From: Bacteroidota bacterium
GTDB taxonomy: Bacteria; Bacteroidota; Ignavibacteria; Kapaibacteriales; UBA961
Assembly: GCA_041191145.1 (NCBI GenBank)
Contig: JBEEPK010000001.1
Location: forward strand, 836-64,835
Direction of reading: 5' to 3'
DNA: 64,000 bases
Below, piece after piece: positions 1 through 64,000 of this stretch. The notes under the pieces are model-generated. The model was not told the origin of the DNA, made no database searches, and was given only the letters and a program-made list of their open reading frames with translations. The translations under genes and the position numbers were made by a program. Positions within the stretch are counted from its first letter, which is position 1, and each line of letters opens with the position of its first letter.

Positions 1-1
1 A

Positions 2-2491
2 TCACAGTAAATCCAATTGATTAGTATCAGCTTGAGGTGCATCATCACCAGATTCATCTACATCTTCCTCATGAGGCACTGTAGTGATATCGGCAATTTG
101 ATCACCTTCTTCAAGTCTAATGAGTCTAACACCTTGGGTATTTCTTCCAATGATGCGGACATCCTTGACAGGTTGTCTAATCAAGATTCCACCTGTTGTC
201 ATAACAACTAAATCATCGCTGTCCTGCACTTCCATGATACTGACCACTTCACCGGTTTTATCTGTGATATTCATCGAAATTACACCTTTTGCACCACGCT
301 TGGTCAATCGGAAATCTTCATAATTGGTACGCTTACCATAACCATTTTGTCCAACAACAATCACTTGTGAATCAGGACGCTTGATGGCAACCATGGAAAT
401 AATGCGATCTGTATCAGACAATTGCATACCGATAACACCAGCTGCAGTTCTACCCATAGACCTTACATCACTTTCACGGAAACGACATGCAAGACCTGCA
501 TTTGATCCAATGATGATGTCATTTGAACCATCTGTAATTTTGGCAGCAATCAATCTGTCTGTATCATTAAGAGTAATAGCTATCTTACCATTCGCTCGTA
601 CACTTTCGAATTCAGACAATAATGTCTTTTTCACAGTACCATTTTCGGTAGCCATGAATATGTACATATTATCCGGGAATTCTTTGACAGTCAAAGTGGC
701 TGTAACATGCTCATCACTCGCCTTTTCAATCACATTTGCCAATGATCTTCCTTTGGCATTGCGACTTGCTTCGGGCAAATCATAAACTTTCACGCGGAAT
801 ACACGACCTCTATCAGTAAAGAACAAGAGATAATGATGTGTAGCCGCACGGAATACCTGCTCTACATAATCATCCTCATAGGTTCCCGCACCGCTTGCAC
901 CTCGCCCACCTTTGTGTTGTCTGCGATAATTGGTTACTGCAGTTCTTTTGATGAATCCTTTATGTGAGATTGTCACGATCATTTCTTCATTGGCAATCAT
1001 GTCTTCCAATGTAAAATCACGAGCATCATGTACAATTTCTGTTCTACGTTCATCACCATATTTTGCCCTCAAGCCGGCCAATTCATCACTGATGATCTGC
1101 ATTTGCAATTCTTTGCTTGCAAGAATGGCACGAAGGCGTTCAATCAATTGAATGATTTCACGATATTCTTGTTGAATTTTATCGCGCTCAAGTCCTGTCA
1201 ATCTTTGCAAACGCATTTCAAGGATAGCTTTGGCTTGAATCTCAGACAATCCAAATCGCTGCTGCAAGTTGATATTTGCAGTTGATGTATCTTTCGATTC
1301 TTTGATGGTTTTAATCACCTCATCGATATTATCTAAAGCGATGATAAAACCTTCCAAAATATGTGCGCGTTTTTCAGCAGCATCAAGTTCAAAGCGTGTT
1401 CTACGAACAATGACTTCATTACGATGCTTCAGAAATTCTTCCATCATCTGCTTGAGATTGAGAACTCTTGGACGACCCTCAACCAGCGCAAGCATAATAA
1501 CGCCAAATGTTGTTTGAAGCTGTGTATGCTTATACAGATTATTTAGTACCACCATTGGTGTTGCATCACGCTTGAGTTCAATCACAATGCGTAAACCATC
1601 GCGGTCAGATTCATCACGAACATCTGAAATATCTTCAAGAACTTTTGCTCTCACCAAATCAGCAATCTTTTCAATCAATGATGCCTTGCTGACTTGATAT
1701 GGCAATTCAGTGATGATGATTGTTTCTTTGGTTTTTGTGGCCTCAACACTGGCTTTGGCTCTGACCACAACTCGACCACGACCAGTAAGAAAAGCATCCT
1801 TGACACCTTCATATCCATAGATGATACCGCCTGTTGGAAAATCAGGTGCTTTAACATGTTCCATCAATTCCGGAATGGTGACATCCGGATTCTTGATCAT
1901 TACCTGCAAACCATCAATAATCTCTCTGAGATTGTGTGGTGGAATATTGGTTGCCATACCAACCGCAATACCACCAGCCCCATTGACGAGGAGTGTTGGT
2001 AGCGATGTCGGTAATACACTCGGCTCTTGCAAAGAATCATCAAAGTTTGGCCTGAAATCAACTGTATCCTTGTCGATATCACGCAACATTTCCATGGACA
2101 ATGATGCAAGCTTGGTTTCAGTGTAACGCATCGCAGCCGGTGGATCGCCGTCTATCGACCCAAAATTACCCTGTCCATCCACAAGTGGATATCGCATTGA
2201 CCATTCTTGGGCCAATCTCACCATTGCATCATATACCGATGAGTCACCATGGGGGTGAAATTTCCCCAATACCTCACCTACAAGACGAGCAGATTTTTTA
2301 TATGGCCTATTCGGCACTAATCCAAGTTCATACATCGCATAAAGAATCCTGCGATGCACCGGCTTCAATCCATCTCGAACATCTGGTAATGCACGAGATA
2401 CAATGACTGACATGGAATAATCGAGATATGAATCGCGCATTTCATCTTCCAGCGTAACCGGAAGTATGCGCTCGCTGAGAAGCGATGACAT
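2..2491 (-). CDS. gyrA: DNA gyrase subunit A; N-terminus at 2491, 3' end runs off the window (no stop before position 2)
   Basis: Translation begins [53 protein letters not shown] and contains the catalytic-Tyr region AAMRYTE, a GyrA-box-like [10 protein letters not shown] and an acidic C-terminal tail. The product is 829 aa and continuous to the window edge. Confidence 0.97.
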
Positions 2492-2607
2492 AGGAGTATT
2501 TTCGAGTATTGAATGAACTTAGTAATCGAAGGCAAATGTACGGATTTGAGGCGTCATTTCTGATTGAAAAAACACCCAAAACATCTTATATTTTCCACAT
2601 TTCACAT

Positions 2608-2636
2608 AAAAAAAGCCGTCCTGCTCAAGGACGGCT
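2608..2636 (-). terminator. Rho-independent terminator downstream of tRNA-Ser on the minus strand
   Basis: A 7-bp GC-rich hairpin gccgtcc/ggacggc (2615-2635) sits immediately after the tRNA 3' end on the minus strand, followed by a 7-nt T-run (the A-run at 2608-2614 on the plus strand). Confidence 0.6.
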
Positions 2637-2638
2637 TG

Positions 2639-2725
2639 CGGAAAGGGCGGGATTCGAACCCGCGGTACCGTTACCGGTACACACGCTTTCCAGGCGTGCC
2701 AATTAAACCACTCTTGCACCTTTCC
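2639..2725 (-). tRNA. tRNA-Ser (anticodon GGA), type II with long variable arm; CCA not encoded
   Basis: The reverse complement reads GGAAAGG-TG-...-CACGC CTGGAAA GCGTG-(18-nt variable arm)-GCGGG TTCGAAT CCCGC-CCTTTCC-G. It has a 7-bp acceptor stem, a T-loop TTCGAAT, and an anticodon loop with U33 and A37 giving anticodon GGA. Boundaries were set by eye. Confidence 0.85.
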
Positions 2726-2910
2726 AAGTGGTTCTCGTAAAAACGAATCGCAAATGTAGGGAATTCTTCCGAATTTTCGATGCTTCTTTCTCTTTTGAAG
2801 GTTGCATCTGTGCACAACTTATTGGGATAGAACCTGCTTCATTGCTTTCAATTCACTACTTTTGCAAAGCATATCGCAGTATTTCTGTTTCACTCATTCG
2901 GACTTTCATC

Positions 2911-3978
2911 ATGATCGATTCGATTGTCTCCCTTTTAGGCGAAAACGCGTCTTATTTACTTGATCATCAATCAAATACCATCCCGAAAGAGCAACTTCAT
3001 CTCCCTTCACCGAATGCTGTGGATGAAATATTTGGCATTTCGGATAGAAATAACAGAGTATTGTCGAATCTTCAAAGAATGGCTGATACCGGAAGATTGG
3101 CTGGAACCGGTTATACTTCAATCCTTCCCGTGGATCAAGGCATCGAGCATTCTGCAGGTGCGAGCTTTGCAAAGAATCCTGCCTATTTTGATCCTGAGAA
3201 TATCATCAAGCTTGCCATTGAAGGAGGTTGTAATGCAGTTGCCTCCACTTTCGGTGTATTGTCGATGACGAGCAGAAAATATGCGCACAAAATTCCTTAT
3301 GTGGTAAAAATCAATCACAATGAACTATTGACCTATCCGAACAAAGCTGATCAGATCATGTATGGGACAATTAAGCAGGCTTATGATATGGGAGCCGCAG
3401 CAGTGGGAGCTACGATTTATTTTGGATCTCCGGAAAGTTCAAGACAAATCATCGAAGTATCCGAAGCATTTGCCATGGCTCATGATTTGGGAATGGCAAC
3501 AATACTGTGGTGTTATATCAGAAACTCAGCATTCAAAACTGCAGAGAAGGATTTTCATGTTTCGGCAGACTTGACCGGTCAGGCAAATCATCTCGGCGTG
3601 ACGATTAATGCAGATATAATCAAGCAAAAACTCCCCGAAAACAATGGTGGGTATTCGGCATTGAATATGGGTGGATCTTCTTATGGTAAATTGGATAAGC
3701 GAATGTATACAGAGTTATCCAGCGATCACCCTATTGATCTGTGCCGTTATCAAGTTGCAAATTGTTATATGGGAAGAATCGGACTCATCAATTCCGGCGG
3801 AGCATCCGGAGAAAATGATATGTCTGAAGCTATTGCAACCGCTGTAATCAATAAAAGAGCAGGCGGAATGGGCTTGATTTCAGGTAGAAAAGCATTTCAA
3901 AAACCAATGAATGAAGGCATTGCATTATTGCAAGGCATTCAGGATGTCTATCTCTGCAAAGAGATCACCGTGGCATAA
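2911..3978 (+). CDS. fbaB: Class I fructose-bisphosphate aldolase (FbaB/DhnA type)
   Basis: Near-colinear similarity to E. coli FbaB, including [92 protein letters not shown] and [12 protein letters not shown] placed the start at ATG 2911 (MIDSIVSLL...). The ORF-track start at 2728 is a spurious 5' extension that runs into the tRNA/promoter region. Confidence 0.9.
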
Positions 3979-3982
3979 TTAC

Positions 3983-5755
3983 ATGAAAGAACTCTCTCGT
4001 TTATTTCCCTATCTGAAAAGGCATAAGCTACGCTTGATGCTAGGTTTTCTGTTTGTCACTATTTCCAATATATGTTCGACATCCATTCCTCGTTTTGTTG
4101 GGTCAATCGTTGATGGCATGCAAAAAGCACAAATAGATCAAAGTTCAGTAAATACTTCCATTGGTATCATTCTGCTCTTAACCATTGGTTCGGGTTTTTT
4201 TATGTATCTCACTCGCAAGACAATCATTGTTGCCTCGCGATTGATTGAATATGAATTGCGCAATGATTTGTTGATAGCGCTTGAGCGACAATCCCTATCC
4301 TTCTATCATAAGAATTCAACAGGTTCTTTGATGGCTCTCACTACGAATGACATAGCTGCAATGAGAGAATTTCTTGGACCTGCGCTGATGTATTCGGCAA
4401 ATACAATTACGACATTCTCATTCGCACTCGCTTTCATGGGATCTCTTAATCCTTCGCTGACATTGATGGCTTTGCTTCCGCTTCCCTTCATGGCATTTCT
4501 GACATATTTCATTGGGAAAAAAGTACATATCGGATTTCGTGATGTTCAAGAACAATTTTCTCAATTGACTTCGAAAGCACAAGAAACATTCAGTGGCGTT
4601 AGAGTGATTCGAGCATATCGAAGAGAAGGTTTTGAGACCGGTGAGTTTGAAAAGCAAAGTGAAGTCTATCAACAAAGAAATATTCGACTTGCCTTTTTGC
4701 AATCTCTCACCATGCCATCAATGATGGCACTTGTGGGATTCTCAAATCTCTTGGTATTGGGATATGGAGGACTTCTAGCAATTGAAGGTAAAGCAACAAT
4801 TGGTGACTTATCACAGTTTTTCATCTATCTCAATCAACTGATCTGGCCTGTTGCTGCAATTGGTTGGGTTACCAATCTCATTCAAAGAGCGGCTGCATCA
4901 GCTAAGAGAGTCGGTGATATCATGGATATGCAATCAGAAATCATCAATGATGTTTCTGAGACTGTTAATCTGAAAGGCATTTCCGGAATCTCATTTGAAG
5001 CCGTTGGCATGAGCTATCCCGGCCGATCAATTCCCGCTCTTTATGATATCACATTTGAAATCCCCAAAGGTTCTTCCATCGGCATCGTTGGAGCAACAGG
5101 AAGTGGCAAATCAACAATAGCGGCATTACTTCCCAGATTATTTGATCCAACATCGGGTGTCATCACCATTGATGGACAGAATATCAGGACAATGCCACTC
5201 GAAATATTACGAAAGAAAATTGCTCTTATTCAACAAGAAGCATTTTTATTTTCAATGTCACTAGCCGATAATATCCGATTCGGAAATCCCGATGCAAGCT
5301 TGGAGGATGTGAAAAGAGCTGCTGAATTGGCAGGATTGGCAGATGATATAGCTGATTTCCCGAAAGGATATGACACAATTGTTGGTGAAAGAGGTATTAC
5401 ACTTTCCGGTGGACAGAAACAAAGAACGGCAATAGCCAGAGCAATCATCAGAAATCCTGAATTGCTCATTTTTGATGATGCATTCTCTGCCGTTGATACT
5501 GCAACTGAAGAACATATCATCAAAGGACTTTCAATGCTCATGGAATATCGCACGACCATCATCATCGCGCATAGAATCTCCACAGTAGCTTTATGTAATA
5601 CGATTATTGTTCTTGATAAAGGGCATATCATTGAAAGAGGCACGCATAAAGAATTATTGGCATTGAATGGTGTCTATGCAAACATGCATGAGCGTCAACA
5701 ATTGGAAGAAGAATTCAAGCATTATTCGACTGAGATTTCGGAGATTGAACAATGA
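3983..5755 (+). CDS. ABC exporter, fused permease + ATP-binding protein (MsbA/multidrug-exporter family)
   Basis: An N-terminal 6-TM region is followed by Walker A GATGSGKST, the ABC signature LSGGQKQR and Walker B LLIFDDAFSAVD. I placed the start at ATG 3983 (MKELSRLF...), 4 nt after the fbaB stop. The ORF-track start 3911 overlaps fbaB. Confidence 0.9.
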   Translation: MKELSRLFPYLKRHKLRLMLGFLFVTISNICSTSIPRFVGSIVDGMQKAQIDQSSVNTSIGIILLLTIGSGFFMYLTRKTIIVASRLIEYELRNDLLIALERQSLSFYHKNSTGSLMALTTNDIAAMREFLGPALMYSANTITTFSFALAFMGSLNPSLTLMALLPLPFMAFLTYFIGKKVHIGFRDVQEQFSQLTSKAQETFSGVRVIRAYRREGFETGEFEKQSEVYQQRNIRLAFLQSLTMPSMMALVGFSNLLVLGYGGLLAIEGKATIGDLSQFFIYLNQLIWPVAAIGWVTNLIQRAAASAKRVGDIMDMQSEIINDVSETVNLKGISGISFEAVGMSYPGRSIPALYDITFEIPKGSSIGIVGATGSGKSTIAALLPRLFDPTSGVITIDGQNIRTMPLEILRKKIALIQQEAFLFSMSLADNIRFGNPDASLEDVKRAAELAGLADDIADFPKGYDTIVGERGITLSGGQKQRTAIARAIIRNPELLIFDDAFSAVDTATEEHIIKGLSMLMEYRTTIIIAHRISTVALCNTIIVLDKGHIIERGTHKELLALNGVYANMHERQQLEEEFKHYSTEISEIEQ

Positions 5756-6705
5756 AACTCTCGATTGTCATACCTATGTACAATGAAGAAGGTATTGTAC
5801 ATGCTCTTTATCAAAGACTTGAACATACTAAAGCTTTATTCAACAGGAAATTTGATCTCATGCCATCTGACATTGAAATCATTTTTGTGAATGATGGCTC
5901 CTCTGATGGTACATTCGAAGTACTCAAAAAACTATGCATGGATGAAGCACATTATCAATTACTTAATCTCTCTCGAAATCACGGACATCAAATAGCCATT
6001 ACAGCCGGCATTGATCTGGCAAAAGGTGATGCCGTGGCAGTAATTGATGGCGATTTACAAGATCCCCCGGAAACGATTGTGGATCTCTATGGAAAAATGC
6101 AGGAAGGCTTTGATGTCGTTTACGCCGTGCGAAAAAAACGCGAAGGCGAAACTCCATTCAAATTATTCACTGCAAAATTGTTTTACCGATTGCTCAAGAA
6201 ATTGACCAATGTTGAAATACCGGTTGACACAGGTGATTTTCGCATCATGAGTCGAAGAGTTGTAACAATTCTCACTTCCATGAATGAAAGACATCGTTTC
6301 ATTCGCGGGATGATCAGCTGGATTGGATTCAATCAAACAGGACTTGAGTATGAAAGACATGAAAGACATTCCGGAGAAACAAAATATACACTTTCAAAGA
6401 TGATCAAGTTTGCTTTTGATGGCATTACTTCCTTTTCTTCCATACCTCTGAAGCTCGCTTCCTACCTGGGAATCATTACCGCGATGTTTGGTTTCTTGTA
6501 TAGCTTATATATTGTATTTCTGAAGCTTTTTGTTCCAAAATCACAAATAGAACTGGGCTGGGCTTCTATCATCATCTTTATTCTATTGCTTGGTGGAATA
6601 CAATTACTTGCACTTGGCATGATCGGTGAATATCTCGGAAGGATACATGATGAAACCAAATTCCGTCCGCTATACATTGTTGAACATATCTACAAAAAAG
6701 AATGA
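5752..6705 (+). CDS. Family-2 glycosyltransferase, polyprenyl-phosphate sugar transferase type (ArnC/GtrB-like), with C-terminal TM helices
   Basis: It begins MKLSIVIPMYNEEG and carries VNDGSSDGT, DGDLQDP and a C-terminal membrane anchor. It aligns along its whole length with ArnC/GtrB-type enzymes. Its ATG overlaps the ABC gene stop (ATGA junction). Confidence 0.85.
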   Translation: MKLSIVIPMYNEEGIVHALYQRLEHTKALFNRKFDLMPSDIEIIFVNDGSSDGTFEVLKKLCMDEAHYQLLNLSRNHGHQIAITAGIDLAKGDAVAVIDGDLQDPPETIVDLYGKMQEGFDVVYAVRKKREGETPFKLFTAKLFYRLLKKLTNVEIPVDTGDFRIMSRRVVTILTSMNERHRFIRGMISWIGFNQTGLEYERHERHSGETKYTLSKMIKFAFDGITSFSSIPLKLASYLGIITAMFGFLYSLYIVFLKLFVPKSQIELGWASIIIFILLLGGIQLLALGMIGEYLGRIHDETKFRPLYIVEHIYKKE

Positions 6706-7400
6706 GTGAATTCGATAAATATGCTCGAGATTATGATGACATGCATGCCGAGAATGTAAAGTCATCAGGTTATACCCCCGCTTTTTTTGATGAGTATAAG
6801 GTAAAAGAAATAGCAAGGTTATTGCATTCTGGAAATCATACAAGCAAACCATTACATATTCTGAATTTTGGTTGTGGAATCGGAAAGAGTGAACAATATC
6901 TCCACAAGTATTTCCCCTATGCTACCATTGTCGGAGCGGATGTATCCAATGATTCACTTGACATAGCAAAAAAAGACAATGCTGATTTGAATTGCATTCG
7001 TTGGGAATTGATATCCGAAACCGAGAACATTGGTTTTGGCGATACATTTGATGTCATATTCATAGCAAATGTTTTTCATCATATTCCTCATTCAGAGCAT
7101 GAGCGAATTTTGAGAGATTTACGAAATCACCTCAGACCCAATGGCAAACTTTTCATGTTCGAGCATAATCCTTGGAATCCAATTACAGTAAAGACCATCA
7201 AGGATTGTCCATTCGATATCGATGCCGTCCTATTATCTCCTGCTTATTCAAAATCCGTGTATAAAAAAGCAGGATTTTCAGGAACATCCATACGATTTAC
7301 ATTGTTCTTCCCTGCATTCGTATCATTCTTGCGCCCTTTGGAGCCATTGCTTTCTTGGCTTCCGCTCGGTGCTCAATACTATATCGAAGCGAAACCTTGA
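6702..7400 (+). CDS. Class I SAM-dependent methyltransferase
   Basis: It contains the glycine-rich SAM motif ILNFGCGIGKSE and a downstream acidic motif IVGADVS. There is a 4-nt overlap with the upstream GT2 gene. Confidence 0.8.
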   Translation: MSEFDKYARDYDDMHAENVKSSGYTPAFFDEYKVKEIARLLHSGNHTSKPLHILNFGCGIGKSEQYLHKYFPYATIVGADVSNDSLDIAKKDNADLNCIRWELISETENIGFGDTFDVIFIANVFHHIPHSEHERILRDLRNHLRPNGKLFMFEHNPWNPITVKTIKDCPFDIDAVLLSPAYSKSVYKKAGFSGTSIRFTLFFPAFVSFLRPLEPLLSWLPLGAQYYIEAKP

Positions 7401-7413
7401 ACATATGGCTGTT

Positions 7414-7445
7414 TTTTGATAAACAGCCAATAAATCCATAGTTTT
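7414..7445 (+). promoter_or_regulatory. Candidate Bacteroidetes-type sigma-A promoter for sdhCAB (-33 TTTG, -7 TAnnTTTG)
   Basis: TTTG lies at 7414-7417 and TAgtTTTG at 7438-7445, with 20-bp spacing, about 55 nt upstream of the sdhC ATG. A weak hairpin ggctgtt/aacagcc at 7406-7427 sits just after the methyltransferase stop. Confidence 0.4.
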
Positions 7446-7500
7446 GCTTTAGAATTTTGATTTTATACAAACCATCACAGCATTGTAAGGATACTCATCC

Positions 7501-8268
7501 ATGTCATCTTTGCTACAATTCCTTCGATCCACAGTCTTCACAAAAATCGTGATGGCCATCACAGGCCTTTTAATCATCGGTTTTTTGATCGGACATATGC
7601 TTGGCAATCTCTTGATGTTTGCAGGGCCTGAAAAAATCAATGCCTATGCTCTCGGATTGAAAAATCTTGGTCCACTGCTTTGGCTTGTTCGATTTGCTAT
7701 GATTGCAGCATTCGGTCTACATATTTGGTCATCCATTGAACTCGCTTCCAGAAATAAATTGGCAAGACCTGTTCAATATGATACAAAGAAATCTCTCAAA
7801 TCAACATTTGCATCAAGAACAATGTTGGTTTCCGGTTTGGCGATTCTCTTCTTTGTGATCTATCATCTATTGCATTATACATTCGGTATCATTCAACCGA
7901 ATACCTATTATGCTGGCGGATATCGCATGGAATCCACTGGTGAAATTGTACACCATGTCTATAATATGGTCGTTGCAGGATTCCAAAATCCATTTATTGC
8001 TCTTTCCTATATCATTGCTCTGATATTCATGTCTTCACATGTAAGTCATGCCACATCAAGTGCTTTTCAGACATTGGGCGTGATGAATCCAAATATCAAA
8101 AAAATCACTTCAAAGATTGGTCCGGCATTGGCTGGCTTATTCCTTGTCGGTTATCTATCCATTCCAATTGGCGTAATGATTGGAGTCATCAAAAAAGCTC
8201 CTGATCAAAAGCATGTTTCGACAATGACCAAAGATTGTCCTGACACTCCCGATTGCAAATGTGAGTAA
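7501..8268 (+). CDS. sdhC: Succinate dehydrogenase/fumarate reductase cytochrome b subunit (b558 family, Bacteroidetes/Chlorobi type)
   Basis: This is a 255-aa polytopic membrane protein with conserved His residues in its TM helices, sitting directly upstream of the flavoprotein and Fe-S subunits. It ends with an unusual Cys-rich tail, DCPDTPDCKCE. Confidence 0.85.
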   Translation: MSSLLQFLRSTVFTKIVMAITGLLIIGFLIGHMLGNLLMFAGPEKINAYALGLKNLGPLLWLVRFAMIAAFGLHIWSSIELASRNKLARPVQYDTKKSLKSTFASRTMLVSGLAILFFVIYHLLHYTFGIIQPNTYYAGGYRMESTGEIVHHVYNMVVAGFQNPFIALSYIIALIFMSSHVSHATSSAFQTLGVMNPNIKKITSKIGPALAGLFLVGYLSIPIGVMIGVIKKAPDQKHVSTMTKDCPDTPDCKCE

Positions 8269-8311
8269 TCCGATTAAATAAACAAGACTTTCACTATACC
8301 GTGATATATCC

Positions 8312-10225
8312 ATGAAACTTGAATCGAATATTCCTTCAGGACCCATTGAACAAAAATGGGACAAACATCGAGCCGAAGCGAAGTTGGTGAATCCTGCCAA
8401 TAAGAGAAAATATCGCGTCCTCATCGTTGGTTCTGGACTTGCGGGTGCATCAGCCGCAGCCACACTCGCGGAATTGGGATATAATGTTGATTGCTTTACT
8501 TTTCACGATTCACCACGCAGAGCACATTCCATAGCTGCTCAAGGTGGAATCAATGCGGCAAAGAATTATCAGAATGATGGTGATAGCATCTATCGTCTCT
8601 TCTATGATACCGTAAAAGGTGGAGATTTTCGTGCTCGCGAAGCCAATGTATATCGCCTCGCACAAGTCAGTGTCAACATCATAGATCAATGTGTGGCGCA
8701 AGGCGTTCCATTTGCACGAGAATATGGTGGATACCTTACCAATCGTTCCTTTGGTGGCGCACAAGTTTCTCGCACATTCTATGCAAAGGGTCAAACAGGT
8801 CAGCAATTGCTACTTGGTGCATATTCCGCTTTGTCCCGTCAGATTGGCGCGGGCACAGTGACGATGCATAATAGAAAAGAAATGATGGAATTGGTATTAG
8901 TTGATGGACATGCGCGTGGTATAGTCACTCGCGATCTTGTATCTGGTAAAATCGAATCTTGGTCAGGCGATGCGGTCATTCTCGCTACTGGTGGATATTC
9001 GAATGTCTTTTATCTTTCAACAAATGCGATGGCATGTAATGTGACATCCATTTGGAGAGCACATAAGAAAGGCGCAGGACTTGCAAATCCATGTTTCACG
9101 CAGATTCATCCTACATCGATTCCCCAGCATGGAGAATATCAATCAAAACTTACATTGATGAGTGAATCACTCAGAAATGATGGTCGTGTATGGGTACCGC
9201 TGAAAGCAAATGATAATCGCGCACCACATGATATTCCTGAAAATGAGAGAGATTATTATCTCGAAAGAAAATACCCTTCGTTTGGAAATCTTTCACCTCG
9301 TGACATTGCATCTCGCGCTGCGAAAGAAGTGTGTGATGAAGGTCGTGGTGTTGGTCCCGGTGGTCGTGGCGTATATCTTGACTTCTCGGCAGCAATCAAT
9401 AGACTAGGTGAGAAGACAATTGCTGAGCGTTATGGCAATCTTTTTGAAATGTATGAAAGAATCTCTGGTGAAAACCCATACAAATCACCAATGAGAATTT
9501 ATCCTGCCCCCCATTATACTATGGGAGGTTTATGGGTTGACTATAATCTCATGAGTACCATTCCAGGCTTGCATGTACTTGGAGAAGCGAATTTCTCCGA
9601 TCATGGTGCCAATCGTCTCGGAGCAAGTGCTTTGATGCAAGGCTTGGCAGATGGATACTTTGTGATTCCATATACAATCGGAAATTATCTTGCAGGTGTG
9701 AAACCTGGTGAGGTAACGAATGAGCATCCTGAGTTCAAAAAGGCGGTTGCCGAAGTAGAAGGTAGAGTGTCCAAGTTTCTTTCAGTTAATGGTAAACGCA
9801 CCACATCTTCATTCCATAGAGAACTTGGTATGCTTATGTGGAATAACTGCGGTATGGCTCGCAGTGAAGCAAGTTTGAAAGAAGCACTCCAAAGAATTCC
9901 TGAAATTCGTGAAGAATTCTGGAATAATGTGAATGTCGTTGGTTCAGCAAATGAATTGAATACCGCATTGGAACATGCTGGTCGTGTTGCAGATTTCTTG
10001 GAATTTGCAGAACTCATGTGTATTGATGCTCTCGAGAGAGATGAATCATGCGGTGGTCATTTCAGAACCGAACATCAAACTGAAGATGGCGAAGCAAAAA
10101 GAAATGATGATAAATTCTGCCATTCATCAGTATGGGAATATTCGGGTGATACTGCGAAACCGAATTTGCATAAAGAACAACTTACTTTTGAAAATGTCAA
10201 GCTTGCAACAAGGAGCTATAAATAA
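8312..10225 (+). CDS. sdhA: Succinate dehydrogenase/fumarate reductase flavoprotein subunit
   Basis: It has the FAD-binding N-terminus [15 protein letters not shown], the covalent-FAD histidine context HSIAAQGGI, and the active-site region HYTMGGL. The product is 637 aa. Confidence 0.95.
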
Positions 10226-10968
10226 TGAAATTATCCCTGAAAGTATGGCGCCAGAAGAACAAGAATTCTGAAGGAGATTTCAAGAATTATGTTTTGTCAG
10301 ACATCAGTCCTGATATGTCTTTCCTTGAAATGCTCGATGTTCTTAATGAACAATTGCTAACAAAGAATGAAGATCCTGTTGCATTCGATCATGATTGCCG
10401 TGAAGGTATTTGTGGATCATGTTCCATGATGATCAATGGGAAACCTCATGGTCCGGAATCAATGACAACTACATGTCAATTACATATGCGTAAGTTCAAG
10501 GATGGCGATGAATTAGTCGTCGAACCTTGGAGAGCAAGCGCCTTCCCTGTCATCAGAGATCTTGTTGTGGATCGTTCCGCATTCGATAGAATCATTCAGG
10601 CAGGTGGTTTTGTATCAGTAAATACCGGCAATGCACAAGATGGTAATACTTTGCCTATTCCAAAACCTGATGCTGATGCCGCCATGGATGCTGCTGCTTG
10701 TATTGGATGTGGCGCATGTGTTGCAGCTTGCAAAAATGCATCAGCGATGTTGTTTACAGCTGCAAAAGTTTCGCATCTTGGATATTTACCTCAAGGACAA
10801 CCCGAAAGAAAACGCAGGGTATTGAAAATGGTTGAGCAAATGGATAACGAAGGTTTTGGAAATTGCACCAATACTTATGATTGCGAAGCGGCATGTCCAA
10901 AAGGCATTAGTGTCCATAATATCGCAAGACTCAATCGCGATTTCCTCAAAGCGAAATTATTCGGTTGA
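10225..10968 (+). CDS. sdhB: Succinate dehydrogenase/fumarate reductase iron-sulfur subunit
   Basis: It carries three Cys clusters: [19 protein letters not shown] (2Fe-2S), [13 protein letters not shown] (4Fe-4S) and CEAACPKG (3Fe-4S). Its start overlaps the sdhA stop (TAATG). Confidence 0.95.
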
Positions 10969-10990
10969 TAATTGATTGAACAAAAAATTA

Positions 10991-11019
10991 GGGAGATGAG
11001 TAATCATCTCCCTTTTTTT
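10991..11019. terminator. Bidirectional rho-independent terminator between convergent sdhB and the chalcone-isomerase-like gene
   Basis: A 9-bp stem gggagatga/tcatctccc with loop gtaa is followed by TTTTTTT on the plus strand and preceded by an A-run (so T-runs on both strands). The T-run overlaps the stop codon of the minus-strand gene. Confidence 0.7.
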
Positions 11020-11575
11020 ATTGTCCTAACAAACCTTTCTTCAAATCTGAATCTGCGGGGTCTTCACCCAGCCAAATGCCGAATAATCCTTTTTTAAAAT
11101 CAAGTCCGGAAATCACTCCCGCCTTATTTCCATTCTTCAGTACAGTTATACCTTTTCCGGGTTCATATATCATAGAAAAGACATCGCCCTTTTTGATTTT
11201 TTCTTTGAAGAATGACTTGAATTGATCGATTCGAGAGCGAAGCGAAGATATATTCCCATTAGCAGATTTCTCAAATCCTTCTTCAACCGCATCGGACATC
11301 TTATCACTTGTGATCAGAGAAGAAACAATGGTCAATTCCATGGCAATAGATTCATCTGCATTAATGATGGACTGTGCATCTTTTGTCTTTTTTGTAACAT
11401 ATAAAGCACCAACATACATATCCATCCAGAATTTTTCTCTTGTTCCTGCACCGTTCAAAGAAAGAGACTTTCCAGCAAACGTTTTTGTTGATGGAATATT
11501 CACTCCACCAATATTCATGTCGGCATATGCAGACATAACAAAAAGAAAGGAACACAAAACGATGATTGCTCTCAT
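11018..11575 (-). CDS. Chalcone-isomerase-like (Chalcone_3 family) secreted protein
   Basis: A signal peptide MRAIIVLCSFLFVMSAYA is followed by SLSLNGAGTREKFWMDMYVGALYV and a C-terminal GIWLGEDPADSDLKKGLLG, typical of bacterial CHI-like proteins. I chose the start at Met-7 of the ORF. Confidence 0.7.
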   Translation of the reverse strand: MRAIIVLCSFLFVMSAYADMNIGGVNIPSTKTFAGKSLSLNGAGTREKFWMDMYVGALYVTKKTKDAQSIINADESIAMELTIVSSLITSDKMSDAVEEGFEKSANGNISSLRSRIDQFKSFFKEKIKKGDVFSMIYEPGKGITVLKNGNKAGVISGLDFKKGLFGIWLGEDPADSDLKKGLLGQ

Positions 11576-11599
11576 GATTATCTCCCAAATCATAGTTCA

Positions 11600-13879
11600 T
11601 TAAAGAAGATCTTTGCGATGTCTTCCAATAGAAATAAAGAATCCTGTTACCATCAATATAACACCAAGCCAAACAAGATTGATGAGTGGTTTGATGGAAA
11701 CTTCTACTGTAAACACTTCTTTTTTCTTTTGCAATGGTTTTGACATATCCCGGAATGCGATTTCTACTTGAGAAGAAGCAAGATTCCCTTTTTGAGCAAT
11801 GAGTTTTGCAAAAGATATTTGCTGAGTAGTTCCGGGTAAGGTAATTGGTTCCGGAGTAAGCTCCGTTGTTTGCATGTTCATTGCAGCACGGAGTGAGATA
11901 TCTGCGGAGTCTTTTGTTGAATATATTCGAACAATCGCCGATGGATAAATCTTCCCTAAGCTATCAGGACCGGCACTCATACGAGACATATCGAATGCTA
12001 TAAATCGAATAGCCCTTGAGGAATCCGTAGGAAACATCTCTTTTTGGTCTTTGCTTAATGTCAAAGTTGGAATTCCACCTGTCTCTCCTGTAGCTTTTGG
12101 TGAGACATATAGATCGCGTCCAAGAGTCCATGCAATCCCTGGTTCGAGAAATGCAGATTGTCTTTTATTGAAATCACTCCAAAAAAGCATCGGAGCAACT
12201 GATGATATGTTTCCGTCTTTTTCAACTTCAATATGAAAACGATACTTTTCACGATCCACATATTCTTTTTCGATGCGTTCTTTACCTTTGAAAGTCAATA
12301 TATAGCCCAACACTTTTGTTGGAACTCCTTGTACCAATTGTGCATGTTCCATGACCGAATATTTGGAAGTCCATACCACACCAATCAAAAGTAATGCAAC
12401 GCCACTATGCGAGACATATGCACCTGCGGAGCTAAATTTTGCCTGCATGACTTTGATCGCAAGTTCAAGATTGATAACTAATGCAAACCAAGCCGCAAAT
12501 GTGAGAATGACATAAAGTGTATCTGTTACACCCAAAAACATTGATACTATTGTTCCTGCAAGCGTTAAAATCAATGGCAAAATCAATGACCTATAATTCG
12601 CAATAAGAGATTTCCCTTTCCATCTCGCAATAAGCGATATCGCATTCACGAGCATGATGAGAATAACCAATGGCAAATGCGTGGAATTATAGAAAGCAGG
12701 ATCAATAGCAACTTTCGGTTGTTTGATGATCTCTGCAAAGAGGGGCCAACTAGTTCCAATAAAGACGATGATTGCAGAACCCAAAAGCAAAGCAGAACCA
12801 ATGGAAAGTAAAAACTCTCTACTCTGCATTGAAAAAGAAGCAGAAGAAAAGAGAAGATCATTTCTTCGGTGATACATGATTGACAGAGCAATCAATAGAA
12901 ATGTGGACATGAATGCAATAAGCATTACATAAGCAAACATGCCGGGATCTACAAAAGAATGCACGGAAGTATCACCCAATACTCCACTTCTGGTAAGAAA
13001 TGTTGAGTATAGAACCAATATGAATGATAAAGATGCGAGAATGATATTTGTTTTTACAAGACCGCCTGTCTTCTTTTGAATGATCATAGTATGAACCAAA
13101 GCGGCAGAGACAAGCCAAGGAATGAGAGAAGAATTCTCAACAGGATCCCAAGCCCAAAATCCTCCCCAACCCAAAGTTTCATAAGCCCAGAAGCCACCGA
13201 GCATGATACCAAAACCTAAGATTGCCGTTGAATATAATGTCCATGGCAAAGCATGCTTCACCCAATCTTGATAATCCCTTTTCAATAAACCTGCCATTGC
13301 CAATGCAAATGGTGCACTCATGGCTGCAAATCCTGTAAAGAGGATTGGAGGATGAATGGTTATCCATACATTATGCAGAAGTGGATTGAGTCCTTTCCCA
13401 TTTTGCGGTACAAATCCTTCGGCAACGCCATCTTTTGCAAATGTTTCCCATACATAAGCAAATGGATTCTTGATGACCAATAATAGTAATAAGAAAACAA
13501 GAATCAATGAGTAAAAGACCATGATTTCAGATTCCATGCCTTTTCTTCGACCAAAGGCCGAAAGAGCCACACCTAGCACAGCAACCCAAAGTGTCCATAA
13601 CATGAAGCTGCCTTCTTGTCCGGCATAGCCTGCGGCGAACAAATACCAAGCCTGCAATTCTCTAGAAGAATAATTCCAGACATAATGATATTCAAATCGA
13701 TGATTAAAGACGAGCCAAAGAATAGCGAGAAATGATATAACAATTCCAATGGTCGTGAATCTGAACAAGAATCTACCGATGTCTGCCGATCTTTCATTTC
13801 CTTTCAGTGCAAAGGCATAAAAACCCGTGCCGATGAGAGCTGTCGCAAATAAGAGATGAATGAGAATTTGGCCAATCAT
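11600..13879 (-). CDS. ccmF: Cytochrome c-type biogenesis protein CcmF/NrfE family (heme lyase component, System I type)
   Basis: It has the WWD motif AYETLGWGGFWAWDPVENSSLIPWL (compare E. coli CcmF [23 protein letters not shown]), an IHPP motif, and about 15 TM helices. The C-terminal periplasmic domain carries a roughly 100-aa insertion before the final TM helix. Confidence 0.85.
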   Translation of the reverse strand: MIGQILIHLLFATALIGTGFYAFALKGNERSADIGRFLFRFTTIGIVISFLAILWLVFNHRFEYHYVWNYSSRELQAWYLFAAGYAGQEGSFMLWTLWVAVLGVALSAFGRRKGMESEIMVFYSLILVFLLLLLVIKNPFAYVWETFAKDGVAEGFVPQNGKGLNPLLHNVWITIHPPILFTGFAAMSAPFALAMAGLLKRDYQDWVKHALPWTLYSTAILGFGIMLGGFWAYETLGWGGFWAWDPVENSSLIPWLVSAALVHTMIIQKKTGGLVKTNIILASLSFILVLYSTFLTRSGVLGDTSVHSFVDPGMFAYVMLIAFMSTFLLIALSIMYHRRNDLLFSSASFSMQSREFLLSIGSALLLGSAIIVFIGTSWPLFAEIIKQPKVAIDPAFYNSTHLPLVILIMLVNAISLIARWKGKSLIANYRSLILPLILTLAGTIVSMFLGVTDTLYVILTFAAWFALVINLELAIKVMQAKFSSAGAYVSHSGVALLLIGVVWTSKYSVMEHAQLVQGVPTKVLGYILTFKGKERIEKEYVDREKYRFHIEVEKDGNISSVAPMLFWSDFNKRQSAFLEPGIAWTLGRDLYVSPKATGETGGIPTLTLSKDQKEMFPTDSSRAIRFIAFDMSRMSAGPDSLGKIYPSAIVRIYSTKDSADISLRAAMNMQTTELTPEPITLPGTTQQISFAKLIAQKGNLASSQVEIAFRDMSKPLQKKKEVFTVEVSIKPLINLVWLGVILMVTGFFISIGRHRKDLL

Positions 13880-13882
13880 ATA

Positions 13883-15565
13883 TTATGGTTTTGGTTTGGT
13901 CAATGGTGAATCAAGCAATGGTGGTTTTGCTTGTGACTTTTGTTTTTTCTGAACTTCAATTGTTTTGACGAAGAGTGAAGGTGAGCTTGCGGAAACCGGA
14001 ACACCACCTGACTCAGCACCGCAAACTCCATTGAAGATGCCGATATCATGAGAAGCAGCAATGATATTATTGAAGGTCGTAAGAGGAGTACCAATCAAAT
14101 CAACGCCACGAACAAGCTCATCTGGTCTTCCATCTGCATAGATTTTGTACACTACGAGTGGTTGAACATTGAAAGCATTGGGAATAGTTCTTGCCGTAAA
14201 TGTAAAGCCACCCGAAATTTCAACAAAGTACAATCCATATTCTTTGTTTTGCTTTAAGCACTCTTCACGCAGTAATGTTCTCAAAGAATCAAATGCAACA
14301 GTTTGTGAAGCTTGTACCAACAAATTTGATTGTCTAGAAACGGGTCGCAATCCAGGTTGTCTTCTGCCATGTCCATTCGAAACCGGAAACGATTCAATTG
14401 GTGAGCGATTCATGAGAAAGTTCTTGAAGATACCTTTTTCAACTGCAATCACTTTTTCTGCCTTGACACCTTCATCATCGTATTTATAATGACCAACAAT
14501 ATCTTGACCATTCAATGTTTTCAGACCCGGATCAAACACAACATCAATAAAATCAGGTAGGATTTTTTTGTTCAGGAATGATTTGAATGTCTGTGATGAA
14601 TTTGGATCTTTTTGACGGTGACCTTCAACACGGTGTCCGAATATTTCATGAAAAAACACACCTGATGCAGGCCCTGATAGAATAGCTGGACCGGAATATG
14701 TTTCAGCCAATGGTGCAAGTCTCAAAAGTCCCATCGTTTTAATCATGGATTGAATATCACTTGCTACTTTTTCCTCAGTAGGTAAATTTTCAGGTAAGAA
14801 TCCAAAATAACTTGAGAACAGAGGTAACGTCATGCCATCATCGGCTTTTGTTGATGCAGATGCAAACATGCGAACATTGGGTTCACTTTGCTGAATGAGA
14901 CTTCCTTCTGAACTCACAAAATATTTTGTGATGATATCTGCTTGAAAATAGACTTCACCTGTATATATCTTGGGGTCTTCCGAAAACAATGCAGAAAGTC
15001 TTTTAATCCTTTCTTGCCATTGCATTGAATCTATGGAAAAAGTTTGTTCATCCTCAACATATCGCACGATTTGTTGTCTGGAAAAATCGGCTGAACTATC
15101 TTCTTCTTTAACTTTGACAGCCCGATTGGTAAGAACCTTTCCATATCTCTCAACTGCTTTTTTATACAGTTTATCTGTAGCATTCCATATGACTGCACGA
15201 ATCGCTTTTTCATCATCAGACATTGGAAGTTCAATTCCTTTTCCTCCACCACCGAATTCAAATCTAGAACCACGGATGGTATGCGTATTGTCCAATTCAT
15301 AGTTCCCAACTCGAATATCAATGTCAAGTATTCGAGATGCAACATTCTCTGTGTATTTCAATTTGCCAAATGATGCAGACATCCGAATTGTCTTTGTTTC
15401 AGTTACCGCATAAGAAAGAAAATATGGTGGATTGCTTTGCTTAGATAATCCTTCCATCGTTCTCTGCATCTCATTCTTCATAGCGATGAGAATAGGAAGC
15501 TCAGAACCTCTAGTTACTACAAGTGAACCAAACAGTACTAGGAAATATGCCAACAATGTTCTCAT
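13883..15565 (-). CDS. Secreted TldD/PmbA-family (peptidase U62) metalloprotease
   Basis: A signal peptide MRTLLAYFLVLFGSLVV is followed by the TldD-type metal-binding motif HEIFGHRVEGH and a C-terminal GHGRRQ region. There is a 3-nt gap to ccmF. Confidence 0.85.
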   Translation of the reverse strand: MRTLLAYFLVLFGSLVVTRGSELPILIAMKNEMQRTMEGLSKQSNPPYFLSYAVTETKTIRMSASFGKLKYTENVASRILDIDIRVGNYELDNTHTIRGSRFEFGGGGKGIELPMSDDEKAIRAVIWNATDKLYKKAVERYGKVLTNRAVKVKEEDSSADFSRQQIVRYVEDEQTFSIDSMQWQERIKRLSALFSEDPKIYTGEVYFQADIITKYFVSSEGSLIQQSEPNVRMFASASTKADDGMTLPLFSSYFGFLPENLPTEEKVASDIQSMIKTMGLLRLAPLAETYSGPAILSGPASGVFFHEIFGHRVEGHRQKDPNSSQTFKSFLNKKILPDFIDVVFDPGLKTLNGQDIVGHYKYDDEGVKAEKVIAVEKGIFKNFLMNRSPIESFPVSNGHGRRQPGLRPVSRQSNLLVQASQTVAFDSLRTLLREECLKQNKEYGLYFVEISGGFTFTARTIPNAFNVQPLVVYKIYADGRPDELVRGVDLIGTPLTTFNNIIAASHDIGIFNGVCGAESGGVPVSASSPSLFVKTIEVQKKQKSQAKPPLLDSPLTKPKP

Positions 15566-15576
15566 GGTATGCCTGA

Positions 15577-16275
15577 TTAAAAATCACTTGCTAATGTGGT
15601 AATGATCACCGCAACATCGATTGGTGCTTTAAGATTTGCCTTTTCGAATATAAACCGTGATTCAGGTGCACCTGCAATTGCAAGTTTGGAACGAATCTCC
15701 TCCACTCTGAGATCATACAATGTTTGCGTAGGTGTACTACCAGCACCTTTTTTACTCTTTGTTTTCTTTTCAGCTTTTGCTTTTTTTCCGGTAGTTTTAC
15801 CTTCCGAGACCAAAACTTTGATCTTCAGATGAGGCATTTTTTTTAACATTTCCGGTATCATTGAAAAGAGAGGCGAAGGCATTGCATTTGACTGTCCGGC
15901 CGGAAAAAGAGGAAACTGTTGAATTGTGTCCCCTTTTGCAAATGTTCTCAGTTGAAATTCTTGCGATATTTCTTGATATGAAGTTCCATCAGGAACTTTG
16001 AAATCTTGTTTGGCCATGAATAAGTCATTTCTTTCAAATGACATGGAATAGTATCTTCCGGGCTTTAATGTCATGGTAAATTCACCGCTTGCAGTTGTCT
16101 TGGATTTACCGGAAACTTCATCGCCATCTTTTGCGATAACTTGCACACCTTGTAAAGCTTTCTTTTGACCATCCACTACTTTCCCTTTGATAAGGAAGGT
16201 CACACCCTGTGCTGAGATTTGATCAGCTAGAAAAAAAGGACAGATCAGTAGCATGGCTTTGATCAACATTTTCAA
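15577..16275 (-). CDS. Hypothetical secreted protein with N-terminal carboxypeptidase-regulatory-like beta-sandwich and a Lys-rich linker
   Basis: A signal-like N-terminus is followed by VTFLIKGKVVDGQKKALQGVQVIAKDGDEVSGKSKTTASGEFTMTL (CarbopepD_reg-like) and then GKKAKAEKKTKSKKGAG. The start is ambiguous, somewhere between 16275 and 16317. Confidence 0.5.
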   Translation of the reverse strand: MKMLIKAMLLICPFFLADQISAQGVTFLIKGKVVDGQKKALQGVQVIAKDGDEVSGKSKTTASGEFTMTLKPGRYYSMSFERNDLFMAKQDFKVPDGTSYQEISQEFQLRTFAKGDTIQQFPLFPAGQSNAMPSPLFSMIPEMLKKMPHLKIKVLVSEGKTTGKKAKAEKKTKSKKGAGSTPTQTLYDLRVEEIRSKLAIAGAPESRFIFEKANLKAPIDVAVIITTLASDF

Positions 16276-16307
16276 CATTGCTTTCGCTCCCAAAAAAAAC
16301 ATATTGA

Positions 16308-16898
16308 TTAAACACAATGAACAATGATTTCAGTTTCAATGCACAGTCCTTTGTCTTTAGCATAGAAACCATGTAATGACTTATATATTTCTTGCTTTTC
16401 GGTATTCTGCGCACGGAGTTCATCAAACAATTCCTGCGCTTTACTTGGCCTTGGTCCCCATTGCCATTTTTCATTGCCAAATATGTCACAAGCAATCAGT
16501 TTTGGGATGCTCATTGAGCCATTTGTAAGAAATTGTTCCAATAATTCCGGATACTCATCTCTTGACACAATTCGCAATTCGATCCGATGTTCAGATGCTT
16601 GAGCTAGAGCGGCAATGATAGGAAGAGACTGCGCCGAATCACCACACCAACCTTCAGTAATGACAATCCAAGTTTGATTTGATTTCATTGTTTGCAATGC
16701 TTTCAAAGCATGCTCAGAGGGTTGATATACTTTTTCAACTCTAGTGCTTCTTGCCCAGTTCAATTCATAATACGCAAACATTTCTTTCTCTTTTTCTGTC
16801 ATGTCTTCTGTCGGAGCATGTGCTTTCAATGAAAATGCTTCCTTGTATGATGCATAGTCAATAGAATGTTTTACATATTCAAAAGCTGGACTAGTCAT
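16308..16898 (-). CDS. Thioredoxin-fold family protein
   Basis: This 196-aa protein has WIVITEGWCGDSAQSLP, a thioredoxin-like fold with a single Cys motif. No closer assignment is possible from sequence alone. Confidence 0.55.
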   Translation of the reverse strand: MTSPAFEYVKHSIDYASYKEAFSLKAHAPTEDMTEKEKEMFAYYELNWARSTRVEKVYQPSEHALKALQTMKSNQTWIVITEGWCGDSAQSLPIIAALAQASEHRIELRIVSRDEYPELLEQFLTNGSMSIPKLIACDIFGNEKWQWGPRPSKAQELFDELRAQNTEKQEIYKSLHGFYAKDKGLCIETEIIVHCV

Positions 16899-16989
16899 AA
16901 TATGGTTGTGACAATTGTATTTAAATGAGATTACAAACAGTACAAATTGAACTGTTCAAACTTTCATACATACTTTGGAATCATATTCA

Positions 16990-17925
16990 TCATGTAGGTT
17001 CGATTGAACTTTCTTTTTTGGGAAAAACCAAAGAAAGAATCACGGATGCTGCCAGTATGATGAGAACAAAGAGAAGGGCGAAATGTATGGGCACATGATA
17101 GATACCACTGATCATCATTTTCACACCTATAAAACTCAAAATGATTGCGAGACCATAATTGAGATAGTGGAATAATCCAACAACTCCAGCCAATGCGAAA
17201 TACAATGATCGCAAACCAAGAATTGCAAAAATATTAGATGTATAAACAATGAAAGGATCAGGAGAAACAGCCAATACCGCCGGTATGGAATCCAAAGCAA
17301 ATACTAAATCTGTTGTCTCAACGAGGGCTAATACAAGGAAGAGTGGAGTAGCAAAGACATACCCCATTTTTCTTACAAAAAACTTATCCTCGTGATAATG
17401 CTTCGAAACACCAAAAAATCTACGAACCAATTTCAATGTCCATGACGATTCAGGTTTAAACTCTACATCATCTTTGGAGAAAAATAATTTGAAGCCGGTG
17501 AATACAAGGAAAGCACCAAGAATATAAATGATGAATTTGAACTTCGCCAGAATTGCCACACCGACAATTATAAACAAAGCACGCATCACCAAAGCACCGA
17601 GAACACCCCAGAACAAGACTTTATGTTGATATTTGTCCGGGACTTTGAAATAACTAAATATCGTAAGGAAAATAAAAAGATTGTCAACACTCAATGATTT
17701 CTCAATGATATATGCTGTGAGGAACTCTGTAGCTTGCACAGTAGAGCGAAGGAAAAATATACCAACTGCGAAAAGACCTGCAAGGGCAATCCAAAAAGCA
17801 CTCCACCATAAAGCTTCTTTAACAGAGACTGCATGTGCTTTCTTATGAAAAACACCAATATCTAATGCTAGCATTATGAGAATGAAGATGTGGAAACCTA
17901 TCCACAGGTATTGTTCATTGGACAT
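16990..17925 (-). CDS. TerC family integral membrane protein
   Basis: A polytopic membrane protein carrying the TerC signature IIEKSLSVDNLFIFLTIF plus a second DxxxA-type repeat. Confidence 0.9.
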   Translation of the reverse strand: MSNEQYLWIGFHIFILIMLALDIGVFHKKAHAVSVKEALWWSAFWIALAGLFAVGIFFLRSTVQATEFLTAYIIEKSLSVDNLFIFLTIFSYFKVPDKYQHKVLFWGVLGALVMRALFIIVGVAILAKFKFIIYILGAFLVFTGFKLFFSKDDVEFKPESSWTLKLVRRFFGVSKHYHEDKFFVRKMGYVFATPLFLVLALVETTDLVFALDSIPAVLAVSPDPFIVYTSNIFAILGLRSLYFALAGVVGLFHYLNYGLAIILSFIGVKMMISGIYHVPIHFALLFVLIILAASVILSLVFPKKESSIEPT

Positions 17926-17985
17926 AGTGTTTTCTACACAAAGAAATATAGGTCAAATTGATGAACACAATGAATTGAGTGGTGA

Positions 17986-19275
17986 TCATCCTTGCAATCC
18001 TTTGACCTCGCCTCTCAGTATTGAGAGAAGAACCTCCGCAAAATAATCAATTTCACTGTCCGAAATGTAAATGTTCGGCGTAATTCTTATCCCATCTATA
18101 TTAGCATACTTAATGGGAGTGGTAATTATTCTATGTGTATTGAATAGGTATTCCCCAATTTTGGCATGATCAAAGCCTTCGATTCTAAAAACCATCAATC
18201 CACACCATTGAGTTGAATCTTTGATATTAGACATAAAGCTCACTCTGGGATCATCCTTGATTCTGTTTATCCAACGCAATTGCATTTCTCTCAATCTGGA
18301 AGCTTTTCTTTCAAGCCCAACTCTTTCATTGAATGCTATTGCTTCAGTCACTGCATTATGCAAAGAGGCAGGATGAGTGCCTATCTCTTCAAACTTCTTT
18401 ATTGAATCATTCATTTCCGGTCCTGCCGCCATGAGTGGCCAAATCGATGAAATTTTGTCCTTGGCCACATAGAGCATTCCATTTCCAACCGGTGCATAAA
18501 GCCATTTATGCAATGATGTCCCGAAATAGTCACATTGGAGATCTTCTTGAGTAAATGGAAAGTGAGCAAATGAATGCGCTCCGTCAACTATACATTCAAT
18601 GCCCTTTTCCTTGGCAAGCATGCAAATTTCTTTCACAGGATAGATTTGACCTGAACAAAATGCAACATGCGACACATGAATGACTTTTGTCTTTTTATTG
18701 ATTGCCTGCTTAAAAGCATTCACTATATCCATGGGATCCATGACAGGAACAGAAATTGGTATTTTTTTAATTATTATGCCATCTCTTCTAGATCTTTGTT
18801 CCCAAGCGGTTAACATCCTTGGATAATCATGTTCGGTGGTGAGTACTTCGTCTCCCTTTTGCAAAGTCAAACCCATTTGGATATGATGAAGACTTTCACT
18901 TGCATTTCTCGTAATGGCTATTTCTTCGTTAGAAACGCCAAATACTTGAGCAATTCCTTGCCTAACTCTCTCCAAACCTGGTTCTTGTTGTTGCCAAATA
19001 TTTCTTGCAGGGGCTTGATTTGCATAGTCCAAACCGGTATGCAATGCTTGCATCACTGATCTTGGGCTAGGACTTACTCCTCCATTATTCAAATTGATCA
19101 TTGTTCTATCCATCGGAAATTCGGTTCTGATGGATTGCCATAAGTCATTGTCATTCAATGGTTTGTGCTTTTCATTCTCAGCACTTTGAAGAACTGTGAA
19201 TGCTTGAATTGGTGTTGCCAGCATCAGACCTGCTTTCAGAAGCAATCTTCGATCAATTTGAGAAGGAAGTTTCAT
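17986..19275 (-). CDS. Tat-exported class V aminotransferase-fold PLP-dependent enzyme (cysteine desulfurase / isopenicillin-N-epimerase-like)
   Basis: It has the twin-arginine motif SQIDRRLLLKAGLMLATP, the PLP-lysine context GTSLHKWLYAPVG, and the class V fold throughout. I placed the start at Met-21 of the ORF. Confidence 0.8.
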   Translation of the reverse strand: MKLPSQIDRRLLLKAGLMLATPIQAFTVLQSAENEKHKPLNDNDLWQSIRTEFPMDRTMINLNNGGVSPSPRSVMQALHTGLDYANQAPARNIWQQQEPGLERVRQGIAQVFGVSNEEIAITRNASESLHHIQMGLTLQKGDEVLTTEHDYPRMLTAWEQRSRRDGIIIKKIPISVPVMDPMDIVNAFKQAINKKTKVIHVSHVAFCSGQIYPVKEICMLAKEKGIECIVDGAHSFAHFPFTQEDLQCDYFGTSLHKWLYAPVGNGMLYVAKDKISSIWPLMAAGPEMNDSIKKFEEIGTHPASLHNAVTEAIAFNERVGLERKASRLREMQLRWINRIKDDPRVSFMSNIKDSTQWCGLMVFRIEGFDHAKIGEYLFNTHRIITTPIKYANIDGIRITPNIYISDSEIDYFAEVLLSILRGEVKGLQG

Positions 19276-19533
19276 AATTCTCACCGGAAGTTTATGGCGG
19301 AATTTATGAAAAAAAGATTGAACATACATCCTCAAAAGCTTACAAGGAATTCATTGCTTATTCAACATGAAATGGAAAAAGCCATGAAATTCCACTTCTA
19401 CTGGCAATTTGTAGTGTGGAAAACTCTTAATTTTTGTATTTTTAGGACCATGGTAATATATATTCTTTATAAAACAAACCTTGGATTAAGCCTTTATTTT
19501 CAATTGATTTTGTACAAATCATAGTTTGAGATC

Positions 19534-20655
19534 ATGATGAAACGCAGATCATTTCTTCACTCGGTTGGAACAGGTTTTTCAGTACTTGGCTTTGCATCGA
19601 TTCAAGCAAAAGCAAATACTGGAAACGGAGAATTTGTGAATACAACAGAGTCCGTGCTTTCCAATAATATGAACAAGCACTCTGATTTTGTTTCATTGCT
19701 TCCTTCCGCATTGAAAAAGGGATCTACAATCGGAATTACCGCTCCCGCAAGTGGCGTTGATAATGCAGAGATTCAAGAAGGCATTGCTTTGTTGAAGGCA
19801 AGTGGTTATTCAATTGTATTGGGCAATACATTAACAAGAAAATTTGGTTATCTCTCTGCACCTGACTCAGAAAGGGCTGCAGAGTTCATGGAATTTGTAG
19901 AAAGGCCTGACATAGATTGCATTCTTTGTGCAAGAGGTGGATATGGCGTGATGAGAATTCTTCCAATGTTGGATTTTGGCGTTATTCGGGCCAATCCTAA
20001 GATTATCATTGGTTATAGCGATATCACTGCTTTGCTTGTTGCAATCACCAAACTTAGCAATGTGATTACATATCATGGACCTGTTGCATCTTCTACCTTT
20101 GACTCTTTCACTGTTGATTATTTCAAGAAAACTCTTTGTAAACCAATTGCGAATGAGATAATTACGGAACCGATTTTATCTGAATACACTCCAATATCCT
20201 TCAGTGATTCAAGAATGACTACATTATCCAAGGGTATTGCAAAAGGCAGATTAACAGGTGGCAATTTGTCTATGATAGTTGCAACACTTGGTACTCCTTA
20301 TGAAATCGACACAAAGGATTCCTTATTATTTCTTGAAGACATAGCGGAAGAACCATATAGGATAGACAGAATGCTCACGCAGTTATGGCTTGCCGGTAAG
20401 CTTCAACAATGTGCAGGTATCATTCTTGGTCAGTTTAAGAATTGTGAAGCAAAGAAGGTACCGGGTTTTGAAGTATCATTCTCTTTGCAAGAAGTTTTGG
20501 AATCTCGAATTACTTCGTTAGGTATACCCGCTGTTTATGGTCTTCCTATTGGGCATGTCAAGAGTAAAATGACAATTCCATTAGGTGTAATGGCCGAATT
20601 GGATGCCGGGAATAAAACATTTTCTATAATGGAAAGACCTGTCTCTGTTTCTTGA
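19534..20655 (+). CDS. Tat-exported LD-carboxypeptidase (peptidase S66, LdcA/MccF-like)
   Basis: It has the twin-arginine signal MMKRRSFLHSVGTGFSVLGFASIQA, the S66 nucleophile motif IIGYSDITALL, and the GGNLS and KSKMTIPLG regions. Confidence 0.85.
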   Translation: MMKRRSFLHSVGTGFSVLGFASIQAKANTGNGEFVNTTESVLSNNMNKHSDFVSLLPSALKKGSTIGITAPASGVDNAEIQEGIALLKASGYSIVLGNTLTRKFGYLSAPDSERAAEFMEFVERPDIDCILCARGGYGVMRILPMLDFGVIRANPKIIIGYSDITALLVAITKLSNVITYHGPVASSTFDSFTVDYFKKTLCKPIANEIITEPILSEYTPISFSDSRMTTLSKGIAKGRLTGGNLSMIVATLGTPYEIDTKDSLLFLEDIAEEPYRIDRMLTQLWLAGKLQQCAGIILGQFKNCEAKKVPGFEVSFSLQEVLESRITSLGIPAVYGLPIGHVKSKMTIPLGVMAELDAGNKTFSIMERPVSVS

Positions 20656-20778
20656 TTGGAATAGTGACTTTTTATTCTTTTCATTGTCTTTATTTTATCA
20701 AATCCGTGAAAATGCAGCATTTCACGAGTTGTTTACATTGATTTAAACTTTATTTCATAATCGATTGGAGAATCTTCG

Positions 20779-23700
20779 ATGATTCTATTCATACGGTCAC
20801 TCGCTCTATGTATGGTGATTTTCTCGGCAATAGGAGTCTCGTTCGCACAGAACAGATTCAATGCTTATACACCTGATGCAGAGAAATTTCCAAAAGTTCG
20901 CTCATTCTATGAAGCAGCAGACATTAACAATGTCCCTATTCCCGGATTGAGTGCCGGAGATTTTAAAGTTGTAGAAAATGGCATTACCATTCCTGCTTCC
21001 GACATTACTCAAAAGTGTTCTACCATCGTTGATGGTCCAGAATTGAGCGTTGTGTTGGTTATTGACAAAAGCGCATCAATGTCTGAGCAAGTTGGATCCA
21101 GACCGGAAGAAACTCGCTTTAGATTTGTGAAGCAGGCTTCAAAATTGTTTGTAAGCTTGCTCAATTTTATTGGAAGGACCAAAGTCGCAGTAGTTTCATT
21201 TGATGGCCAGGCTTATCTCGAGCATGATTGGTCTAATAATAGAAACTCCCTTCTAAAATCGATTGATTCTATGATTCTTGGATCAGCTACATATTATGAT
21301 CCGCCATTATTGCACAAACAATGGGGCGCAATAACACTTATCAAAGATCGATATGTTAAAGAGAATCTTCCTGCTACTGTCAAGAAAGTCATTATTTTCT
21401 TGACTGATGGTGAACCCAACAAGCCCCCTACCAGAGATACAATCAAAAAAGAATTGCTTGATAATGGCATTGCATTTTATGCAATCACTGCATTCATGGG
21501 TATGAATAAAGATTTAGCAACTTGGGCTGATTTAACAGGTGGTGAAAGTTATGAAGCAAACTCTAAAGATGCATATTCTAAGCTACAGGAAATCTATTCT
21601 GAGATTGCAAAGAAATTACAAGCGAAAGAAGTATGCTATTTAGAGTGGAATTCCCCTATGGGTTGTAATGAAGAAAGTAGGACCAGAACGGTATACATAA
21701 CATTACAGAAGAATATAAACATAACTGATACATCTTCTTATCAAGCTCCCGCTTCAAGTGTCATGAAGCTCGAAGTCAATCCACCAATTGTGTCATTTGG
21801 AAATCCCGCCGTTGGTGCTTCCATTGACAAATTAGTCAATGTGGAAGCCAAAAATGGAAAGTTAATTGTCACCGCAGATCCTCCGGCACCTGCTGGAAAT
21901 GCAAGCTTTACTGTAACTAGTTTCAATGGAAATGCATGGAATGGATCTACTCCTCAAGTAATTGATTCAGGAAAAACAGCGATTGTTGGAGTTCGATTTA
22001 CACAAGGAACCACACTGGATTTCAGACAAAGCGGTCTTCGAATTAAGGGGAATCCATGCGATCCACCATTGATACCTCTTGTAGGCGGTACTTCAGACAT
22101 TCAACTTCTCGATCCAATTAATTCAGAGATTCGTTCAACTTGTAATGACTTAACAATTCTTTGGGCAGGAGTTGATTCTACACAAGAAGTTATCATTCAA
22201 TATAGCGCTGATAATGGAGTAACTTGGAATCTTCTCACCGATAAGGCGAAGGGTCTCAAGTATATCTGGTCTTCTGATGAATTGAAGAAACTCAGCACAA
22301 AAGGACAATACAAAATTCGTGTTGGTCTTCCCCCTTCTAAAACATATGTCTGGGCAAAGAATATTGGTGGTACATTGACTGATTCAAGCGTAAGCCTTGC
22401 ATTGTCCCCTGATGGTCAATATTCTTATGTTGCCGGAAATTTTGAAGGCAATGGTTCATTTGATGGCAAACCAATGGTAAGTATATCCGGAAGTAGAGAT
22501 GGATTCTTTGCCAAACTGGATATCGGTGGTAATGTTGAATTCGTGAAGAATGTTGGTGGCCCCGGTGCAGATGCAGTAACTGGTATTGCCGCTGGTGACA
22601 ATAATGCCGCATATGTGACAGGACACTTTATCGGTGAATCCACATTTGGATTTGTGACTAAAAAATCTTCAAGCTTGACAGGCAAAAACTTCTTCATGGC
22701 TCGTGTCGAGCCTGATGGAGGAACTGTCATCGTTCAAACTCTCGGTGCAACTGCAACCAATCCAACTGCAGAAGCATATGGTGAACGCATTGCATGGGAA
22801 CCATTCGAAAAACGCGTATATGTTGAAGGCATGTATAAAGGCGTTCTCACAGCTACCATGCGTGATGGAACCAAAGCTACAATCACGAATCGTACTCAAC
22901 CTATTGTCTGGAAACCATTCACAGCAGTTTTCGATCCTGCAGGAAATTGGCTTGATCTTCAGCCGACAAGAACTCAAGGAAAACCATATACAACTCTCAA
23001 TGCAACCGACAAGGATGGCTGTTTGTATGAGTCAGGTACTTTCACAGGATCAATGACCAAAGATCCAGGTAATAAGACCATTACATCTGCCGGACAAACT
23101 GATGGTTTCATCACAAAATTCTGTGGAACTCCTTCAAGTCAGTCTTCAAGTTTATTGGCATTCCCTCTTGCAAAAGCAAGATTATATAGCATCGACTCAA
23201 ATATTCGTTTCAATGTAGGTGTAACTTCAGTTGGCACTCCTAAGGACATGGTTCTAAGTACCGGTATTTGTAATGATGGTAATCTTGATACATTCATCGA
23301 TAGTGTTAGTGTTTCAGATCCTCAATTCAGTTTGAAATCAGTATTAAATGGTCGTCTGTTCCCTTCTGTCAATTGCGATACTGTACCTATTGAAATATTA
23401 TTCACTCCAACAGCTCCCGGTGAACACTGTGCTACACTCACATTTTATGCTACTTGCTCCCCAGTCGTGAAAATGACCATTTGTGGTGAAGCAGTTGAGC
23501 CTTGTGATTATATACATGTGGAAGACACAATCTTTGCAAATACACTGGTTGGTGGCAATAGAAGTATCACAATAACCAAAGCATTGGAAAATAAGAGTAA
23601 TATCTTGATCAATGGGAAGATGTCAATTGGCGGTGCTAATCCCGGAGATTTTGCAATTGCAAGTTATCGCATGATTGACAGAAATGGCAATCCTTCAGTT

Positions 23701-25494
23701 GGTGATCCTTCAAATACATTCACAATAAAGCCCGGTGGACATTTGGAGATTACAACCGAGTTCAGACCAACAGCAGTTGGAAAAAGACTTGCATTCATCG
23801 ATCTTGGCCTTGATACTGTCTGCGTTGATGCAAAGGTACAACTCACAGGTGAAGGCGAAGCTCAACTCACAGCTTCTGCTACTGATGCAATTTGGAATTG
23901 CGTTCCTGTTGGCGGTAAAGATCAAAAGAATGTTGTAATTACAAATAATGGTAATAGTGAACTTGCAGTAAAGAGTATTAGACTTTTACAAAATAATGGC
24001 ACTTTCTCAATACTGAATATTCCAACTTTACCAGTAAATCTTAAAAAGGATGAGACAATTAATCTCACTGTAGAATTTGCTCCAGTTACAAATACAAATG
24101 GTTTGTGGGATTCCGTACTTGTCACTGCAGTTTCGTCCATTGATGCAAATATCAAGGCACCTGATTTTGGTGCAAGAGTACAAGGTAATGGTTGTATCGG
24201 TGCTCCTGAATATTCAAAGAACTGTTTTGATTCCACTCGCATCGGTAGCAAATCTGTGCCGAAAACAAATGCATTGGTAATCAAGAATATGGGACAAGGT
24301 CCATTGAAAGTACTTTCAATCAAGCCAATCCCACCAATAGAATTTGAAGCATTCAGCCCTGCAGGTCCTTTTGATATTCCTTTGAGTGGCTCACAAGAAA
24401 TTTCTGCTATCTTCATTCCACAGAAAAAGGGTTTGCGTAGTGGTTTCGTTGAAATCGTGACTGATGCTCGCAATGTTCCTGATACTGTTGAGTTATGTGG
24501 AACAGGATTCCTACCTGACACTGTGATCAATCTAGGCAAGTTCAATGCTTGTGAAAATCCGATCATCACAATTCCGTATCCGAATGTGAGCAATTATGAT
24601 ATTGAAACGACAAATACAGCTTCAGGTGCTACCAGTGAATTTAGCATTTCCCCATTGGGTAATTTCAAAATTCCTGCGAATACAAATCATAATTACTCAA
24701 TTGTGTTTACACCAAATGCAGCAGGTAGTTATTCTGTGACTGCAAAGCTTGGTGAACGCAATGTGACCGTAAATGCAGAGGCAATCACATTGCCCGTCAC
24801 TATCACTTCTTCAATCAACCCCGGCGAAGTAACACCTGGTCAAAAAGTTGCTTTCAAAGTAAGTGCTGATATTCAGGGCAATGTCGGTTCAGCTCAAATC
24901 AATGCAATGGACATCTTGGTAAGTTATGATTCCAAAGATCTTGATTTCACCGGTACAGTTCGTACTTTGAATGGCTGGACATGGACTCCAACTTTGAACG
25001 GGAATATTTTGACAGTTTCAGGTACAGGTAATCCAGGTCTCTCGGGCAAAAAAGATTTGTTTGAAGCGGACTTCAATGCATACTTGGGTGATTCAACTTC
25101 ATTCAAAGTATTTGTAGATGCAAAAGCCAAGGACATTTTTGCAAAGTGTTTAGTCATTGGTAATGACACCTCCACATTGAAACTTGCTCCAATTTGTTTT
25201 GCAAATGGTAGATTTATCAGAGGTTCCGGTCTAGGTTATGCATTGTCTATTTCAGGTCAATCCCCTGCTTCTGACATTGCAATGATTGACTATTCAATCG
25301 GTATCTCATCAAATACCATCATTGAATTGTATAATTCAATGGGCCAAAAAGTTCATACATTACTTACCGGATATGTAAAAGAAGGATCATATCAGCTCAG
25401 CATTGATGCTCATCAATTACCTGCCGGCATGTATACATGTATCTTGAAATCCGGTCCTTATGCAAATCAAGTGCAGCTCATTATTGCCAAGTAA
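20779..25494 (+). CDS. Giant (1571-aa) secreted T9SS cargo protein: N-terminal vWA domain, SBBP-like beta-propeller repeats, multiple Ig-like beta-sandwich modules, C-terminal T9SS sorting domain
   Basis: A signal peptide MILFIRSLALCMVIFSAIGVSFA is followed by the vWA MIDAS motif VVLVIDKSASMSEQ and FLTDGEPN. An SBBP-like repeat reads SGSRDGFFAKLDIGGNVEFVKNVGGPGADAVTGIAAGDNNAAYVTGHF. The C-terminal IIELYNSMGQKVHTLLTGYVKEGSYQLSIDAHQLPAGMYTCILKSG matches the T9SS CTD. Confidence 0.85.
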   Translation: MILFIRSLALCMVIFSAIGVSFAQNRFNAYTPDAEKFPKVRSFYEAADINNVPIPGLSAGDFKVVENGITIPASDITQKCSTIVDGPELSVVLVIDKSASMSEQVGSRPEETRFRFVKQASKLFVSLLNFIGRTKVAVVSFDGQAYLEHDWSNNRNSLLKSIDSMILGSATYYDPPLLHKQWGAITLIKDRYVKENLPATVKKVIIFLTDGEPNKPPTRDTIKKELLDNGIAFYAITAFMGMNKDLATWADLTGGESYEANSKDAYSKLQEIYSEIAKKLQAKEVCYLEWNSPMGCNEESRTRTVYITLQKNINITDTSSYQAPASSVMKLEVNPPIVSFGNPAVGASIDKLVNVEAKNGKLIVTADPPAPAGNASFTVTSFNGNAWNGSTPQVIDSGKTAIVGVRFTQGTTLDFRQSGLRIKGNPCDPPLIPLVGGTSDIQLLDPINSEIRSTCNDLTILWAGVDSTQEVIIQYSADNGVTWNLLTDKAKGLKYIWSSDELKKLSTKGQYKIRVGLPPSKTYVWAKNIGGTLTDSSVSLALSPDGQYSYVAGNFEGNGSFDGKPMVSISGSRDGFFAKLDIGGNVEFVKNVGGPGADAVTGIAAGDNNAAYVTGHFIGESTFGFVTKKSSSLTGKNFFMARVEPDGGTVIVQTLGATATNPTAEAYGERIAWEPFEKRVYVEGMYKGVLTATMRDGTKATITNRTQPIVWKPFTAVFDPAGNWLDLQPTRTQGKPYTTLNATDKDGCLYESGTFTGSMTKDPGNKTITSAGQTDGFITKFCGTPSSQSSSLLAFPLAKARLYSIDSNIRFNVGVTSVGTPKDMVLSTGICNDGNLDTFIDSVSVSDPQFSLKSVLNGRLFPSVNCDTVPIEILFTPTAPGEHCATLTFYATCSPVVKMTICGEAVEPCDYIHVEDTIFANTLVGGNRSITITKALENKSNILINGKMSIGGANPGDFAIASYRMIDRNGNPSVGDPSNTFTIKPGGHLEITTEFRPTAVGKRLAFIDLGLDTVCVDAKVQLTGEGEAQLTASATDAIWNCVPVGGKDQKNVVITNNGNSELAVKSIRLLQNNGTFSILNIPTLPVNLKKDETINLTVEFAPVTNTNGLWDSVLVTAVSSIDANIKAPDFGARVQGNGCIGAPEYSKNCFDSTRIGSKSVPKTNALVIKNMGQGPLKVLSIKPIPPIEFEAFSPAGPFDIPLSGSQEISAIFIPQKKGLRSGFVEIVTDARNVPDTVELCGTGFLPDTVINLGKFNACENPIITIPYPNVSNYDIETTNTASGATSEFSISPLGNFKIPANTNHNYSIVFTPNAAGSYSVTAKLGERNVTVNAEAITLPVTITSSINPGEVTPGQKVAFKVSADIQGNVGSAQINAMDILVSYDSKDLDFTGTVRTLNGWTWTPTLNGNILTVSGTGNPGLSGKKDLFEADFNAYLGDSTSFKVFVDAKAKDIFAKCLVIGNDTSTLKLAPICFANGRFIRGSGLGYALSISGQSPASDIAMIDYSIGISSNTIIELYNSMGQKVHTLLTGYVKEGSYQLSIDAHQLPAGMYTCILKSGPYANQVQLIIAK

Positions 25495-25504
25495 ATCGAC
25501 CACG

Positions 25505-25547
25505 AAAAAAAAAGCCCGCTTCATTTTTGAAGCGGGCTTTTTTTTTC
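25505..25547. terminator. Strong bidirectional rho-independent terminator between the convergent T9SS giant gene and the HD gene
   Basis: A perfect 13-bp stem aaagcccgcttca/tgaagcgggcttt with a tttt loop is flanked by a 9-nt A-run upstream and a 10-nt T-run downstream. Confidence 0.8.
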
Positions 25548-25548
25548 A

Positions 25549-27768
25549 TCATTTCTTATCAGGTATTTCTTTATATGTAATCCGGTGATGTCGCATTCCC
25601 AGAAGATTCTTTATAAAGGATTCCTTAATCTCATGTATCTCGGCAATGGTAAGTGGACATTCATCCAATTGCCCATCTAGCATTCTATCATGTATGATTC
25701 CCTGAAGAATTACCTCAATGTCTTCTTTGGTTTCTGCATTATTCAATCGAACAACAGCTTCTGCCGCATCCGCAAGCATGAGAATTCCTGTCTCTTTCGT
25801 ATTTGGTTTAGGTCCTGTATATCGATAATCCTCTTCTTTAACGATAGTCGGTCCTTCCCCATTCTGTGACAACTCAATTGCTTTGGCATAAAAATGTTTG
25901 ACAAGCATTGTGCCATGATGCATTGGAATGAAATCTATAATTCTCTGAGGAAGCTTATACTCTCTTGCAAGTTCGATACCATCATGAACATGTTCCTTGA
26001 TGATAGATGCGCTTTTCTTTGGAGGAAGATGATTATGTTTATTATCAATATTTATTTGATTCTCAACATAATATTCAGCCTTTGGTATTTTCCCAATATC
26101 ATGATATAATGATCCTACTTTTGCAAGCAAAGCATTTGCATGAATGGCATGAGCAGCGCTCTCAGCAAGTCTAGCTATAGTCATGGTATGCTGGAAAGTA
26201 CCCGGAGCTTTTTCATTCATTTCTATTAATAGTGGATGTTCCAAGGAATCATATTCATCGATTTTCAAGTCAGTGGTGACCGGAAATACTCTTTCAATTA
26301 AATACAGAACACCAAATGTGAAAATGGGTGAAAACACTGCATTGATTCCGGCAACAATCAATTGCGGATACATTTCATTCCAACTCAATGATCTTTCAGC
26401 TCCAATCGAAGCAATGCTTACGGACATTCCAATAAATACATAAGTGATTGATGCAAAAAGTTGTGTTCTTGCTTGAATGTCTCTGACACTATAAGCTGCG
26501 ACCATACCACCAATCATCATTGCAAGTCCAACAGAATAATCGCTTCCTCTTACTCCTGCGATCAGCAAGGACATTACGACTGTACTGTAGAATGCAGTTC
26601 TTGAATCATACAGAATCGCGATTAACATTGAAAGGGCAGGTACTATCACTGCATATTCCAATGGATAAGAACTATTTATGAACACCGTTATCCAAGAAAA
26701 TATGGGGGCGATGAGCACTATTCCAAATAAACCATACAATTGCTGATGATGGGCAAAAATGACAGGCCTAATGAAATACAAGTATAATATCATCATGGAA
26801 AAGATGAGGAAGGAATGTCCTATGCTACCTAATAGAATACTCCAAGAATAAGTCGAAGTATCTGAATTACCTCTATTACTAACATAAGATTGCACTTTCA
26901 ATGCGGATAATCGATCAAATCTCTCGCCTTTTCTGATCAGTACTTCACCCGCTCTGACAATACCGAGAGTGCGAGGAATCGATGCCAATCTATTTGACTT
27001 TGTTTCCTGAGTCAATGATTTTGAAACTTCATACTTGGGTCTTAGGATTTCAATCAAAGTTGACACCACTTTTTCAACCTCTTGCATTTGCAACTTGTCG
27101 GCAAACAATTCAGAAAGTTGCCCCCTCATGAGAGTTGTATCCGAAAATGCAGATTTCAACATGGGAATGTCAATCCCTTTATTTTTACGAATGAAAACAG
27201 TGTCGGAAAGAGTTGATATTGCAACAGAAATAAGTGGCTTTCTTTCATAATACGAACTAATCAGTTCAACTCTATATTTCTGTACTATTTGACCAATGAT
27301 TGCCCTTTTTTGCTGAGGAAACTCTAGAATGTTTTTTGTGACAATTTCACTTAGTATTCCTGATTCCTGCAATTTACCATCGCAAATTTGAAGCAAAGCC
27401 GATAGTTTGGCTTCGGCTTCTGTTACTGCGTTCTCAATATTCAAACAAATGACAGGCGTAGATTTCAGTACTTTTTCTTTTTCGAGTTCAATCTCAGACT
27501 CGGGTCTAATAATCGCAAAAGGAAATTCAGCTTTAATTGTTTCATTCATCCAAAGAACACCGATATTCACTTGTCTTACATCTTCACCATTTTCATTAAT
27601 TGCTCTTTGATTCGGGAACATGAATCCTGTAAGAATGATAATGAGAATCATAAATACTAATCGAACACTATGATTAGAGAACATTGATTTCTCAATCACG
27701 GATTCTTGATGCTCGGCGCTTTTTAACTGTTCAAATAGTGTTTTTTGCTTTGCCATAATAGTACTCAA
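25549..27768 (-). CDS. 7TM-receptor-HD phosphohydrolase (HDIG domain; PgpH/YqfF-like)
   Basis: An N-terminal extracytoplasmic domain and a 7-TM region are followed by the HD domain HTMTIARLAESAAHAIHANALLAKVGSLYHDIGKI...MHHGT. Confidence 0.85.
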   Translation of the reverse strand: MSTIMAKQKTLFEQLKSAEHQESVIEKSMFSNHSVRLVFMILIIILTGFMFPNQRAINENGEDVRQVNIGVLWMNETIKAEFPFAIIRPESEIELEKEKVLKSTPVICLNIENAVTEAEAKLSALLQICDGKLQESGILSEIVTKNILEFPQQKRAIIGQIVQKYRVELISSYYERKPLISVAISTLSDTVFIRKNKGIDIPMLKSAFSDTTLMRGQLSELFADKLQMQEVEKVVSTLIEILRPKYEVSKSLTQETKSNRLASIPRTLGIVRAGEVLIRKGERFDRLSALKVQSYVSNRGNSDTSTYSWSILLGSIGHSFLIFSMMILYLYFIRPVIFAHHQQLYGLFGIVLIAPIFSWITVFINSSYPLEYAVIVPALSMLIAILYDSRTAFYSTVVMSLLIAGVRGSDYSVGLAMMIGGMVAAYSVRDIQARTQLFASITYVFIGMSVSIASIGAERSLSWNEMYPQLIVAGINAVFSPIFTFGVLYLIERVFPVTTDLKIDEYDSLEHPLLIEMNEKAPGTFQHTMTIARLAESAAHAIHANALLAKVGSLYHDIGKIPKAEYYVENQINIDNKHNHLPPKKSASIIKEHVHDGIELAREYKLPQRIIDFIPMHHGTMLVKHFYAKAIELSQNGEGPTIVKEEDYRYTGPKPNTKETGILMLADAAEAVVRLNNAETKEDIEVILQGIIHDRMLDGQLDECPLTIAEIHEIKESFIKNLLGMRHHRITYKEIPDKK

Positions 27769-28602
27769 TTAGTCGAAATCCGGACAATATCTCATACCGA
27801 TATGCCAAGAATTTCCTAAATACATGTGATTGAACATATTTACTTGTACAAAAATATCATCTATCAACATACTCAAACCAATTGTCACGGAAGAATGTGG
27901 TACAGATAATCCTATGTGCGAACGAATATTACGAGTAAAATTCCATGAAAAACTTGGTCTGAGACCCGAAGAGTATTCTGTCATTAACATATCCACATCT
28001 ATACCCATACCTTCAATTGGAGTAAATCCAAAGCCAATCGTTAAAAGTGGTTGTGTAAAACTTGCATTAAATTCTGACATTGGTCTTGCTATTGGATATT
28101 GAAACAAGATGCCTACTCCAACTTTTTCATCAATCTTCATTATTGCGCCTACACCCATGTTCAATTCAGTACAATGCAATATGCCATCATCAAAGGACAC
28201 AAATTCAGTTTGTAGACCAAATCCAGGAATCAATGACATATCATGAGGATTCCATGCCGTTGACAAATCACATTGCATCATTGAAAATTGATCAATCTTC
28301 ATGAATTCTGTCTTCATATGCAATCCAATTGATTGTTCCAATCGCATTTCTCCACAAATGGCTAGTCTTGATAGGTCTTTGATTCCGAAAAGTGACGGTA
28401 ATAATGAGATTCCGAAATGAGAGCATGTATCAACCATTGAAAGTGAAGGATGAATGCTTCCACAATGGATTGGCGATGTCATTCCAATGATATTCCCATG
28501 AATTTCAGAAATTCTTGATTGTACTTGTAGTGGATTTACCACAAAATAGTTGCCGATGGCTCCCAAGCATAGTATTTTCGTAATAGTTAACATATACCCC
28601 AA
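27769..28602 (-). CDS. Hypothetical Met/His-rich beta-rich protein (possible small outer-membrane beta-barrel)
   Basis: A 277-aa protein with alternating hydrophobic/polar beta-strand patterning and many Met/His residues. Its stop abuts the HD gene start (27768/27769). No family was recognised. Confidence 0.45.
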   Translation of the reverse strand: MGYMLTITKILCLGAIGNYFVVNPLQVQSRISEIHGNIIGMTSPIHCGSIHPSLSMVDTCSHFGISLLPSLFGIKDLSRLAICGEMRLEQSIGLHMKTEFMKIDQFSMMQCDLSTAWNPHDMSLIPGFGLQTEFVSFDDGILHCTELNMGVGAIMKIDEKVGVGILFQYPIARPMSEFNASFTQPLLTIGFGFTPIEGMGIDVDMLMTEYSSGLRPSFSWNFTRNIRSHIGLSVPHSSVTIGLSMLIDDIFVQVNMFNHMYLGNSWHIGMRYCPDFD

Positions 28603-28616
28603 ATCAAGGTGAATCC

Positions 28617-29516
28617 ATGCGAAGTTTCATATTTTCCACCATATTTTTTGTACTGAATATCTTCCCGATGCTTCATGCTCAGGAAATTGAATTGCAAGTG
28701 AATGTAGATTTGAAAAATATTTCTTTTGATAATCGAATTGATATTCAGAATCTTCGACAAGACATCATCAATTATATCAATACTCAACGATATTCTGAAT
28801 CAGATTGGGATAAACCAAAAGTGCCTGTCGATATTGGTATCACAATCACTTCGCGGGGTCCGAACAACACATATAGCGGGATACTCACAGTGATGTCATA
28901 TACAGTTCTTGAGGATGGCTCAAAATCCATACTCATGAGAGCGATGGACAAACAATGGACATTTGAATATGCCCCGGGCAATATGATGTCATTTCAGGCC
29001 AATCGATTCAATGCATTGTCATCGCCGATTGATTTCTATATGTTAATGTCCATCGGCATGTTTTTGGACACATTCGCAGAACTTGACGGCACACCATTTT
29101 ATGAAAAAGCAAAAGTAATTTGTCGGGCAGGTGCCGGAGCAAATGTAACAGGTTATCCCGCTACTCCTGATCCATCGGTTCCATCCAAACTTGGACTTGC
29201 CACAGAGGCATCTGATTTATTGTATGAAGAATTCAGGAGACTTATCTTCTCCTATCATTTTGACGGCTTGGAAGCTGTGAATAAAGACAAATCGCAAGGA
29301 TTGCCACTATTTGCAACTATCATCGAGCAAATGGCACAATTCAAAAAATCCAAAGTGACCATGCGCAGTCAATTCATGGAAGCATTTTTCAATTCCAAAT
29401 TCCAAGAATTGGCAGATCTATTTAAAGGATACTCAGATACAGGAGTATTCACCAATTTATCTCAATTGGATCCAGCCAATTCCAGTGTTTATCAAGCCGC
29501 TCAGGAGAATCGATGA
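28617..29516 (+). CDS. Hypothetical secreted protein (recollection: DUF4835-like, Bacteroidetes-specific)
   Basis: A signal peptide MRSFIFSTIFFVLNIFPMLHA precedes a 299-aa product. It is translationally coupled to ltaE by a 4-nt overlap. The family name comes from memory only. Confidence 0.5.
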   Translation: MRSFIFSTIFFVLNIFPMLHAQEIELQVNVDLKNISFDNRIDIQNLRQDIINYINTQRYSESDWDKPKVPVDIGITITSRGPNNTYSGILTVMSYTVLEDGSKSILMRAMDKQWTFEYAPGNMMSFQANRFNALSSPIDFYMLMSIGMFLDTFAELDGTPFYEKAKVICRAGAGANVTGYPATPDPSVPSKLGLATEASDLLYEEFRRLIFSYHFDGLEAVNKDKSQGLPLFATIIEQMAQFKKSKVTMRSQFMEAFFNSKFQELADLFKGYSDTGVFTNLSQLDPANSSVYQAAQENR

Positions 29517-30574
29517 GTTCCATCAAATATGATTTGCGCAGTGACACTGTCACTAAACCAACCATCGAAATGCGCAAAGCGATGGCGGAAGCGGAAGTAG
29601 GAGACGATGTTTATTCGGAAGATCCAACGGTTAATAGATTGCAATCAATGATTGCAGAGCTTTTTGGCAAAGAATCCGCATTGTTTGTTCCAACCGGTGT
29701 GATGGGTAATCAAATTGCCATTGCCATTCACACTAAAAGAAGCGACGAAATCATTGTCGAATCAGAATCTCATATCTTTCATTATGAGACAGCAGCTCCT
29801 GCAATCATTGCCGGTGTACAGATGTATTGTATTCCAACTGAAAGAGGAGAGTTAGTAGGTTCATCAATCAATGAAGCCATTCGACCCGGTGATTACTATT
29901 TCCCAAAAACCTCTTTGATCTGCATCGAACAAACGCATAATCGACATGGTGGAACCGTTCTTTCACTTTCATCAATAGAAGAAGTTTCTGGTTTCGCTCA
30001 AAGCAAACAAATACCTCTTCATTGTGATGGTGCGCGCATTTGGAATGCATGTGCTGAAACAGGAACTGCTCCTCATGAATATGCTCATTACTTGGATACA
30101 CTCTCCGTTTGTCTTTCGAAAGGTTTAGGCGCGCCTGCTGGTTCAGTGTTCATAGGAACAAAAGATCAAGTGGAATATGCCAGACATTGGAGAAAATTGC
30201 TGGGCGGTGGAATGAGACAATCCGGAATATTGGCTGCGGCCGGTATTCATGCTTTGCAATTTCATAGAGAGCATTTGAGAGATGATCATGAAAAAGCAAG
30301 AAAATTTGCCGAGCAGATTTTCTCACAAACCTCATGTACATTGGCCAATTCAGGTGGTACAGTTGATACAAATATTCTCATCATAGATTGTGGATTCGAT
30401 ACCGATCCGCAAGCATTGAAAAATGAATGTTCCAAAAGAGGCTTGGAGATTTCATCCGGCAGAGGACAATGTCTTCGCGCTGTATTTCATAGAGATATTA
30501 GCACACAAGAAGTTAAAGAAGCAGCAATGATTTTCATTCAAAGTTTTGATAGCATCATGAAGGAAAATCGATGA
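29513..30574 (+). CDS. ltaE: Low-specificity L-threonine aldolase
   Basis: The N-terminus DLRSDTVTKPTIEMRKAMAEAEVGDDVYSEDPTVNRL matches the threonine aldolase family and it has the PLP fold. There is a 4-nt overlap with the upstream gene. Confidence 0.9.
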   Translation: MSSIKYDLRSDTVTKPTIEMRKAMAEAEVGDDVYSEDPTVNRLQSMIAELFGKESALFVPTGVMGNQIAIAIHTKRSDEIIVESESHIFHYETAAPAIIAGVQMYCIPTERGELVGSSINEAIRPGDYYFPKTSLICIEQTHNRHGGTVLSLSSIEEVSGFAQSKQIPLHCDGARIWNACAETGTAPHEYAHYLDTLSVCLSKGLGAPAGSVFIGTKDQVEYARHWRKLLGGGMRQSGILAAAGIHALQFHREHLRDDHEKARKFAEQIFSQTSCTLANSGGTVDTNILIIDCGFDTDPQALKNECSKRGLEISSGRGQCLRAVFHRDISTQEVKEAAMIFIQSFDSIMKENR

Positions 30575-31044
30575 AATCTCAAGATAGATATATTGAGAAC
30601 ATAGACTTCACTGCATATCATCATACATTATCAGGAAGAGTGAAGACATTTGAGGTGGACAGACAGAATATCGTCCACAATATCATCTATCTCTATTGGC
30701 TCGAAGATGCCAGAGTTGAATATTTTAGAGCTTTGGGATTGGAGATGAATGAGCGTACATTCATTGATTCACATCGTTTTGTGATTGCCAAGACAGAGAT
30801 AAATTATCTAGCTCCTGCACTCTTTGACAAACAATATGAAGTATTGACAAGAATTTCTCACCTCGGTACATCTTCATTCATGTTTGATCAATTGATCATT
30901 TTAATTCCGGAAAGAACAATATTGATAACTGCACAATCCGTATTAGTTCAGTTGAATCCAATTACACATGAGAGCATGCCGATCGACGATGAATATCGAA
31001 CACTCGTTGGGGTTTTTGAACAAAGAGATTTTACACAAGGTTAA
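30571..31044 (+). CDS. Hotdog-fold acyl-CoA thioesterase (4HBT/YbgC-like)
   Basis: A 157-aa protein with VHNIIYLYWLEDARVEYFRALG typical of the 4HBT thioesterase family. There is a 4-nt overlap with ltaE. Confidence 0.75.
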   Translation: MKSQDRYIENIDFTAYHHTLSGRVKTFEVDRQNIVHNIIYLYWLEDARVEYFRALGLEMNERTFIDSHRFVIAKTEINYLAPALFDKQYEVLTRISHLGTSSFMFDQLIILIPERTILITAQSVLVQLNPITHESMPIDDEYRTLVGVFEQRDFTQG

Positions 31045-31048
31045 TTGA

Positions 31049-33196
31049 ATGCAACTTTTCAGGACATTTTTCATATCAGTCTTTCTTGTGTTTGCAATAT
31101 CGGCTTCTTCATATTCACAAGATAATAAACCTACTTGGTTTATTGGTCCTTATGGTGCAATCATGCAAAGCATGCATTCCACAGGATTTAAAGATCTTCC
31201 GGGATATCCCTCATGCTGTTTTTCTGAAAGATCAGGTACCGGTATTGGATATGACATCGGAATATTACTTCGATTTCCCATTAATGAACAAATGAGTTTT
31301 CGATTTTTTGGGGGAATCAATACTCCTGGTGCAACAATTTCAAGTGATGAAAAGATCGGCAATCAATTCATACGCAATCCACAATTCCCATTTGATACAA
31401 TTGCTCGGGATATCACGGTTCGACACTCTATTGAATCCATGATCACTCAAATATCAGCAAGACCAATGTTATCGTTTACCTTGCCTTTTGGCGGAGATAT
31501 TTCTGCCGGAATCGGATTGAATTATGTGTTGAGTCAATCATTCAATCAAAAAGAAACATTGATATCACCTGATAATGTAGCATTCTTGGATGGAAGGGGA
31601 ATTCGCAATGACACTTTGGGAACAATCCCTGATCTTTCCTCTTTTCAAACAGCGGTATCAGTGGCATATTCATATGATTTACCAATATCAAACACTTCAC
31701 TTCTTGTTCCATTCATAGAATATCATTATCCACTCCAATCTCTTACATCATATGATTGGAATATCAGCAGAATTCAACTTGGTTTGGCATTGCAATTTGG
31801 AATTGTCCCAAGCAAAGAACCAAAAGTCATCATAGATACAGTGTATAGAAGAGATACTATCATCAGAGTTTCACCAATTGCAATAAATACATCAACCATT
31901 TTGAATGAAAGTCAAAAGGGATTTATCAAAGGTACAGTTAACAATGATATTCGCATTGATACAATCATGATTAGCGAAACATATCTGAAAACTTTGTTCA
32001 CCCCTCCCGAATATACAGGGAATCTCGTGGTATATGGTCTCGATGAAAAAGGTAAACGAACTTCAAAGCCAACGATTAGAATTGAAGAATGGGAACAAAT
32101 TGAGACATTCCCATTGCTGCCATATATCTATTTTGAGGAAGGTTCATCTGACCTTGGTGGAACCAAGCAAAGACTTTTGTTACCCTCTCAAGCAGGATTA
32201 TTCAATGAAGATTCATTGCCATCTTCAACACTTGACATATATCGAGACATATTGAATATCATTGGAAGTAGAGCCAAAGCATCTTCAGCATCATTTGATA
32301 TATCGGGTTTCACCAATACCTTAATTGAGGATGATGTCCCCGGGATCACACTCCAAAGAGCAAAGAATATACAGTCTTATATGCAAGCCATTTGGGGCAT
32401 TAGCTCTAATAAGATCTCCATAAATACCGGAAAATTACCCCGCACACCAACAAATCCATCGACACTAGATGGTCAACAAGAAAATGCGAGAGCAGAAATC
32501 ACATCGAAGGATCCCAATTTATTGAGTCCATTGAAGAAAAGAACAATCACCCGCACCATGAATCCACCAATTTTGGTCATTCAACCAAGGATTCAAGCAG
32601 GTGATGCAATCAAATCTTGGGAAATCATCATTGCGGATGGAGAACAAATAGTACAAACGTTTAGAGGAAATGGCAAAATCCCCGATAGTACTTTTACATG
32701 GACAATTTCTCCATCGAGTCAAATGTCAAATAAACCTCTTTCAGTCAAATTACTAGCCATAGATACGATTGGGAATAATCATTCTTGGAATACAGATGTT
32801 CAAACAGAAAGAGTTACACTTCGCAAAAAGCAGGAATTACGCATCAATGATACATTAATCGAGCGATTTGCCTTGATTCTCTTTGATTTTGACAAATCAA
32901 GTCTTAGTTCCTCGAATCAGAATATTGCCAATTCCATAAAGCAGTCCATACAGTCAAATTCCACTGTAACCATCACAGGTTATACGGACAGAACAGGAGA
33001 TTCCTCTTATAATCAAGTTTTATCCGAAGAGCGCTGTAAACAAGTGAGTCAATATCTTGGTCTTTCAGCTGGAACATACTCCATCATACCAATGGGTGGA
33101 AAAGAGATTCCTTTTGAAAATGACTCACCTCAAGGAAGGGCTTATTCAAGAACTGTCATGATCGAAGTTAAAACACCAATGAAAGAAAGGAAATAA
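31049..33196 (+). CDS. OmpA family outer-membrane protein with N-terminal beta-barrel and tandem OmpA-like domains
   Basis: A signal peptide is followed by two OmpA-like segments, LLPYIYFEEGSSDLGGTKQRLL and FDFDKSSLSSSNQNIANSIK...ITGYTDRTGDSSYNQVLSEERCKQVSQYL. Confidence 0.8.
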   Translation: MQLFRTFFISVFLVFAISASSYSQDNKPTWFIGPYGAIMQSMHSTGFKDLPGYPSCCFSERSGTGIGYDIGILLRFPINEQMSFRFFGGINTPGATISSDEKIGNQFIRNPQFPFDTIARDITVRHSIESMITQISARPMLSFTLPFGGDISAGIGLNYVLSQSFNQKETLISPDNVAFLDGRGIRNDTLGTIPDLSSFQTAVSVAYSYDLPISNTSLLVPFIEYHYPLQSLTSYDWNISRIQLGLALQFGIVPSKEPKVIIDTVYRRDTIIRVSPIAINTSTILNESQKGFIKGTVNNDIRIDTIMISETYLKTLFTPPEYTGNLVVYGLDEKGKRTSKPTIRIEEWEQIETFPLLPYIYFEEGSSDLGGTKQRLLLPSQAGLFNEDSLPSSTLDIYRDILNIIGSRAKASSASFDISGFTNTLIEDDVPGITLQRAKNIQSYMQAIWGISSNKISINTGKLPRTPTNPSTLDGQQENARAEITSKDPNLLSPLKKRTITRTMNPPILVIQPRIQAGDAIKSWEIIIADGEQIVQTFRGNGKIPDSTFTWTISPSSQMSNKPLSVKLLAIDTIGNNHSWNTDVQTERVTLRKKQELRINDTLIERFALILFDFDKSSLSSSNQNIANSIKQSIQSNSTVTITGYTDRTGDSSYNQVLSEERCKQVSQYLGLSAGTYSIIPMGGKEIPFENDSPQGRAYSRTVMIEVKTPMKERK

Positions 33197-33280
33197 TACA
33201 TATTTCTCTACGGGATTTCATGCCAAATCTCTAACTTTGCCGATTAAAATTCTCAATGTTCCCGCTTTGGATCTTACCTC

Positions 33281-34549
33281 ATGTCGTATGAAAAATTAAA
33301 TACACCTCAACAAGGTGAAAAAATCACTGTTCAACCTGATGGATCTCTTAATGTTCCAAATAATCCAATCATCCCATTCATAGAAGGTGATGGGACTGGT
33401 CCGGATATTTGGGCTGCTTCTGTCAAAGTACTTGATGCCGCAGTTGAAAAAGCATATGGCGGTTCAAAAAAAATCGAGTGGTTTGAGGTATTTGCAGGCG
33501 AAAAGTCAAATGAGGTCTATGGACCCAATACTTGGCTTCCTGAAGACACATTAAAAGCTCTTCGTGAATATGTTGTTGGAATCAAAGGTCCTCTCACAAC
33601 TCCGGTTGGCGGTGGCATTCGCTCCATCAATGTTGCTCTCCGTCAATTGATGGATTTATATGTTTGCTTAAGACCAGTCCGATATTTTCAAGGCGTACCT
33701 TCTCCTGTGAAGCGTCCGGAACTTGTGGACATGATTATTTTCCGTGAAAATACGGAAGACATCTATGCGGGTATAGAATTCAAAGCAGGTGCCGAGGATA
33801 CTGCTTCCCTTCTATCATTTCTAGAGACTTCTTTTCCTGCTTTTCATAAAAAGATTCGCTTCGGTGCCGAAGCCCCTGATCTTGTGGGTCTAGGAATTAA
33901 ACCGGTTTCAGCTCCAGGTTCCAAACGCCTCATTCGTGCCGCTTTGAAATATGCCATCAGTCAGAATCGTAAGAGTTTGACATTGGTTCATAAAGGCAAT
34001 ATCATGAAATTCACGGAAGGAGCATTCAGAGATTGGGGTTATGAACTCGTCAAAGAGGAATTCTCTGATATAGCAATAGGCTGGGATGATTGTGGTGGAA
34101 ACCCCGGTGACAAATTATTGGTAAAAGATTCAATAGCGGATGCTTTTCTTCAGCAGATTTTGACAAGGCCTGCCGAATATGATGTAATAGCTACTTTGAA
34201 TCTCAATGGTGATTATATCAGTGATGCTCTTGCTGCTCAAGTAGGTGGAATCGGTATTGCACCGGGTGCAAATATCAATTATGATAATGGATATGCCATC
34301 TTCGAAGCAACACATGGTACTGCGCCCAAATATGCAGGTCTCGACAAAGTAAATCCGGGTTCCGTGATTCTTTCCGGTGAGATGATGTTCCGTTATTTGG
34401 GTTGGAATGAGGCCGCTGATCTTATCATCAAAGGAATGGATGGCGCTATTTCTGCAAAAACCGTTACATATGATTTTGCTCGTTTGATGGATGGAGCTAC
34501 CGAAGTATCGTGTTCCGCATTTGGTGATGCCATCATTCAACACATGTAA
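33281..34549 (+). CDS. icd: NADP-dependent isocitrate dehydrogenase (homodimeric prokaryotic type)
   Basis: It is colinear with E. coli Icd, including [74 protein letters not shown] and [11 protein letters not shown]. Confidence 0.97.
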
Positions 34550-34571
34550 TTATTCGCAATGAAGTCTTTGG

Positions 34572-34618
34572 GGAGACGCGATACAGCAATGCACTCGCGT
34601 CTCCTTTTCTTTTTTATT
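34572..34618 (+). terminator. Rho-independent terminator after icd
   Basis: A 9-bp stem ggagacgcg/cgcgtctcc with a 15-nt loop is followed by ttttcttttttattt. Confidence 0.7.
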
Positions 34619-34652
34619 TGCTCTTTTATTCACAACATAATGCTCTTTGATC

Positions 34653-36254
34653 ATGGCTGCTAAGAAAACGAAATACATTTTCATTTCAGGTGGTGTTCTC
34701 TCTTCACTTGGAAAAGGAATTGCTTCCGCCTCCCTTGGTTTACTTTTGAAACAAAGGGGTTTATCGGTTACGATCATGAAATTTGATCCATATATCAATG
34801 TGGATCCCGGGACAATGAACCCTCAACAACATGGTGAGGTCTATGTAACAGATGATGGAGCCGAATGCGATCTCGATCTCGGACATTATGAGCGCTATCT
34901 TGATGTTGATGGAACGAGATCTAATTCCGTTTCTTCCGGTCAAGTGTATTTTGAAGTGATTCAAAGAGAACGTCAAGGACAATATCTTGGTAAAACCGTA
35001 CAAGTGATTCCGCATATCACCGATGAAATCAAGAGACGCATGACAATTTATGATAAACTATTTGATATTGTCATTATCGAGATTGGTGGAACTGTCGGAG
35101 ACATTGAGTCCTTGCCATTCATGGAATCTGTACGTCAGTTATGCATGGAGAAAGGTCCAAAAAGTACACTGAACATTCATTTGACTTATGTTCCTTATAT
35201 CAAATCTGCCGGGGAGTTAAAAACAAAACCAACGCAACATTCAGTTAAAATGTTGATGGAAATGGGTATCAGACCGGATATTCTCCTCTGCCGAACTGAG
35301 CAACCAATCAATAAAGAACTGAAAAGTAAGATTGCGCTCTTCTGTAATGTGGAAGAAGATTCTGTCATCGAGGTGCTCGATGCAGAAACCATATATGAAG
35401 TACCTCTTAGTCTTGCGAAACGCAATCTAGATCAAATCGTTCTCAAGAAATTTTCAATGTCACTCGGCAAATTGGACATGGACACATGGTCCAAATTTGT
35501 TAATCGCATCAAGCAACCCAAGCATACTGTTCATATCGGATTGATCGGAAAATACAATCAAGTGAAAGATTCATACAAAAGTATTCTAGAAGCTTTCGTT
35601 CACGCGGGTGCCATCAATAATGCCAAAGTTGAAATCACTTGGATTGATTCTGAAAATATCAATAAAACGAGTGTGACAAGCACCCTGAAAGGGATGCAGG
35701 GAATTCTTGTGGCACCGGGTTTTGGATCAAGAGGTATTGAAGGAAAGATTGAAGCAATTAGATATGCCAGAGAAAACAAAATACCCTTCTTTGGTATCTG
35801 TCTTGGAATGCAATGTGCCGTTATTGAATTCGCCCGTAATGTTGCAGGAATAAAAGATGCACATTCGGCCGAATTCAAAAAAGGAAAAGATTTGGTGATA
35901 CACCTGATGTCAGCACAAAAACAAGTAACAGACAAAGGTGGAACCATGAGACTTGGTTCCTATCCATGTACCATTCGCAAGGGCACCATTGCTCATGCGG
36001 CTTATGGGGTGGATTCGATTCAGGAAAGACATAGACATCGCTATGAATTCAATAATGCATATCGCAAGACATTGGAAGATCATGGTATGAAACTAAGCGG
36101 TGTATCTCCTGATACAACATTGGTGGAAATCATCGAGTTAAAAAATCACCCATGGTTTGTCGGCGTGCAATTTCATCCTGAATATAAGTCAAGAGCCGTA
36201 AAAGGACATCCCCTCTTCATTAGTTTTGTCAAAGCAGCAATGCAAATAAAATAA
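34653..36254 (+). CDS. pyrG: CTP synthase
   Basis: It has [23 protein letters not shown] and a glutamine amidotransferase C-domain [17 protein letters not shown] placed the start at ATG 34653. The ORF-track start at 34647 is a TTG two codons upstream. Confidence 0.97.
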
Positions 36255-37349
36255 TCATTGGAAAGTTTGACCTTTCCAATGAACATCTTTCTTGAGTAAA
36301 AGGAAGGCAACCATAATTTCCATATAAATCATGAATAGCATTCCCGGGACCATCCAAGGGATATGTTTGGTCCTTCTGAGTGCAAATAGCGTAGGCATCA
36401 CAATCATGCAGTCACCTATCACTCGCATGGCCAATATGCTAGCCATACCCGTCCAATCACTCATATACCCTGAGTATATGAGTGAAGTCCAAAAGACAAA
36501 TGCAAAGAAGGCAAAAAGATATTTTTTCCATCCCAATGCATCCGAGCCACGGACCCATCTATGTTGTTGACTCACAAAGCTCTTCCAATCCGGGCAAGGT
36601 TCAGTACTGACGGCATTGGAATGATGACATGGATATAAAATTCCATACCCCGCCTTTGAGACTCCGGTCAATAATTGCAAATCCTCTGTTACTGAAAATT
36701 TGATACCGGCATAACCACCAACTGCATTATAGACAGATTTTCTGATTGATAAATTATTACCAAAACACCCAAGTGGATGTCCGAGCGACATAGCTGCAGA
36801 TGCCAATGTATGATTCATCATCCACTCCATATCCTGCAAATGATGAAATGGTGTTCTTGTATGCACTGTAGTGAATCCTGCAATCATTCCGATTGTAGGA
36901 TTTGAATATGCATGCGCAATTGTTCGTACCCAATCCTCAGGGAATGTGCAATCGGCATCAGACATTATGATGATCTCACCTTTTGCAAAAGATATTCCCG
37001 CATGCAAGGCACCAGGTTTACCACGCAAATTGCCGAATCGCTCTTGGGTTAACTGAACTGACTTTATTCTGCTGTCTTTCGCAGAAAAAGCATCAATTAT
37101 TTCTTGAGTGGCATCATTTGATCGATCATTGACAATGATGAATTCAATTGTTGGATCAGTGTTTTTTAGGAGAGATTCCAGACAGAATGGCAATGCTTCT
37201 TGTTCATTTCTTGCCGGAATGACAATTGAAACGATTTCATTCAATAAAGAATGTGTAGGAAGAAGAATGCGTCTTGATCGAGCCGCACCATAGACAAAAA
37301 CAAGAGTTTTTGCCGCAAAAAGCAGGAGAACGAAATCAATCAATGACAT
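36255..37349 (-). CDS. Membrane-bound family-2 glycosyltransferase
   Basis: It has IVIPARNEQEALPFCLESLL, IVNDRSNDAT and MSDADCTF (DxD), with TM helices at both ends. I chose the start at Met-47 (37349) to avoid a 95-nt overlap with ugd. Its stop codon abuts the pyrG stop with zero intergenic bases. Confidence 0.75.
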   Translation of the reverse strand: MSLIDFVLLLFAAKTLVFVYGAARSRRILLPTHSLLNEIVSIVIPARNEQEALPFCLESLLKNTDPTIEFIIVNDRSNDATQEIIDAFSAKDSRIKSVQLTQERFGNLRGKPGALHAGISFAKGEIIIMSDADCTFPEDWVRTIAHAYSNPTIGMIAGFTTVHTRTPFHHLQDMEWMMNHTLASAAMSLGHPLGCFGNNLSIRKSVYNAVGGYAGIKFSVTEDLQLLTGVSKAGYGILYPCHHSNAVSTEPCPDWKSFVSQQHRWVRGSDALGWKKYLFAFFAFVFWTSLIYSGYMSDWTGMASILAMRVIGDCMIVMPTLFALRRTKHIPWMVPGMLFMIYMEIMVAFLLLKKDVHWKGQTFQ

Positions 37350-37392
37350 AGAATCGTTCAATGAGATGTAAAAAGCAAAATCAGGATTATGC

Positions 37393-38733
37393 TCAAGATA
37401 TAATACCGGTTGCCAATCTACCGATACTATGATATTCAAATCCTTCAGAGGCGATTGTTTCAGGATCGAATAAATTTCTACCATCAAAAATCAATGGCTG
37501 CTTCAATGATGCCCGCAATACGGAAAAATCAGGCTTACGGAATTCATTCCACTCTGTTGCGATGATCAATACATCAGCATCTTTCAATGTATCATATGCA
37601 GAATTTGCATAGTGAAGAGCATCGCCATAAATGGACTTGGTATTGGGCATTGCTTCCGGATCATAGGCAGATATATTCGCACCAACTTCCAATAATCTAT
37701 CGATGATTGTATAAGCAGGAGCTTCACGAACATCATCCGTATTGGGTTTAAATGACAATCCCCATAATGCAATTTTTGCATTTTTTGCCGAATTCAATCT
37801 ATTGATGATCTTCTCCACAAATCGATTGATTTGTCTCGCATTTGCTTCTTCGACGGCATGAATGATTCCAAGCGGAGTACCGACTGCATCAGTGGAATGT
37901 AATAGTGCTTTCACATCTTTGGGGAAACAACTTCCGCCATAACCAATTCCTGCAAAGAGGAATCGCTTACCTATGCGTGAGTCAGAACCAATTCCTATGC
38001 GAATATTTTCGATGTCCGCACCAATTGTTTCACAATACTCAGAAAGTTCATTCATAAATGAAATACGCATTGCCAAAAAACAATTTGCTGCATATTTGGT
38101 GATTTCAGCACTCTTCTCATCCATCACATAAATTGGATTTCCACTGCGCAAGAATGGCTCATATAAATCACGCATCTCATCTTCAGCGCGATCATTGGAA
38201 GTACCAACAACGACACGATCTGGTTTCATGAAATCTTCAACAGCAAATCCTTCTCTCAAAAATTCAGGATTACTCACAACTTCGATATCATAACCAGGAG
38301 CATAATTTCTACAAATCATGCGAACTTTGTCTGCTGTCCCAACGGGTACCGTACTTTTATTGACCAATATTCGAAAATCAGTGATATTTTCTTTCTTAAT
38401 GATTTCAGCAATATTTTTCGCAGCATCCATCACATAATTCAAATCAGCAGAACCATCTTCTCCCGGAGGAGTGGGCAAGCACAAAAACAAAATTGCGCAT
38501 TGTTTTACCGCATGCTCCAAATTCGTTGAGAATTTCAAGCGACCATTGCTAATATTCCTTTCGAGCAAATGTTCAAGACCAGGTTCATAAATTGGCATCT
38601 TGCCTTGTTGCAATGTTTCAACTTTATGTTGATCCACATCAATGCAGAGAACACTATTCCCACTTTCAGCAAAACAAGTTCCGGTAACTAGTCCTACATA
38701 TCCTGTGCCGATGATTCCGATCGTTTGTGACAT
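37393..38733 (-). CDS. ugd: UDP-glucose 6-dehydrogenase
   Basis: It has the NAD-binding N-terminus IGIIGTGYVGLVTGTCFAESG, the catalytic Cys region GGSCFPKD, and the UDPG_MGDP_dh C-terminal domain. Confidence 0.9.
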   Translation of the reverse strand: MSQTIGIIGTGYVGLVTGTCFAESGNSVLCIDVDQHKVETLQQGKMPIYEPGLEHLLERNISNGRLKFSTNLEHAVKQCAILFLCLPTPPGEDGSADLNYVMDAAKNIAEIIKKENITDFRILVNKSTVPVGTADKVRMICRNYAPGYDIEVVSNPEFLREGFAVEDFMKPDRVVVGTSNDRAEDEMRDLYEPFLRSGNPIYVMDEKSAEITKYAANCFLAMRISFMNELSEYCETIGADIENIRIGIGSDSRIGKRFLFAGIGYGGSCFPKDVKALLHSTDAVGTPLGIIHAVEEANARQINRFVEKIINRLNSAKNAKIALWGLSFKPNTDDVREAPAYTIIDRLLEVGANISAYDPEAMPNTKSIYGDALHYANSAYDTLKDADVLIIATEWNEFRKPDFSVLRASLKQPLIFDGRNLFDPETIASEGFEYHSIGRLATGIIS

Positions 38734-38734
38734 A

Positions 38735-38917
38735 TCAAGGTTGATTGAGAAGTTTCAAAATGACGAGCGCAAGTATGATGAGCGCGAAAAGAGACAGTGC
38801 AAATTTAATGAAACTGCGTGCCACTTTCAGCACAATTAAGAGCAGAATTATCCCAAGGATGATTATGAGATAAATAGGCAAACTTTCCACAAATAGGATG
38901 ATTTTGTCAAATTCCAT
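38735..38917 (-). CDS. Small (60-aa) hydrophobic membrane protein, hypothetical
   Basis: It is almost entirely two TM helices (LPIYLIIILGIILLLIVL and FALSLFALIILALVIL). Its stop lies 1 nt before the ugd start. No homology was recognised. Confidence 0.35.
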   Translation of the reverse strand: MEFDKIILFVESLPIYLIIILGIILLLIVLKVARSFIKFALSLFALIILALVILKLLNQP

Positions 38918-38928
38918 CTTATTCAGGC

Positions 38929-39690
38929 CTAATTTGGCTTAAATGTAAAGGTAATGGTACCGGTCATTTGTATATCTGAATCCAATCGATTGAATTTCCA
39001 TTTTTTTAATGTCTTGAGTGAAACCGATTCCAAACTTGGATCACCCTTCGTCATAGGACGCATATCGCCTACCGTACCATCCGATAAAACAGTAAAACGA
39101 ATCTTGATTGAGACCAATCTATCGAGATTTCCGGGACTTGGTGGCAATATCTTGTTTAAGACGGTGCGATTTCCCCCTCCACCCCATTCAATATCACCCA
39201 AACCCATTCCTTTTCCGGGCCCAGTCCCCTTTTCTCCCAATCCTGTACCATTTCCACTCCCTGCACCAACAGCTCTGCCCTGTCCTTTAGAAGAATCCGT
39301 GTCAGATTTGTTCGTGGCTGATACATTACTTTTGGCAATTGGATTCGATGTTGACAAAGGATCTTTTGCCGATGATGATGATTTGACTTTTCCAGCATCT
39401 TCAAGCGGGTTTTGAGGCTTTGTTCCTGAAGACTTGGCACCTTCTTTTGCAAGATTACCCTTGCTCCTGCCCGTTCCATCTCCATCACCGAAATTCAACA
39501 ATATGACTGGACTATAATTGACTTCTTTTTTATATGGCTCAATGACAATACTGGTCTGAGAGAACCAAAAGAGTAGAACAAACATGAGCAACAATGCAAT
39601 GAAAAATCCCCGTGCTGCATAACGATCCCAGAGCACTCTAATGCTATATGTGAACTGGGTTTCATTATATCGCTCTCTCAATGACATCAC
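38929..39690 (-). CDS. TonB family protein (N-terminal TM anchor, Gly/Ser/Pro-rich linker, C-terminal TonB domain)
   Basis: A TM helix FFIALLLMFVLLFWF precedes a low-complexity G/S/K linker and a C-terminal LVSIKIRFTVLSDGTVGDMRPMTKGDPSLESVSLKTLKKWKFN resembling TonB_C. Confidence 0.7.
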   Translation of the reverse strand: MMSLRERYNETQFTYSIRVLWDRYAARGFFIALLLMFVLLFWFSQTSIVIEPYKKEVNYSPVILLNFGDGDGTGRSKGNLAKEGAKSSGTKPQNPLEDAGKVKSSSSAKDPLSTSNPIAKSNVSATNKSDTDSSKGQGRAVGAGSGNGTGLGEKGTGPGKGMGLGDIEWGGGGNRTVLNKILPPSPGNLDRLVSIKIRFTVLSDGTVGDMRPMTKGDPSLESVSLKTLKKWKFNRLDSDIQMTGTITFTFKPN

Positions 39691-39694
39691 TTAC

Positions 39695-40753
39695 TCACTT
39701 TACTCTATCTACCCATGAATTGGAATATCCGGCTTTCTTTGCAGCACCTTGTGCTTGTTTTCTATCTTCGAAAGAACCGAAACGAACACGATACCATGTT
39801 TTGCCATTTAATGATTTCTTACTAATTGAGGCAGAAGAAATCCCTTTCGATTGTAAATTCTTCAGTGCTTTATCAGCTTCTTGTTTGGAGATGCTAGAGA
39901 GTACTTGCACAGAATATTCTTCACCTGAAGTATTCTTTATTTCCTTCTTGATTTCCTGATTCTTTTTGACTGGTTCTTTATCAATAAAGGTTTCACTCAG
40001 AACTTGATCTTGTTGACTTTGTTTTTGAGATGTGTTATTTTCTGGCTTCTTTTTCTCTTGATCTTTTTTCACGGGCTTTTGAGCAATTGCCTTCTCTTGT
40101 TTTTTCTTTATTTCTGGTAAAGGTTTTTGTACTCTTGCCTTTTGCTGAATAATTTCATCTTTTTGTATGGATTCTGCCTGTTTAGCATTTTCCACTTCAC
40201 GATATTCCGGAAAAGTCTTTGCAGGAATAGGATCAGGTGGAACAACTTTCTTCTCAGGAGCTTTTGATTCTTCATTGATAATTTCATCGCTCCTTCCATT
40301 ATTACCGATATTCTGTCCTTGAGACATTTGCATTCTTGCTAAATAATCTTGAACTCTAGCAATTGAATCCTGCTCTATAGTAGTTGCTTGAGCCTGCTTC
40401 CGTGATTCTTCTTCCAATTCGGCAACTGTAACTGTGTCAACACTCGCAATCTGTTCGGGATTGTTTTCATTTCCTTCTTTGGATGGAATCATCATCCAAA
40501 TAATTGCTAATGCAGAAACAGTGGCAATTGCAATCAATGCCACTTTTTTTATACTAGTCTGTTCTTCTTCAGGCGGAACATCAGGTTGTACATAAGAAAT
40601 AAATCCTGAGCCGGACTCATTGGATTCACCTTTTTCGGGTGTTGATGTTGATTCACTTTCTGAAGACAATTTTGATTTGTCATGCAAAAAGGTTTGGTCA
40701 TCTGATTCACCAAAACCGCCAAATTCATCATGTGGATTTTGTTGATTACTCAT
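39695..40753 (-). CDS. SPOR domain-containing membrane protein
   Basis: It has an N-terminal acidic region, a TM helix VALIAIATVSALAIIWMMI, a long K/E/Q-rich linker, and a C-terminal SPOR domain SISKKSLNGKTWYRVRFGSFEDRKQAQGAAKKAGYSNSWV. Confidence 0.75.
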   Translation of the reverse strand: MSNQQNPHDEFGGFGESDDQTFLHDKSKLSSESESTSTPEKGESNESGSGFISYVQPDVPPEEEQTSIKKVALIAIATVSALAIIWMMIPSKEGNENNPEQIASVDTVTVAELEEESRKQAQATTIEQDSIARVQDYLARMQMSQGQNIGNNGRSDEIINEESKAPEKKVVPPDPIPAKTFPEYREVENAKQAESIQKDEIIQQKARVQKPLPEIKKKQEKAIAQKPVKKDQEKKKPENNTSQKQSQQDQVLSETFIDKEPVKKNQEIKKEIKNTSGEEYSVQVLSSISKQEADKALKNLQSKGISSASISKKSLNGKTWYRVRFGSFEDRKQAQGAAKKAGYSNSWVDRVK

Positions 40754-40767
40754 AGTCTCTCTTCCTC

Positions 40768-42375
40768 TTAGAAAAGATATCTCGCACCAAGTGCGACGAA
40801 TGTTCCCCTCTCTCTAAACCTATTCCATACATATACGGAAGAATTGAGGAGATTGTCAATCCGAATAAATGCTTCGAGATCTTTTTGAATTGTATAATTG
40901 AGTTTGAAATTTGCCATGATATATGATGGTAATTCGATGGAATCATCTTTGGTAACAGTTCTTGAATCTACATATTCAAGTGAAATGATGGAAGTGAATG
41001 ATGCAAACCAATCACGCTCATAACGCATGCCTATTGTGAGTGGAGCCAACATCGGAATAGCTGTCGATGAATCAGACAGAGAACTAAACAGCATAGATGC
41101 ATATCCTCCGATTCTGGTATGTTGGAAAGGCTTCCATTGACCTTCCAATTGCAAATCCAAAATCGTACCTGACAGATACTCAATTGTAAATCCTTGGAAT
41201 TTTCCTGATTCAGTGGAATTTGGTAACATCACTGGCAAATTCGATGAAGTCTGATATTTGGCTTTAAATGATGCCGTCATATCCAGGTCCGGATGCCAAA
41301 GAATGATTGGAGTGATTGCTATATCATCTCTTCTGAATGAAATCAACGGCATGTGAATCAAATATGGATTTCTCAAAAGCATCTCACCAAGTGAATTAGT
41401 ATTCAAACCACTACTCAATTGAAGGGATGAGGTTAACTCAGATGATATTCTATACTCTGCATTACCATTGATTGAAATGGCTCCGTATTGTGTTCCTTCA
41501 GAATTTGTGGCAGTTTGCAATCCTGCACCAAATGTCAAAGTTAAATCATCCTCTGTCCATGTTCCTGATGCACCTGCCTGTATGAAATTATACGATGAAG
41601 TATCTCCATATGAATGCAAATCAATATTGAGATGAGCTGTCATGGACATTCCAAGCATGGGCGTAGTTACTTGTGCATATCCCTTTATTCTGGAATCAGA
41701 CAAAGAAAGAGAATCTGTTCCAATCGTCAATGTTTGCCAGTGAGCACCCATAGAATAAGCATAAGAACTGATTGTTCCTTTCACATCAACCTGAGCTCCA
41801 AGATTATCAATGCTTCTTTCAACAATATTTGTTTTATCTGCACCAAATAATTGGAAGCGAGTTGATGAATAATTCAATCCTGTTTCAGTTCGACTGCCAC
41901 CAAAGAACACATATTTCTTTGGAGCATCATAAGCAGCTTGAAGTGATATTCCACTCTTTGAAAAATCGGCATTGTCTATATGACCTTGACTTCCTTCATA
42001 ATTACCGAATACATCAATGGAATATCCGCCGGATGCAAAAGAATATCCTGCATTGATTTTCGGAGTCATGAATATTCCGAATTCTCCCATTGCATATCCA
42101 TTGACAGAATATGGATTCATTGGACTTGCAGGCAATGGTATTGTTGGTAATAGTGGTATGGGTATTTTTATATCAGTATTAATTGAATCAAGTTCTGCTT
42201 TTGTGAATACTCCAGGCTTAGCCGGCTTCATTTTTAATCCACCTTTGATATCGGCATTGGTCTTGCCGGTAATCACGAATTCTTGCAAATCCAATGGCTG
42301 ATCTGCTGCGTTCTTGCTATCCTGAGCATAAGCAGAGCACACCAACAATAGTAATATGAAACTTCTGATTATCAT
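40768..42375 (-). CDS. Outer-membrane beta-barrel protein with N-terminal TonB-box-like motif (no recognisable plug)
   Basis: A signal peptide MIIRSFILLLLVCSAYA is followed by DLQEFVITGKT (TonB-box-like), amphipathic beta-strand periodicity throughout, and a C-terminal aromatic beta-signal ALGARYLF. Confidence 0.6.
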   Translation of the reverse strand: MIIRSFILLLLVCSAYAQDSKNAADQPLDLQEFVITGKTNADIKGGLKMKPAKPGVFTKAELDSINTDIKIPIPLLPTIPLPASPMNPYSVNGYAMGEFGIFMTPKINAGYSFASGGYSIDVFGNYEGSQGHIDNADFSKSGISLQAAYDAPKKYVFFGGSRTETGLNYSSTRFQLFGADKTNIVERSIDNLGAQVDVKGTISSYAYSMGAHWQTLTIGTDSLSLSDSRIKGYAQVTTPMLGMSMTAHLNIDLHSYGDTSSYNFIQAGASGTWTEDDLTLTFGAGLQTATNSEGTQYGAISINGNAEYRISSELTSSLQLSSGLNTNSLGEMLLRNPYLIHMPLISFRRDDIAITPIILWHPDLDMTASFKAKYQTSSNLPVMLPNSTESGKFQGFTIEYLSGTILDLQLEGQWKPFQHTRIGGYASMLFSSLSDSSTAIPMLAPLTIGMRYERDWFASFTSIISLEYVDSRTVTKDDSIELPSYIMANFKLNYTIQKDLEAFIRIDNLLNSSVYVWNRFRERGTFVALGARYLF

Positions 42376-45300
42376 GGCTTCGCCTTCTGTATTCTCTTCA
42401 ATCTTGCTGATGCAGTTTTACCATAATCATCATCGGGTCTTAATGTCACGAGTGTTTGAAACACCTCCTTTGCAGCATCGTAATTTTTGAGTGTTTCATA
42501 ACAATCACCGAGACCCAAAAGTGATAAAGAGAACCAATCTTCAATGGAACTAAATTGCTCTTTTACTCCTAAAAATGCAGTGATGGCATTTGCATATTCC
42601 TTTTGCTTCATCCACAATTCACCGATTCGATATTGCGCTTCTGCTGCTATTGTTGGATTCTCCATTCTTTTGGCAATATGCCTGAAATGAACTATTGCAC
42701 TATCGAACATGGTACGTGATCGATAATACATTGCAATTCTATATCTGGATTGATCTCCAAATTCGGACTTATCATATGTTTCTGCCGTCAAAGAATACAA
42801 TCGTAAAGCTTGTAGTGAATCTCCTAGTGTCGATGCAATTTGCGCTCGCTCAAATCCTGCTTGAGCTGATGAAGCATTTTCGGGAAATTCAGTCATCACC
42901 ATCATAAATGCTGTATCGGCTTCTCGATATCTTTTATCATTTACTTTCATGAGTCCGATTTCAAGCAATGCGAGCGGAGCAAATTCTGTTTTTCCATATT
43001 TCTTGAACACATCTTTCCAAGATTGTTCGGCCTTGCCAGATTCACCCAAACTTGAAAAACTCTTACCTAAATAGAAAAGTGCTTCAGCATTCCTTTCTAT
43101 GTCATTATTGGACTTCAAAAAGGCTTCATATTCTGAGATTGCACCGGCATAATTCTTACCATTGTAAAAACTTAGTCCCCTATTCATCAATAAATCTTTG
43201 GCGATTTCAGATTGTGGATTTTTTGAAATGAAATCATCCACAATCACATTGGCTTCATCCACCCTTCCCAAAAATTCCAAACTATATTGAATGCTCTTTA
43301 CTGCTTCACCAGCCAATGGTGAAGATGGATATTGATTTTTTACAACTGTATAGGATGCAATTGCATCATCATAGCGCTCAAGGTTATAATATGCATCTGC
43401 AATGGTATAATGAGTTCTTGCGGCAAGTTGCGTAGATGGATATGCAACCAACAATGCTTTCAATTCTTGAATTGCATCATCATATTTTCTTTGTTGGAAT
43501 AATGTCCAACCTACTGAATATAAAGCCGATGCAGATAATGGAGATTGTGGATAAGAACGCGCAAATGTTCTGAATGCTTTTACTGCACCGTCGAAATCAT
43601 CAATTCTATACAATGCCTGACCATATTGATATGCCGAATATTGTCCTTCCTCAGAACGAGGTCCGGCATTCATCGCAGACTTATATGCTGAGGCAGCATC
43701 TTTGAATTGTCTTAATGCATAATATCCATCACCCTTTCGCGCCAAGGCATCAGTCGCAAATCGCGTTTGAGGGAATTCTTTGACCAATTTTGAAAATGAT
43801 TGTGAACTTTTTGCAAACTCTCTTCTACGGAATTGCGCCCAAGCAATCCCATACATACTCTCTTCTTTCCGATTGCTATTAGGATAATCCGAAATCAATT
43901 GAGTGTAAAATTCCTCGGCATTTGTCAAGAGGTCAGTTTTATAATACGATTCTGCAAGCCAAAATAATGCTTGGTCTCTTCTACCATCAACTTTATGCTC
44001 ACCAAGGAAAGTAGAGATTTCAATAATTGCATCTCTGTATTGTTCATTTTGATGTAATGAAATTCCTTGCTTCAATCTTGCTTCCGCAAGAATACTCTCT
44101 CTATTTTCTAGTTCTCTTTTGGACATTGAAAGCACCATTCTCTCGGCTGATGCATATTCTCTGGCTGATTTTCCAAATTGCTCTTGATCATGATATACAC
44201 TTCCAAGCAATAAATGGAGTTTTACAGACAATGACTTTTCTTGCGTTTCACGCAATGCTCTTTCAAATGTCTTTCGAGCCGTTTCCATTTCATTGTCTTC
44301 ATAAACCAATTGGCCATATTCCAGCAATGCATGTCCCAATAATTGATACCCGGTCTCCATAGTCAAAGCGGCAAACTCTTTCTTCGCTCTATCTCTTTCA
44401 CCTTTTGCTTTTGCAATCAATCCATGATATAATTTTGCTCCTGCCTTGAGTATTGCATGTTCATCTTTTGAAGAATCAATAACATATTGATACAATACTT
44501 CAGCTTCATCATATTTCCCAATATGAAAAGCGGCATATCCTGCAGACATTTTAGCATGCAGCATGATTGGCGATAGGGGATATGCATTCATGAATGAAAG
44601 AAATGCATCATATGCTTGTCTGGTTTGTTTTGCCAAGACCAATGCCTGCGCTCGCATGAATGACAAATCTTCGATTGCATGATCAGAAAAAGATTGCACT
44701 TCAGGCTTGATGATCGTTGTGTCCTGCGATTGCAATTTATCCACCAATGCTTGGGCTTGATCCATATACGCAATTGCAGCATTCGGTTCTCTCATTCCAA
44801 GCTTGATATTGGAAGCACGAATGGAAGAACTTAATGCAGTATTTCTTTGCGGATATGTACGCAATAATTCTCCATATAATGCAATGGCTTCTTGCTCAGC
44901 ACCGGATCGCTCACGCAATTGTGCTCGCATATACAATGCATCATCTGCCAAACCATGCATGGGATACAAAGATTGTATTTCTTTGAGTGTTGCAAATGCA
45001 TCATCAGGATTTCCACCTCTTGCTTGTGAAGCACCTTTCCAATACAATGACATCGCGCAATAATGAGCATGCAATGAATCGGTTTTGGCCTTCTCTCGTG
45101 ATATCTCCACGACTTTACCAAAATACTCTATCGCTTTTGGCATGTCCATTTGATAATAAGCTATGGAACCCCTTTCGATCAATGCAATGGGAAGGAATGG
45201 TGAATTCGGTCTTTGTTGAATGAATCTTTCCAGTGCTTTGTCAGCATATTGAAAATCACCGGATTGTCTCATCATAAGTGACTTTAAAATGGAAGCCTCA

Positions 45301-45551
45301 TCTGCATGTGCCCCATGTTCAGCGATAACTAGCGATTGACGGAATTGCTTTCCCGCTTCAGCCAGCATGCCGTCATCTATAAGTATTGACATACCTCGAA
45401 GATCCTTTATGCCATAGAGGACTCCCGGTTCTAACAATTGGCCATGCATGATATGAACTGATAACACGCATAAAGCCATGGATAACCAATGCTTCATAAT
45501 ATTTAGGAGGATGGAAAGATGCTGCACTTCAAAAATACGAATATCCTGCAA
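42372..45551 (-). CDS. Large (1059-aa) tetratricopeptide-repeat protein with signal peptide
   Basis: More than 15 TPR-like repeats (W/LG-Y-A-F-A-P patterning), for example YYKTDLLTNAEEFYTQLISDYPNS. Its stop overlaps the start of the downstream beta-barrel gene by 4 nt. Confidence 0.85.
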   Translation of the reverse strand: MQDIRIFEVQHLSILLNIMKHWLSMALCVLSVHIMHGQLLEPGVLYGIKDLRGMSILIDDGMLAEAGKQFRQSLVIAEHGAHADEASILKSLMMRQSGDFQYADKALERFIQQRPNSPFLPIALIERGSIAYYQMDMPKAIEYFGKVVEISREKAKTDSLHAHYCAMSLYWKGASQARGGNPDDAFATLKEIQSLYPMHGLADDALYMRAQLRERSGAEQEAIALYGELLRTYPQRNTALSSSIRASNIKLGMREPNAAIAYMDQAQALVDKLQSQDTTIIKPEVQSFSDHAIEDLSFMRAQALVLAKQTRQAYDAFLSFMNAYPLSPIMLHAKMSAGYAAFHIGKYDEAEVLYQYVIDSSKDEHAILKAGAKLYHGLIAKAKGERDRAKKEFAALTMETGYQLLGHALLEYGQLVYEDNEMETARKTFERALRETQEKSLSVKLHLLLGSVYHDQEQFGKSAREYASAERMVLSMSKRELENRESILAEARLKQGISLHQNEQYRDAIIEISTFLGEHKVDGRRDQALFWLAESYYKTDLLTNAEEFYTQLISDYPNSNRKEESMYGIAWAQFRRREFAKSSQSFSKLVKEFPQTRFATDALARKGDGYYALRQFKDAASAYKSAMNAGPRSEEGQYSAYQYGQALYRIDDFDGAVKAFRTFARSYPQSPLSASALYSVGWTLFQQRKYDDAIQELKALLVAYPSTQLAARTHYTIADAYYNLERYDDAIASYTVVKNQYPSSPLAGEAVKSIQYSLEFLGRVDEANVIVDDFISKNPQSEIAKDLLMNRGLSFYNGKNYAGAISEYEAFLKSNNDIERNAEALFYLGKSFSSLGESGKAEQSWKDVFKKYGKTEFAPLALLEIGLMKVNDKRYREADTAFMMVMTEFPENASSAQAGFERAQIASTLGDSLQALRLYSLTAETYDKSEFGDQSRYRIAMYYRSRTMFDSAIVHFRHIAKRMENPTIAAEAQYRIGELWMKQKEYANAITAFLGVKEQFSSIEDWFSLSLLGLGDCYETLKNYDAAKEVFQTLVTLRPDDDYGKTASARLKRIQKAKP

Positions 45552-45620
45552 TTAGAATATGTATGAAATGTATTTTTAGTAGTTATCTATTGAAATGATT
45601 GTGTCTATTGACCTAATTGA

Positions 45621-46367
45621 CTAATCTAAACCCAAAAAAGCAATATTTCTACCAATATTCCCTTCTCTTCGAAAAGAATGGAATCGGTCATCAGTTATTG
45701 TACAATTAGTAGATATCTCAATATGTTGCGCTAATACCCCACACTCTCTCAAAGTTGAAGCGATATATGATCGTAAATCAAAATAATTGGTCATATCAAC
45801 TTGATCTACAAATCCTGGAAACAAATCCATGAACTCGGGTCCCACTTCATACCTTTCTCTCCCAGCACATGGGGTTAACCAAATCAATACATCTGATGAA
45901 TCTGTACCAAACTTTTCCTTCATGATTTCTATTCCCTTCACACTAATATCTAGTTTTACTCCTCGCCAGCCGGCATGCAAAGCCATTATGGCCATATTTT
46001 TTGGATCATATATCATGATGCCACAACAGTCGGCTATTGCAATTCCTAATACTACATCGGGATTATTGGTATATAATCCATCTCCATCAGGAAGTATGCT
46101 CAGTACTGCTTCATGTATTTGATCTCCATGAACTTGATTCAAAGAGACAATCTTCTTTCCTATTCCACTTCCGATGGAATGTTCCATTGATTCTACATGA
46201 ACTTGGAATTGCTCATCGGTAAGCGATGCTCTTCGGAATGAAAATCCTGAAGGTGGATATTTATTGATTTCACCTTTCATCGACATCCCACAGAGAATTG
46301 GATAGTCCTTAAATATATTCGGTTGCAAATACTCCAATCTATTCTTGCTCCTTGTTTTGCAATGCAT
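45621..46367 (-). CDS. pgeF: Peptidoglycan editing factor PgeF (YfiH/laccase-domain family purine nucleoside phosphorylase)
   Basis: It has the YfiH motifs QVHGDQI, ADCCGIMIYD and HAGWRG. Its 5' end overlaps queG by 29 nt if it starts at 46367. Confidence 0.85.
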   Translation of the reverse strand: MHCKTRSKNRLEYLQPNIFKDYPILCGMSMKGEINKYPPSGFSFRRASLTDEQFQVHVESMEHSIGSGIGKKIVSLNQVHGDQIHEAVLSILPDGDGLYTNNPDVVLGIAIADCCGIMIYDPKNMAIMALHAGWRGVKLDISVKGIEIMKEKFGTDSSDVLIWLTPCAGRERYEVGPEFMDLFPGFVDQVDMTNYFDLRSYIASTLRECGVLAQHIEISTNCTITDDRFHSFRREGNIGRNIAFLGLD

Positions 46368-47313
46368 TTACATTTCTTTGCAAACCGGCTAGTTTTGTTC
46401 TTTTCACTGGACTTTTCCTGAATCTATCAGAAAATTCTTCTTGTTTCATTTCCAGTATTGATTGAAAAGTAAAGCCGGTTTCATTTTTCCTTGGTTGGAA
46501 TTCTTGGATTGTGGTTTCTGAGGAGAATCTATTCCAAGGACATATATCCTGGCAAATATCACATCCATATACCCATTGTTCCATATTGATTGCGATTTCT
46601 TTTGGTATCTCAATGTGTGGTTTTGCTTCTATCGTCCAATAAGAAATACATTTGTTTGCATCTACTTGATAAGGCTCGATGATTGCATTTGTGGGACATG
46701 CATCCAAACAAGCAGTGCAGGTTCCACAATAATCTTCCATCGGTGAATCATAATCCAATGGAATGGTGGAAATGATAACTCCCAAGAAAAACCATGACCC
46801 AATTTCCCGTGAAATGATATTGGAGTTCTTACCTTGCCAACCTATCCCAGCTTTGCGTGCCCATTGTTTTTCAGGAATTGGACCAGTATCGACATACACT
46901 TTTGATTGTGAATCAGGATCTATGAATTGTAATGCAGTTACTATTTCCTGCATCTTCATTGGAAGTATCTCATGATAATCGGTGCCCCATGCATAGCGTG
47001 AGATTTTTCCTTCTTCCCTGAAATCACGATGTGAATGAGGTGTATAATAAGACAATCCAACAACAATCACGGATTCAGCCCCCGGAAGTATTTCTCTTAT
47101 ATCTTCCCTTTTCTCAAGATTCTTTTCCAAATATTGCATTGTAGCATGATAACCCGAGGCTAGCCATTCTTGATACCGATCGAACTCTTCTGGCAATGCT
47201 TCCGTTTTTGCAATGCCAACCAATTCAAATCCTGCTTTTTTTGCAGCTTGCTTAATGAGCTCTGAATGATAGGATGACTGATTTTCCATCTTGATCAAAA
47301 ATTTCGAAGCCAA
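46339..47313 (-). CDS. queG: Epoxyqueuosine reductase
   Basis: It has two 4Fe-4S motifs, CGTCTACLDACPTNAI and CDICQDICPWN, plus the N-terminal QueG domain. Confidence 0.9.
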   Translation of the reverse strand: MASKFLIKMENQSSYHSELIKQAAKKAGFELVGIAKTEALPEEFDRYQEWLASGYHATMQYLEKNLEKREDIREILPGAESVIVVGLSYYTPHSHRDFREEGKISRYAWGTDYHEILPMKMQEIVTALQFIDPDSQSKVYVDTGPIPEKQWARKAGIGWQGKNSNIISREIGSWFFLGVIISTIPLDYDSPMEDYCGTCTACLDACPTNAIIEPYQVDANKCISYWTIEAKPHIEIPKEIAINMEQWVYGCDICQDICPWNRFSSETTIQEFQPRKNETGFTFQSILEMKQEEFSDRFRKSPVKRTKLAGLQRNVNALQNKEQE

Positions 47314-47705
47314 AGTGGAGTTAATTTTTCGGGTTTTTCAAGCCAGATGCTTCCTTCCATTTCGAATACATGATAAGTCTTGAGTCGCGCATTACTACCC
47401 AATGCCTTACCGGAATCCAAAGAATAAATCCAACCATGAAGCGGACATGTAACAGTACCTTCTTCAATCAGTCCATCACAAATCACAGCGGCATATTGAT
47501 GAGGACAGATATTCGAAACAGCATAGTATTCACTGCCATCACGAATGATTGCTATTTGAACATCCTCATCAAAATAGATATTCTTGCCTTTTTTCTGAAA
47601 GACTTCTTTTGAAGAACAAATGCGAAGATATTCTCTGCCTTCATGTGTCATACATTCATAGGAAGCTATTGCTTTATCAAATGCAGATGATTCCAAATCC
47701 GACAT
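47295..47705 (-). CDS. Rieske [2Fe-2S] domain protein (NirD-like)
   Basis: It has CPHQ(17 residues)CPLHGW. The product is 136 aa. Confidence 0.85.
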   Translation of the reverse strand: MSDLESSAFDKAIASYECMTHEGREYLRICSSKEVFQKKGKNIYFDEDVQIAIIRDGSEYYAVSNICPHQYAAVICDGLIEEGTVTCPLHGWIYSLDSGKALGSNARLKTYHVFEMEGSIWLEKPEKLTPLWLRNF

Positions 47706-48553
47706 CAGATATTCACCATTTCATTGTATGTGAACCCCTTCTCGGTTTTCTTGACTGTGCAAGCAATTGAGAAAGCATCATGTTCAAAACAAAGAATCCA
47801 ATTCTGCTCCGCGGCTTTTGTCAGTAATTGTTCCTTTTCTTTCATGCTGGTCAATGGAAAATTATCATAACCCATCACATATGGAACAGGGATATGTGCT
47901 CTTGTTGGAATAAGGTCAGCAGGAAATACAATATGATTATCATCATCAAAGAGATGAATCATCTGCAAACCTTGAGTGTGACCATATACTCTTTCGACAT
48001 GAATTCCTGTAAAAAGTTCGCCATCTCCTTCAATGAGATTCAGCATACCATTTGCGATCAGTGGATCCCAATTCTCAGGCATGAATGAAGCTCTATCTTT
48101 TTCCGTGGGTGCTTTGGCCCATTGCAATTGTTCCTCTTGAACATGATATGTTGCATTGGGAAAGACAGGTACGATTTCACCTGTCTCCATTCTTTTCGTT
48201 GCTCCACCCACATGATCGAAATGAAGATGTGTCAGAATGACATCCGTAATATCTTCGGATGTAATACCATAAGACTGTAAAGAATGCCCAACAGATGCTC
48301 TGGAATAATCCACTCGATATATGGACTCCAATTTTTCCGACATTTTATGTCCACATCCTGTATCAATGAGAATATTCTTCCCATTTCCTCGTATGAGCAA
48401 ACTTCTGGATGTCATGTCTATCCGATTGAGTTCATCTCCCGGATGATATGCTTTTGTCCATAAGGTCTTGGGAACCACGCCGAACATTGCTCCACCATCT
48501 AAAGCAAAATCACCGGTATCAAATATGTCGATTGTATATGGGCCTATATTCAT
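47705..48553 (-). CDS. MBL-fold metallo-hydrolase
   Basis: It has THLHFDHVGG. I placed the start at Met-27 of the ORF (48553) to avoid overlap with the upstream thioredoxin-like gene. Confidence 0.8.
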   Translation of the reverse strand: MNIGPYTIDIFDTGDFALDGGAMFGVVPKTLWTKAYHPGDELNRIDMTSRSLLIRGNGKNILIDTGCGHKMSEKLESIYRVDYSRASVGHSLQSYGITSEDITDVILTHLHFDHVGGATKRMETGEIVPVFPNATYHVQEEQLQWAKAPTEKDRASFMPENWDPLIANGMLNLIEGDGELFTGIHVERVYGHTQGLQMIHLFDDDNHIVFPADLIPTRAHIPVPYVMGYDNFPLTSMKEKEQLLTKAAEQNWILCFEHDAFSIACTVKKTEKGFTYNEMVNI

Positions 48554-48563
48554 GTTTTGTCCG

Positions 48564-49166
48564 TCACTTTTTCCATTTGATAGAACAACCGATTGCTTTT
48601 GTGGTTTCGGGTGCGGGAGTTTTTTGTGCAATCAAGGATTCAATTGCATTTGACAAATATGTTTCCTTCACTGAGTTTGCATCACTGTGATTATCATCGA
48701 TTGCACCGATATATGCAATCTTGAATGTATTGTCAGAATGTTTTTTGAGAAGATAGACATGCGGGGTGCGCGTTGCTCCATATTGCTTTGCAATAGACTG
48801 TGTTTCATCAATCACATAGCGGAATGGAAAGCCCTTTTCTTTGGATCGCTCAATCATTTTGTCGAAAGAATCTTCTGGAACCGTTACAGGATCATTGGGA
48901 TTGATTGCCAAAACTGGGAAACCTTTACCGGCGTATTTTTTATGCAAATCAATGATGCGATCTTCATATGCCTTTGAGAATGGACAATGATTGCATGTAA
49001 AAATGACGACAAGTCCATTATCAGCGGAATAACTTGCCAATGATACCATTGAACCATCAATATTCTTAAGGGAAAAATCCTTTGCATCATCACCGATTTT
49101 CAAACCTTCAGCAGAAAATGCATTAACTGCACCAAAAAAAAGCAGCGCTAGAATAAATGATTTCAT
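48564..49166 (-). CDS. Secreted thioredoxin-fold redoxin (TlpA/AhpC-TSA-like) with CxxC-type motif CNHC
   Basis: A signal peptide MKSFILALLFFGAVNAFSA is followed by VVIFTCNHCPFSKAYEDRI. Confidence 0.75.
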   Translation of the reverse strand: MKSFILALLFFGAVNAFSAEGLKIGDDAKDFSLKNIDGSMVSLASYSADNGLVVIFTCNHCPFSKAYEDRIIDLHKKYAGKGFPVLAINPNDPVTVPEDSFDKMIERSKEKGFPFRYVIDETQSIAKQYGATRTPHVYLLKKHSDNTFKIAYIGAIDDNHSDANSVKETYLSNAIESLIAQKTPAPETTKAIGCSIKWKK

Positions 49167-49170
49167 GTGT

Positions 49171-49644
49171 TTACTCCATCATGGATTGTATAGTGGTAAA
49201 TAATTCTTCTTTTTCTAATTGTTTTTCAAGAAACACTCTTTTCTTGATCCGATTTCGCAGAATGATTGTAGCAGGTAGCGAACCTGTCCATTCCGGTTCA
49301 ATTTTATCTATCCATTCATTTGGATTATGCTCGTCGAGCAAAAGAATCTCTGATTTCAAATCTTTCTTTTTCACAAAAGGAAGAAGTACTCTATCAAGTT
49401 CCGCGGGCGAGTCTAAGCTTACAAGAATGACACGAACATTTTTCTTTGAAAAACCTGAAGTAGCTTCTTCAAAATAAGGTAATTCTTCGATGCAAGGCTT
49501 GCACCATGTAGCCCAAAAATTGATCACATACACAGTATCAGCATCATTATGTAGAAGTGAAGTCAATGTTTCTAATTTCACAGTTTTTACTTGAGAAAAG
49601 GCCGTTAGTGAAGAGAGCATTAGCATCATGAAAAGACTTCTCAT
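49171..49644 (-). CDS. TlpA-family thiol:disulfide oxidoreductase (periplasmic thioredoxin)
   Basis: A signal peptide is followed by VINFWATWCKPCIEELP (WCxxC active site). Confidence 0.8.
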   Translation of the reverse strand: MRSLFMMLMLSSLTAFSQVKTVKLETLTSLLHNDADTVYVINFWATWCKPCIEELPYFEEATSGFSKKNVRVILVSLDSPAELDRVLLPFVKKKDLKSEILLLDEHNPNEWIDKIEPEWTGSLPATIILRNRIKKRVFLEKQLEKEELFTTIQSMME

Positions 49645-52600
49645 CTCATAATTCCCTGGATTTTCTGCAATCGATCAAAATACTGGCGAATCATGATTTC
49701 ATAATCTTTTGTATATCCTTTTCCTAGAGATCTAAGTACATCCTGCATGGCTCTTTGTCGACTCTCGGGAGTGGAAAGATCAAGTGGTGGTGGACTTTTT
49801 CCAACTATGTCTTGTCCGCTTCTTGCCTCTCTTTTCATTTCATAATCTCTTTCATTGATGGATCGCGTTGCATCAAGCAGTCGAGAAAGTATTTTATCTT
49901 GTCTTCTTTTTGTTTCAGGTGTGATCATTCCATTCTGCATTGCACTGACAACTTCCTGCATTTCATCGGCAATTTGCTGCAAGTCTCCCAGGGCCTGCTT
50001 TTTGCCGGTTGGATCTTGTTGCTGTTTAGCCAATTCTTGCATTGCCTGCTGCGCTTTGCCTTGCTGAGCGGCGAGTCTGGCCAATTGTTGCTGTTGTTGT
50101 GGAGACAAACTTCCATCAGACCCGGGCTGTGGCATACCTTGATTGATTTGTTGTTGCATGCCTGCCATATTCTGCAATTGTTGCATGAATCCACCACTTC
50201 CGGGTTTAGGCTCGCCATTTCCACCCGGATTATCACAAGATCCTTCTCCTTCACCTTGAAGTTTGTTCAAGGCATCTTGCATCTTTATGGATGCCTTATT
50301 GAGTGAATTCATTGCTTGTGCTTGAGATTGAGATGCCATTTGAGGATTTCTCTGCGACAATTGCTCAGATGCTTTTTGCATGCCTTGCATTGCATTGGAC
50401 ATTTCTTTTACCATTTCCGGCGTGACAGATTGTGACTTTTGTGCCAATTGCATGAGTTCTGACGCCATTTTTGACATCTGTTCTTGTAGTTTGGCTTGCT
50501 CTTGCGCGGATTGAGGCATTTGTGTGGAATTGAAATCCAATGTTTGATTGCGAGATTTTTGTGCTTCTTGTTGCTTGGAAAGAGACAATGTTTCTTGAAC
50601 TGATTTCTGCAATTGCTTGATTGCTTCTTTATTCATGTTCTTTTTCATCTCTTGCTTCATTTGCTTCATTTGCTTTGCAAACTTTTTCATTGATTGCGAA
50701 GCCTTTTTCTGTTTTTGAGCAGAAGAATTCATCTGACCTTGTTCCATGTCACTTTGAGCTTCTTGCATGTCATTGGATGTTTCTTGTTCTGACAACTCCT
50801 GCTTTGCTTTTTCAAGCTCTTCCATTGGCATGTTTTGCTTGAGTTCTTTCATCAAATCTTCTAGTTCTTTGAGTTCAGAAGCCATGTCTTTCATGTCTTT
50901 TTGCAAGGACTCCTGATTCTTACTCAAATCATTTCTTTCTTTTGTATCCTTAGGATTTGTGTTCTCGGTTCTTTGCGTAAGTTCATCTTGCTTTTGGGCC
51001 AGTTCTTCCGCACGACGAATCAATGCATCTGTTTTTTGCTCTGCTTGCATTCTTTTGAGGAGATTCATGGTTCTTTCAATTCCCTTTTTGAATTCTTCCT
51101 CATTAAATTTCATATTTTTCATGGCTTGGCGCATTTGCTCGGGATCCACTTGCTGCATGGCCTTTTGCATTGCATCCATTGCTTTGCGAAGTTCAGGTGA
51201 ATTGATCTCTTTCATCAATTGCTGCAGTTTTTGATATTCTTGTATGGTCTCAGGAGACAATGCATTCTTCTCTTGAAGATCATTGGTCATTTCTTGCAAT
51301 TGATCTCCTATTTCAGATAATTGCTTTTGGAGATCTGCTTGCTTCTTGAGAATATTCTCGATATTCTTCACATCTTTCCATTCCATGGATTGATCTTGCT
51401 TAAGCAATTCTCTTTGCAATTCCTCTAATTCCTTTCCAATCTTTTCTGCTTCTTTGGCAGTCTTTTCGAGTGTTTCCAATGCTTTATCTTGCACTGAATC
51501 CGCCTGAGACAAGACCTCATCAAGTGATGGAAGTCTTACCGAAATGATTCCGGTGCGAGCTTTCCCTGGACCTGTTACGGTATTATTATCAGCAATCTCG
51601 ATATAAAATTCATATTTGTCGCTTGGCGCAATTCCAATAAGATTCAAATCCCAAGTATAGCCAATATCTGCACTGAGTCCGGATCCCGAGGGAATCGGCA
51701 TTGACAATGAAGCATATTTCTCCATTGGTGGAGCATATTTGGAATCAATTAATCGATAATACAATTTGAGCGAAGAAAACCCATAATCATCGCTTATATG
51801 AACTGCAATTGGAAGTCTTGCCGATTCGGATAATACACCATCCCCTTGGGGTTCAATGAGTGAAATCGTTGGACTATTATCAGAAATTGCGGTTACTGAA
51901 TAATGAATGGGGTCAGCATTCGAACGACCATCCTTATCAATGATGCTGATGCAATATTCACCATCACGAGTGAGAGTAAAAGAACCGCTTGCCTTCATTG
52001 CATTTACATTCATTGAAATCTTGACGGTGTCATATGACTTTACATCAGAAACCTTTTCATCTGCCGATATCTTGGGATTCAACAAGAGGATGAATGCTTT
52101 TGATAATTCTTTATTTGCATCCACTTCAAGTTTCACAGAAGTTCCTTGCAATGCAAGTAGATCAGCTGATTGCTCATCAATTGTTCTACCCGATTGCTTG
52201 CTATATCCCGGAGGTGATACGGTTCCGGACAATGAACGAATCTCGGGTCTATCAATGACTTGAATATTTCCCTTTGGTGATAATACCTGCTCTGCGAGCC
52301 ATTCAGCATGCGCATAGAATGAAAGTGATGCTTTTGCAGATGGAATCTCATATCGGTATATATGCGCAGTGTCTGTTATGATTGCAACAGTGTCATACGT
52401 ATCCTGCATGTCTTCTTTGATATGCAAAATGATCTTTGGAGGGAGAGTCCCTTTAACACTGATGAGAATTTCTTCCTTGCTACCACGAAGTACCGTTTTG
52501 TGTATGGGAGAAATATCCAAACTATACGGTGCAGGCGGTATAAAGGACTGTTGATATTGAATCAATCTATTCAGAGATTCTCTGAGAGGACTGAATCCTA

Positions 52601-53135
52601 TAAACATGATGAGCGATATACCGAGGGCTGACATGAAGAAAATCAAAGCACGCTTTCTTTCTTGTTCATCGATAACTTCATAAAAATCCTTTTCCCTACT
52701 TTTTTTCTCAACTTCATCGAATGCAGCATTAATGAAAGGTAATGCTGAGAGTGGATATTGCTCTTTTTTTGACATCATTTGCAATGCATTATGCAATGTA
52801 TCACGTATATCTTCAAAGATGGAACCAACACGATTTGCAATTGCGAAGTGTGTTTCTTCTTTTGAAGATCTCATCAATTGTCTGATTGGAAAGATGCTCA
52901 ATATGCCAAGTGATCCAATTGATATGCATAACCAAGCAAAGAACAAGAATGTTCTGAAGGCTATATTTCCATTTGCAAAAACTTCTAACCCTGAAAAAAT
53001 GAGCGCTGTCATGATTGATATCAACAAAGCATGAAAAAGAGCAGTATTCAATTTGATGAATTGCTCTTTTTTATGAACCGAACGTAGTCTATCAATGACT
53101 TGTTCAGAGGAATTGCTCTGTGTGATTTCCTGCAT
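49641..53135 (-). CDS. Giant (1164-aa) uncharacterised membrane protein: N-terminal double TM, a further TM, Ig-like beta domains, then about 550 aa of Gln/Lys/Glu/Met-rich coiled coil
   Basis: TM pairs sit at about residues 30-85 and 165-185. Beta-rich modules include SGSFTLTRDGEYCISIIDKDGRSNADPIHYSVTAISDNSPTISL. An extended heptad-like low-complexity region runs about residues 560-1100 (...QKQLSEIGDQLQEMTNDLQEK..., ...QQQQQLARLAAQQGKAQQAMQELAKQQQ...). The ORF is intact and in an operon context. Confidence 0.7.
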   Translation of the reverse strand: MQEITQSNSSEQVIDRLRSVHKKEQFIKLNTALFHALLISIMTALIFSGLEVFANGNIAFRTFLFFAWLCISIGSLGILSIFPIRQLMRSSKEETHFAIANRVGSIFEDIRDTLHNALQMMSKKEQYPLSALPFINAAFDEVEKKSREKDFYEVIDEQERKRALIFFMSALGISLIMFIGFSPLRESLNRLIQYQQSFIPPAPYSLDISPIHKTVLRGSKEEILISVKGTLPPKIILHIKEDMQDTYDTVAIITDTAHIYRYEIPSAKASLSFYAHAEWLAEQVLSPKGNIQVIDRPEIRSLSGTVSPPGYSKQSGRTIDEQSADLLALQGTSVKLEVDANKELSKAFILLLNPKISADEKVSDVKSYDTVKISMNVNAMKASGSFTLTRDGEYCISIIDKDGRSNADPIHYSVTAISDNSPTISLIEPQGDGVLSESARLPIAVHISDDYGFSSLKLYYRLIDSKYAPPMEKYASLSMPIPSGSGLSADIGYTWDLNLIGIAPSDKYEFYIEIADNNTVTGPGKARTGIISVRLPSLDEVLSQADSVQDKALETLEKTAKEAEKIGKELEELQRELLKQDQSMEWKDVKNIENILKKQADLQKQLSEIGDQLQEMTNDLQEKNALSPETIQEYQKLQQLMKEINSPELRKAMDAMQKAMQQVDPEQMRQAMKNMKFNEEEFKKGIERTMNLLKRMQAEQKTDALIRRAEELAQKQDELTQRTENTNPKDTKERNDLSKNQESLQKDMKDMASELKELEDLMKELKQNMPMEELEKAKQELSEQETSNDMQEAQSDMEQGQMNSSAQKQKKASQSMKKFAKQMKQMKQEMKKNMNKEAIKQLQKSVQETLSLSKQQEAQKSRNQTLDFNSTQMPQSAQEQAKLQEQMSKMASELMQLAQKSQSVTPEMVKEMSNAMQGMQKASEQLSQRNPQMASQSQAQAMNSLNKASIKMQDALNKLQGEGEGSCDNPGGNGEPKPGSGGFMQQLQNMAGMQQQINQGMPQPGSDGSLSPQQQQQLARLAAQQGKAQQAMQELAKQQQDPTGKKQALGDLQQIADEMQEVVSAMQNGMITPETKRRQDKILSRLLDATRSINERDYEMKREARSGQDIVGKSPPPLDLSTPESRQRAMQDVLRSLGKGYTKDYEIMIRQYFDRLQKIQGIMR

Positions 53136-53136
53136 A

Positions 53137-53808
53137 TTATCTGCTCAATGCATAGACAATGATATTTGTTCCGATCTTTAAAGATGCTTCTCTTTTTTCG
53201 GGTGGGTCATGATGAACATCAGGATCTGCCCAGCCATCGCTTGGATTTGTCTCATATGTATAATACACACATAATTTACCTTCATGAAATAGTCCCAATC
53301 CTTCAGGTGATTTTGCATCGTGTTCATGAATTTTGGGAAGTCCATTTGGAAATGTATAATGGGCAGAATACAAAGGATGATCGAATGGTAACTCGACGAA
53401 TTTCTGATTTGGAAATACTTTACTCATCTCTTTTCTAATAGATGCATCCATTCCATAATCATCGTCTATGTATAGGAATCCACCATTCTCCAAATATGCT
53501 CTTAGCCGTCTTGCTTCAGCATCTGTAAGATTCATGGTTCCATGTCCTGTAAGAAACAACAAAGGATACAAAAAGATATTATCAGTTGCTAAATCCACAA
53601 ATTCATAAGTTGGTTCTGTCTGTATGGTTGTATGCTCATTCACATATTTCAATAAATTCACTTCTGAAGATTGATCATTATACCAATCTCCTCCTCCTGA
53701 ATATTTCACCCTTGCAAGTTTAATTTTACTTGTTGTTTGTAATTGTGCCTCAAGCGTTAAGCACATAAGAAACATACATAGGAAATATGTAAGAATTGTT
53801 TTCATCAA
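53137..53808 (-). CDS. Secreted hypothetical protein (recollection: DUF4159 family)
   Basis: A signal peptide MMKTILTYFLCMFLMCLTLEA precedes a 223-aa product with FLYPLLFLTGHGTMNLTDAEARRLRAYLENGGFLYIDDDYG. There is a 1-nt gap to the giant gene and a 4-nt overlap with glmM. The family label is from memory. Confidence 0.55.
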   Translation of the reverse strand: MMKTILTYFLCMFLMCLTLEAQLQTTSKIKLARVKYSGGGDWYNDQSSEVNLLKYVNEHTTIQTEPTYEFVDLATDNIFLYPLLFLTGHGTMNLTDAEARRLRAYLENGGFLYIDDDYGMDASIRKEMSKVFPNQKFVELPFDHPLYSAHYTFPNGLPKIHEHDAKSPEGLGLFHEGKLCVYYTYETNPSDGWADPDVHHDPPEKREASLKIGTNIIVYALSR

Positions 53809-55163
53809 TCTTGAAACTGCATCAGGAGTGATTGTACATAGTGTTGAACTCTTTTCTCATCCAAACATTCAATGATATATCGTAAAATCGGCTCGGTATT
53901 TGACATTCGAACATGCATCCATCCATCTGAGAATTGCATCCATATGCCATCATCTTTACGAATCTCAATGATAGTACTTGCGAATTGTCGTTCTATTCTC
54001 TGAAATATTTCATCAGCCGAACCGGACCAAGGCATTTTTCCTTTGATCATATATGTTTTTGGAAGCATTTCAGCCAATGTGCTGAGAGATTTGCCTGTTT
54101 TCTTCATCAATGCAATGATGAGTGATATGCCAATAAGGGAATCGCGTCCAAAATGACATGCTGGAAGAATGACTCCACCGCTTCCTTCCCCACCTATGAT
54201 GCATTCATGTTCTTTCAGTGCTTGAACAACATTAATCTCACCTACCGGAGTTCTATGAACCTTCCAACCATTATTCTTAGCCAAAATTTCACTCATGCTT
54301 GAAGTAGACATATTGATGGCTATTGAATATGAATCTTGTTTCAAGTCAGCGCATTCAAGAATTGCCAAGATGCATAAGGCGATAGTTTTTTCCTCACCAA
54401 TTGCATTTCCTTGTTCATCGATCAATACCAATCGATCAGCATCGGGATCCACGGCAATTCCGAGCTGAGCTGAATGTTTGCATACGGCTGACATCAGATC
54501 TGTCAAATGCTCGGTCAATGGTTCAGGAGTATGAGGAAATTCGCCGGTATTGTCACAATACAGAGGAATACACTCGCAGTCTAGCGATTCAAGCAAAGCT
54601 GGTACGAATGTGCTTCCCGAAGCATTCACTGCATCGACAACTGCAAATATGGGAATCTTTACATGTGGTAAGTCAATTCCTAATAATTGAAGAGATGCAT
54701 GAATTTTTGCAATATGCTGTTCTGAAGGATTTTCAACTACAATACAATTTCCCGGATTGATATTTTCTTCAATAGCATTATCATCCAGATAATTCCAGAA
54801 ATCACGATTTTCTTCTGCATTGAGAAATACACCTCCTGCATTGAGGAATTTCATTCCATTCCACTCACTAGGATTATGAGACGCAGTGATGGAAATCCCT
54901 CCAATTGCATTGGAATGTTCGGTTTCAAGTTGTACTGAAGGCGTTGGAGCAATCCCCAATGAAATAACTTCTCTGCCATATGCATTGAGCGTAGCAATGA
55001 TCACTTCTTCCATCCAGACTCCTGAAGGACGGCCATCTCTTCCGATGACTATGGGTCCGGGTGGTAGATAAGCGGCAAAAGCCCTTGAATATGAAGCAAT
55101 CAACTCTTGAGTCAATTCATCATTTGTAACTCTAAGCCCTGATATCGAGCGTATACATGCCAT
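53805..55163 (-). CDS. glmM: Phosphoglucosamine mutase / phosphohexomutase family
   Basis: It has the active-site serine loop ISITASHNPSEWNGMKF, a metal-binding DPDADR and a sugar-binding GGEGSGG. Confidence 0.8.
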   Translation of the reverse strand: MACIRSISGLRVTNDELTQELIASYSRAFAAYLPPGPIVIGRDGRPSGVWMEEVIIATLNAYGREVISLGIAPTPSVQLETEHSNAIGGISITASHNPSEWNGMKFLNAGGVFLNAEENRDFWNYLDDNAIEENINPGNCIVVENPSEQHIAKIHASLQLLGIDLPHVKIPIFAVVDAVNASGSTFVPALLESLDCECIPLYCDNTGEFPHTPEPLTEHLTDLMSAVCKHSAQLGIAVDPDADRLVLIDEQGNAIGEEKTIALCILAILECADLKQDSYSIAINMSTSSMSEILAKNNGWKVHRTPVGEINVVQALKEHECIIGGEGSGGVILPACHFGRDSLIGISLIIALMKKTGKSLSTLAEMLPKTYMIKGKMPWSGSADEIFQRIERQFASTIIEIRKDDGIWMQFSDGWMHVRMSNTEPILRYIIECLDEKRVQHYVQSLLMQFQD

Positions 55164-55231
55164 GATAATCTAAAATAAAATGCTGCAGAATGGTCCTGCA
55201 AATATACCGTGTTCCACGATTATGGTGTCAT

Positions 55232-55261
55232 AAAAAAAGGCCATCCGAAATTCGAATGGCC
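55232..55261 (-). terminator. Rho-independent terminator downstream of the OmpA/PD40 gene
   Basis: A hairpin ggccatccgaa/ttcgaatggcc, read on the minus strand, is followed by TTTTTTT (the A-run at 55232-55238 on the plus strand). Confidence 0.65.
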
Positions 55262-55282
55262 TTATATCCTTTTCTGTAAAGA

Positions 55283-58039
55283 TTATTCTTCTTCTATCGG
55301 AGTCTGAATATAGATCTTAACAGTTCTATTATACAATCTGCCTTCTGGCAATTCATTGATAAAGAATGGTAAATCTTCACCAACACCTTTTGATTCCAAA
55401 ACTTGGAATTGACCTCTCGTTGCATTACGAATTGCAGTTTCTACTGTCTTTGCGCGATTGGTAGACAATTTCGCATTTGATTCAAACATACCAATTACGT
55501 CAGTATGTCCTTCTACGGAGATCTCAGACTTGGGCATTGTGCGAGTAAATACAAATTCCTTCATGATACGCTCATTAAATGGACCTGCATCATAACGATT
55601 GAATGGGAAGAGTACGAGCTTATAACTTTCGCGAGTTTTTGCACCTGCTTTCTCAACTTTTACGCCAGGCTTATTCTTCACTATCATCACTTTAATCATG
55701 ATCGGTTCTGAAGCACATTCAGTACCATTGATGCTCTTTACGATAAGTCTTGCTGAAAATGCACCTTCATCATTGATTGATTCTTCCAATTTGGCTCCGG
55801 CAGCATTTTTCCAGTCCCAAGTATATGTTTTTTCTGACTTTCCGACTTTAGTGAGAGTAATCCACTCACCATCACCGCGCTTGACTTCGATTCTGCGTGA
55901 TTCAACCAATCCTTCATCAATACCATTATCCAATTGGAAATCCATCGTCAAAGGTGTTGGGAAGATTGTAGGCTCACGGTCGATCAGAGGCTTACGAACT
56001 TGCCAAAGATCTTCTTCGGAACTACTTGCGAATGTAAGTTCAGTTCTACGATTTTCGACATTACTATACAATTTACTCTGAGGATCTTTATCGCTTGTTT
56101 TAGAAGCAACCAATGCATCAGGAAGATTGCGTTTTTCAAGCTTCATTCTGCTTTCTTCAATACCCCAAACATTCTTGAGATAATCATAGACGATTTGAGC
56201 TCTTCTTTGAGAGAGATCCAAATCTTTTTCTCCTGGTGAAGTTTCATCATTACAACCTGTTACGGTTACGGAAACACTTGGATACTTCTTCAGGCGATAG
56301 CCATAAATATTCAATATGTCATAATACTTTTCAGGAGTATTTGCATCCTTATCACCTTTCACTCTTTCATCTGAGAAACCTGCTGTTTGCGCTGATGATG
56401 AGAATAAGCGATAGCGTGATGGGATTGTTGAAGAAGTAGAATCAAAGAATACATAAGGTAACAATGGGAACAAATCGATAGTTGCAACTTCTTCCAATAC
56501 CAAGCCCTTCCATGATGCAAGATTTGGATTTTTCTTGCTAATACGCTTTATATAATCTGCATATTCCATCTCAGCAGAAATTTGTGGTTTTCTTCCGAGA
56601 GTAATTCGAACAGGTGGCTCTTCCTTTGATTGCTTTGCCTTTTCTTCATCATAAGTTGTTTCAGGCTTGATAATGGTCACAGTTTGAGATTTTGTACCAT
56701 ACTTGTCATTTTGAGCCACTATTTCAAATTCAATTTTCTCTGATACATTGTCACCTGTGCCATAATCGGCATTTTGAACGATATATTGAAGCTCAGGTTT
56801 GCCTTGCTTTAATGAATCACGCTTAGATGTTCCAATATGCTTGTTCTTGATTGTCACTAGGGCAGGAATTCCTTCACCTGTACATTCATCAATCACAATA
56901 ACTCTGAGAATAACTGCTCTTGAGAATGGCGGAACAAATGCCATGAATACATCTTGGCCACCTTGAGAACGCTCAAAAGATCTATCTGAAGAGAAATAAA
57001 TAACATCGCCAGAAGCAGGGAATGATATAAATTCTTCATCGTCCTTTGAATTGATTCCAGGATATGGAATTGGTTCGGGTTTGGACCAGATATTCTTTTC
57101 AGCATCTTTCAATGTTGTGAAATAGAAATCTTTTGCACCAAGATTTGGGATATGACCAGTTGAAGCAAAATACAGAGTCACTCCGTCTTTTGCGATGAAA
57201 GGTCCTAGTTCTTCTCCTGAAGTATTTACCGGAGCACCAAGATTTTTTGCCGGTTTCCAATTACCTGATTCTTCATCAAAATCTGCATACCAAATATCAT
57301 AATTGGTATTACCAGGGTCTGAGTCCGTATTATTTGGTCCCAAACGGTTTGAAGAAAAGTAAATACGATTTCCATCAGGAGAAAGAGATGGTTGTGAATC
57401 CCAGAAATTTGAATTTACTTCTTTCCCAAGATTGGACGGTCTGCCCCATTTAACACCGTCGATTTCTGTCAAATACAAATCACATGAACCAAATCCATCC
57501 GGACGATCGCATGCAGTAAAAATAAGTCTTTGACCATCGGATGAAATCGATGCAGCACCTTCATTATAGATGGTGTTAACTGTGTTCTTGCTATTTTTTG
57601 GCTCTGGCTCAATATTGAACAGTGAGTCAGCTTGGAATTCATCCAATCTACCTTCTTTTTTTGATGCCCAAAAGTCATCCGATGCCGGACCACGATATTC
57701 TACATCATCACTTGACTTACTTCCCTTTCTATTCGATACGAAAAACAATGTTTTCCCATCAGCGGTAACCGTGGGTGCATACTCATCAGCACCTGTATTG
57801 ATTGCAGGACCAAGATTGATGATTTTGATATTCTTGGTTTTCAATGCATTTGCAGCATTGTCATCATCATCTGCTTCAATTGTTGCAGAATAGAGATACA
57901 AAGGTTCATTGGGAGCGGATTCTCCGGCCTTTGTAATAGCATTGAGCAATTTACCTTCTAATCTACCAGCTATTGCTGACTGCGTAACAGTACTTGCAAT
58001 AAGCATGAAGCTGAAGAGAAAGAGTAGTCGTTTTTTCAT
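55283..58039 (-). CDS. Large OmpA family protein with TolB-like (PD40/WD40-like) beta-propeller repeats and two OmpA-like domains
   Basis: A signal peptide is followed by PD40-like repeats (YFSSNRLGPNN, LYFASTGH), an OmpA-like segment LLPYVFFDSTSSTIP...RRAQIVYDYL, and a C-terminal segment VEGHTDVIGMFESNAKLSTNRAKTV. Confidence 0.85.
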   Translation of the reverse strand: MKKRLLFLFSFMLIASTVTQSAIAGRLEGKLLNAITKAGESAPNEPLYLYSATIEADDDDNAANALKTKNIKIINLGPAINTGADEYAPTVTADGKTLFFVSNRKGSKSSDDVEYRGPASDDFWASKKEGRLDEFQADSLFNIEPEPKNSKNTVNTIYNEGAASISSDGQRLIFTACDRPDGFGSCDLYLTEIDGVKWGRPSNLGKEVNSNFWDSQPSLSPDGNRIYFSSNRLGPNNTDSDPGNTNYDIWYADFDEESGNWKPAKNLGAPVNTSGEELGPFIAKDGVTLYFASTGHIPNLGAKDFYFTTLKDAEKNIWSKPEPIPYPGINSKDDEEFISFPASGDVIYFSSDRSFERSQGGQDVFMAFVPPFSRAVILRVIVIDECTGEGIPALVTIKNKHIGTSKRDSLKQGKPELQYIVQNADYGTGDNVSEKIEFEIVAQNDKYGTKSQTVTIIKPETTYDEEKAKQSKEEPPVRITLGRKPQISAEMEYADYIKRISKKNPNLASWKGLVLEEVATIDLFPLLPYVFFDSTSSTIPSRYRLFSSSAQTAGFSDERVKGDKDANTPEKYYDILNIYGYRLKKYPSVSVTVTGCNDETSPGEKDLDLSQRRAQIVYDYLKNVWGIEESRMKLEKRNLPDALVASKTSDKDPQSKLYSNVENRRTELTFASSSEEDLWQVRKPLIDREPTIFPTPLTMDFQLDNGIDEGLVESRRIEVKRGDGEWITLTKVGKSEKTYTWDWKNAAGAKLEESINDEGAFSARLIVKSINGTECASEPIMIKVMIVKNKPGVKVEKAGAKTRESYKLVLFPFNRYDAGPFNERIMKEFVFTRTMPKSEISVEGHTDVIGMFESNAKLSTNRAKTVETAIRNATRGQFQVLESKGVGEDLPFFINELPEGRLYNRTVKIYIQTPIEEE

Positions 58040-58085
58040 GGCATAACCTTGAAGTGAAAAACGTAATGTATCTAATTGTTATTTT

Positions 58086-58613
58086 TTATTCTATCGGACC
58101 GATTGTACAAAGGACAAAACCTTTCTCAATCGCAGAACCTTCATTTACATGAATTTCTTTGATGATACCATTTATCGGAGATTTCAAAGCATTCTCCATT
58201 TTCATGGCTTCGAGTACAAAGATGACTTCACCCTTCTTTACAGTTTGGCCAATTGTAACATTGATTACCTTCAGTAATCCCGGCATGGGAGCATTCACCT
58301 TCACAATGGAAAGTAAGGAAGCAGCTCCTGACTTGATGATTGTGCCATACTCGTACTGCCTATTATCACTCACTTTTGAAGAATATGTATATCCATTCAG
58401 TGAAATGTCAATACCTTGATGCGTTTTAGTGGCTATCACAATATGTCTCTCACTTGATGATTGATTGATCATTTCATAACACGATGGATATTCAAGTAGT
58501 GAATGAACAATGAAGGCATCTTTACCAACAATGATTGACGAACCTTCCACAAAGATTGGATTATCTTTGTTTTCAGCGGAAAATTCTGCTTCGGCATGAT
58601 AAGAAATTGCCAT
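58086..58613 (-). CDS. Biotin carboxyl carrier protein-like (biotinyl domain, EAMKM)
   Basis: The C-terminal biotinyl domain reads VKKGEVIFVLEAMKMENALKSPINGIIKEIHVNEG. No carboxylase or decarboxylase partner is present in the window. Confidence 0.7.
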   Translation of the reverse strand: MAISYHAEAEFSAENKDNPIFVEGSSIIVGKDAFIVHSLLEYPSCYEMINQSSSERHIVIATKTHQGIDISLNGYTYSSKVSDNRQYEYGTIIKSGAASLLSIVKVNAPMPGLLKVINVTIGQTVKKGEVIFVLEAMKMENALKSPINGIIKEIHVNEGSAIEKGFVLCTIGPIE

Positions 58614-58713
58614 GACAGGATAAAGTAAGTGCGAACAGGAACTATTTCAACGCGGAAATTTAGACAAATTTTTCATTTTAGGCACCCATATTGCATGTAA
58701 AGTTGTCCACATC

Positions 58714-59085
58714 ATGAAATTTCCACAGTTAATCAATGAATCATCTATGAATCAGAATAATGATTTTTACAATAGAGTGTATGACATAGTTCGCAATATA
58801 CCTCGTGGAAAAGTAACGACTTATGGCATCATTGCTGGTTTTTTGGGTGCAAAAAGCTCCTCAAGACTTGTTGGTTGGGCTTTGAATGCGGTCATAGACA
58901 GAGTGGACATTCCATGTCACAGAGTGGTTAATCGATTAGGTGAATTATCAGGTAAAATGCATTTTGATCATCCAACTCAAATGAAAGACAGACTTCTTGC
59001 AGAGAATGTTTCATTTATCGGAGAAGCCGTAGATTTGACTAAACATCTTTGGAAGCCAGAAGATGCACTCGATGATTTACAGTAA
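58714..59085 (+). CDS. MGMT-family (O6-alkylguanine-DNA alkyltransferase DNA-binding domain) small protein
   Basis: This 123-aa protein has TYGIIAGFLG...IPCHRVVN (the PCHR active-site Cys context) and lacks the N-terminal Ada/Ogt domain. Confidence 0.7.
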   Translation: MKFPQLINESSMNQNNDFYNRVYDIVRNIPRGKVTTYGIIAGFLGAKSSSRLVGWALNAVIDRVDIPCHRVVNRLGELSGKMHFDHPTQMKDRLLAENVSFIGEAVDLTKHLWKPEDALDDLQ

Positions 59086-59106
59086 TTTCCATAGGAATGA
59101 ATTATC

Positions 59107-59826
59107 ATGAAAACAAATCGCAGAAACTTTATTGGGTCCGGAATTGCACTCGCAGGGATGGCTGCAACAACGGGATTGACAAATGCCCAAGATATCGATG
59201 CCACATCAGGTAATCTAACCAAACATGTATTACCAAGTTTACCTTATGAGTATTCTGAATTAGAACCATTCATAGATGCAATGACAATGGAATTACATCA
59301 CTCCAAACATCATAAAGCATATGTTGATGGGCTAAATAAGGCAGAAGCAGAGCTTGCAAAAGCCAGAACCTCAGGAGATTTCACACTCATTCAACATTGG
59401 TCAAAGCAATGTGCTTTTCATGGTGGAGGACATGCCCTTCATACTTTGTTTTGGCAATGCATGATACCACAATCGAAAGGTGGTGGCACCATCATAGATG
59501 CTTCCCCAATCATGAATGCCATCAATGCATCATTCGGTTCTTTTGAACAATTCAAGAAACAATTCACGGCAGCGGCAATTGCCGTCGAAGGAAGTGGTTG
59601 GGCATTATTGCACTATCGCAAAGATGATGGAGCACTCATAATCTTGCAAGCAGAGAATCAGCATAAGTTATCAAGCTGGAATACAGTGCCCATTCTTGGA
59701 ATCGATGTATGGGAGCATGCTTATTATCTGAAATATCAGAATAAAAGAGCTGACTATGTGAATGCTTGGTGGAATATCGTCAATTGGAAAGCAGTAAATG
59801 CATTTTATGAACAAGCGAAATTATAA
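59107..59826 (+). CDS. sod: Tat-exported Fe/Mn superoxide dismutase
   Basis: A twin-arginine signal MKTNRRNFIGSGIALAGMAATTGLTNA precedes the SOD motifs HHSKHHKAYV and DVWEHAYYL. Confidence 0.95.
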   Translation: MKTNRRNFIGSGIALAGMAATTGLTNAQDIDATSGNLTKHVLPSLPYEYSELEPFIDAMTMELHHSKHHKAYVDGLNKAEAELAKARTSGDFTLIQHWSKQCAFHGGGHALHTLFWQCMIPQSKGGGTIIDASPIMNAINASFGSFEQFKKQFTAAAIAVEGSGWALLHYRKDDGALIILQAENQHKLSSWNTVPILGIDVWEHAYYLKYQNKRADYVNAWWNIVNWKAVNAFYEQAKL

Positions 59827-60210
59827 TTACACTAATTTCTTATCTATTATTCTCCAATAAACCATTACGGCCATGCAAATGCCCAAACAATCGGCGATGA
59901 TATCACCAATTTCACTCGTCCTTCCAGGCACAAATGACTGATGAAATTCATCTGACAAAGCATACAAGCATCCTATGATCAAAATCCATAGGATGTTTTT
60001 TTTTGCATTCTTTCGCACATGGTCATGAACTGCCAAAGCCAATGTTGCCCCATAGAAGAAATAGGCGAAGAAGTGAAATATTTTGTCCTGCCACTGAAAT
60101 GTGGTCATGACAAACGGTGTTTGTGGTAAAGAAGAAAAGTAATATATCCCCATCGAACAGAACAATGCTGGAATCTTGGCAAGATGCTTTAGTGTGGATT
60201 GCAACATCAA
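59827..60210 (-). CDS. VanZ-like family membrane protein
   Basis: It has four TM segments and the VanZ signature ALSDEFHQSFVPGRTSEIGDIIAD. There is a 4-nt overlap with lpxA. Confidence 0.75.
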   Translation of the reverse strand: MMLQSTLKHLAKIPALFCSMGIYYFSSLPQTPFVMTTFQWQDKIFHFFAYFFYGATLALAVHDHVRKNAKKNILWILIIGCLYALSDEFHQSFVPGRTSEIGDIIADCLGICMAVMVYWRIIDKKLV

Positions 60211-60986
60211 CGAATGATGCCTTTTCGGGATGATCGTATAAAATCCATACAGGATGAAACTTCGGGAAGCATATTTGGATGTAATCGTTGATATTCTTCA
60301 AGTCCATCTGTAGTATTCATTCCGGAAAAGAACACTGCCGAATACAATTCTTGAATTGCATCAATAGCTTCATTGGAGAATCCTCGTCTTCTCAATCCAA
60401 TTTTATTAACTCCTTCTACCTTTGCAGGCTCTCTCCCAATGAGTGCATATGGTGCAACATCTTTGGTGACTTTACAATCGGCGCCAATCATTGCATGATC
60501 ACCGACACTACAGAATTGAATAACCTTCGCCAATCCACCAAGAATTACCCAATTACCAATTGAAACATGACCAGCCAATTGAGAAACATTACTCATGATC
60601 ACATGATCACCTACAGTGCAATCATGCGCAACATGACAATAAGCCATGATCAAACAGTCTGTTCCGATAATCGCTCTCCCTGTTGCCTCTGTTCCTCGAT
60701 TCACCGTGGCACATTCACGAATGACGGTTCTATCACCAATAATGGCAAGGGTTTTTTCACCTTTGAACTTTAAATCTTGCGGAACAGCTCCTATGACCGC
60801 TCCTGGAAATATCGAACATTCAGATCCAATGCGAGACCCATTCATTAGAGTTGCATGCGCTGAAATGATTGCTCCATCACCTATTTCAACATCTGATTCA
60901 ATCACGGAAAATGGTCCGATTGAGACATTGTGTCCAATTCGTGCTTCAGGTGCTACGCTAGCCAAAGGATGTATGAGTACAGACAT
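60207..60986 (-). CDS. lpxA: Acyl-ACP--UDP-N-acetylglucosamine O-acyltransferase
   Basis: It has the hexapeptide-repeat left-handed beta-helix, the N-terminus IHPLASVAPEARIGHNVSIGPFSVIE, and the LpxA C-terminal helical domain. Confidence 0.95.
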   Translation of the reverse strand: MSVLIHPLASVAPEARIGHNVSIGPFSVIESDVEIGDGAIISAHATLMNGSRIGSECSIFPGAVIGAVPQDLKFKGEKTLAIIGDRTVIRECATVNRGTEATGRAIIGTDCLIMAYCHVAHDCTVGDHVIMSNVSQLAGHVSIGNWVILGGLAKVIQFCSVGDHAMIGADCKVTKDVAPYALIGREPAKVEGVNKIGLRRRGFSNEAIDAIQELYSAVFFSGMNTTDGLEEYQRLHPNMLPEVSSCMDFIRSSRKGIIR

Positions 60987-61003
60987 ATATTCAAGATCGT
61001 GAA

Positions 61004-62419
61004 TTAAGCAGGTAATGTATCTACAATTGCGGCTGAAAGTTCGGCTTCGGCAACAAGGGTATCGCCGACATAACCCTTAGCACTCATTGCAAATGTATTG
61101 AATCTTTTTCCGGTCATGGTAACTTCCATAACCAATTGGTCACCCGGAATGACCGGTTTTCTGAATTTTGCATTATTAATTGCCATGAAAAATACCAATT
61201 TTCCTTCTTGATATGTATCAGAATTCAAAAGATATAATCCACCAACTTGTGCCATAGCTTCAATAATCAATACTCCAGGCATTATTGGTCTTTCAGGGAA
61301 ATGTCCAGGAAAAAAAGGCTCATTGATCGTGACATTTTTATAGCCGATAATTTTCTTGTTTTCAGTATCAACTTCTGTGATTCTATCAACCAACAGAAAT
61401 GGATATCGATGAGGCATCACTTTCAAAATCTGATTGATATCTAAAACAGGAATAGGATTCTTGTTCACGGACTTTTTCTTACTCTTTTGCTCTTTATGTA
61501 ATGCTCTGATCTTCTTAGCAAATTCTATATTAACGGCATGACCGGGTCTGGCAGCTAGAATTTGACCTTTGATTGGCGCTCCAATCAATGCTAAATCTCC
61601 AAGCATGTCCAAGAGCTTATGTCTTGCAGGTTCATTTTTGAATCGTAAAAGGCGATTGTTGAGTATACCATTATGACCCAATACGGCATTTTGTTCCATA
61701 TCAAATTTTGTGAGCATTGAGCGCAATTCTTCATCCGGCATTTCTTTGTCCACAATCACAATCGCATTGTCCAATGAGCCACCTCGAATCAATCCCTGCT
61801 CATGCAGTATTTCTACCTCCGTGAGAAAGCAGAATGTTCTAGCAGGGGCAAAATCTCGCAAAAACTCAGATTGTAAGTCAAAAAGTCCTGAATGTTGACT
61901 CGCTAATGCTGAATTCTGATAATCAATCATGACAGTAATCCGGAAATCATCATTGGGTAAAGCAACAATTTCCGTTTGCTTTGATTCATTGACATAACGA
62001 AGCATTTGATCGATTTCCACAAATTCCCGTGGAGCTTTCTGATCCTCAAAGCCTGCTTGTAGTAAAACCTCCGCATAAGGTAGCGCACTTCCATCACCAA
62101 TCGGCGGTTCATTCGCAGTTAGTTCCATTCGACAATTGTCAATTTCAAGTCCCACTAGCGCTGCAAGAACATGCTCAACAGTATGTACACTTGCTCCATT
62201 GCAAGTAATTGTAGTACCACGAGCGATATCTGTCACATAATCCACAAGTGCAGGAATTTCAGGATTTCCTTCAAGATCTGTTCGAATAAATCGAAAACCG
62301 TAATTCTCTGGTGCAGGATGAAATGTGATGGTAGAGGGATTACCTGTATGAAGACCAATGCCACTTAGTGACACGGGTTTCTTAATAGTTCTTTGATGGG
62401 CATTCATGCATTGGCTCAA
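61004..62419 (-). CDS. lpxC/fabZ: Bifunctional UDP-3-O-acyl-GlcNAc deacetylase / 3-hydroxyacyl-ACP dehydratase (LpxC-FabZ fusion)
   Basis: An N-terminal LpxC domain (TVEHVLAAL, zinc-binding His/Asp contexts) is fused to a C-terminal FabZ hotdog domain ([25 protein letters not shown]). The fusion is characteristic of Bacteroidota and relatives. Confidence 0.95.
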
Positions 62420-62435
62420 TGTAATTTAGGGCAAA

Positions 62436-63503
62436 TTACGAGGTTTTTTGATTATCTAAAGCTTGTTCTAATTCTTTGATGCGCTGTTCCAAAGATGAAA
62501 CCATGCGCAATATTTCAGGCAATTGCTGAGATGCAAATATTCTTCTCATCTCTTTACTACGCTCAATAGCAGGACTACCGAAGTAAATTCCTGATTGTTC
62601 TATACTTTGGGCAATTCCTGATTGGCCAAAAACTATAACTCCGTCTGCTGTTGACAAATGTCCAACAGTCCCTACTTGACCAGCAAATCGATTTCTAGCT
62701 CCAATCTTTGCACTGCCAGCTATTCCAACTTGAGCGGCAAATGCGGTGTGTTCACCAATGCTAACATTATGTGCTATGTGAACCAAGTTGTCTATTTTAA
62801 CGCCTCGAGAAATCAAAGTGGAATTCACCACCGAGCGATCAATCGTGGTATTGGCTCCTATTTCAACATCATCTTCAAGTATCACATTCCCAACATGCTT
62901 GATCTTTTCATATGATCCATCCGCATGTTCGATATATCCGAATCCATCAGAACCAATAACTGCACCAGAATGAATGATCACTCTATTGCCAATCTTTGTG
63001 TTAGAATAGCAAACCACATTGGGATAGACTATACAATCTTCACCAATAACTACATTCTCACCCAAAACAACATGAGGATGTATCATACTACCCTTTCCAA
63101 CGATGCAATGTTCACCAATGATAACACCGTCCAAGATTGTCGCTTCTGTTGCTATATGAGCACTTGGATGAATCCTGGCATTAGAGGAGATGAATGGGGT
63201 ATTTTTTAGATCAGGAAAGAAATATGAAATGAGCGAAGCAAATGCAGAATGAGGATCTTTTACTCGGATAAAAGCTTGATGTGCTTTTGGTTGCAGTGGA
63301 GCAGATTGAGACACAAGGATGCAATTGTGTGTGCAATATTCCACTAATGGAAAGAATTGTTTTCCAGAAACAAAGAGTATTTCACCCGGATTTGGTTCTT
63401 CGATTCTTCCAATTCCATTCAAAACTATAGCCGAATCACCTTCAAGTTCAGCTTGAAGGAATTCGGCTATGTCTTGAACAGTATACTTTTTGGATAGCAT
63501 CAT
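62436..63503 (-). CDS. lpxD: UDP-3-O-(3-hydroxyacyl)glucosamine N-acyltransferase
   Basis: It has an N-terminal LpxD domain, extensive hexapeptide repeats (IGEHCIVGKGSMIHPHVVLGENVVIGEDC...) and a C-terminal coiled coil. Confidence 0.95.
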   Translation of the reverse strand: MMLSKKYTVQDIAEFLQAELEGDSAIVLNGIGRIEEPNPGEILFVSGKQFFPLVEYCTHNCILVSQSAPLQPKAHQAFIRVKDPHSAFASLISYFFPDLKNTPFISSNARIHPSAHIATEATILDGVIIGEHCIVGKGSMIHPHVVLGENVVIGEDCIVYPNVVCYSNTKIGNRVIIHSGAVIGSDGFGYIEHADGSYEKIKHVGNVILEDDVEIGANTTIDRSVVNSTLISRGVKIDNLVHIAHNVSIGEHTAFAAQVGIAGSAKIGARNRFAGQVGTVGHLSTADGVIVFGQSGIAQSIEQSGIYFGSPAIERSKEMRRIFASQQLPEILRMVSSLEQRIKELEQALDNQKTS

Positions 63504-63506
63504 ATT

Positions 63507-63893
63507 TTACGGCCTTTTGCCACCGGTAGTGTCAGCAGGTATTGGTTGAACCGGTTGCTCAGCCGGAGCTGTAGGTGGCTGATTCGGACTATTTCCATTA
63601 CTTGTAGAATCCAAAGTTGGAAGCTTAATCATATCCTGCAGACCATCCATGACCGAATCTTTCAATTTATCAAAAAGTCCTTTTTCTTCTTTCTTTTCTT
63701 CAGGAACCTCTGCAGGCTTGCGAGATCGAGTTCTTTTTGTTGATGAATTAGAGCTAGCAGCTGTTGATTTTTTGCTATTTCTTGGGTCTTTGTCGATAGC
63801 TTCCTGCTGTTGTTTTTCCATATCATCGACATTAATACCAAGTTTTTTCAGGACTTTGACAGTCAAATCATACTTTGGGTTTATAAATGCCAA
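63507..63893 (-). CDS. Hypothetical low-complexity (Ser/Thr/Pro/Lys-rich) protein, TTG start
   Basis: The ORF opens at TTG and reads MAFINPKYDLTVKVLKKLGINV... followed by disordered K/S/T/P-rich sequence. An in-frame stop lies at 63972-63974 upstream. No homology was recognised. Confidence 0.3.
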   Translation of the reverse strand: MAFINPKYDLTVKVLKKLGINVDDMEKQQQEAIDKDPRNSKKSTAASSNSSTKRTRSRKPAEVPEEKKEEKGLFDKLKDSVMDGLQDMIKLPTLDSTSNGNSPNQPPTAPAEQPVQPIPADTTGGKRP

Positions 63894-64000
63894 GGGCTGA
63901 GTGGATTTATCCCATACGATATCATAATTATCTTCAAAGGATATTTCCTGAATTGCAGCATATATTTTCTCTTCAACACCTCGAAAAACTAGTGCAATTG

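Follow-up and report, generated by a model that had tools for sequence, protein, structure and literature searches.

The window analysed comprises 64,000 nt of the Bacteroidota bacterium (Ignavibacteria) contig JBEEPK010000001.1 (positions 836-64,835, forward strand), and all coordinates are positions within it. On its minus strand, nine tightly packed genes run from glmM (55163) to pgeF (45621). The genes and the features upstream of them were as follows.

55237..55263, minus strand: terminator-like hairpin, 12 bp followed by TTTTTTT (consensus scan and direct sequence reading)
55199..55206, minus strand: TATATTTG, a match to the Bacteroidetes-type -7 promoter motif TAnnTTTG
53805..55163, minus strand: glmM-like PGM/PMM enzyme, phosphoglucosamine-mutase-like, first gene (Pfam PGM_PMM domains I-IV)
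53137..53808, minus strand: stand-alone, exported DUF4159 protein of 223 aa; predicted Sec-type signal peptide, then an alpha/beta domain of GATase1-like fold
49641..53135, minus strand: 1164-aa DUF4175-family inner-membrane protein (PF13779 match), here called the giant
49171..49644, minus strand: Trx1, exported TlpA/ResA-like thiol:disulfide oxidoreductase with WCKPC (Pfam AhpC-TSA, Redoxin, Thioredoxin)
48564..49166, minus strand: Trx2, exported Redoxin/AhpC-TSA-family protein with a CNHC motif (Pfam; signal-like N-terminus)
47705..48553, minus strand: MBL-fold hydrolase, YtnP-like (Pfam Lactamase_B)
47295..47705, minus strand: small Rieske [2Fe-2S] protein (Pfam Rieske, Rieske_2)
46339..47313, minus strand: queG, tRNA epoxyqueuosine(34) reductase (TIGR00276, 342 bits, cutoff 200)
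45621..46367, minus strand: pgeF/YfiH-family gene (Cu-oxidase_4), last gene (Pfam PF02578)

An ORF check bore out the minus-strand ORF coordinates of a preliminary description of this DNA, together with the overlaps reported in it. The glmM and DUF4159 genes share 53805-53808 (4 nt if translation begins at the TTG, 1 nt if at the ATG at 53805), the giant and Trx1 share 49641-49644 (4 nt), nt 47705 is common to the MBL and Rieske genes, and the Rieske/queG and queG/pgeF overlaps are 19 and 29 nt, respectively. Gaps of 1 and 4 nt separate DUF4159 from the giant and Trx1 from Trx2. The string had been described as a ten-gene operon; nine genes were counted between 45621 and 55163. The MBL start, listed as a TTG at 48631, was probably placed too early: homologues of this protein are 282 aa, and the likely start is therefore the ATG at 48553, which leaves a 10-nt gap after Trx2.

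Several products scored below family cutoffs. The glmM-like protein reached 409 bits against NCBIfam Arch_GlmM (cutoff 439 bits), the MBL protein 215.7 bits against NCBIfam lactonase_YtnP (under cutoff) and the pgeF protein 134.9 bits against TIGR00726, just below the 141-bit cutoff; the NCBIfam ResA and TlpA matches of Trx1 were likewise under their cutoffs. The PDB matches of Trx1 included ResA, StoA and TlpA, and Trx2 matched 2ywi best and also 2cvb, a ‘probable thiol-disulfide isomerase/thioredoxin’.

The hairpin lies 3' of a PD40/OmpA gene and upstream of glmM, and is likely to mark the upstream boundary of the unit. The motif TATATTTG is situated 36 nt upstream of the glmM ATG. Three minus-strand matches to TAnnTTTG were present in 45000-58700, none of them inside 45538-55198; downstream of TATATTTG the next same-strand match is at 45537, with ~3.4 expected by chance. 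Going by the motif, TATATTTG may function as a promoter, and it is plausible that the nine genes form one transcription unit.

The giant matched Pfam DUF4175 (PF13779) at 49.2 bits, against a cutoff of 27.3 bits, and its Ig-like region alone also exceeded the cutoff (41.7 bits, E 5.5e-11). A profile of its relatives matched at least 10,170 cluster representatives (50%-identity clusters) at E<=1e-30, and the 150 top-scoring of these representatives were mostly full-length matches of ~1100-1250 aa. By sequence, the giant is thus unexceptional within a very large family, and the earlier view of its architecture as undescribed was not upheld; it does hold that neither DUF4175 nor DUF4159 has a characterised function in the searchable literature. 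Against NCBIfam the giant gave zero matches at E<=0.01, and it is therefore not the alpha-proteobacterial equivalog. As had been proposed, the ORF is intact, with 1159-1164 aa in relatives at 76-93% identity; homologues overall ranged from 1086 to 1201 aa, and in identity from 93% down to 17-21%. Purifying selection was detected along the whole length, with the tightest constraint on the helical half (omega 0.025). Its regions are listed below.

52551..53135, minus strand: giant aa 1-195, membrane part (Kyte-Doolittle scan and K/R counts; conservation)
51516..52550, minus strand: giant aa 196-540, tandem Ig-like beta-sandwiches (AF2, Foldseek, DUF4175 match)
49644..51515, minus strand: giant aa 541-1164, helical region with high Q, K, E and M content (AF2 model: stacked four-helix bundles)
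50220..50243, minus strand: GSCDNPGG, giant aa 965-972, a Cys motif in a Gly-rich loop (pLDDT <50)

Where an N-terminal double-TM anchor had been described, the Kyte-Doolittle scan gave three hydrophobic helices, at aa 36-54 and 63-81 (a hairpin) and at 163-181. The K/R counts (N-terminus 5, loop 1 0, loop 2 14) follow a positive-inside pattern, by which the N-terminus and loop 2, a helical stretch of ~80 aa with conserved D112/L114/N116, are predicted to be cytoplasmic. Given the third TM helix, the remaining ~980 aa are therefore predicted to lie outside the cytoplasm. The proposed Ig-like beta modules were recovered both in the AF2 model (pLDDT ~85-94) and by Foldseek, which matched the region to Ig, FN3 and complement MG-domain arrays. 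This region carries all family-invariant residues (P309, D419, P422, D449-D450-G452 and D516-N517). The Q/K/E/M-rich composition of the helical half was also confirmed (Q 16.5% and M 7.7%, versus 3.4% and 2.2% in the N-terminal half). Model confidence there was moderate (pLDDT 60-80, pTM 0.42), and the C-terminus bears the conserved motif RQ..I.SRLLDA.R ... GYTKDYE..I..YF. Overall, the observations of the preliminary description stood for the ORFs, the junctions and the intact giant, and had to be revised for the gene count, the TM count and the MBL start.

The DUF4159 protein retained 62-77% identity where the giant dropped to ~40-45%. Its alignment contained no invariant cysteine; the central strand is followed by an Asp triplet (D115-D117), whose loop would take the position of the GATase nucleophile elbow. 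Class I glutamine amidotransferases are cytoplasmic, and because the DUF4159 protein is exported and lacks an invariant Cys, having the Asp triplet instead, a role as an active glutamine amidotransferase was considered unlikely. The invariant His, Asp, Glu, Trp and Tyr residues on its post-strand loops suggest a putative ligand- or metal-binding pocket, extrapolated from conservation.

Gene neighbourhoods were compared across 80 species-level Ignavibacteria/Kapabacteria genomes. The giant came immediately after DUF4159 in 66/80 and lay 0.7-6 kb downstream of it in five more; the same order was seen in two Gemmatimonadota-type loci, and start/stop overlaps were common at the junctions. The pair recurred in loci L006 and L009 (giants 45% and 42% identical) and in L008 and L090 (giants ~21% identical, 4-nt overlaps), with different flanking genes in each of the four. 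The adjacency proposed for the giant, DUF4159 and TlpA was thus conserved for the first two, down to giants ~21% identical, and not for the thioredoxins: Trx1 and Trx2 adjoin the giant in 10/80 genomes, all of the window's clade, and are absent from those four loci and from 80 further metagenome loci, probably Bacteroidota. Upstream of DUF4159, glmM was found in only 11/80 genomes and, like MBL, Rieske, queG and pgeF, is a clade-specific neighbour of the pair. Within the string, only DUF4159 and the giant are an evolutionarily conserved module; the thioredoxins and housekeeping genes accompany the giant in just one clade. In the second lineage (the 80 metagenome loci), no DUF4159 was found within 8 kb of the giant, and the giants in L001, L003 and L007 stand alone without an adjacent DUF4159. 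A gene for the giant thus need not have a partner next to it, and the protein may perhaps also work in that setting.

These data bear on a redox-linked envelope scaffold, in which Trx1 and Trx2 would be dedicated to keeping the giant reduced, either by acting on the loop cysteine (GSCDNPGG) or by supporting repair of the Met-rich helical half. The preliminary description had taken the thioredoxins for dedicated partners, and had named a non-conserved TlpA adjacency as grounds for abandoning the idea. Consistent with a dedicated role, the giant stop and Trx1 start share 4 nt, both thioredoxins are apparently exported, Met makes up 7-9% of the helical half in most relatives, and no genome of the window's clade separates the three genes, even where giant identity falls to 56%. 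Furthermore, the C..PG pattern was present in 12/12 Trx-adjacent giants and in only 4/57 other Ignavibacteria/Kapabacteria giants. However, 68/78 giants of the second, probably Bacteroidota set carry the pattern and, like those in L006, L009 and L019, have the Cys motif without an adjacent Trx. The Cys column was kept in 25/40 aligned homologues, and the periplasmic cysteine count of Ignavibacteria/Kapabacteria giants had a median of 0, most having none. Since the Trx adjacency is confined to a single clade (10/80 genomes), it counts as one evolutionary event. In that clade glmM, MBL, Rieske, queG and pgeF became fixed in the string as well, a pattern more suggestive of general gene packing than of recruitment for a function. 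Support for the redox scaffold is weak, and this reading is considered unlikely; the TlpA-like proteins may instead be general periplasmic reductants that joined the string in one lineage.

A distinctly unlikely alternative is that the pair serves transmembrane signalling, with the periplasmic Ig domains, bundles and DUF4159 sensing an envelope cue and the TM hairpin and loop relaying it inward. Near-invariance is indeed seen at the ends of the TM helices and within the cytoplasmic loop (E51, R61, D112, L114, N116). In the lineage without adjacent DUF4159, a ~140-aa protein is encoded directly 3' of the giant in 49/73 loci, and the larger cluster of these (38 loci) matches HATPase_c_2, a histidine-kinase-like ATPase, at 89 bits; this neighbour, however, is missing in the Ignavibacteria and Gemmatimonadota-type loci, and its gene sits within a ybeY-mnmG housekeeping run. 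In the giant itself, no recognisable output domain (kinase, HAMP, GGDEF, anti-sigma or the like) was found, and the four-helix bundle is a generic fold, for which de novo designed bundles were the top-scoring matches in the fold search.

Most likely, the DUF4159 protein and the giant form a membrane-tethered periplasmic complex for cell-envelope maintenance. The giant would be anchored by its three membrane helices, with the N-terminus and the conserved ~80-aa loop in the cytoplasm and ~980 aa in the periplasm, the Ig-like sandwiches first and the chain of four-helix bundles next. The invariant Asp-rich motifs of the sandwiches (D..P.I, DDYGF, DN) are reminiscent of the calcium-binding linkers in extracellular Ig/cadherin-like arrays. 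The DUF4159 protein, secreted by Sec, would contribute a glutamine-amidotransferase-like fold without the Cys nucleophile, whose loops after the beta-strands may present the invariant His/Asp/Glu/Trp/Tyr cluster as a ligand or metal pocket. The string as a whole is then a set of clade-specific housekeeping genes containing a known, uncharacterised two-gene envelope module (DUF4159 + DUF4175), an explanation to which we assign a probability of about 0.5. The envelope role is suggested by location, by analogy and by a single regulon entry for a distantly related protein. This relative, the alpha-proteobacterial RSP_0730 of Rhodobacter sphaeroides, is listed as a direct, non-essential target in the cell-envelope regulon of CenR (PMC9275681). 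It is annotated ‘TIGR02302 family protein’, and we take TIGR02302 to correspond to DUF4175. From the interpretation put forward in the preliminary description, the conservation of the giant with DUF4159 was retained, and its novelty, the Trx partners and an analogy to BatA were not.

That analogy would make the pair part of a Bat/MoxR-type system (Bacteroides aerotolerance, cmdA-D-like) encoded elsewhere. DUF4159 domains can be C-terminal in BatA_N-type double-TM proteins of alpha-proteobacterial MoxR-DUF58 operons. In ~35 Ignavibacteria/Kapabacteria loci a VWA-containing giant protein is encoded 4-5 genes upstream of DUF4159, and the cited literature links the cmd operon to envelope defects in Rhizobium. 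Nevertheless, neither BatA_N nor VWA was detected in the giant, and for its N-terminal and Ig sub-regions this held at a threshold of E<=1. No MoxR (AAA_3) or DUF58 was found among the scanned genes of the window or in the 11 loci annotated with Pfam, and each of these families was hit by at most one of the 90 recurrent-neighbour clusters. Membership of such a system is disfavoured as highly improbable.

For DUF4159 (PF13709), the only solved structure is Hoch_4089 of Haliangium ochraceum (PDB 4i66), itself uncharacterised, from which the giant-associated motifs TGHG, DDDYG, PKIHEHD and DGWAD are absent; non-catalytic comparators of the GATase fold are ThuA-like proteins, the IFT52 N-terminal domain and OST48/WBP1. 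AdvA, an essential division protein of Acinetobacter baumannii, has an N-terminal ‘DUF4175’ hit with two TM helices there (PMC7481262). It appears to share at most the N-terminal membrane part with the giant, whose periplasmic Ig and helical body is not reported for AdvA (PMC7481262). The MoxR-DUF58-VWA systems Bat and cmdA-D (RL3499-RL3502) resemble the giant in their inner-membrane location, N-terminal TM hairpin and (for the giant, proposed) envelope role, but the giant and its examined neighbours lack BatA_N, VWA, MoxR and DUF58. PorM/GldM and TolA, inner-membrane-anchored shafts that span the periplasm, offer a functional analogy, the giant likewise being predicted to project Ig-like and helical modules into the periplasm from a membrane anchor. 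Relative to PorM, the domain order is reversed; searches found no sequence or specific fold relationship to these proteins and no linked T9SS or Tol partner genes. DUF4175 itself is matched above the gathering score through the globular Ig-like region. The TIGR02302 proteins presumably share the plan of the giant, membrane helices at the N-terminus and then a long, Gln-rich non-cytoplasmic part; the giant differs from these proteins in being longer (~1100-1200 aa) and in pairing with a stand-alone DUF4159 protein in Ignavibacteria/Kapabacteria and Gemmatimonadota-type loci.

The DUF4159 gene, which encodes a 223-aa exported protein, and the gene for the 1164-aa inner-membrane protein (the giant protein) directly downstream form a real and well-conserved two-gene envelope module, uncharacterised in function, which lies inside a clade-specific string of housekeeping genes. 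Nine ORFs were counted in this string, rather than the ten of the preliminary description.

Features of the gene string (window positions)
45621-55163, minus strand: gene order glmM-like, DUF4159, 1164-aa ORF, two thioredoxin-fold proteins, metallo-beta-lactamase (MBL)-fold hydrolase, Rieske, queG, pgeF
53137-53808, minus strand: DUF4159 gene
49641-53135, minus strand: giant protein gene
50220-50243, minus strand: GSCDNPGG loop motif of the giant protein (aa 965-972), in a disordered Gly-rich stretch of low confidence in the AlphaFold2 model
49171-49644, minus strand: first thioredoxin-fold gene (Trx1)
48564-49166, minus strand: second thioredoxin-fold gene (Trx2)

The tight packing described earlier was borne out: at every junction the genes either overlap or are separated by no more than 10 nt. 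In the MBL-fold gene (47705-48631), the mechanically assigned TTG start creates a 68-nt overlap with Trx2. Since the homologues are 282 aa long, this TTG is probably too early; the ATG at 48553 is the predicted start and would yield a product of 282 aa. Upstream of glmM, a 12-bp hairpin with a T-run is followed by TATATTTG, which is located 36 nt before the glmM ATG and matches the Bacteroidetes-type -7 motif. The next TAnnTTTG on the minus strand was found at 45537-45530, with none in between. Scans for sigma-70 promoters and terminators yielded no more than in shuffled sequence, and no RNA elements were found in the region by Rfam and tRNA scans. The tight junctions, the upstream hairpin and a TAnnTTTG with no internal copy are consistent with, though not proof of, a single transcription unit spanning glmM to pgeF. 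The copy at 45537-45530 falls within the TTG start annotated for the next gene, which encodes a 1059-aa TPR protein (window 45530-45551) and whose true start may be further downstream, with its own promoter.

Based on profile searches of its sequence, the giant protein belongs to DUF4175 and is not an orphan. The whole protein matched Pfam DUF4175 (PF13779), and no other Pfam family, at 49.2 bits (cutoff 27.3 bits). The Ig-like region alone (aa 301-522) gave 41.7 bits (E 5.5e-11) and the helical half alone 22.7 bits; because the globular part reaches this score by itself, low-complexity sequence does not account for the match. The protein also follows the DUF4175 plan, in which N-terminal membrane helices precede a long part outside the cytoplasm that includes Gln-rich stretches. 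No match at E<=0.01 was obtained in NCBIfam, including TIGR02302, which we take to be the alpha-proteobacterial equivalog of DUF4175. Homologues of 1086-1201 aa were found at identities from 93% down to 17-21%, among them Ignavibacteria and Gemmatimonadota MAGs. A profile of 40 homologues matched 24,938 representatives of 50%-identity clusters at E<=1e-3 and 10,170 at E<=1e-30, and the best-scoring 150 were mostly full-length matches of ~1100-1250 aa. At two loci the gene is split into two ORFs (L037:4640-8129, 848 and 400 aa; L135:2498-5887, two pieces), which are probably MAG frameshifts or assembly errors.

The anchor had been described as a double-TM segment; three hydrophobic helices were found (aa 36-54, 63-81 and 163-181), and all 40 homologues have three TM segments within aa 36-181 and none beyond aa 260. 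According to the topology predicted from the K/R distribution, the N-terminus and the loop at 85-163 are cytoplasmic, with the other ~980 aa outside. In the AlphaFold2 model (mean pLDDT 76), tandem Ig-like sandwiches are predicted with confidence at aa ~200-535, followed by helices from 538 to the C-terminal end; the Gln content of aa 538-1100 is 16.5%. The family-invariant residues are all in the Ig region (P309, D419, P422, D449, D450, G452, D516 and N517), and the motifs D..P.I, DDYGF and DN appear to resemble the calcium-binding linkers of extracellular Ig/cadherin-like arrays. Among close relatives, constraint is strongest in the helical half, with an omega of 0.025 compared to 0.065-0.07 in the other two regions (dS ~0.4-0.5); this half is therefore no passive spacer. 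Comparison of its segments by hhalign for internal repeats gave best probabilities of ~63-81%. A PDB sequence search with the giant profile returned only compositional matches to coiled-coil or designed-helix proteins.

The partner protein matched PF13709 at 220.6 bits, above the gathering threshold, and carries a predicted Sec-type signal peptide at its N-terminus. Its AF2 model has a pLDDT of 88, and it shares the fold of the solved DUF4159 structure 4i66. Five motifs, GGGDWY, TGHG, DDDYG, PKIHEHD and DGWAD, are invariant and lie on loops after beta-strands, whereas 4i66 lacks them. The invariant residues include D41, W42, H89, D115-117, H161, E162, H163, D164, D191, W193, D195 and H199, all within the mature protein (aa ~23-223). 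DUF4159 remains 62-77% identical across genomes where the identity of the giant protein is ~40-45%. From the invariance of these motifs, their absence from 4i66 and the high identity kept as the giant protein diverges, we infer a putative pocket for binding a ligand or metal, conserved in the giant-associated subfamily and particular to it. A catalytic class I glutamine amidotransferase, which would need a His-Glu pair and a Cys nucleophile in the elbow that follows the central strand, is unlikely. None of the cysteines is invariant in an alignment of 28 sequences (C180 falls just short), and the loop after strand 111-116 carries an Asp triplet (D115-D116-D117).

The gene neighbourhood was then compared across 80 Ignavibacteria/Kapabacteria loci, taken from one genome per species with DUF4159. 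The giant gene was adjacent to DUF4159 in 66, located 0.7-6 kb downstream in five and absent from eight; in one, the contig ends too early. Trx1/Trx2 were present in 10/80 loci and glmM in 11/80, all within the window's clade (giant proteins at least 56% identical). Thus, of the giant-DUF4159-TlpA combination put forward earlier as a candidate module, the DUF4159-giant adjacency is conserved and the thioredoxin part is confined to one clade. Outside this clade, the most frequent upstream gene was rsmG (40 loci). The pair recurs behind rsmI, with 4-nt overlaps, in two Gemmatimonadota-type loci (L008 and L090), and again in L006 and L009, where the giant proteins are 42-45% identical; Trx1/Trx2 are absent from all four. 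Two more ORFs lie 3' of the giant gene in the Gemmatimonadota-type loci (L090:11351-13290, with overlapping starts; L008:13381-16376). Those of L090 (226 and 420 aa) have no Pfam match and the first of L008 only a weak TPR_6 match; they could be lineage-specific additional components.

No DUF4159 lies within 8 kb of the giant gene in a second lineage, probably Bacteroidota, represented by 80 metagenome loci, nor does DUF4159 adjoin it in three further loci (L001, L003 and L007). In the second lineage (L092-L171), the gene directly 3' of the giant gene encodes a ~140-aa protein in 49/73 loci (e.g. L137:8462-8884, L094:11354-11776) and is followed by ybeY and mnmG. The larger cluster of this protein (38 loci) matched HATPase_c_2, a histidine-kinase-like ATPase domain, at 89 bits; the smaller (11 loci) had no Pfam match. 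Clustering of the neighbours in 79 and 80 loci revealed no third conserved component. The genes that recurred nearby were, for Ignavibacteria, rsmG and those of a GT2 glycosyltransferase and endonuclease III; for the Gemmatimonadota-type loci, rsmI; and for the second lineage, ybeY, mnmG and the gene of the HATPase_c_2 protein. The plasmid collection gave just weak Gemmatirosa matches and one stray DUF4159 in a resistance mosaic, with no helpful annotated context. This lone gene (NZ_CP015623.1, 129740-130357; 46% identical to the window's) adjoins a dihydrofolate reductase gene inside an IS26/ISVsa3 mosaic on a Corynebacterium crudilactis plasmid, and presumably derives from a piece of chromosome captured from another phylum.

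Trx1 has a WCKPC motif and a hydrophobic N-terminus, and matched AhpC-TSA, Redoxin and Thioredoxin in Pfam and ResA, StoA and TlpA, among others, in the PDB. It scored 47 bits against NCBIfam equivalog cutoffs of 170 bits, so its assignment as a TlpA/ResA-type periplasmic thiol:disulfide oxidoreductase, with predicted export, is held to superfamily level. A redox link between the giant protein and the TlpA-like Trx1 and Trx2 would draw on the Cys motif GSCxNPGG, which is present in all 12 Trx-adjacent giant proteins and in only 4/57 other Ignavibacteria/Kapabacteria ones. The motif also occurs in 68/78 giant proteins of the second locus set, with no adjacent Trx. Within Ignavibacteria, the correlation can thus be traced to a single clade, and three independent lineages keep the loop cysteine without a neighbouring Trx. 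Such a link is an unlikely, minority explanation. The preliminary description had proposed a dedicated redox scaffold, which as a conserved system finds no support, Trx1/Trx2 being found in 10/80 loci of a single clade. The motif is shared by homologues only ~22% identical, some with extra Cys pairs, but most Ignavibacteria/Kapabacteria have lost it. Its Asn-Pro, being in a flexible loop, may also be reminiscent of NPTH-type autocleavage sites. The window also encodes a CcmF/ResB-like cytochrome c assembly protein (11600-13879, minus strand) and a Thioredoxin_9 protein adjoining TerC (16308-16898, minus strand); the genome thus has more periplasmic thiol-redox genes, apart from the giant gene.

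The two-gene envelope module represents no new kind of system but sharpens an annotation problem: two domain-of-unknown-function families form a stable gene pair, often translationally overlapping, in several FCB-group lineages. DUF4175 comprises more than 10,000 50%-identity clusters, and DUF4159 keeps 62-77% identity across Ignavibacteria/Kapabacteria species. This provides a concrete pair for study in cultivable Ignavibacterium, Melioribacter and Gemmatimonas. It also urges caution in inferring function from flanking genes, as the thioredoxins, glmM and pgeF adjoin in one clade only. A far-reaching and improbable extension is an as yet unrecognised machine of the periplasmic envelope, which DUF4159 and DUF4175 would build together and which would be widespread among Ignavibacteriota, Kapabacteria and Gemmatimonadota. 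In it, DUF4159 would act as the metal- or glycan-binding (possibly catalytic) subunit and the giant protein as a membrane-anchored shaft of helical bundle and Ig-like domains, under thiol-redox control by TlpA-like reductants where the GSCxNPGG cysteine is kept. Should the pair turn out to be an envelope-maintenance complex, this would close a gap in what is known of non-proteobacterial cell envelopes.

With respect to known systems, the anchor had been likened to BatA, but the N-terminal 195 aa of the giant protein gave no match to BatA_N (PF07584) at E<=1 and the protein has no VWA match. MoxR AAA+ ATPase and DUF58 genes were absent among the window genes scanned and the 11 Pfam-annotated loci, and no MoxR, DUF58, BatA or VWA gene accompanied the DUF4159-giant pair in any annotated context. 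Membership of a BatA-D or MoxR-DUF58-VWA system was rejected on the lack of these matches in the giant protein, the window genes scanned and the annotated loci. Elsewhere, the window encodes a 1571-aa VWA protein with ASH/HYDIN-like Ig domains (20779-25494, plus strand), and ~35 other Ignavibacteria/Kapabacteria loci encode a similar ~1450-aa VWA, WD40 and ASH protein on the strand opposite to DUF4159, 4-5 genes upstream of it. The cmdC-type proteins of the Rhizobium cmd operon may carry DUF4159. The Bat/cmd systems share a general membrane-envelope theme with the pair, but their defining features are not found in it. PorM/GldM and TolA are analogous to the giant protein in shape and are not its relatives.

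The nearest families, neither of them characterised, are DUF4159 and DUF4175, the latter together with the TIGR02302 proteins of alpha-proteobacteria. The earlier view that the architecture matches no characterised system stands to this extent, though the giant protein does belong to a known family. In the searchable literature, DUF4159 appears in a Pfam database paper only, TIGR02302 in regulon or gene lists only, and DUF4175 only as a match in the N-terminus of AdvA (PMC7481262). The only functional hints to be found there are the AdvA match and the place of RSP_0730, a non-essential TIGR02302 protein, in the CenR envelope regulon (PMC9275681).
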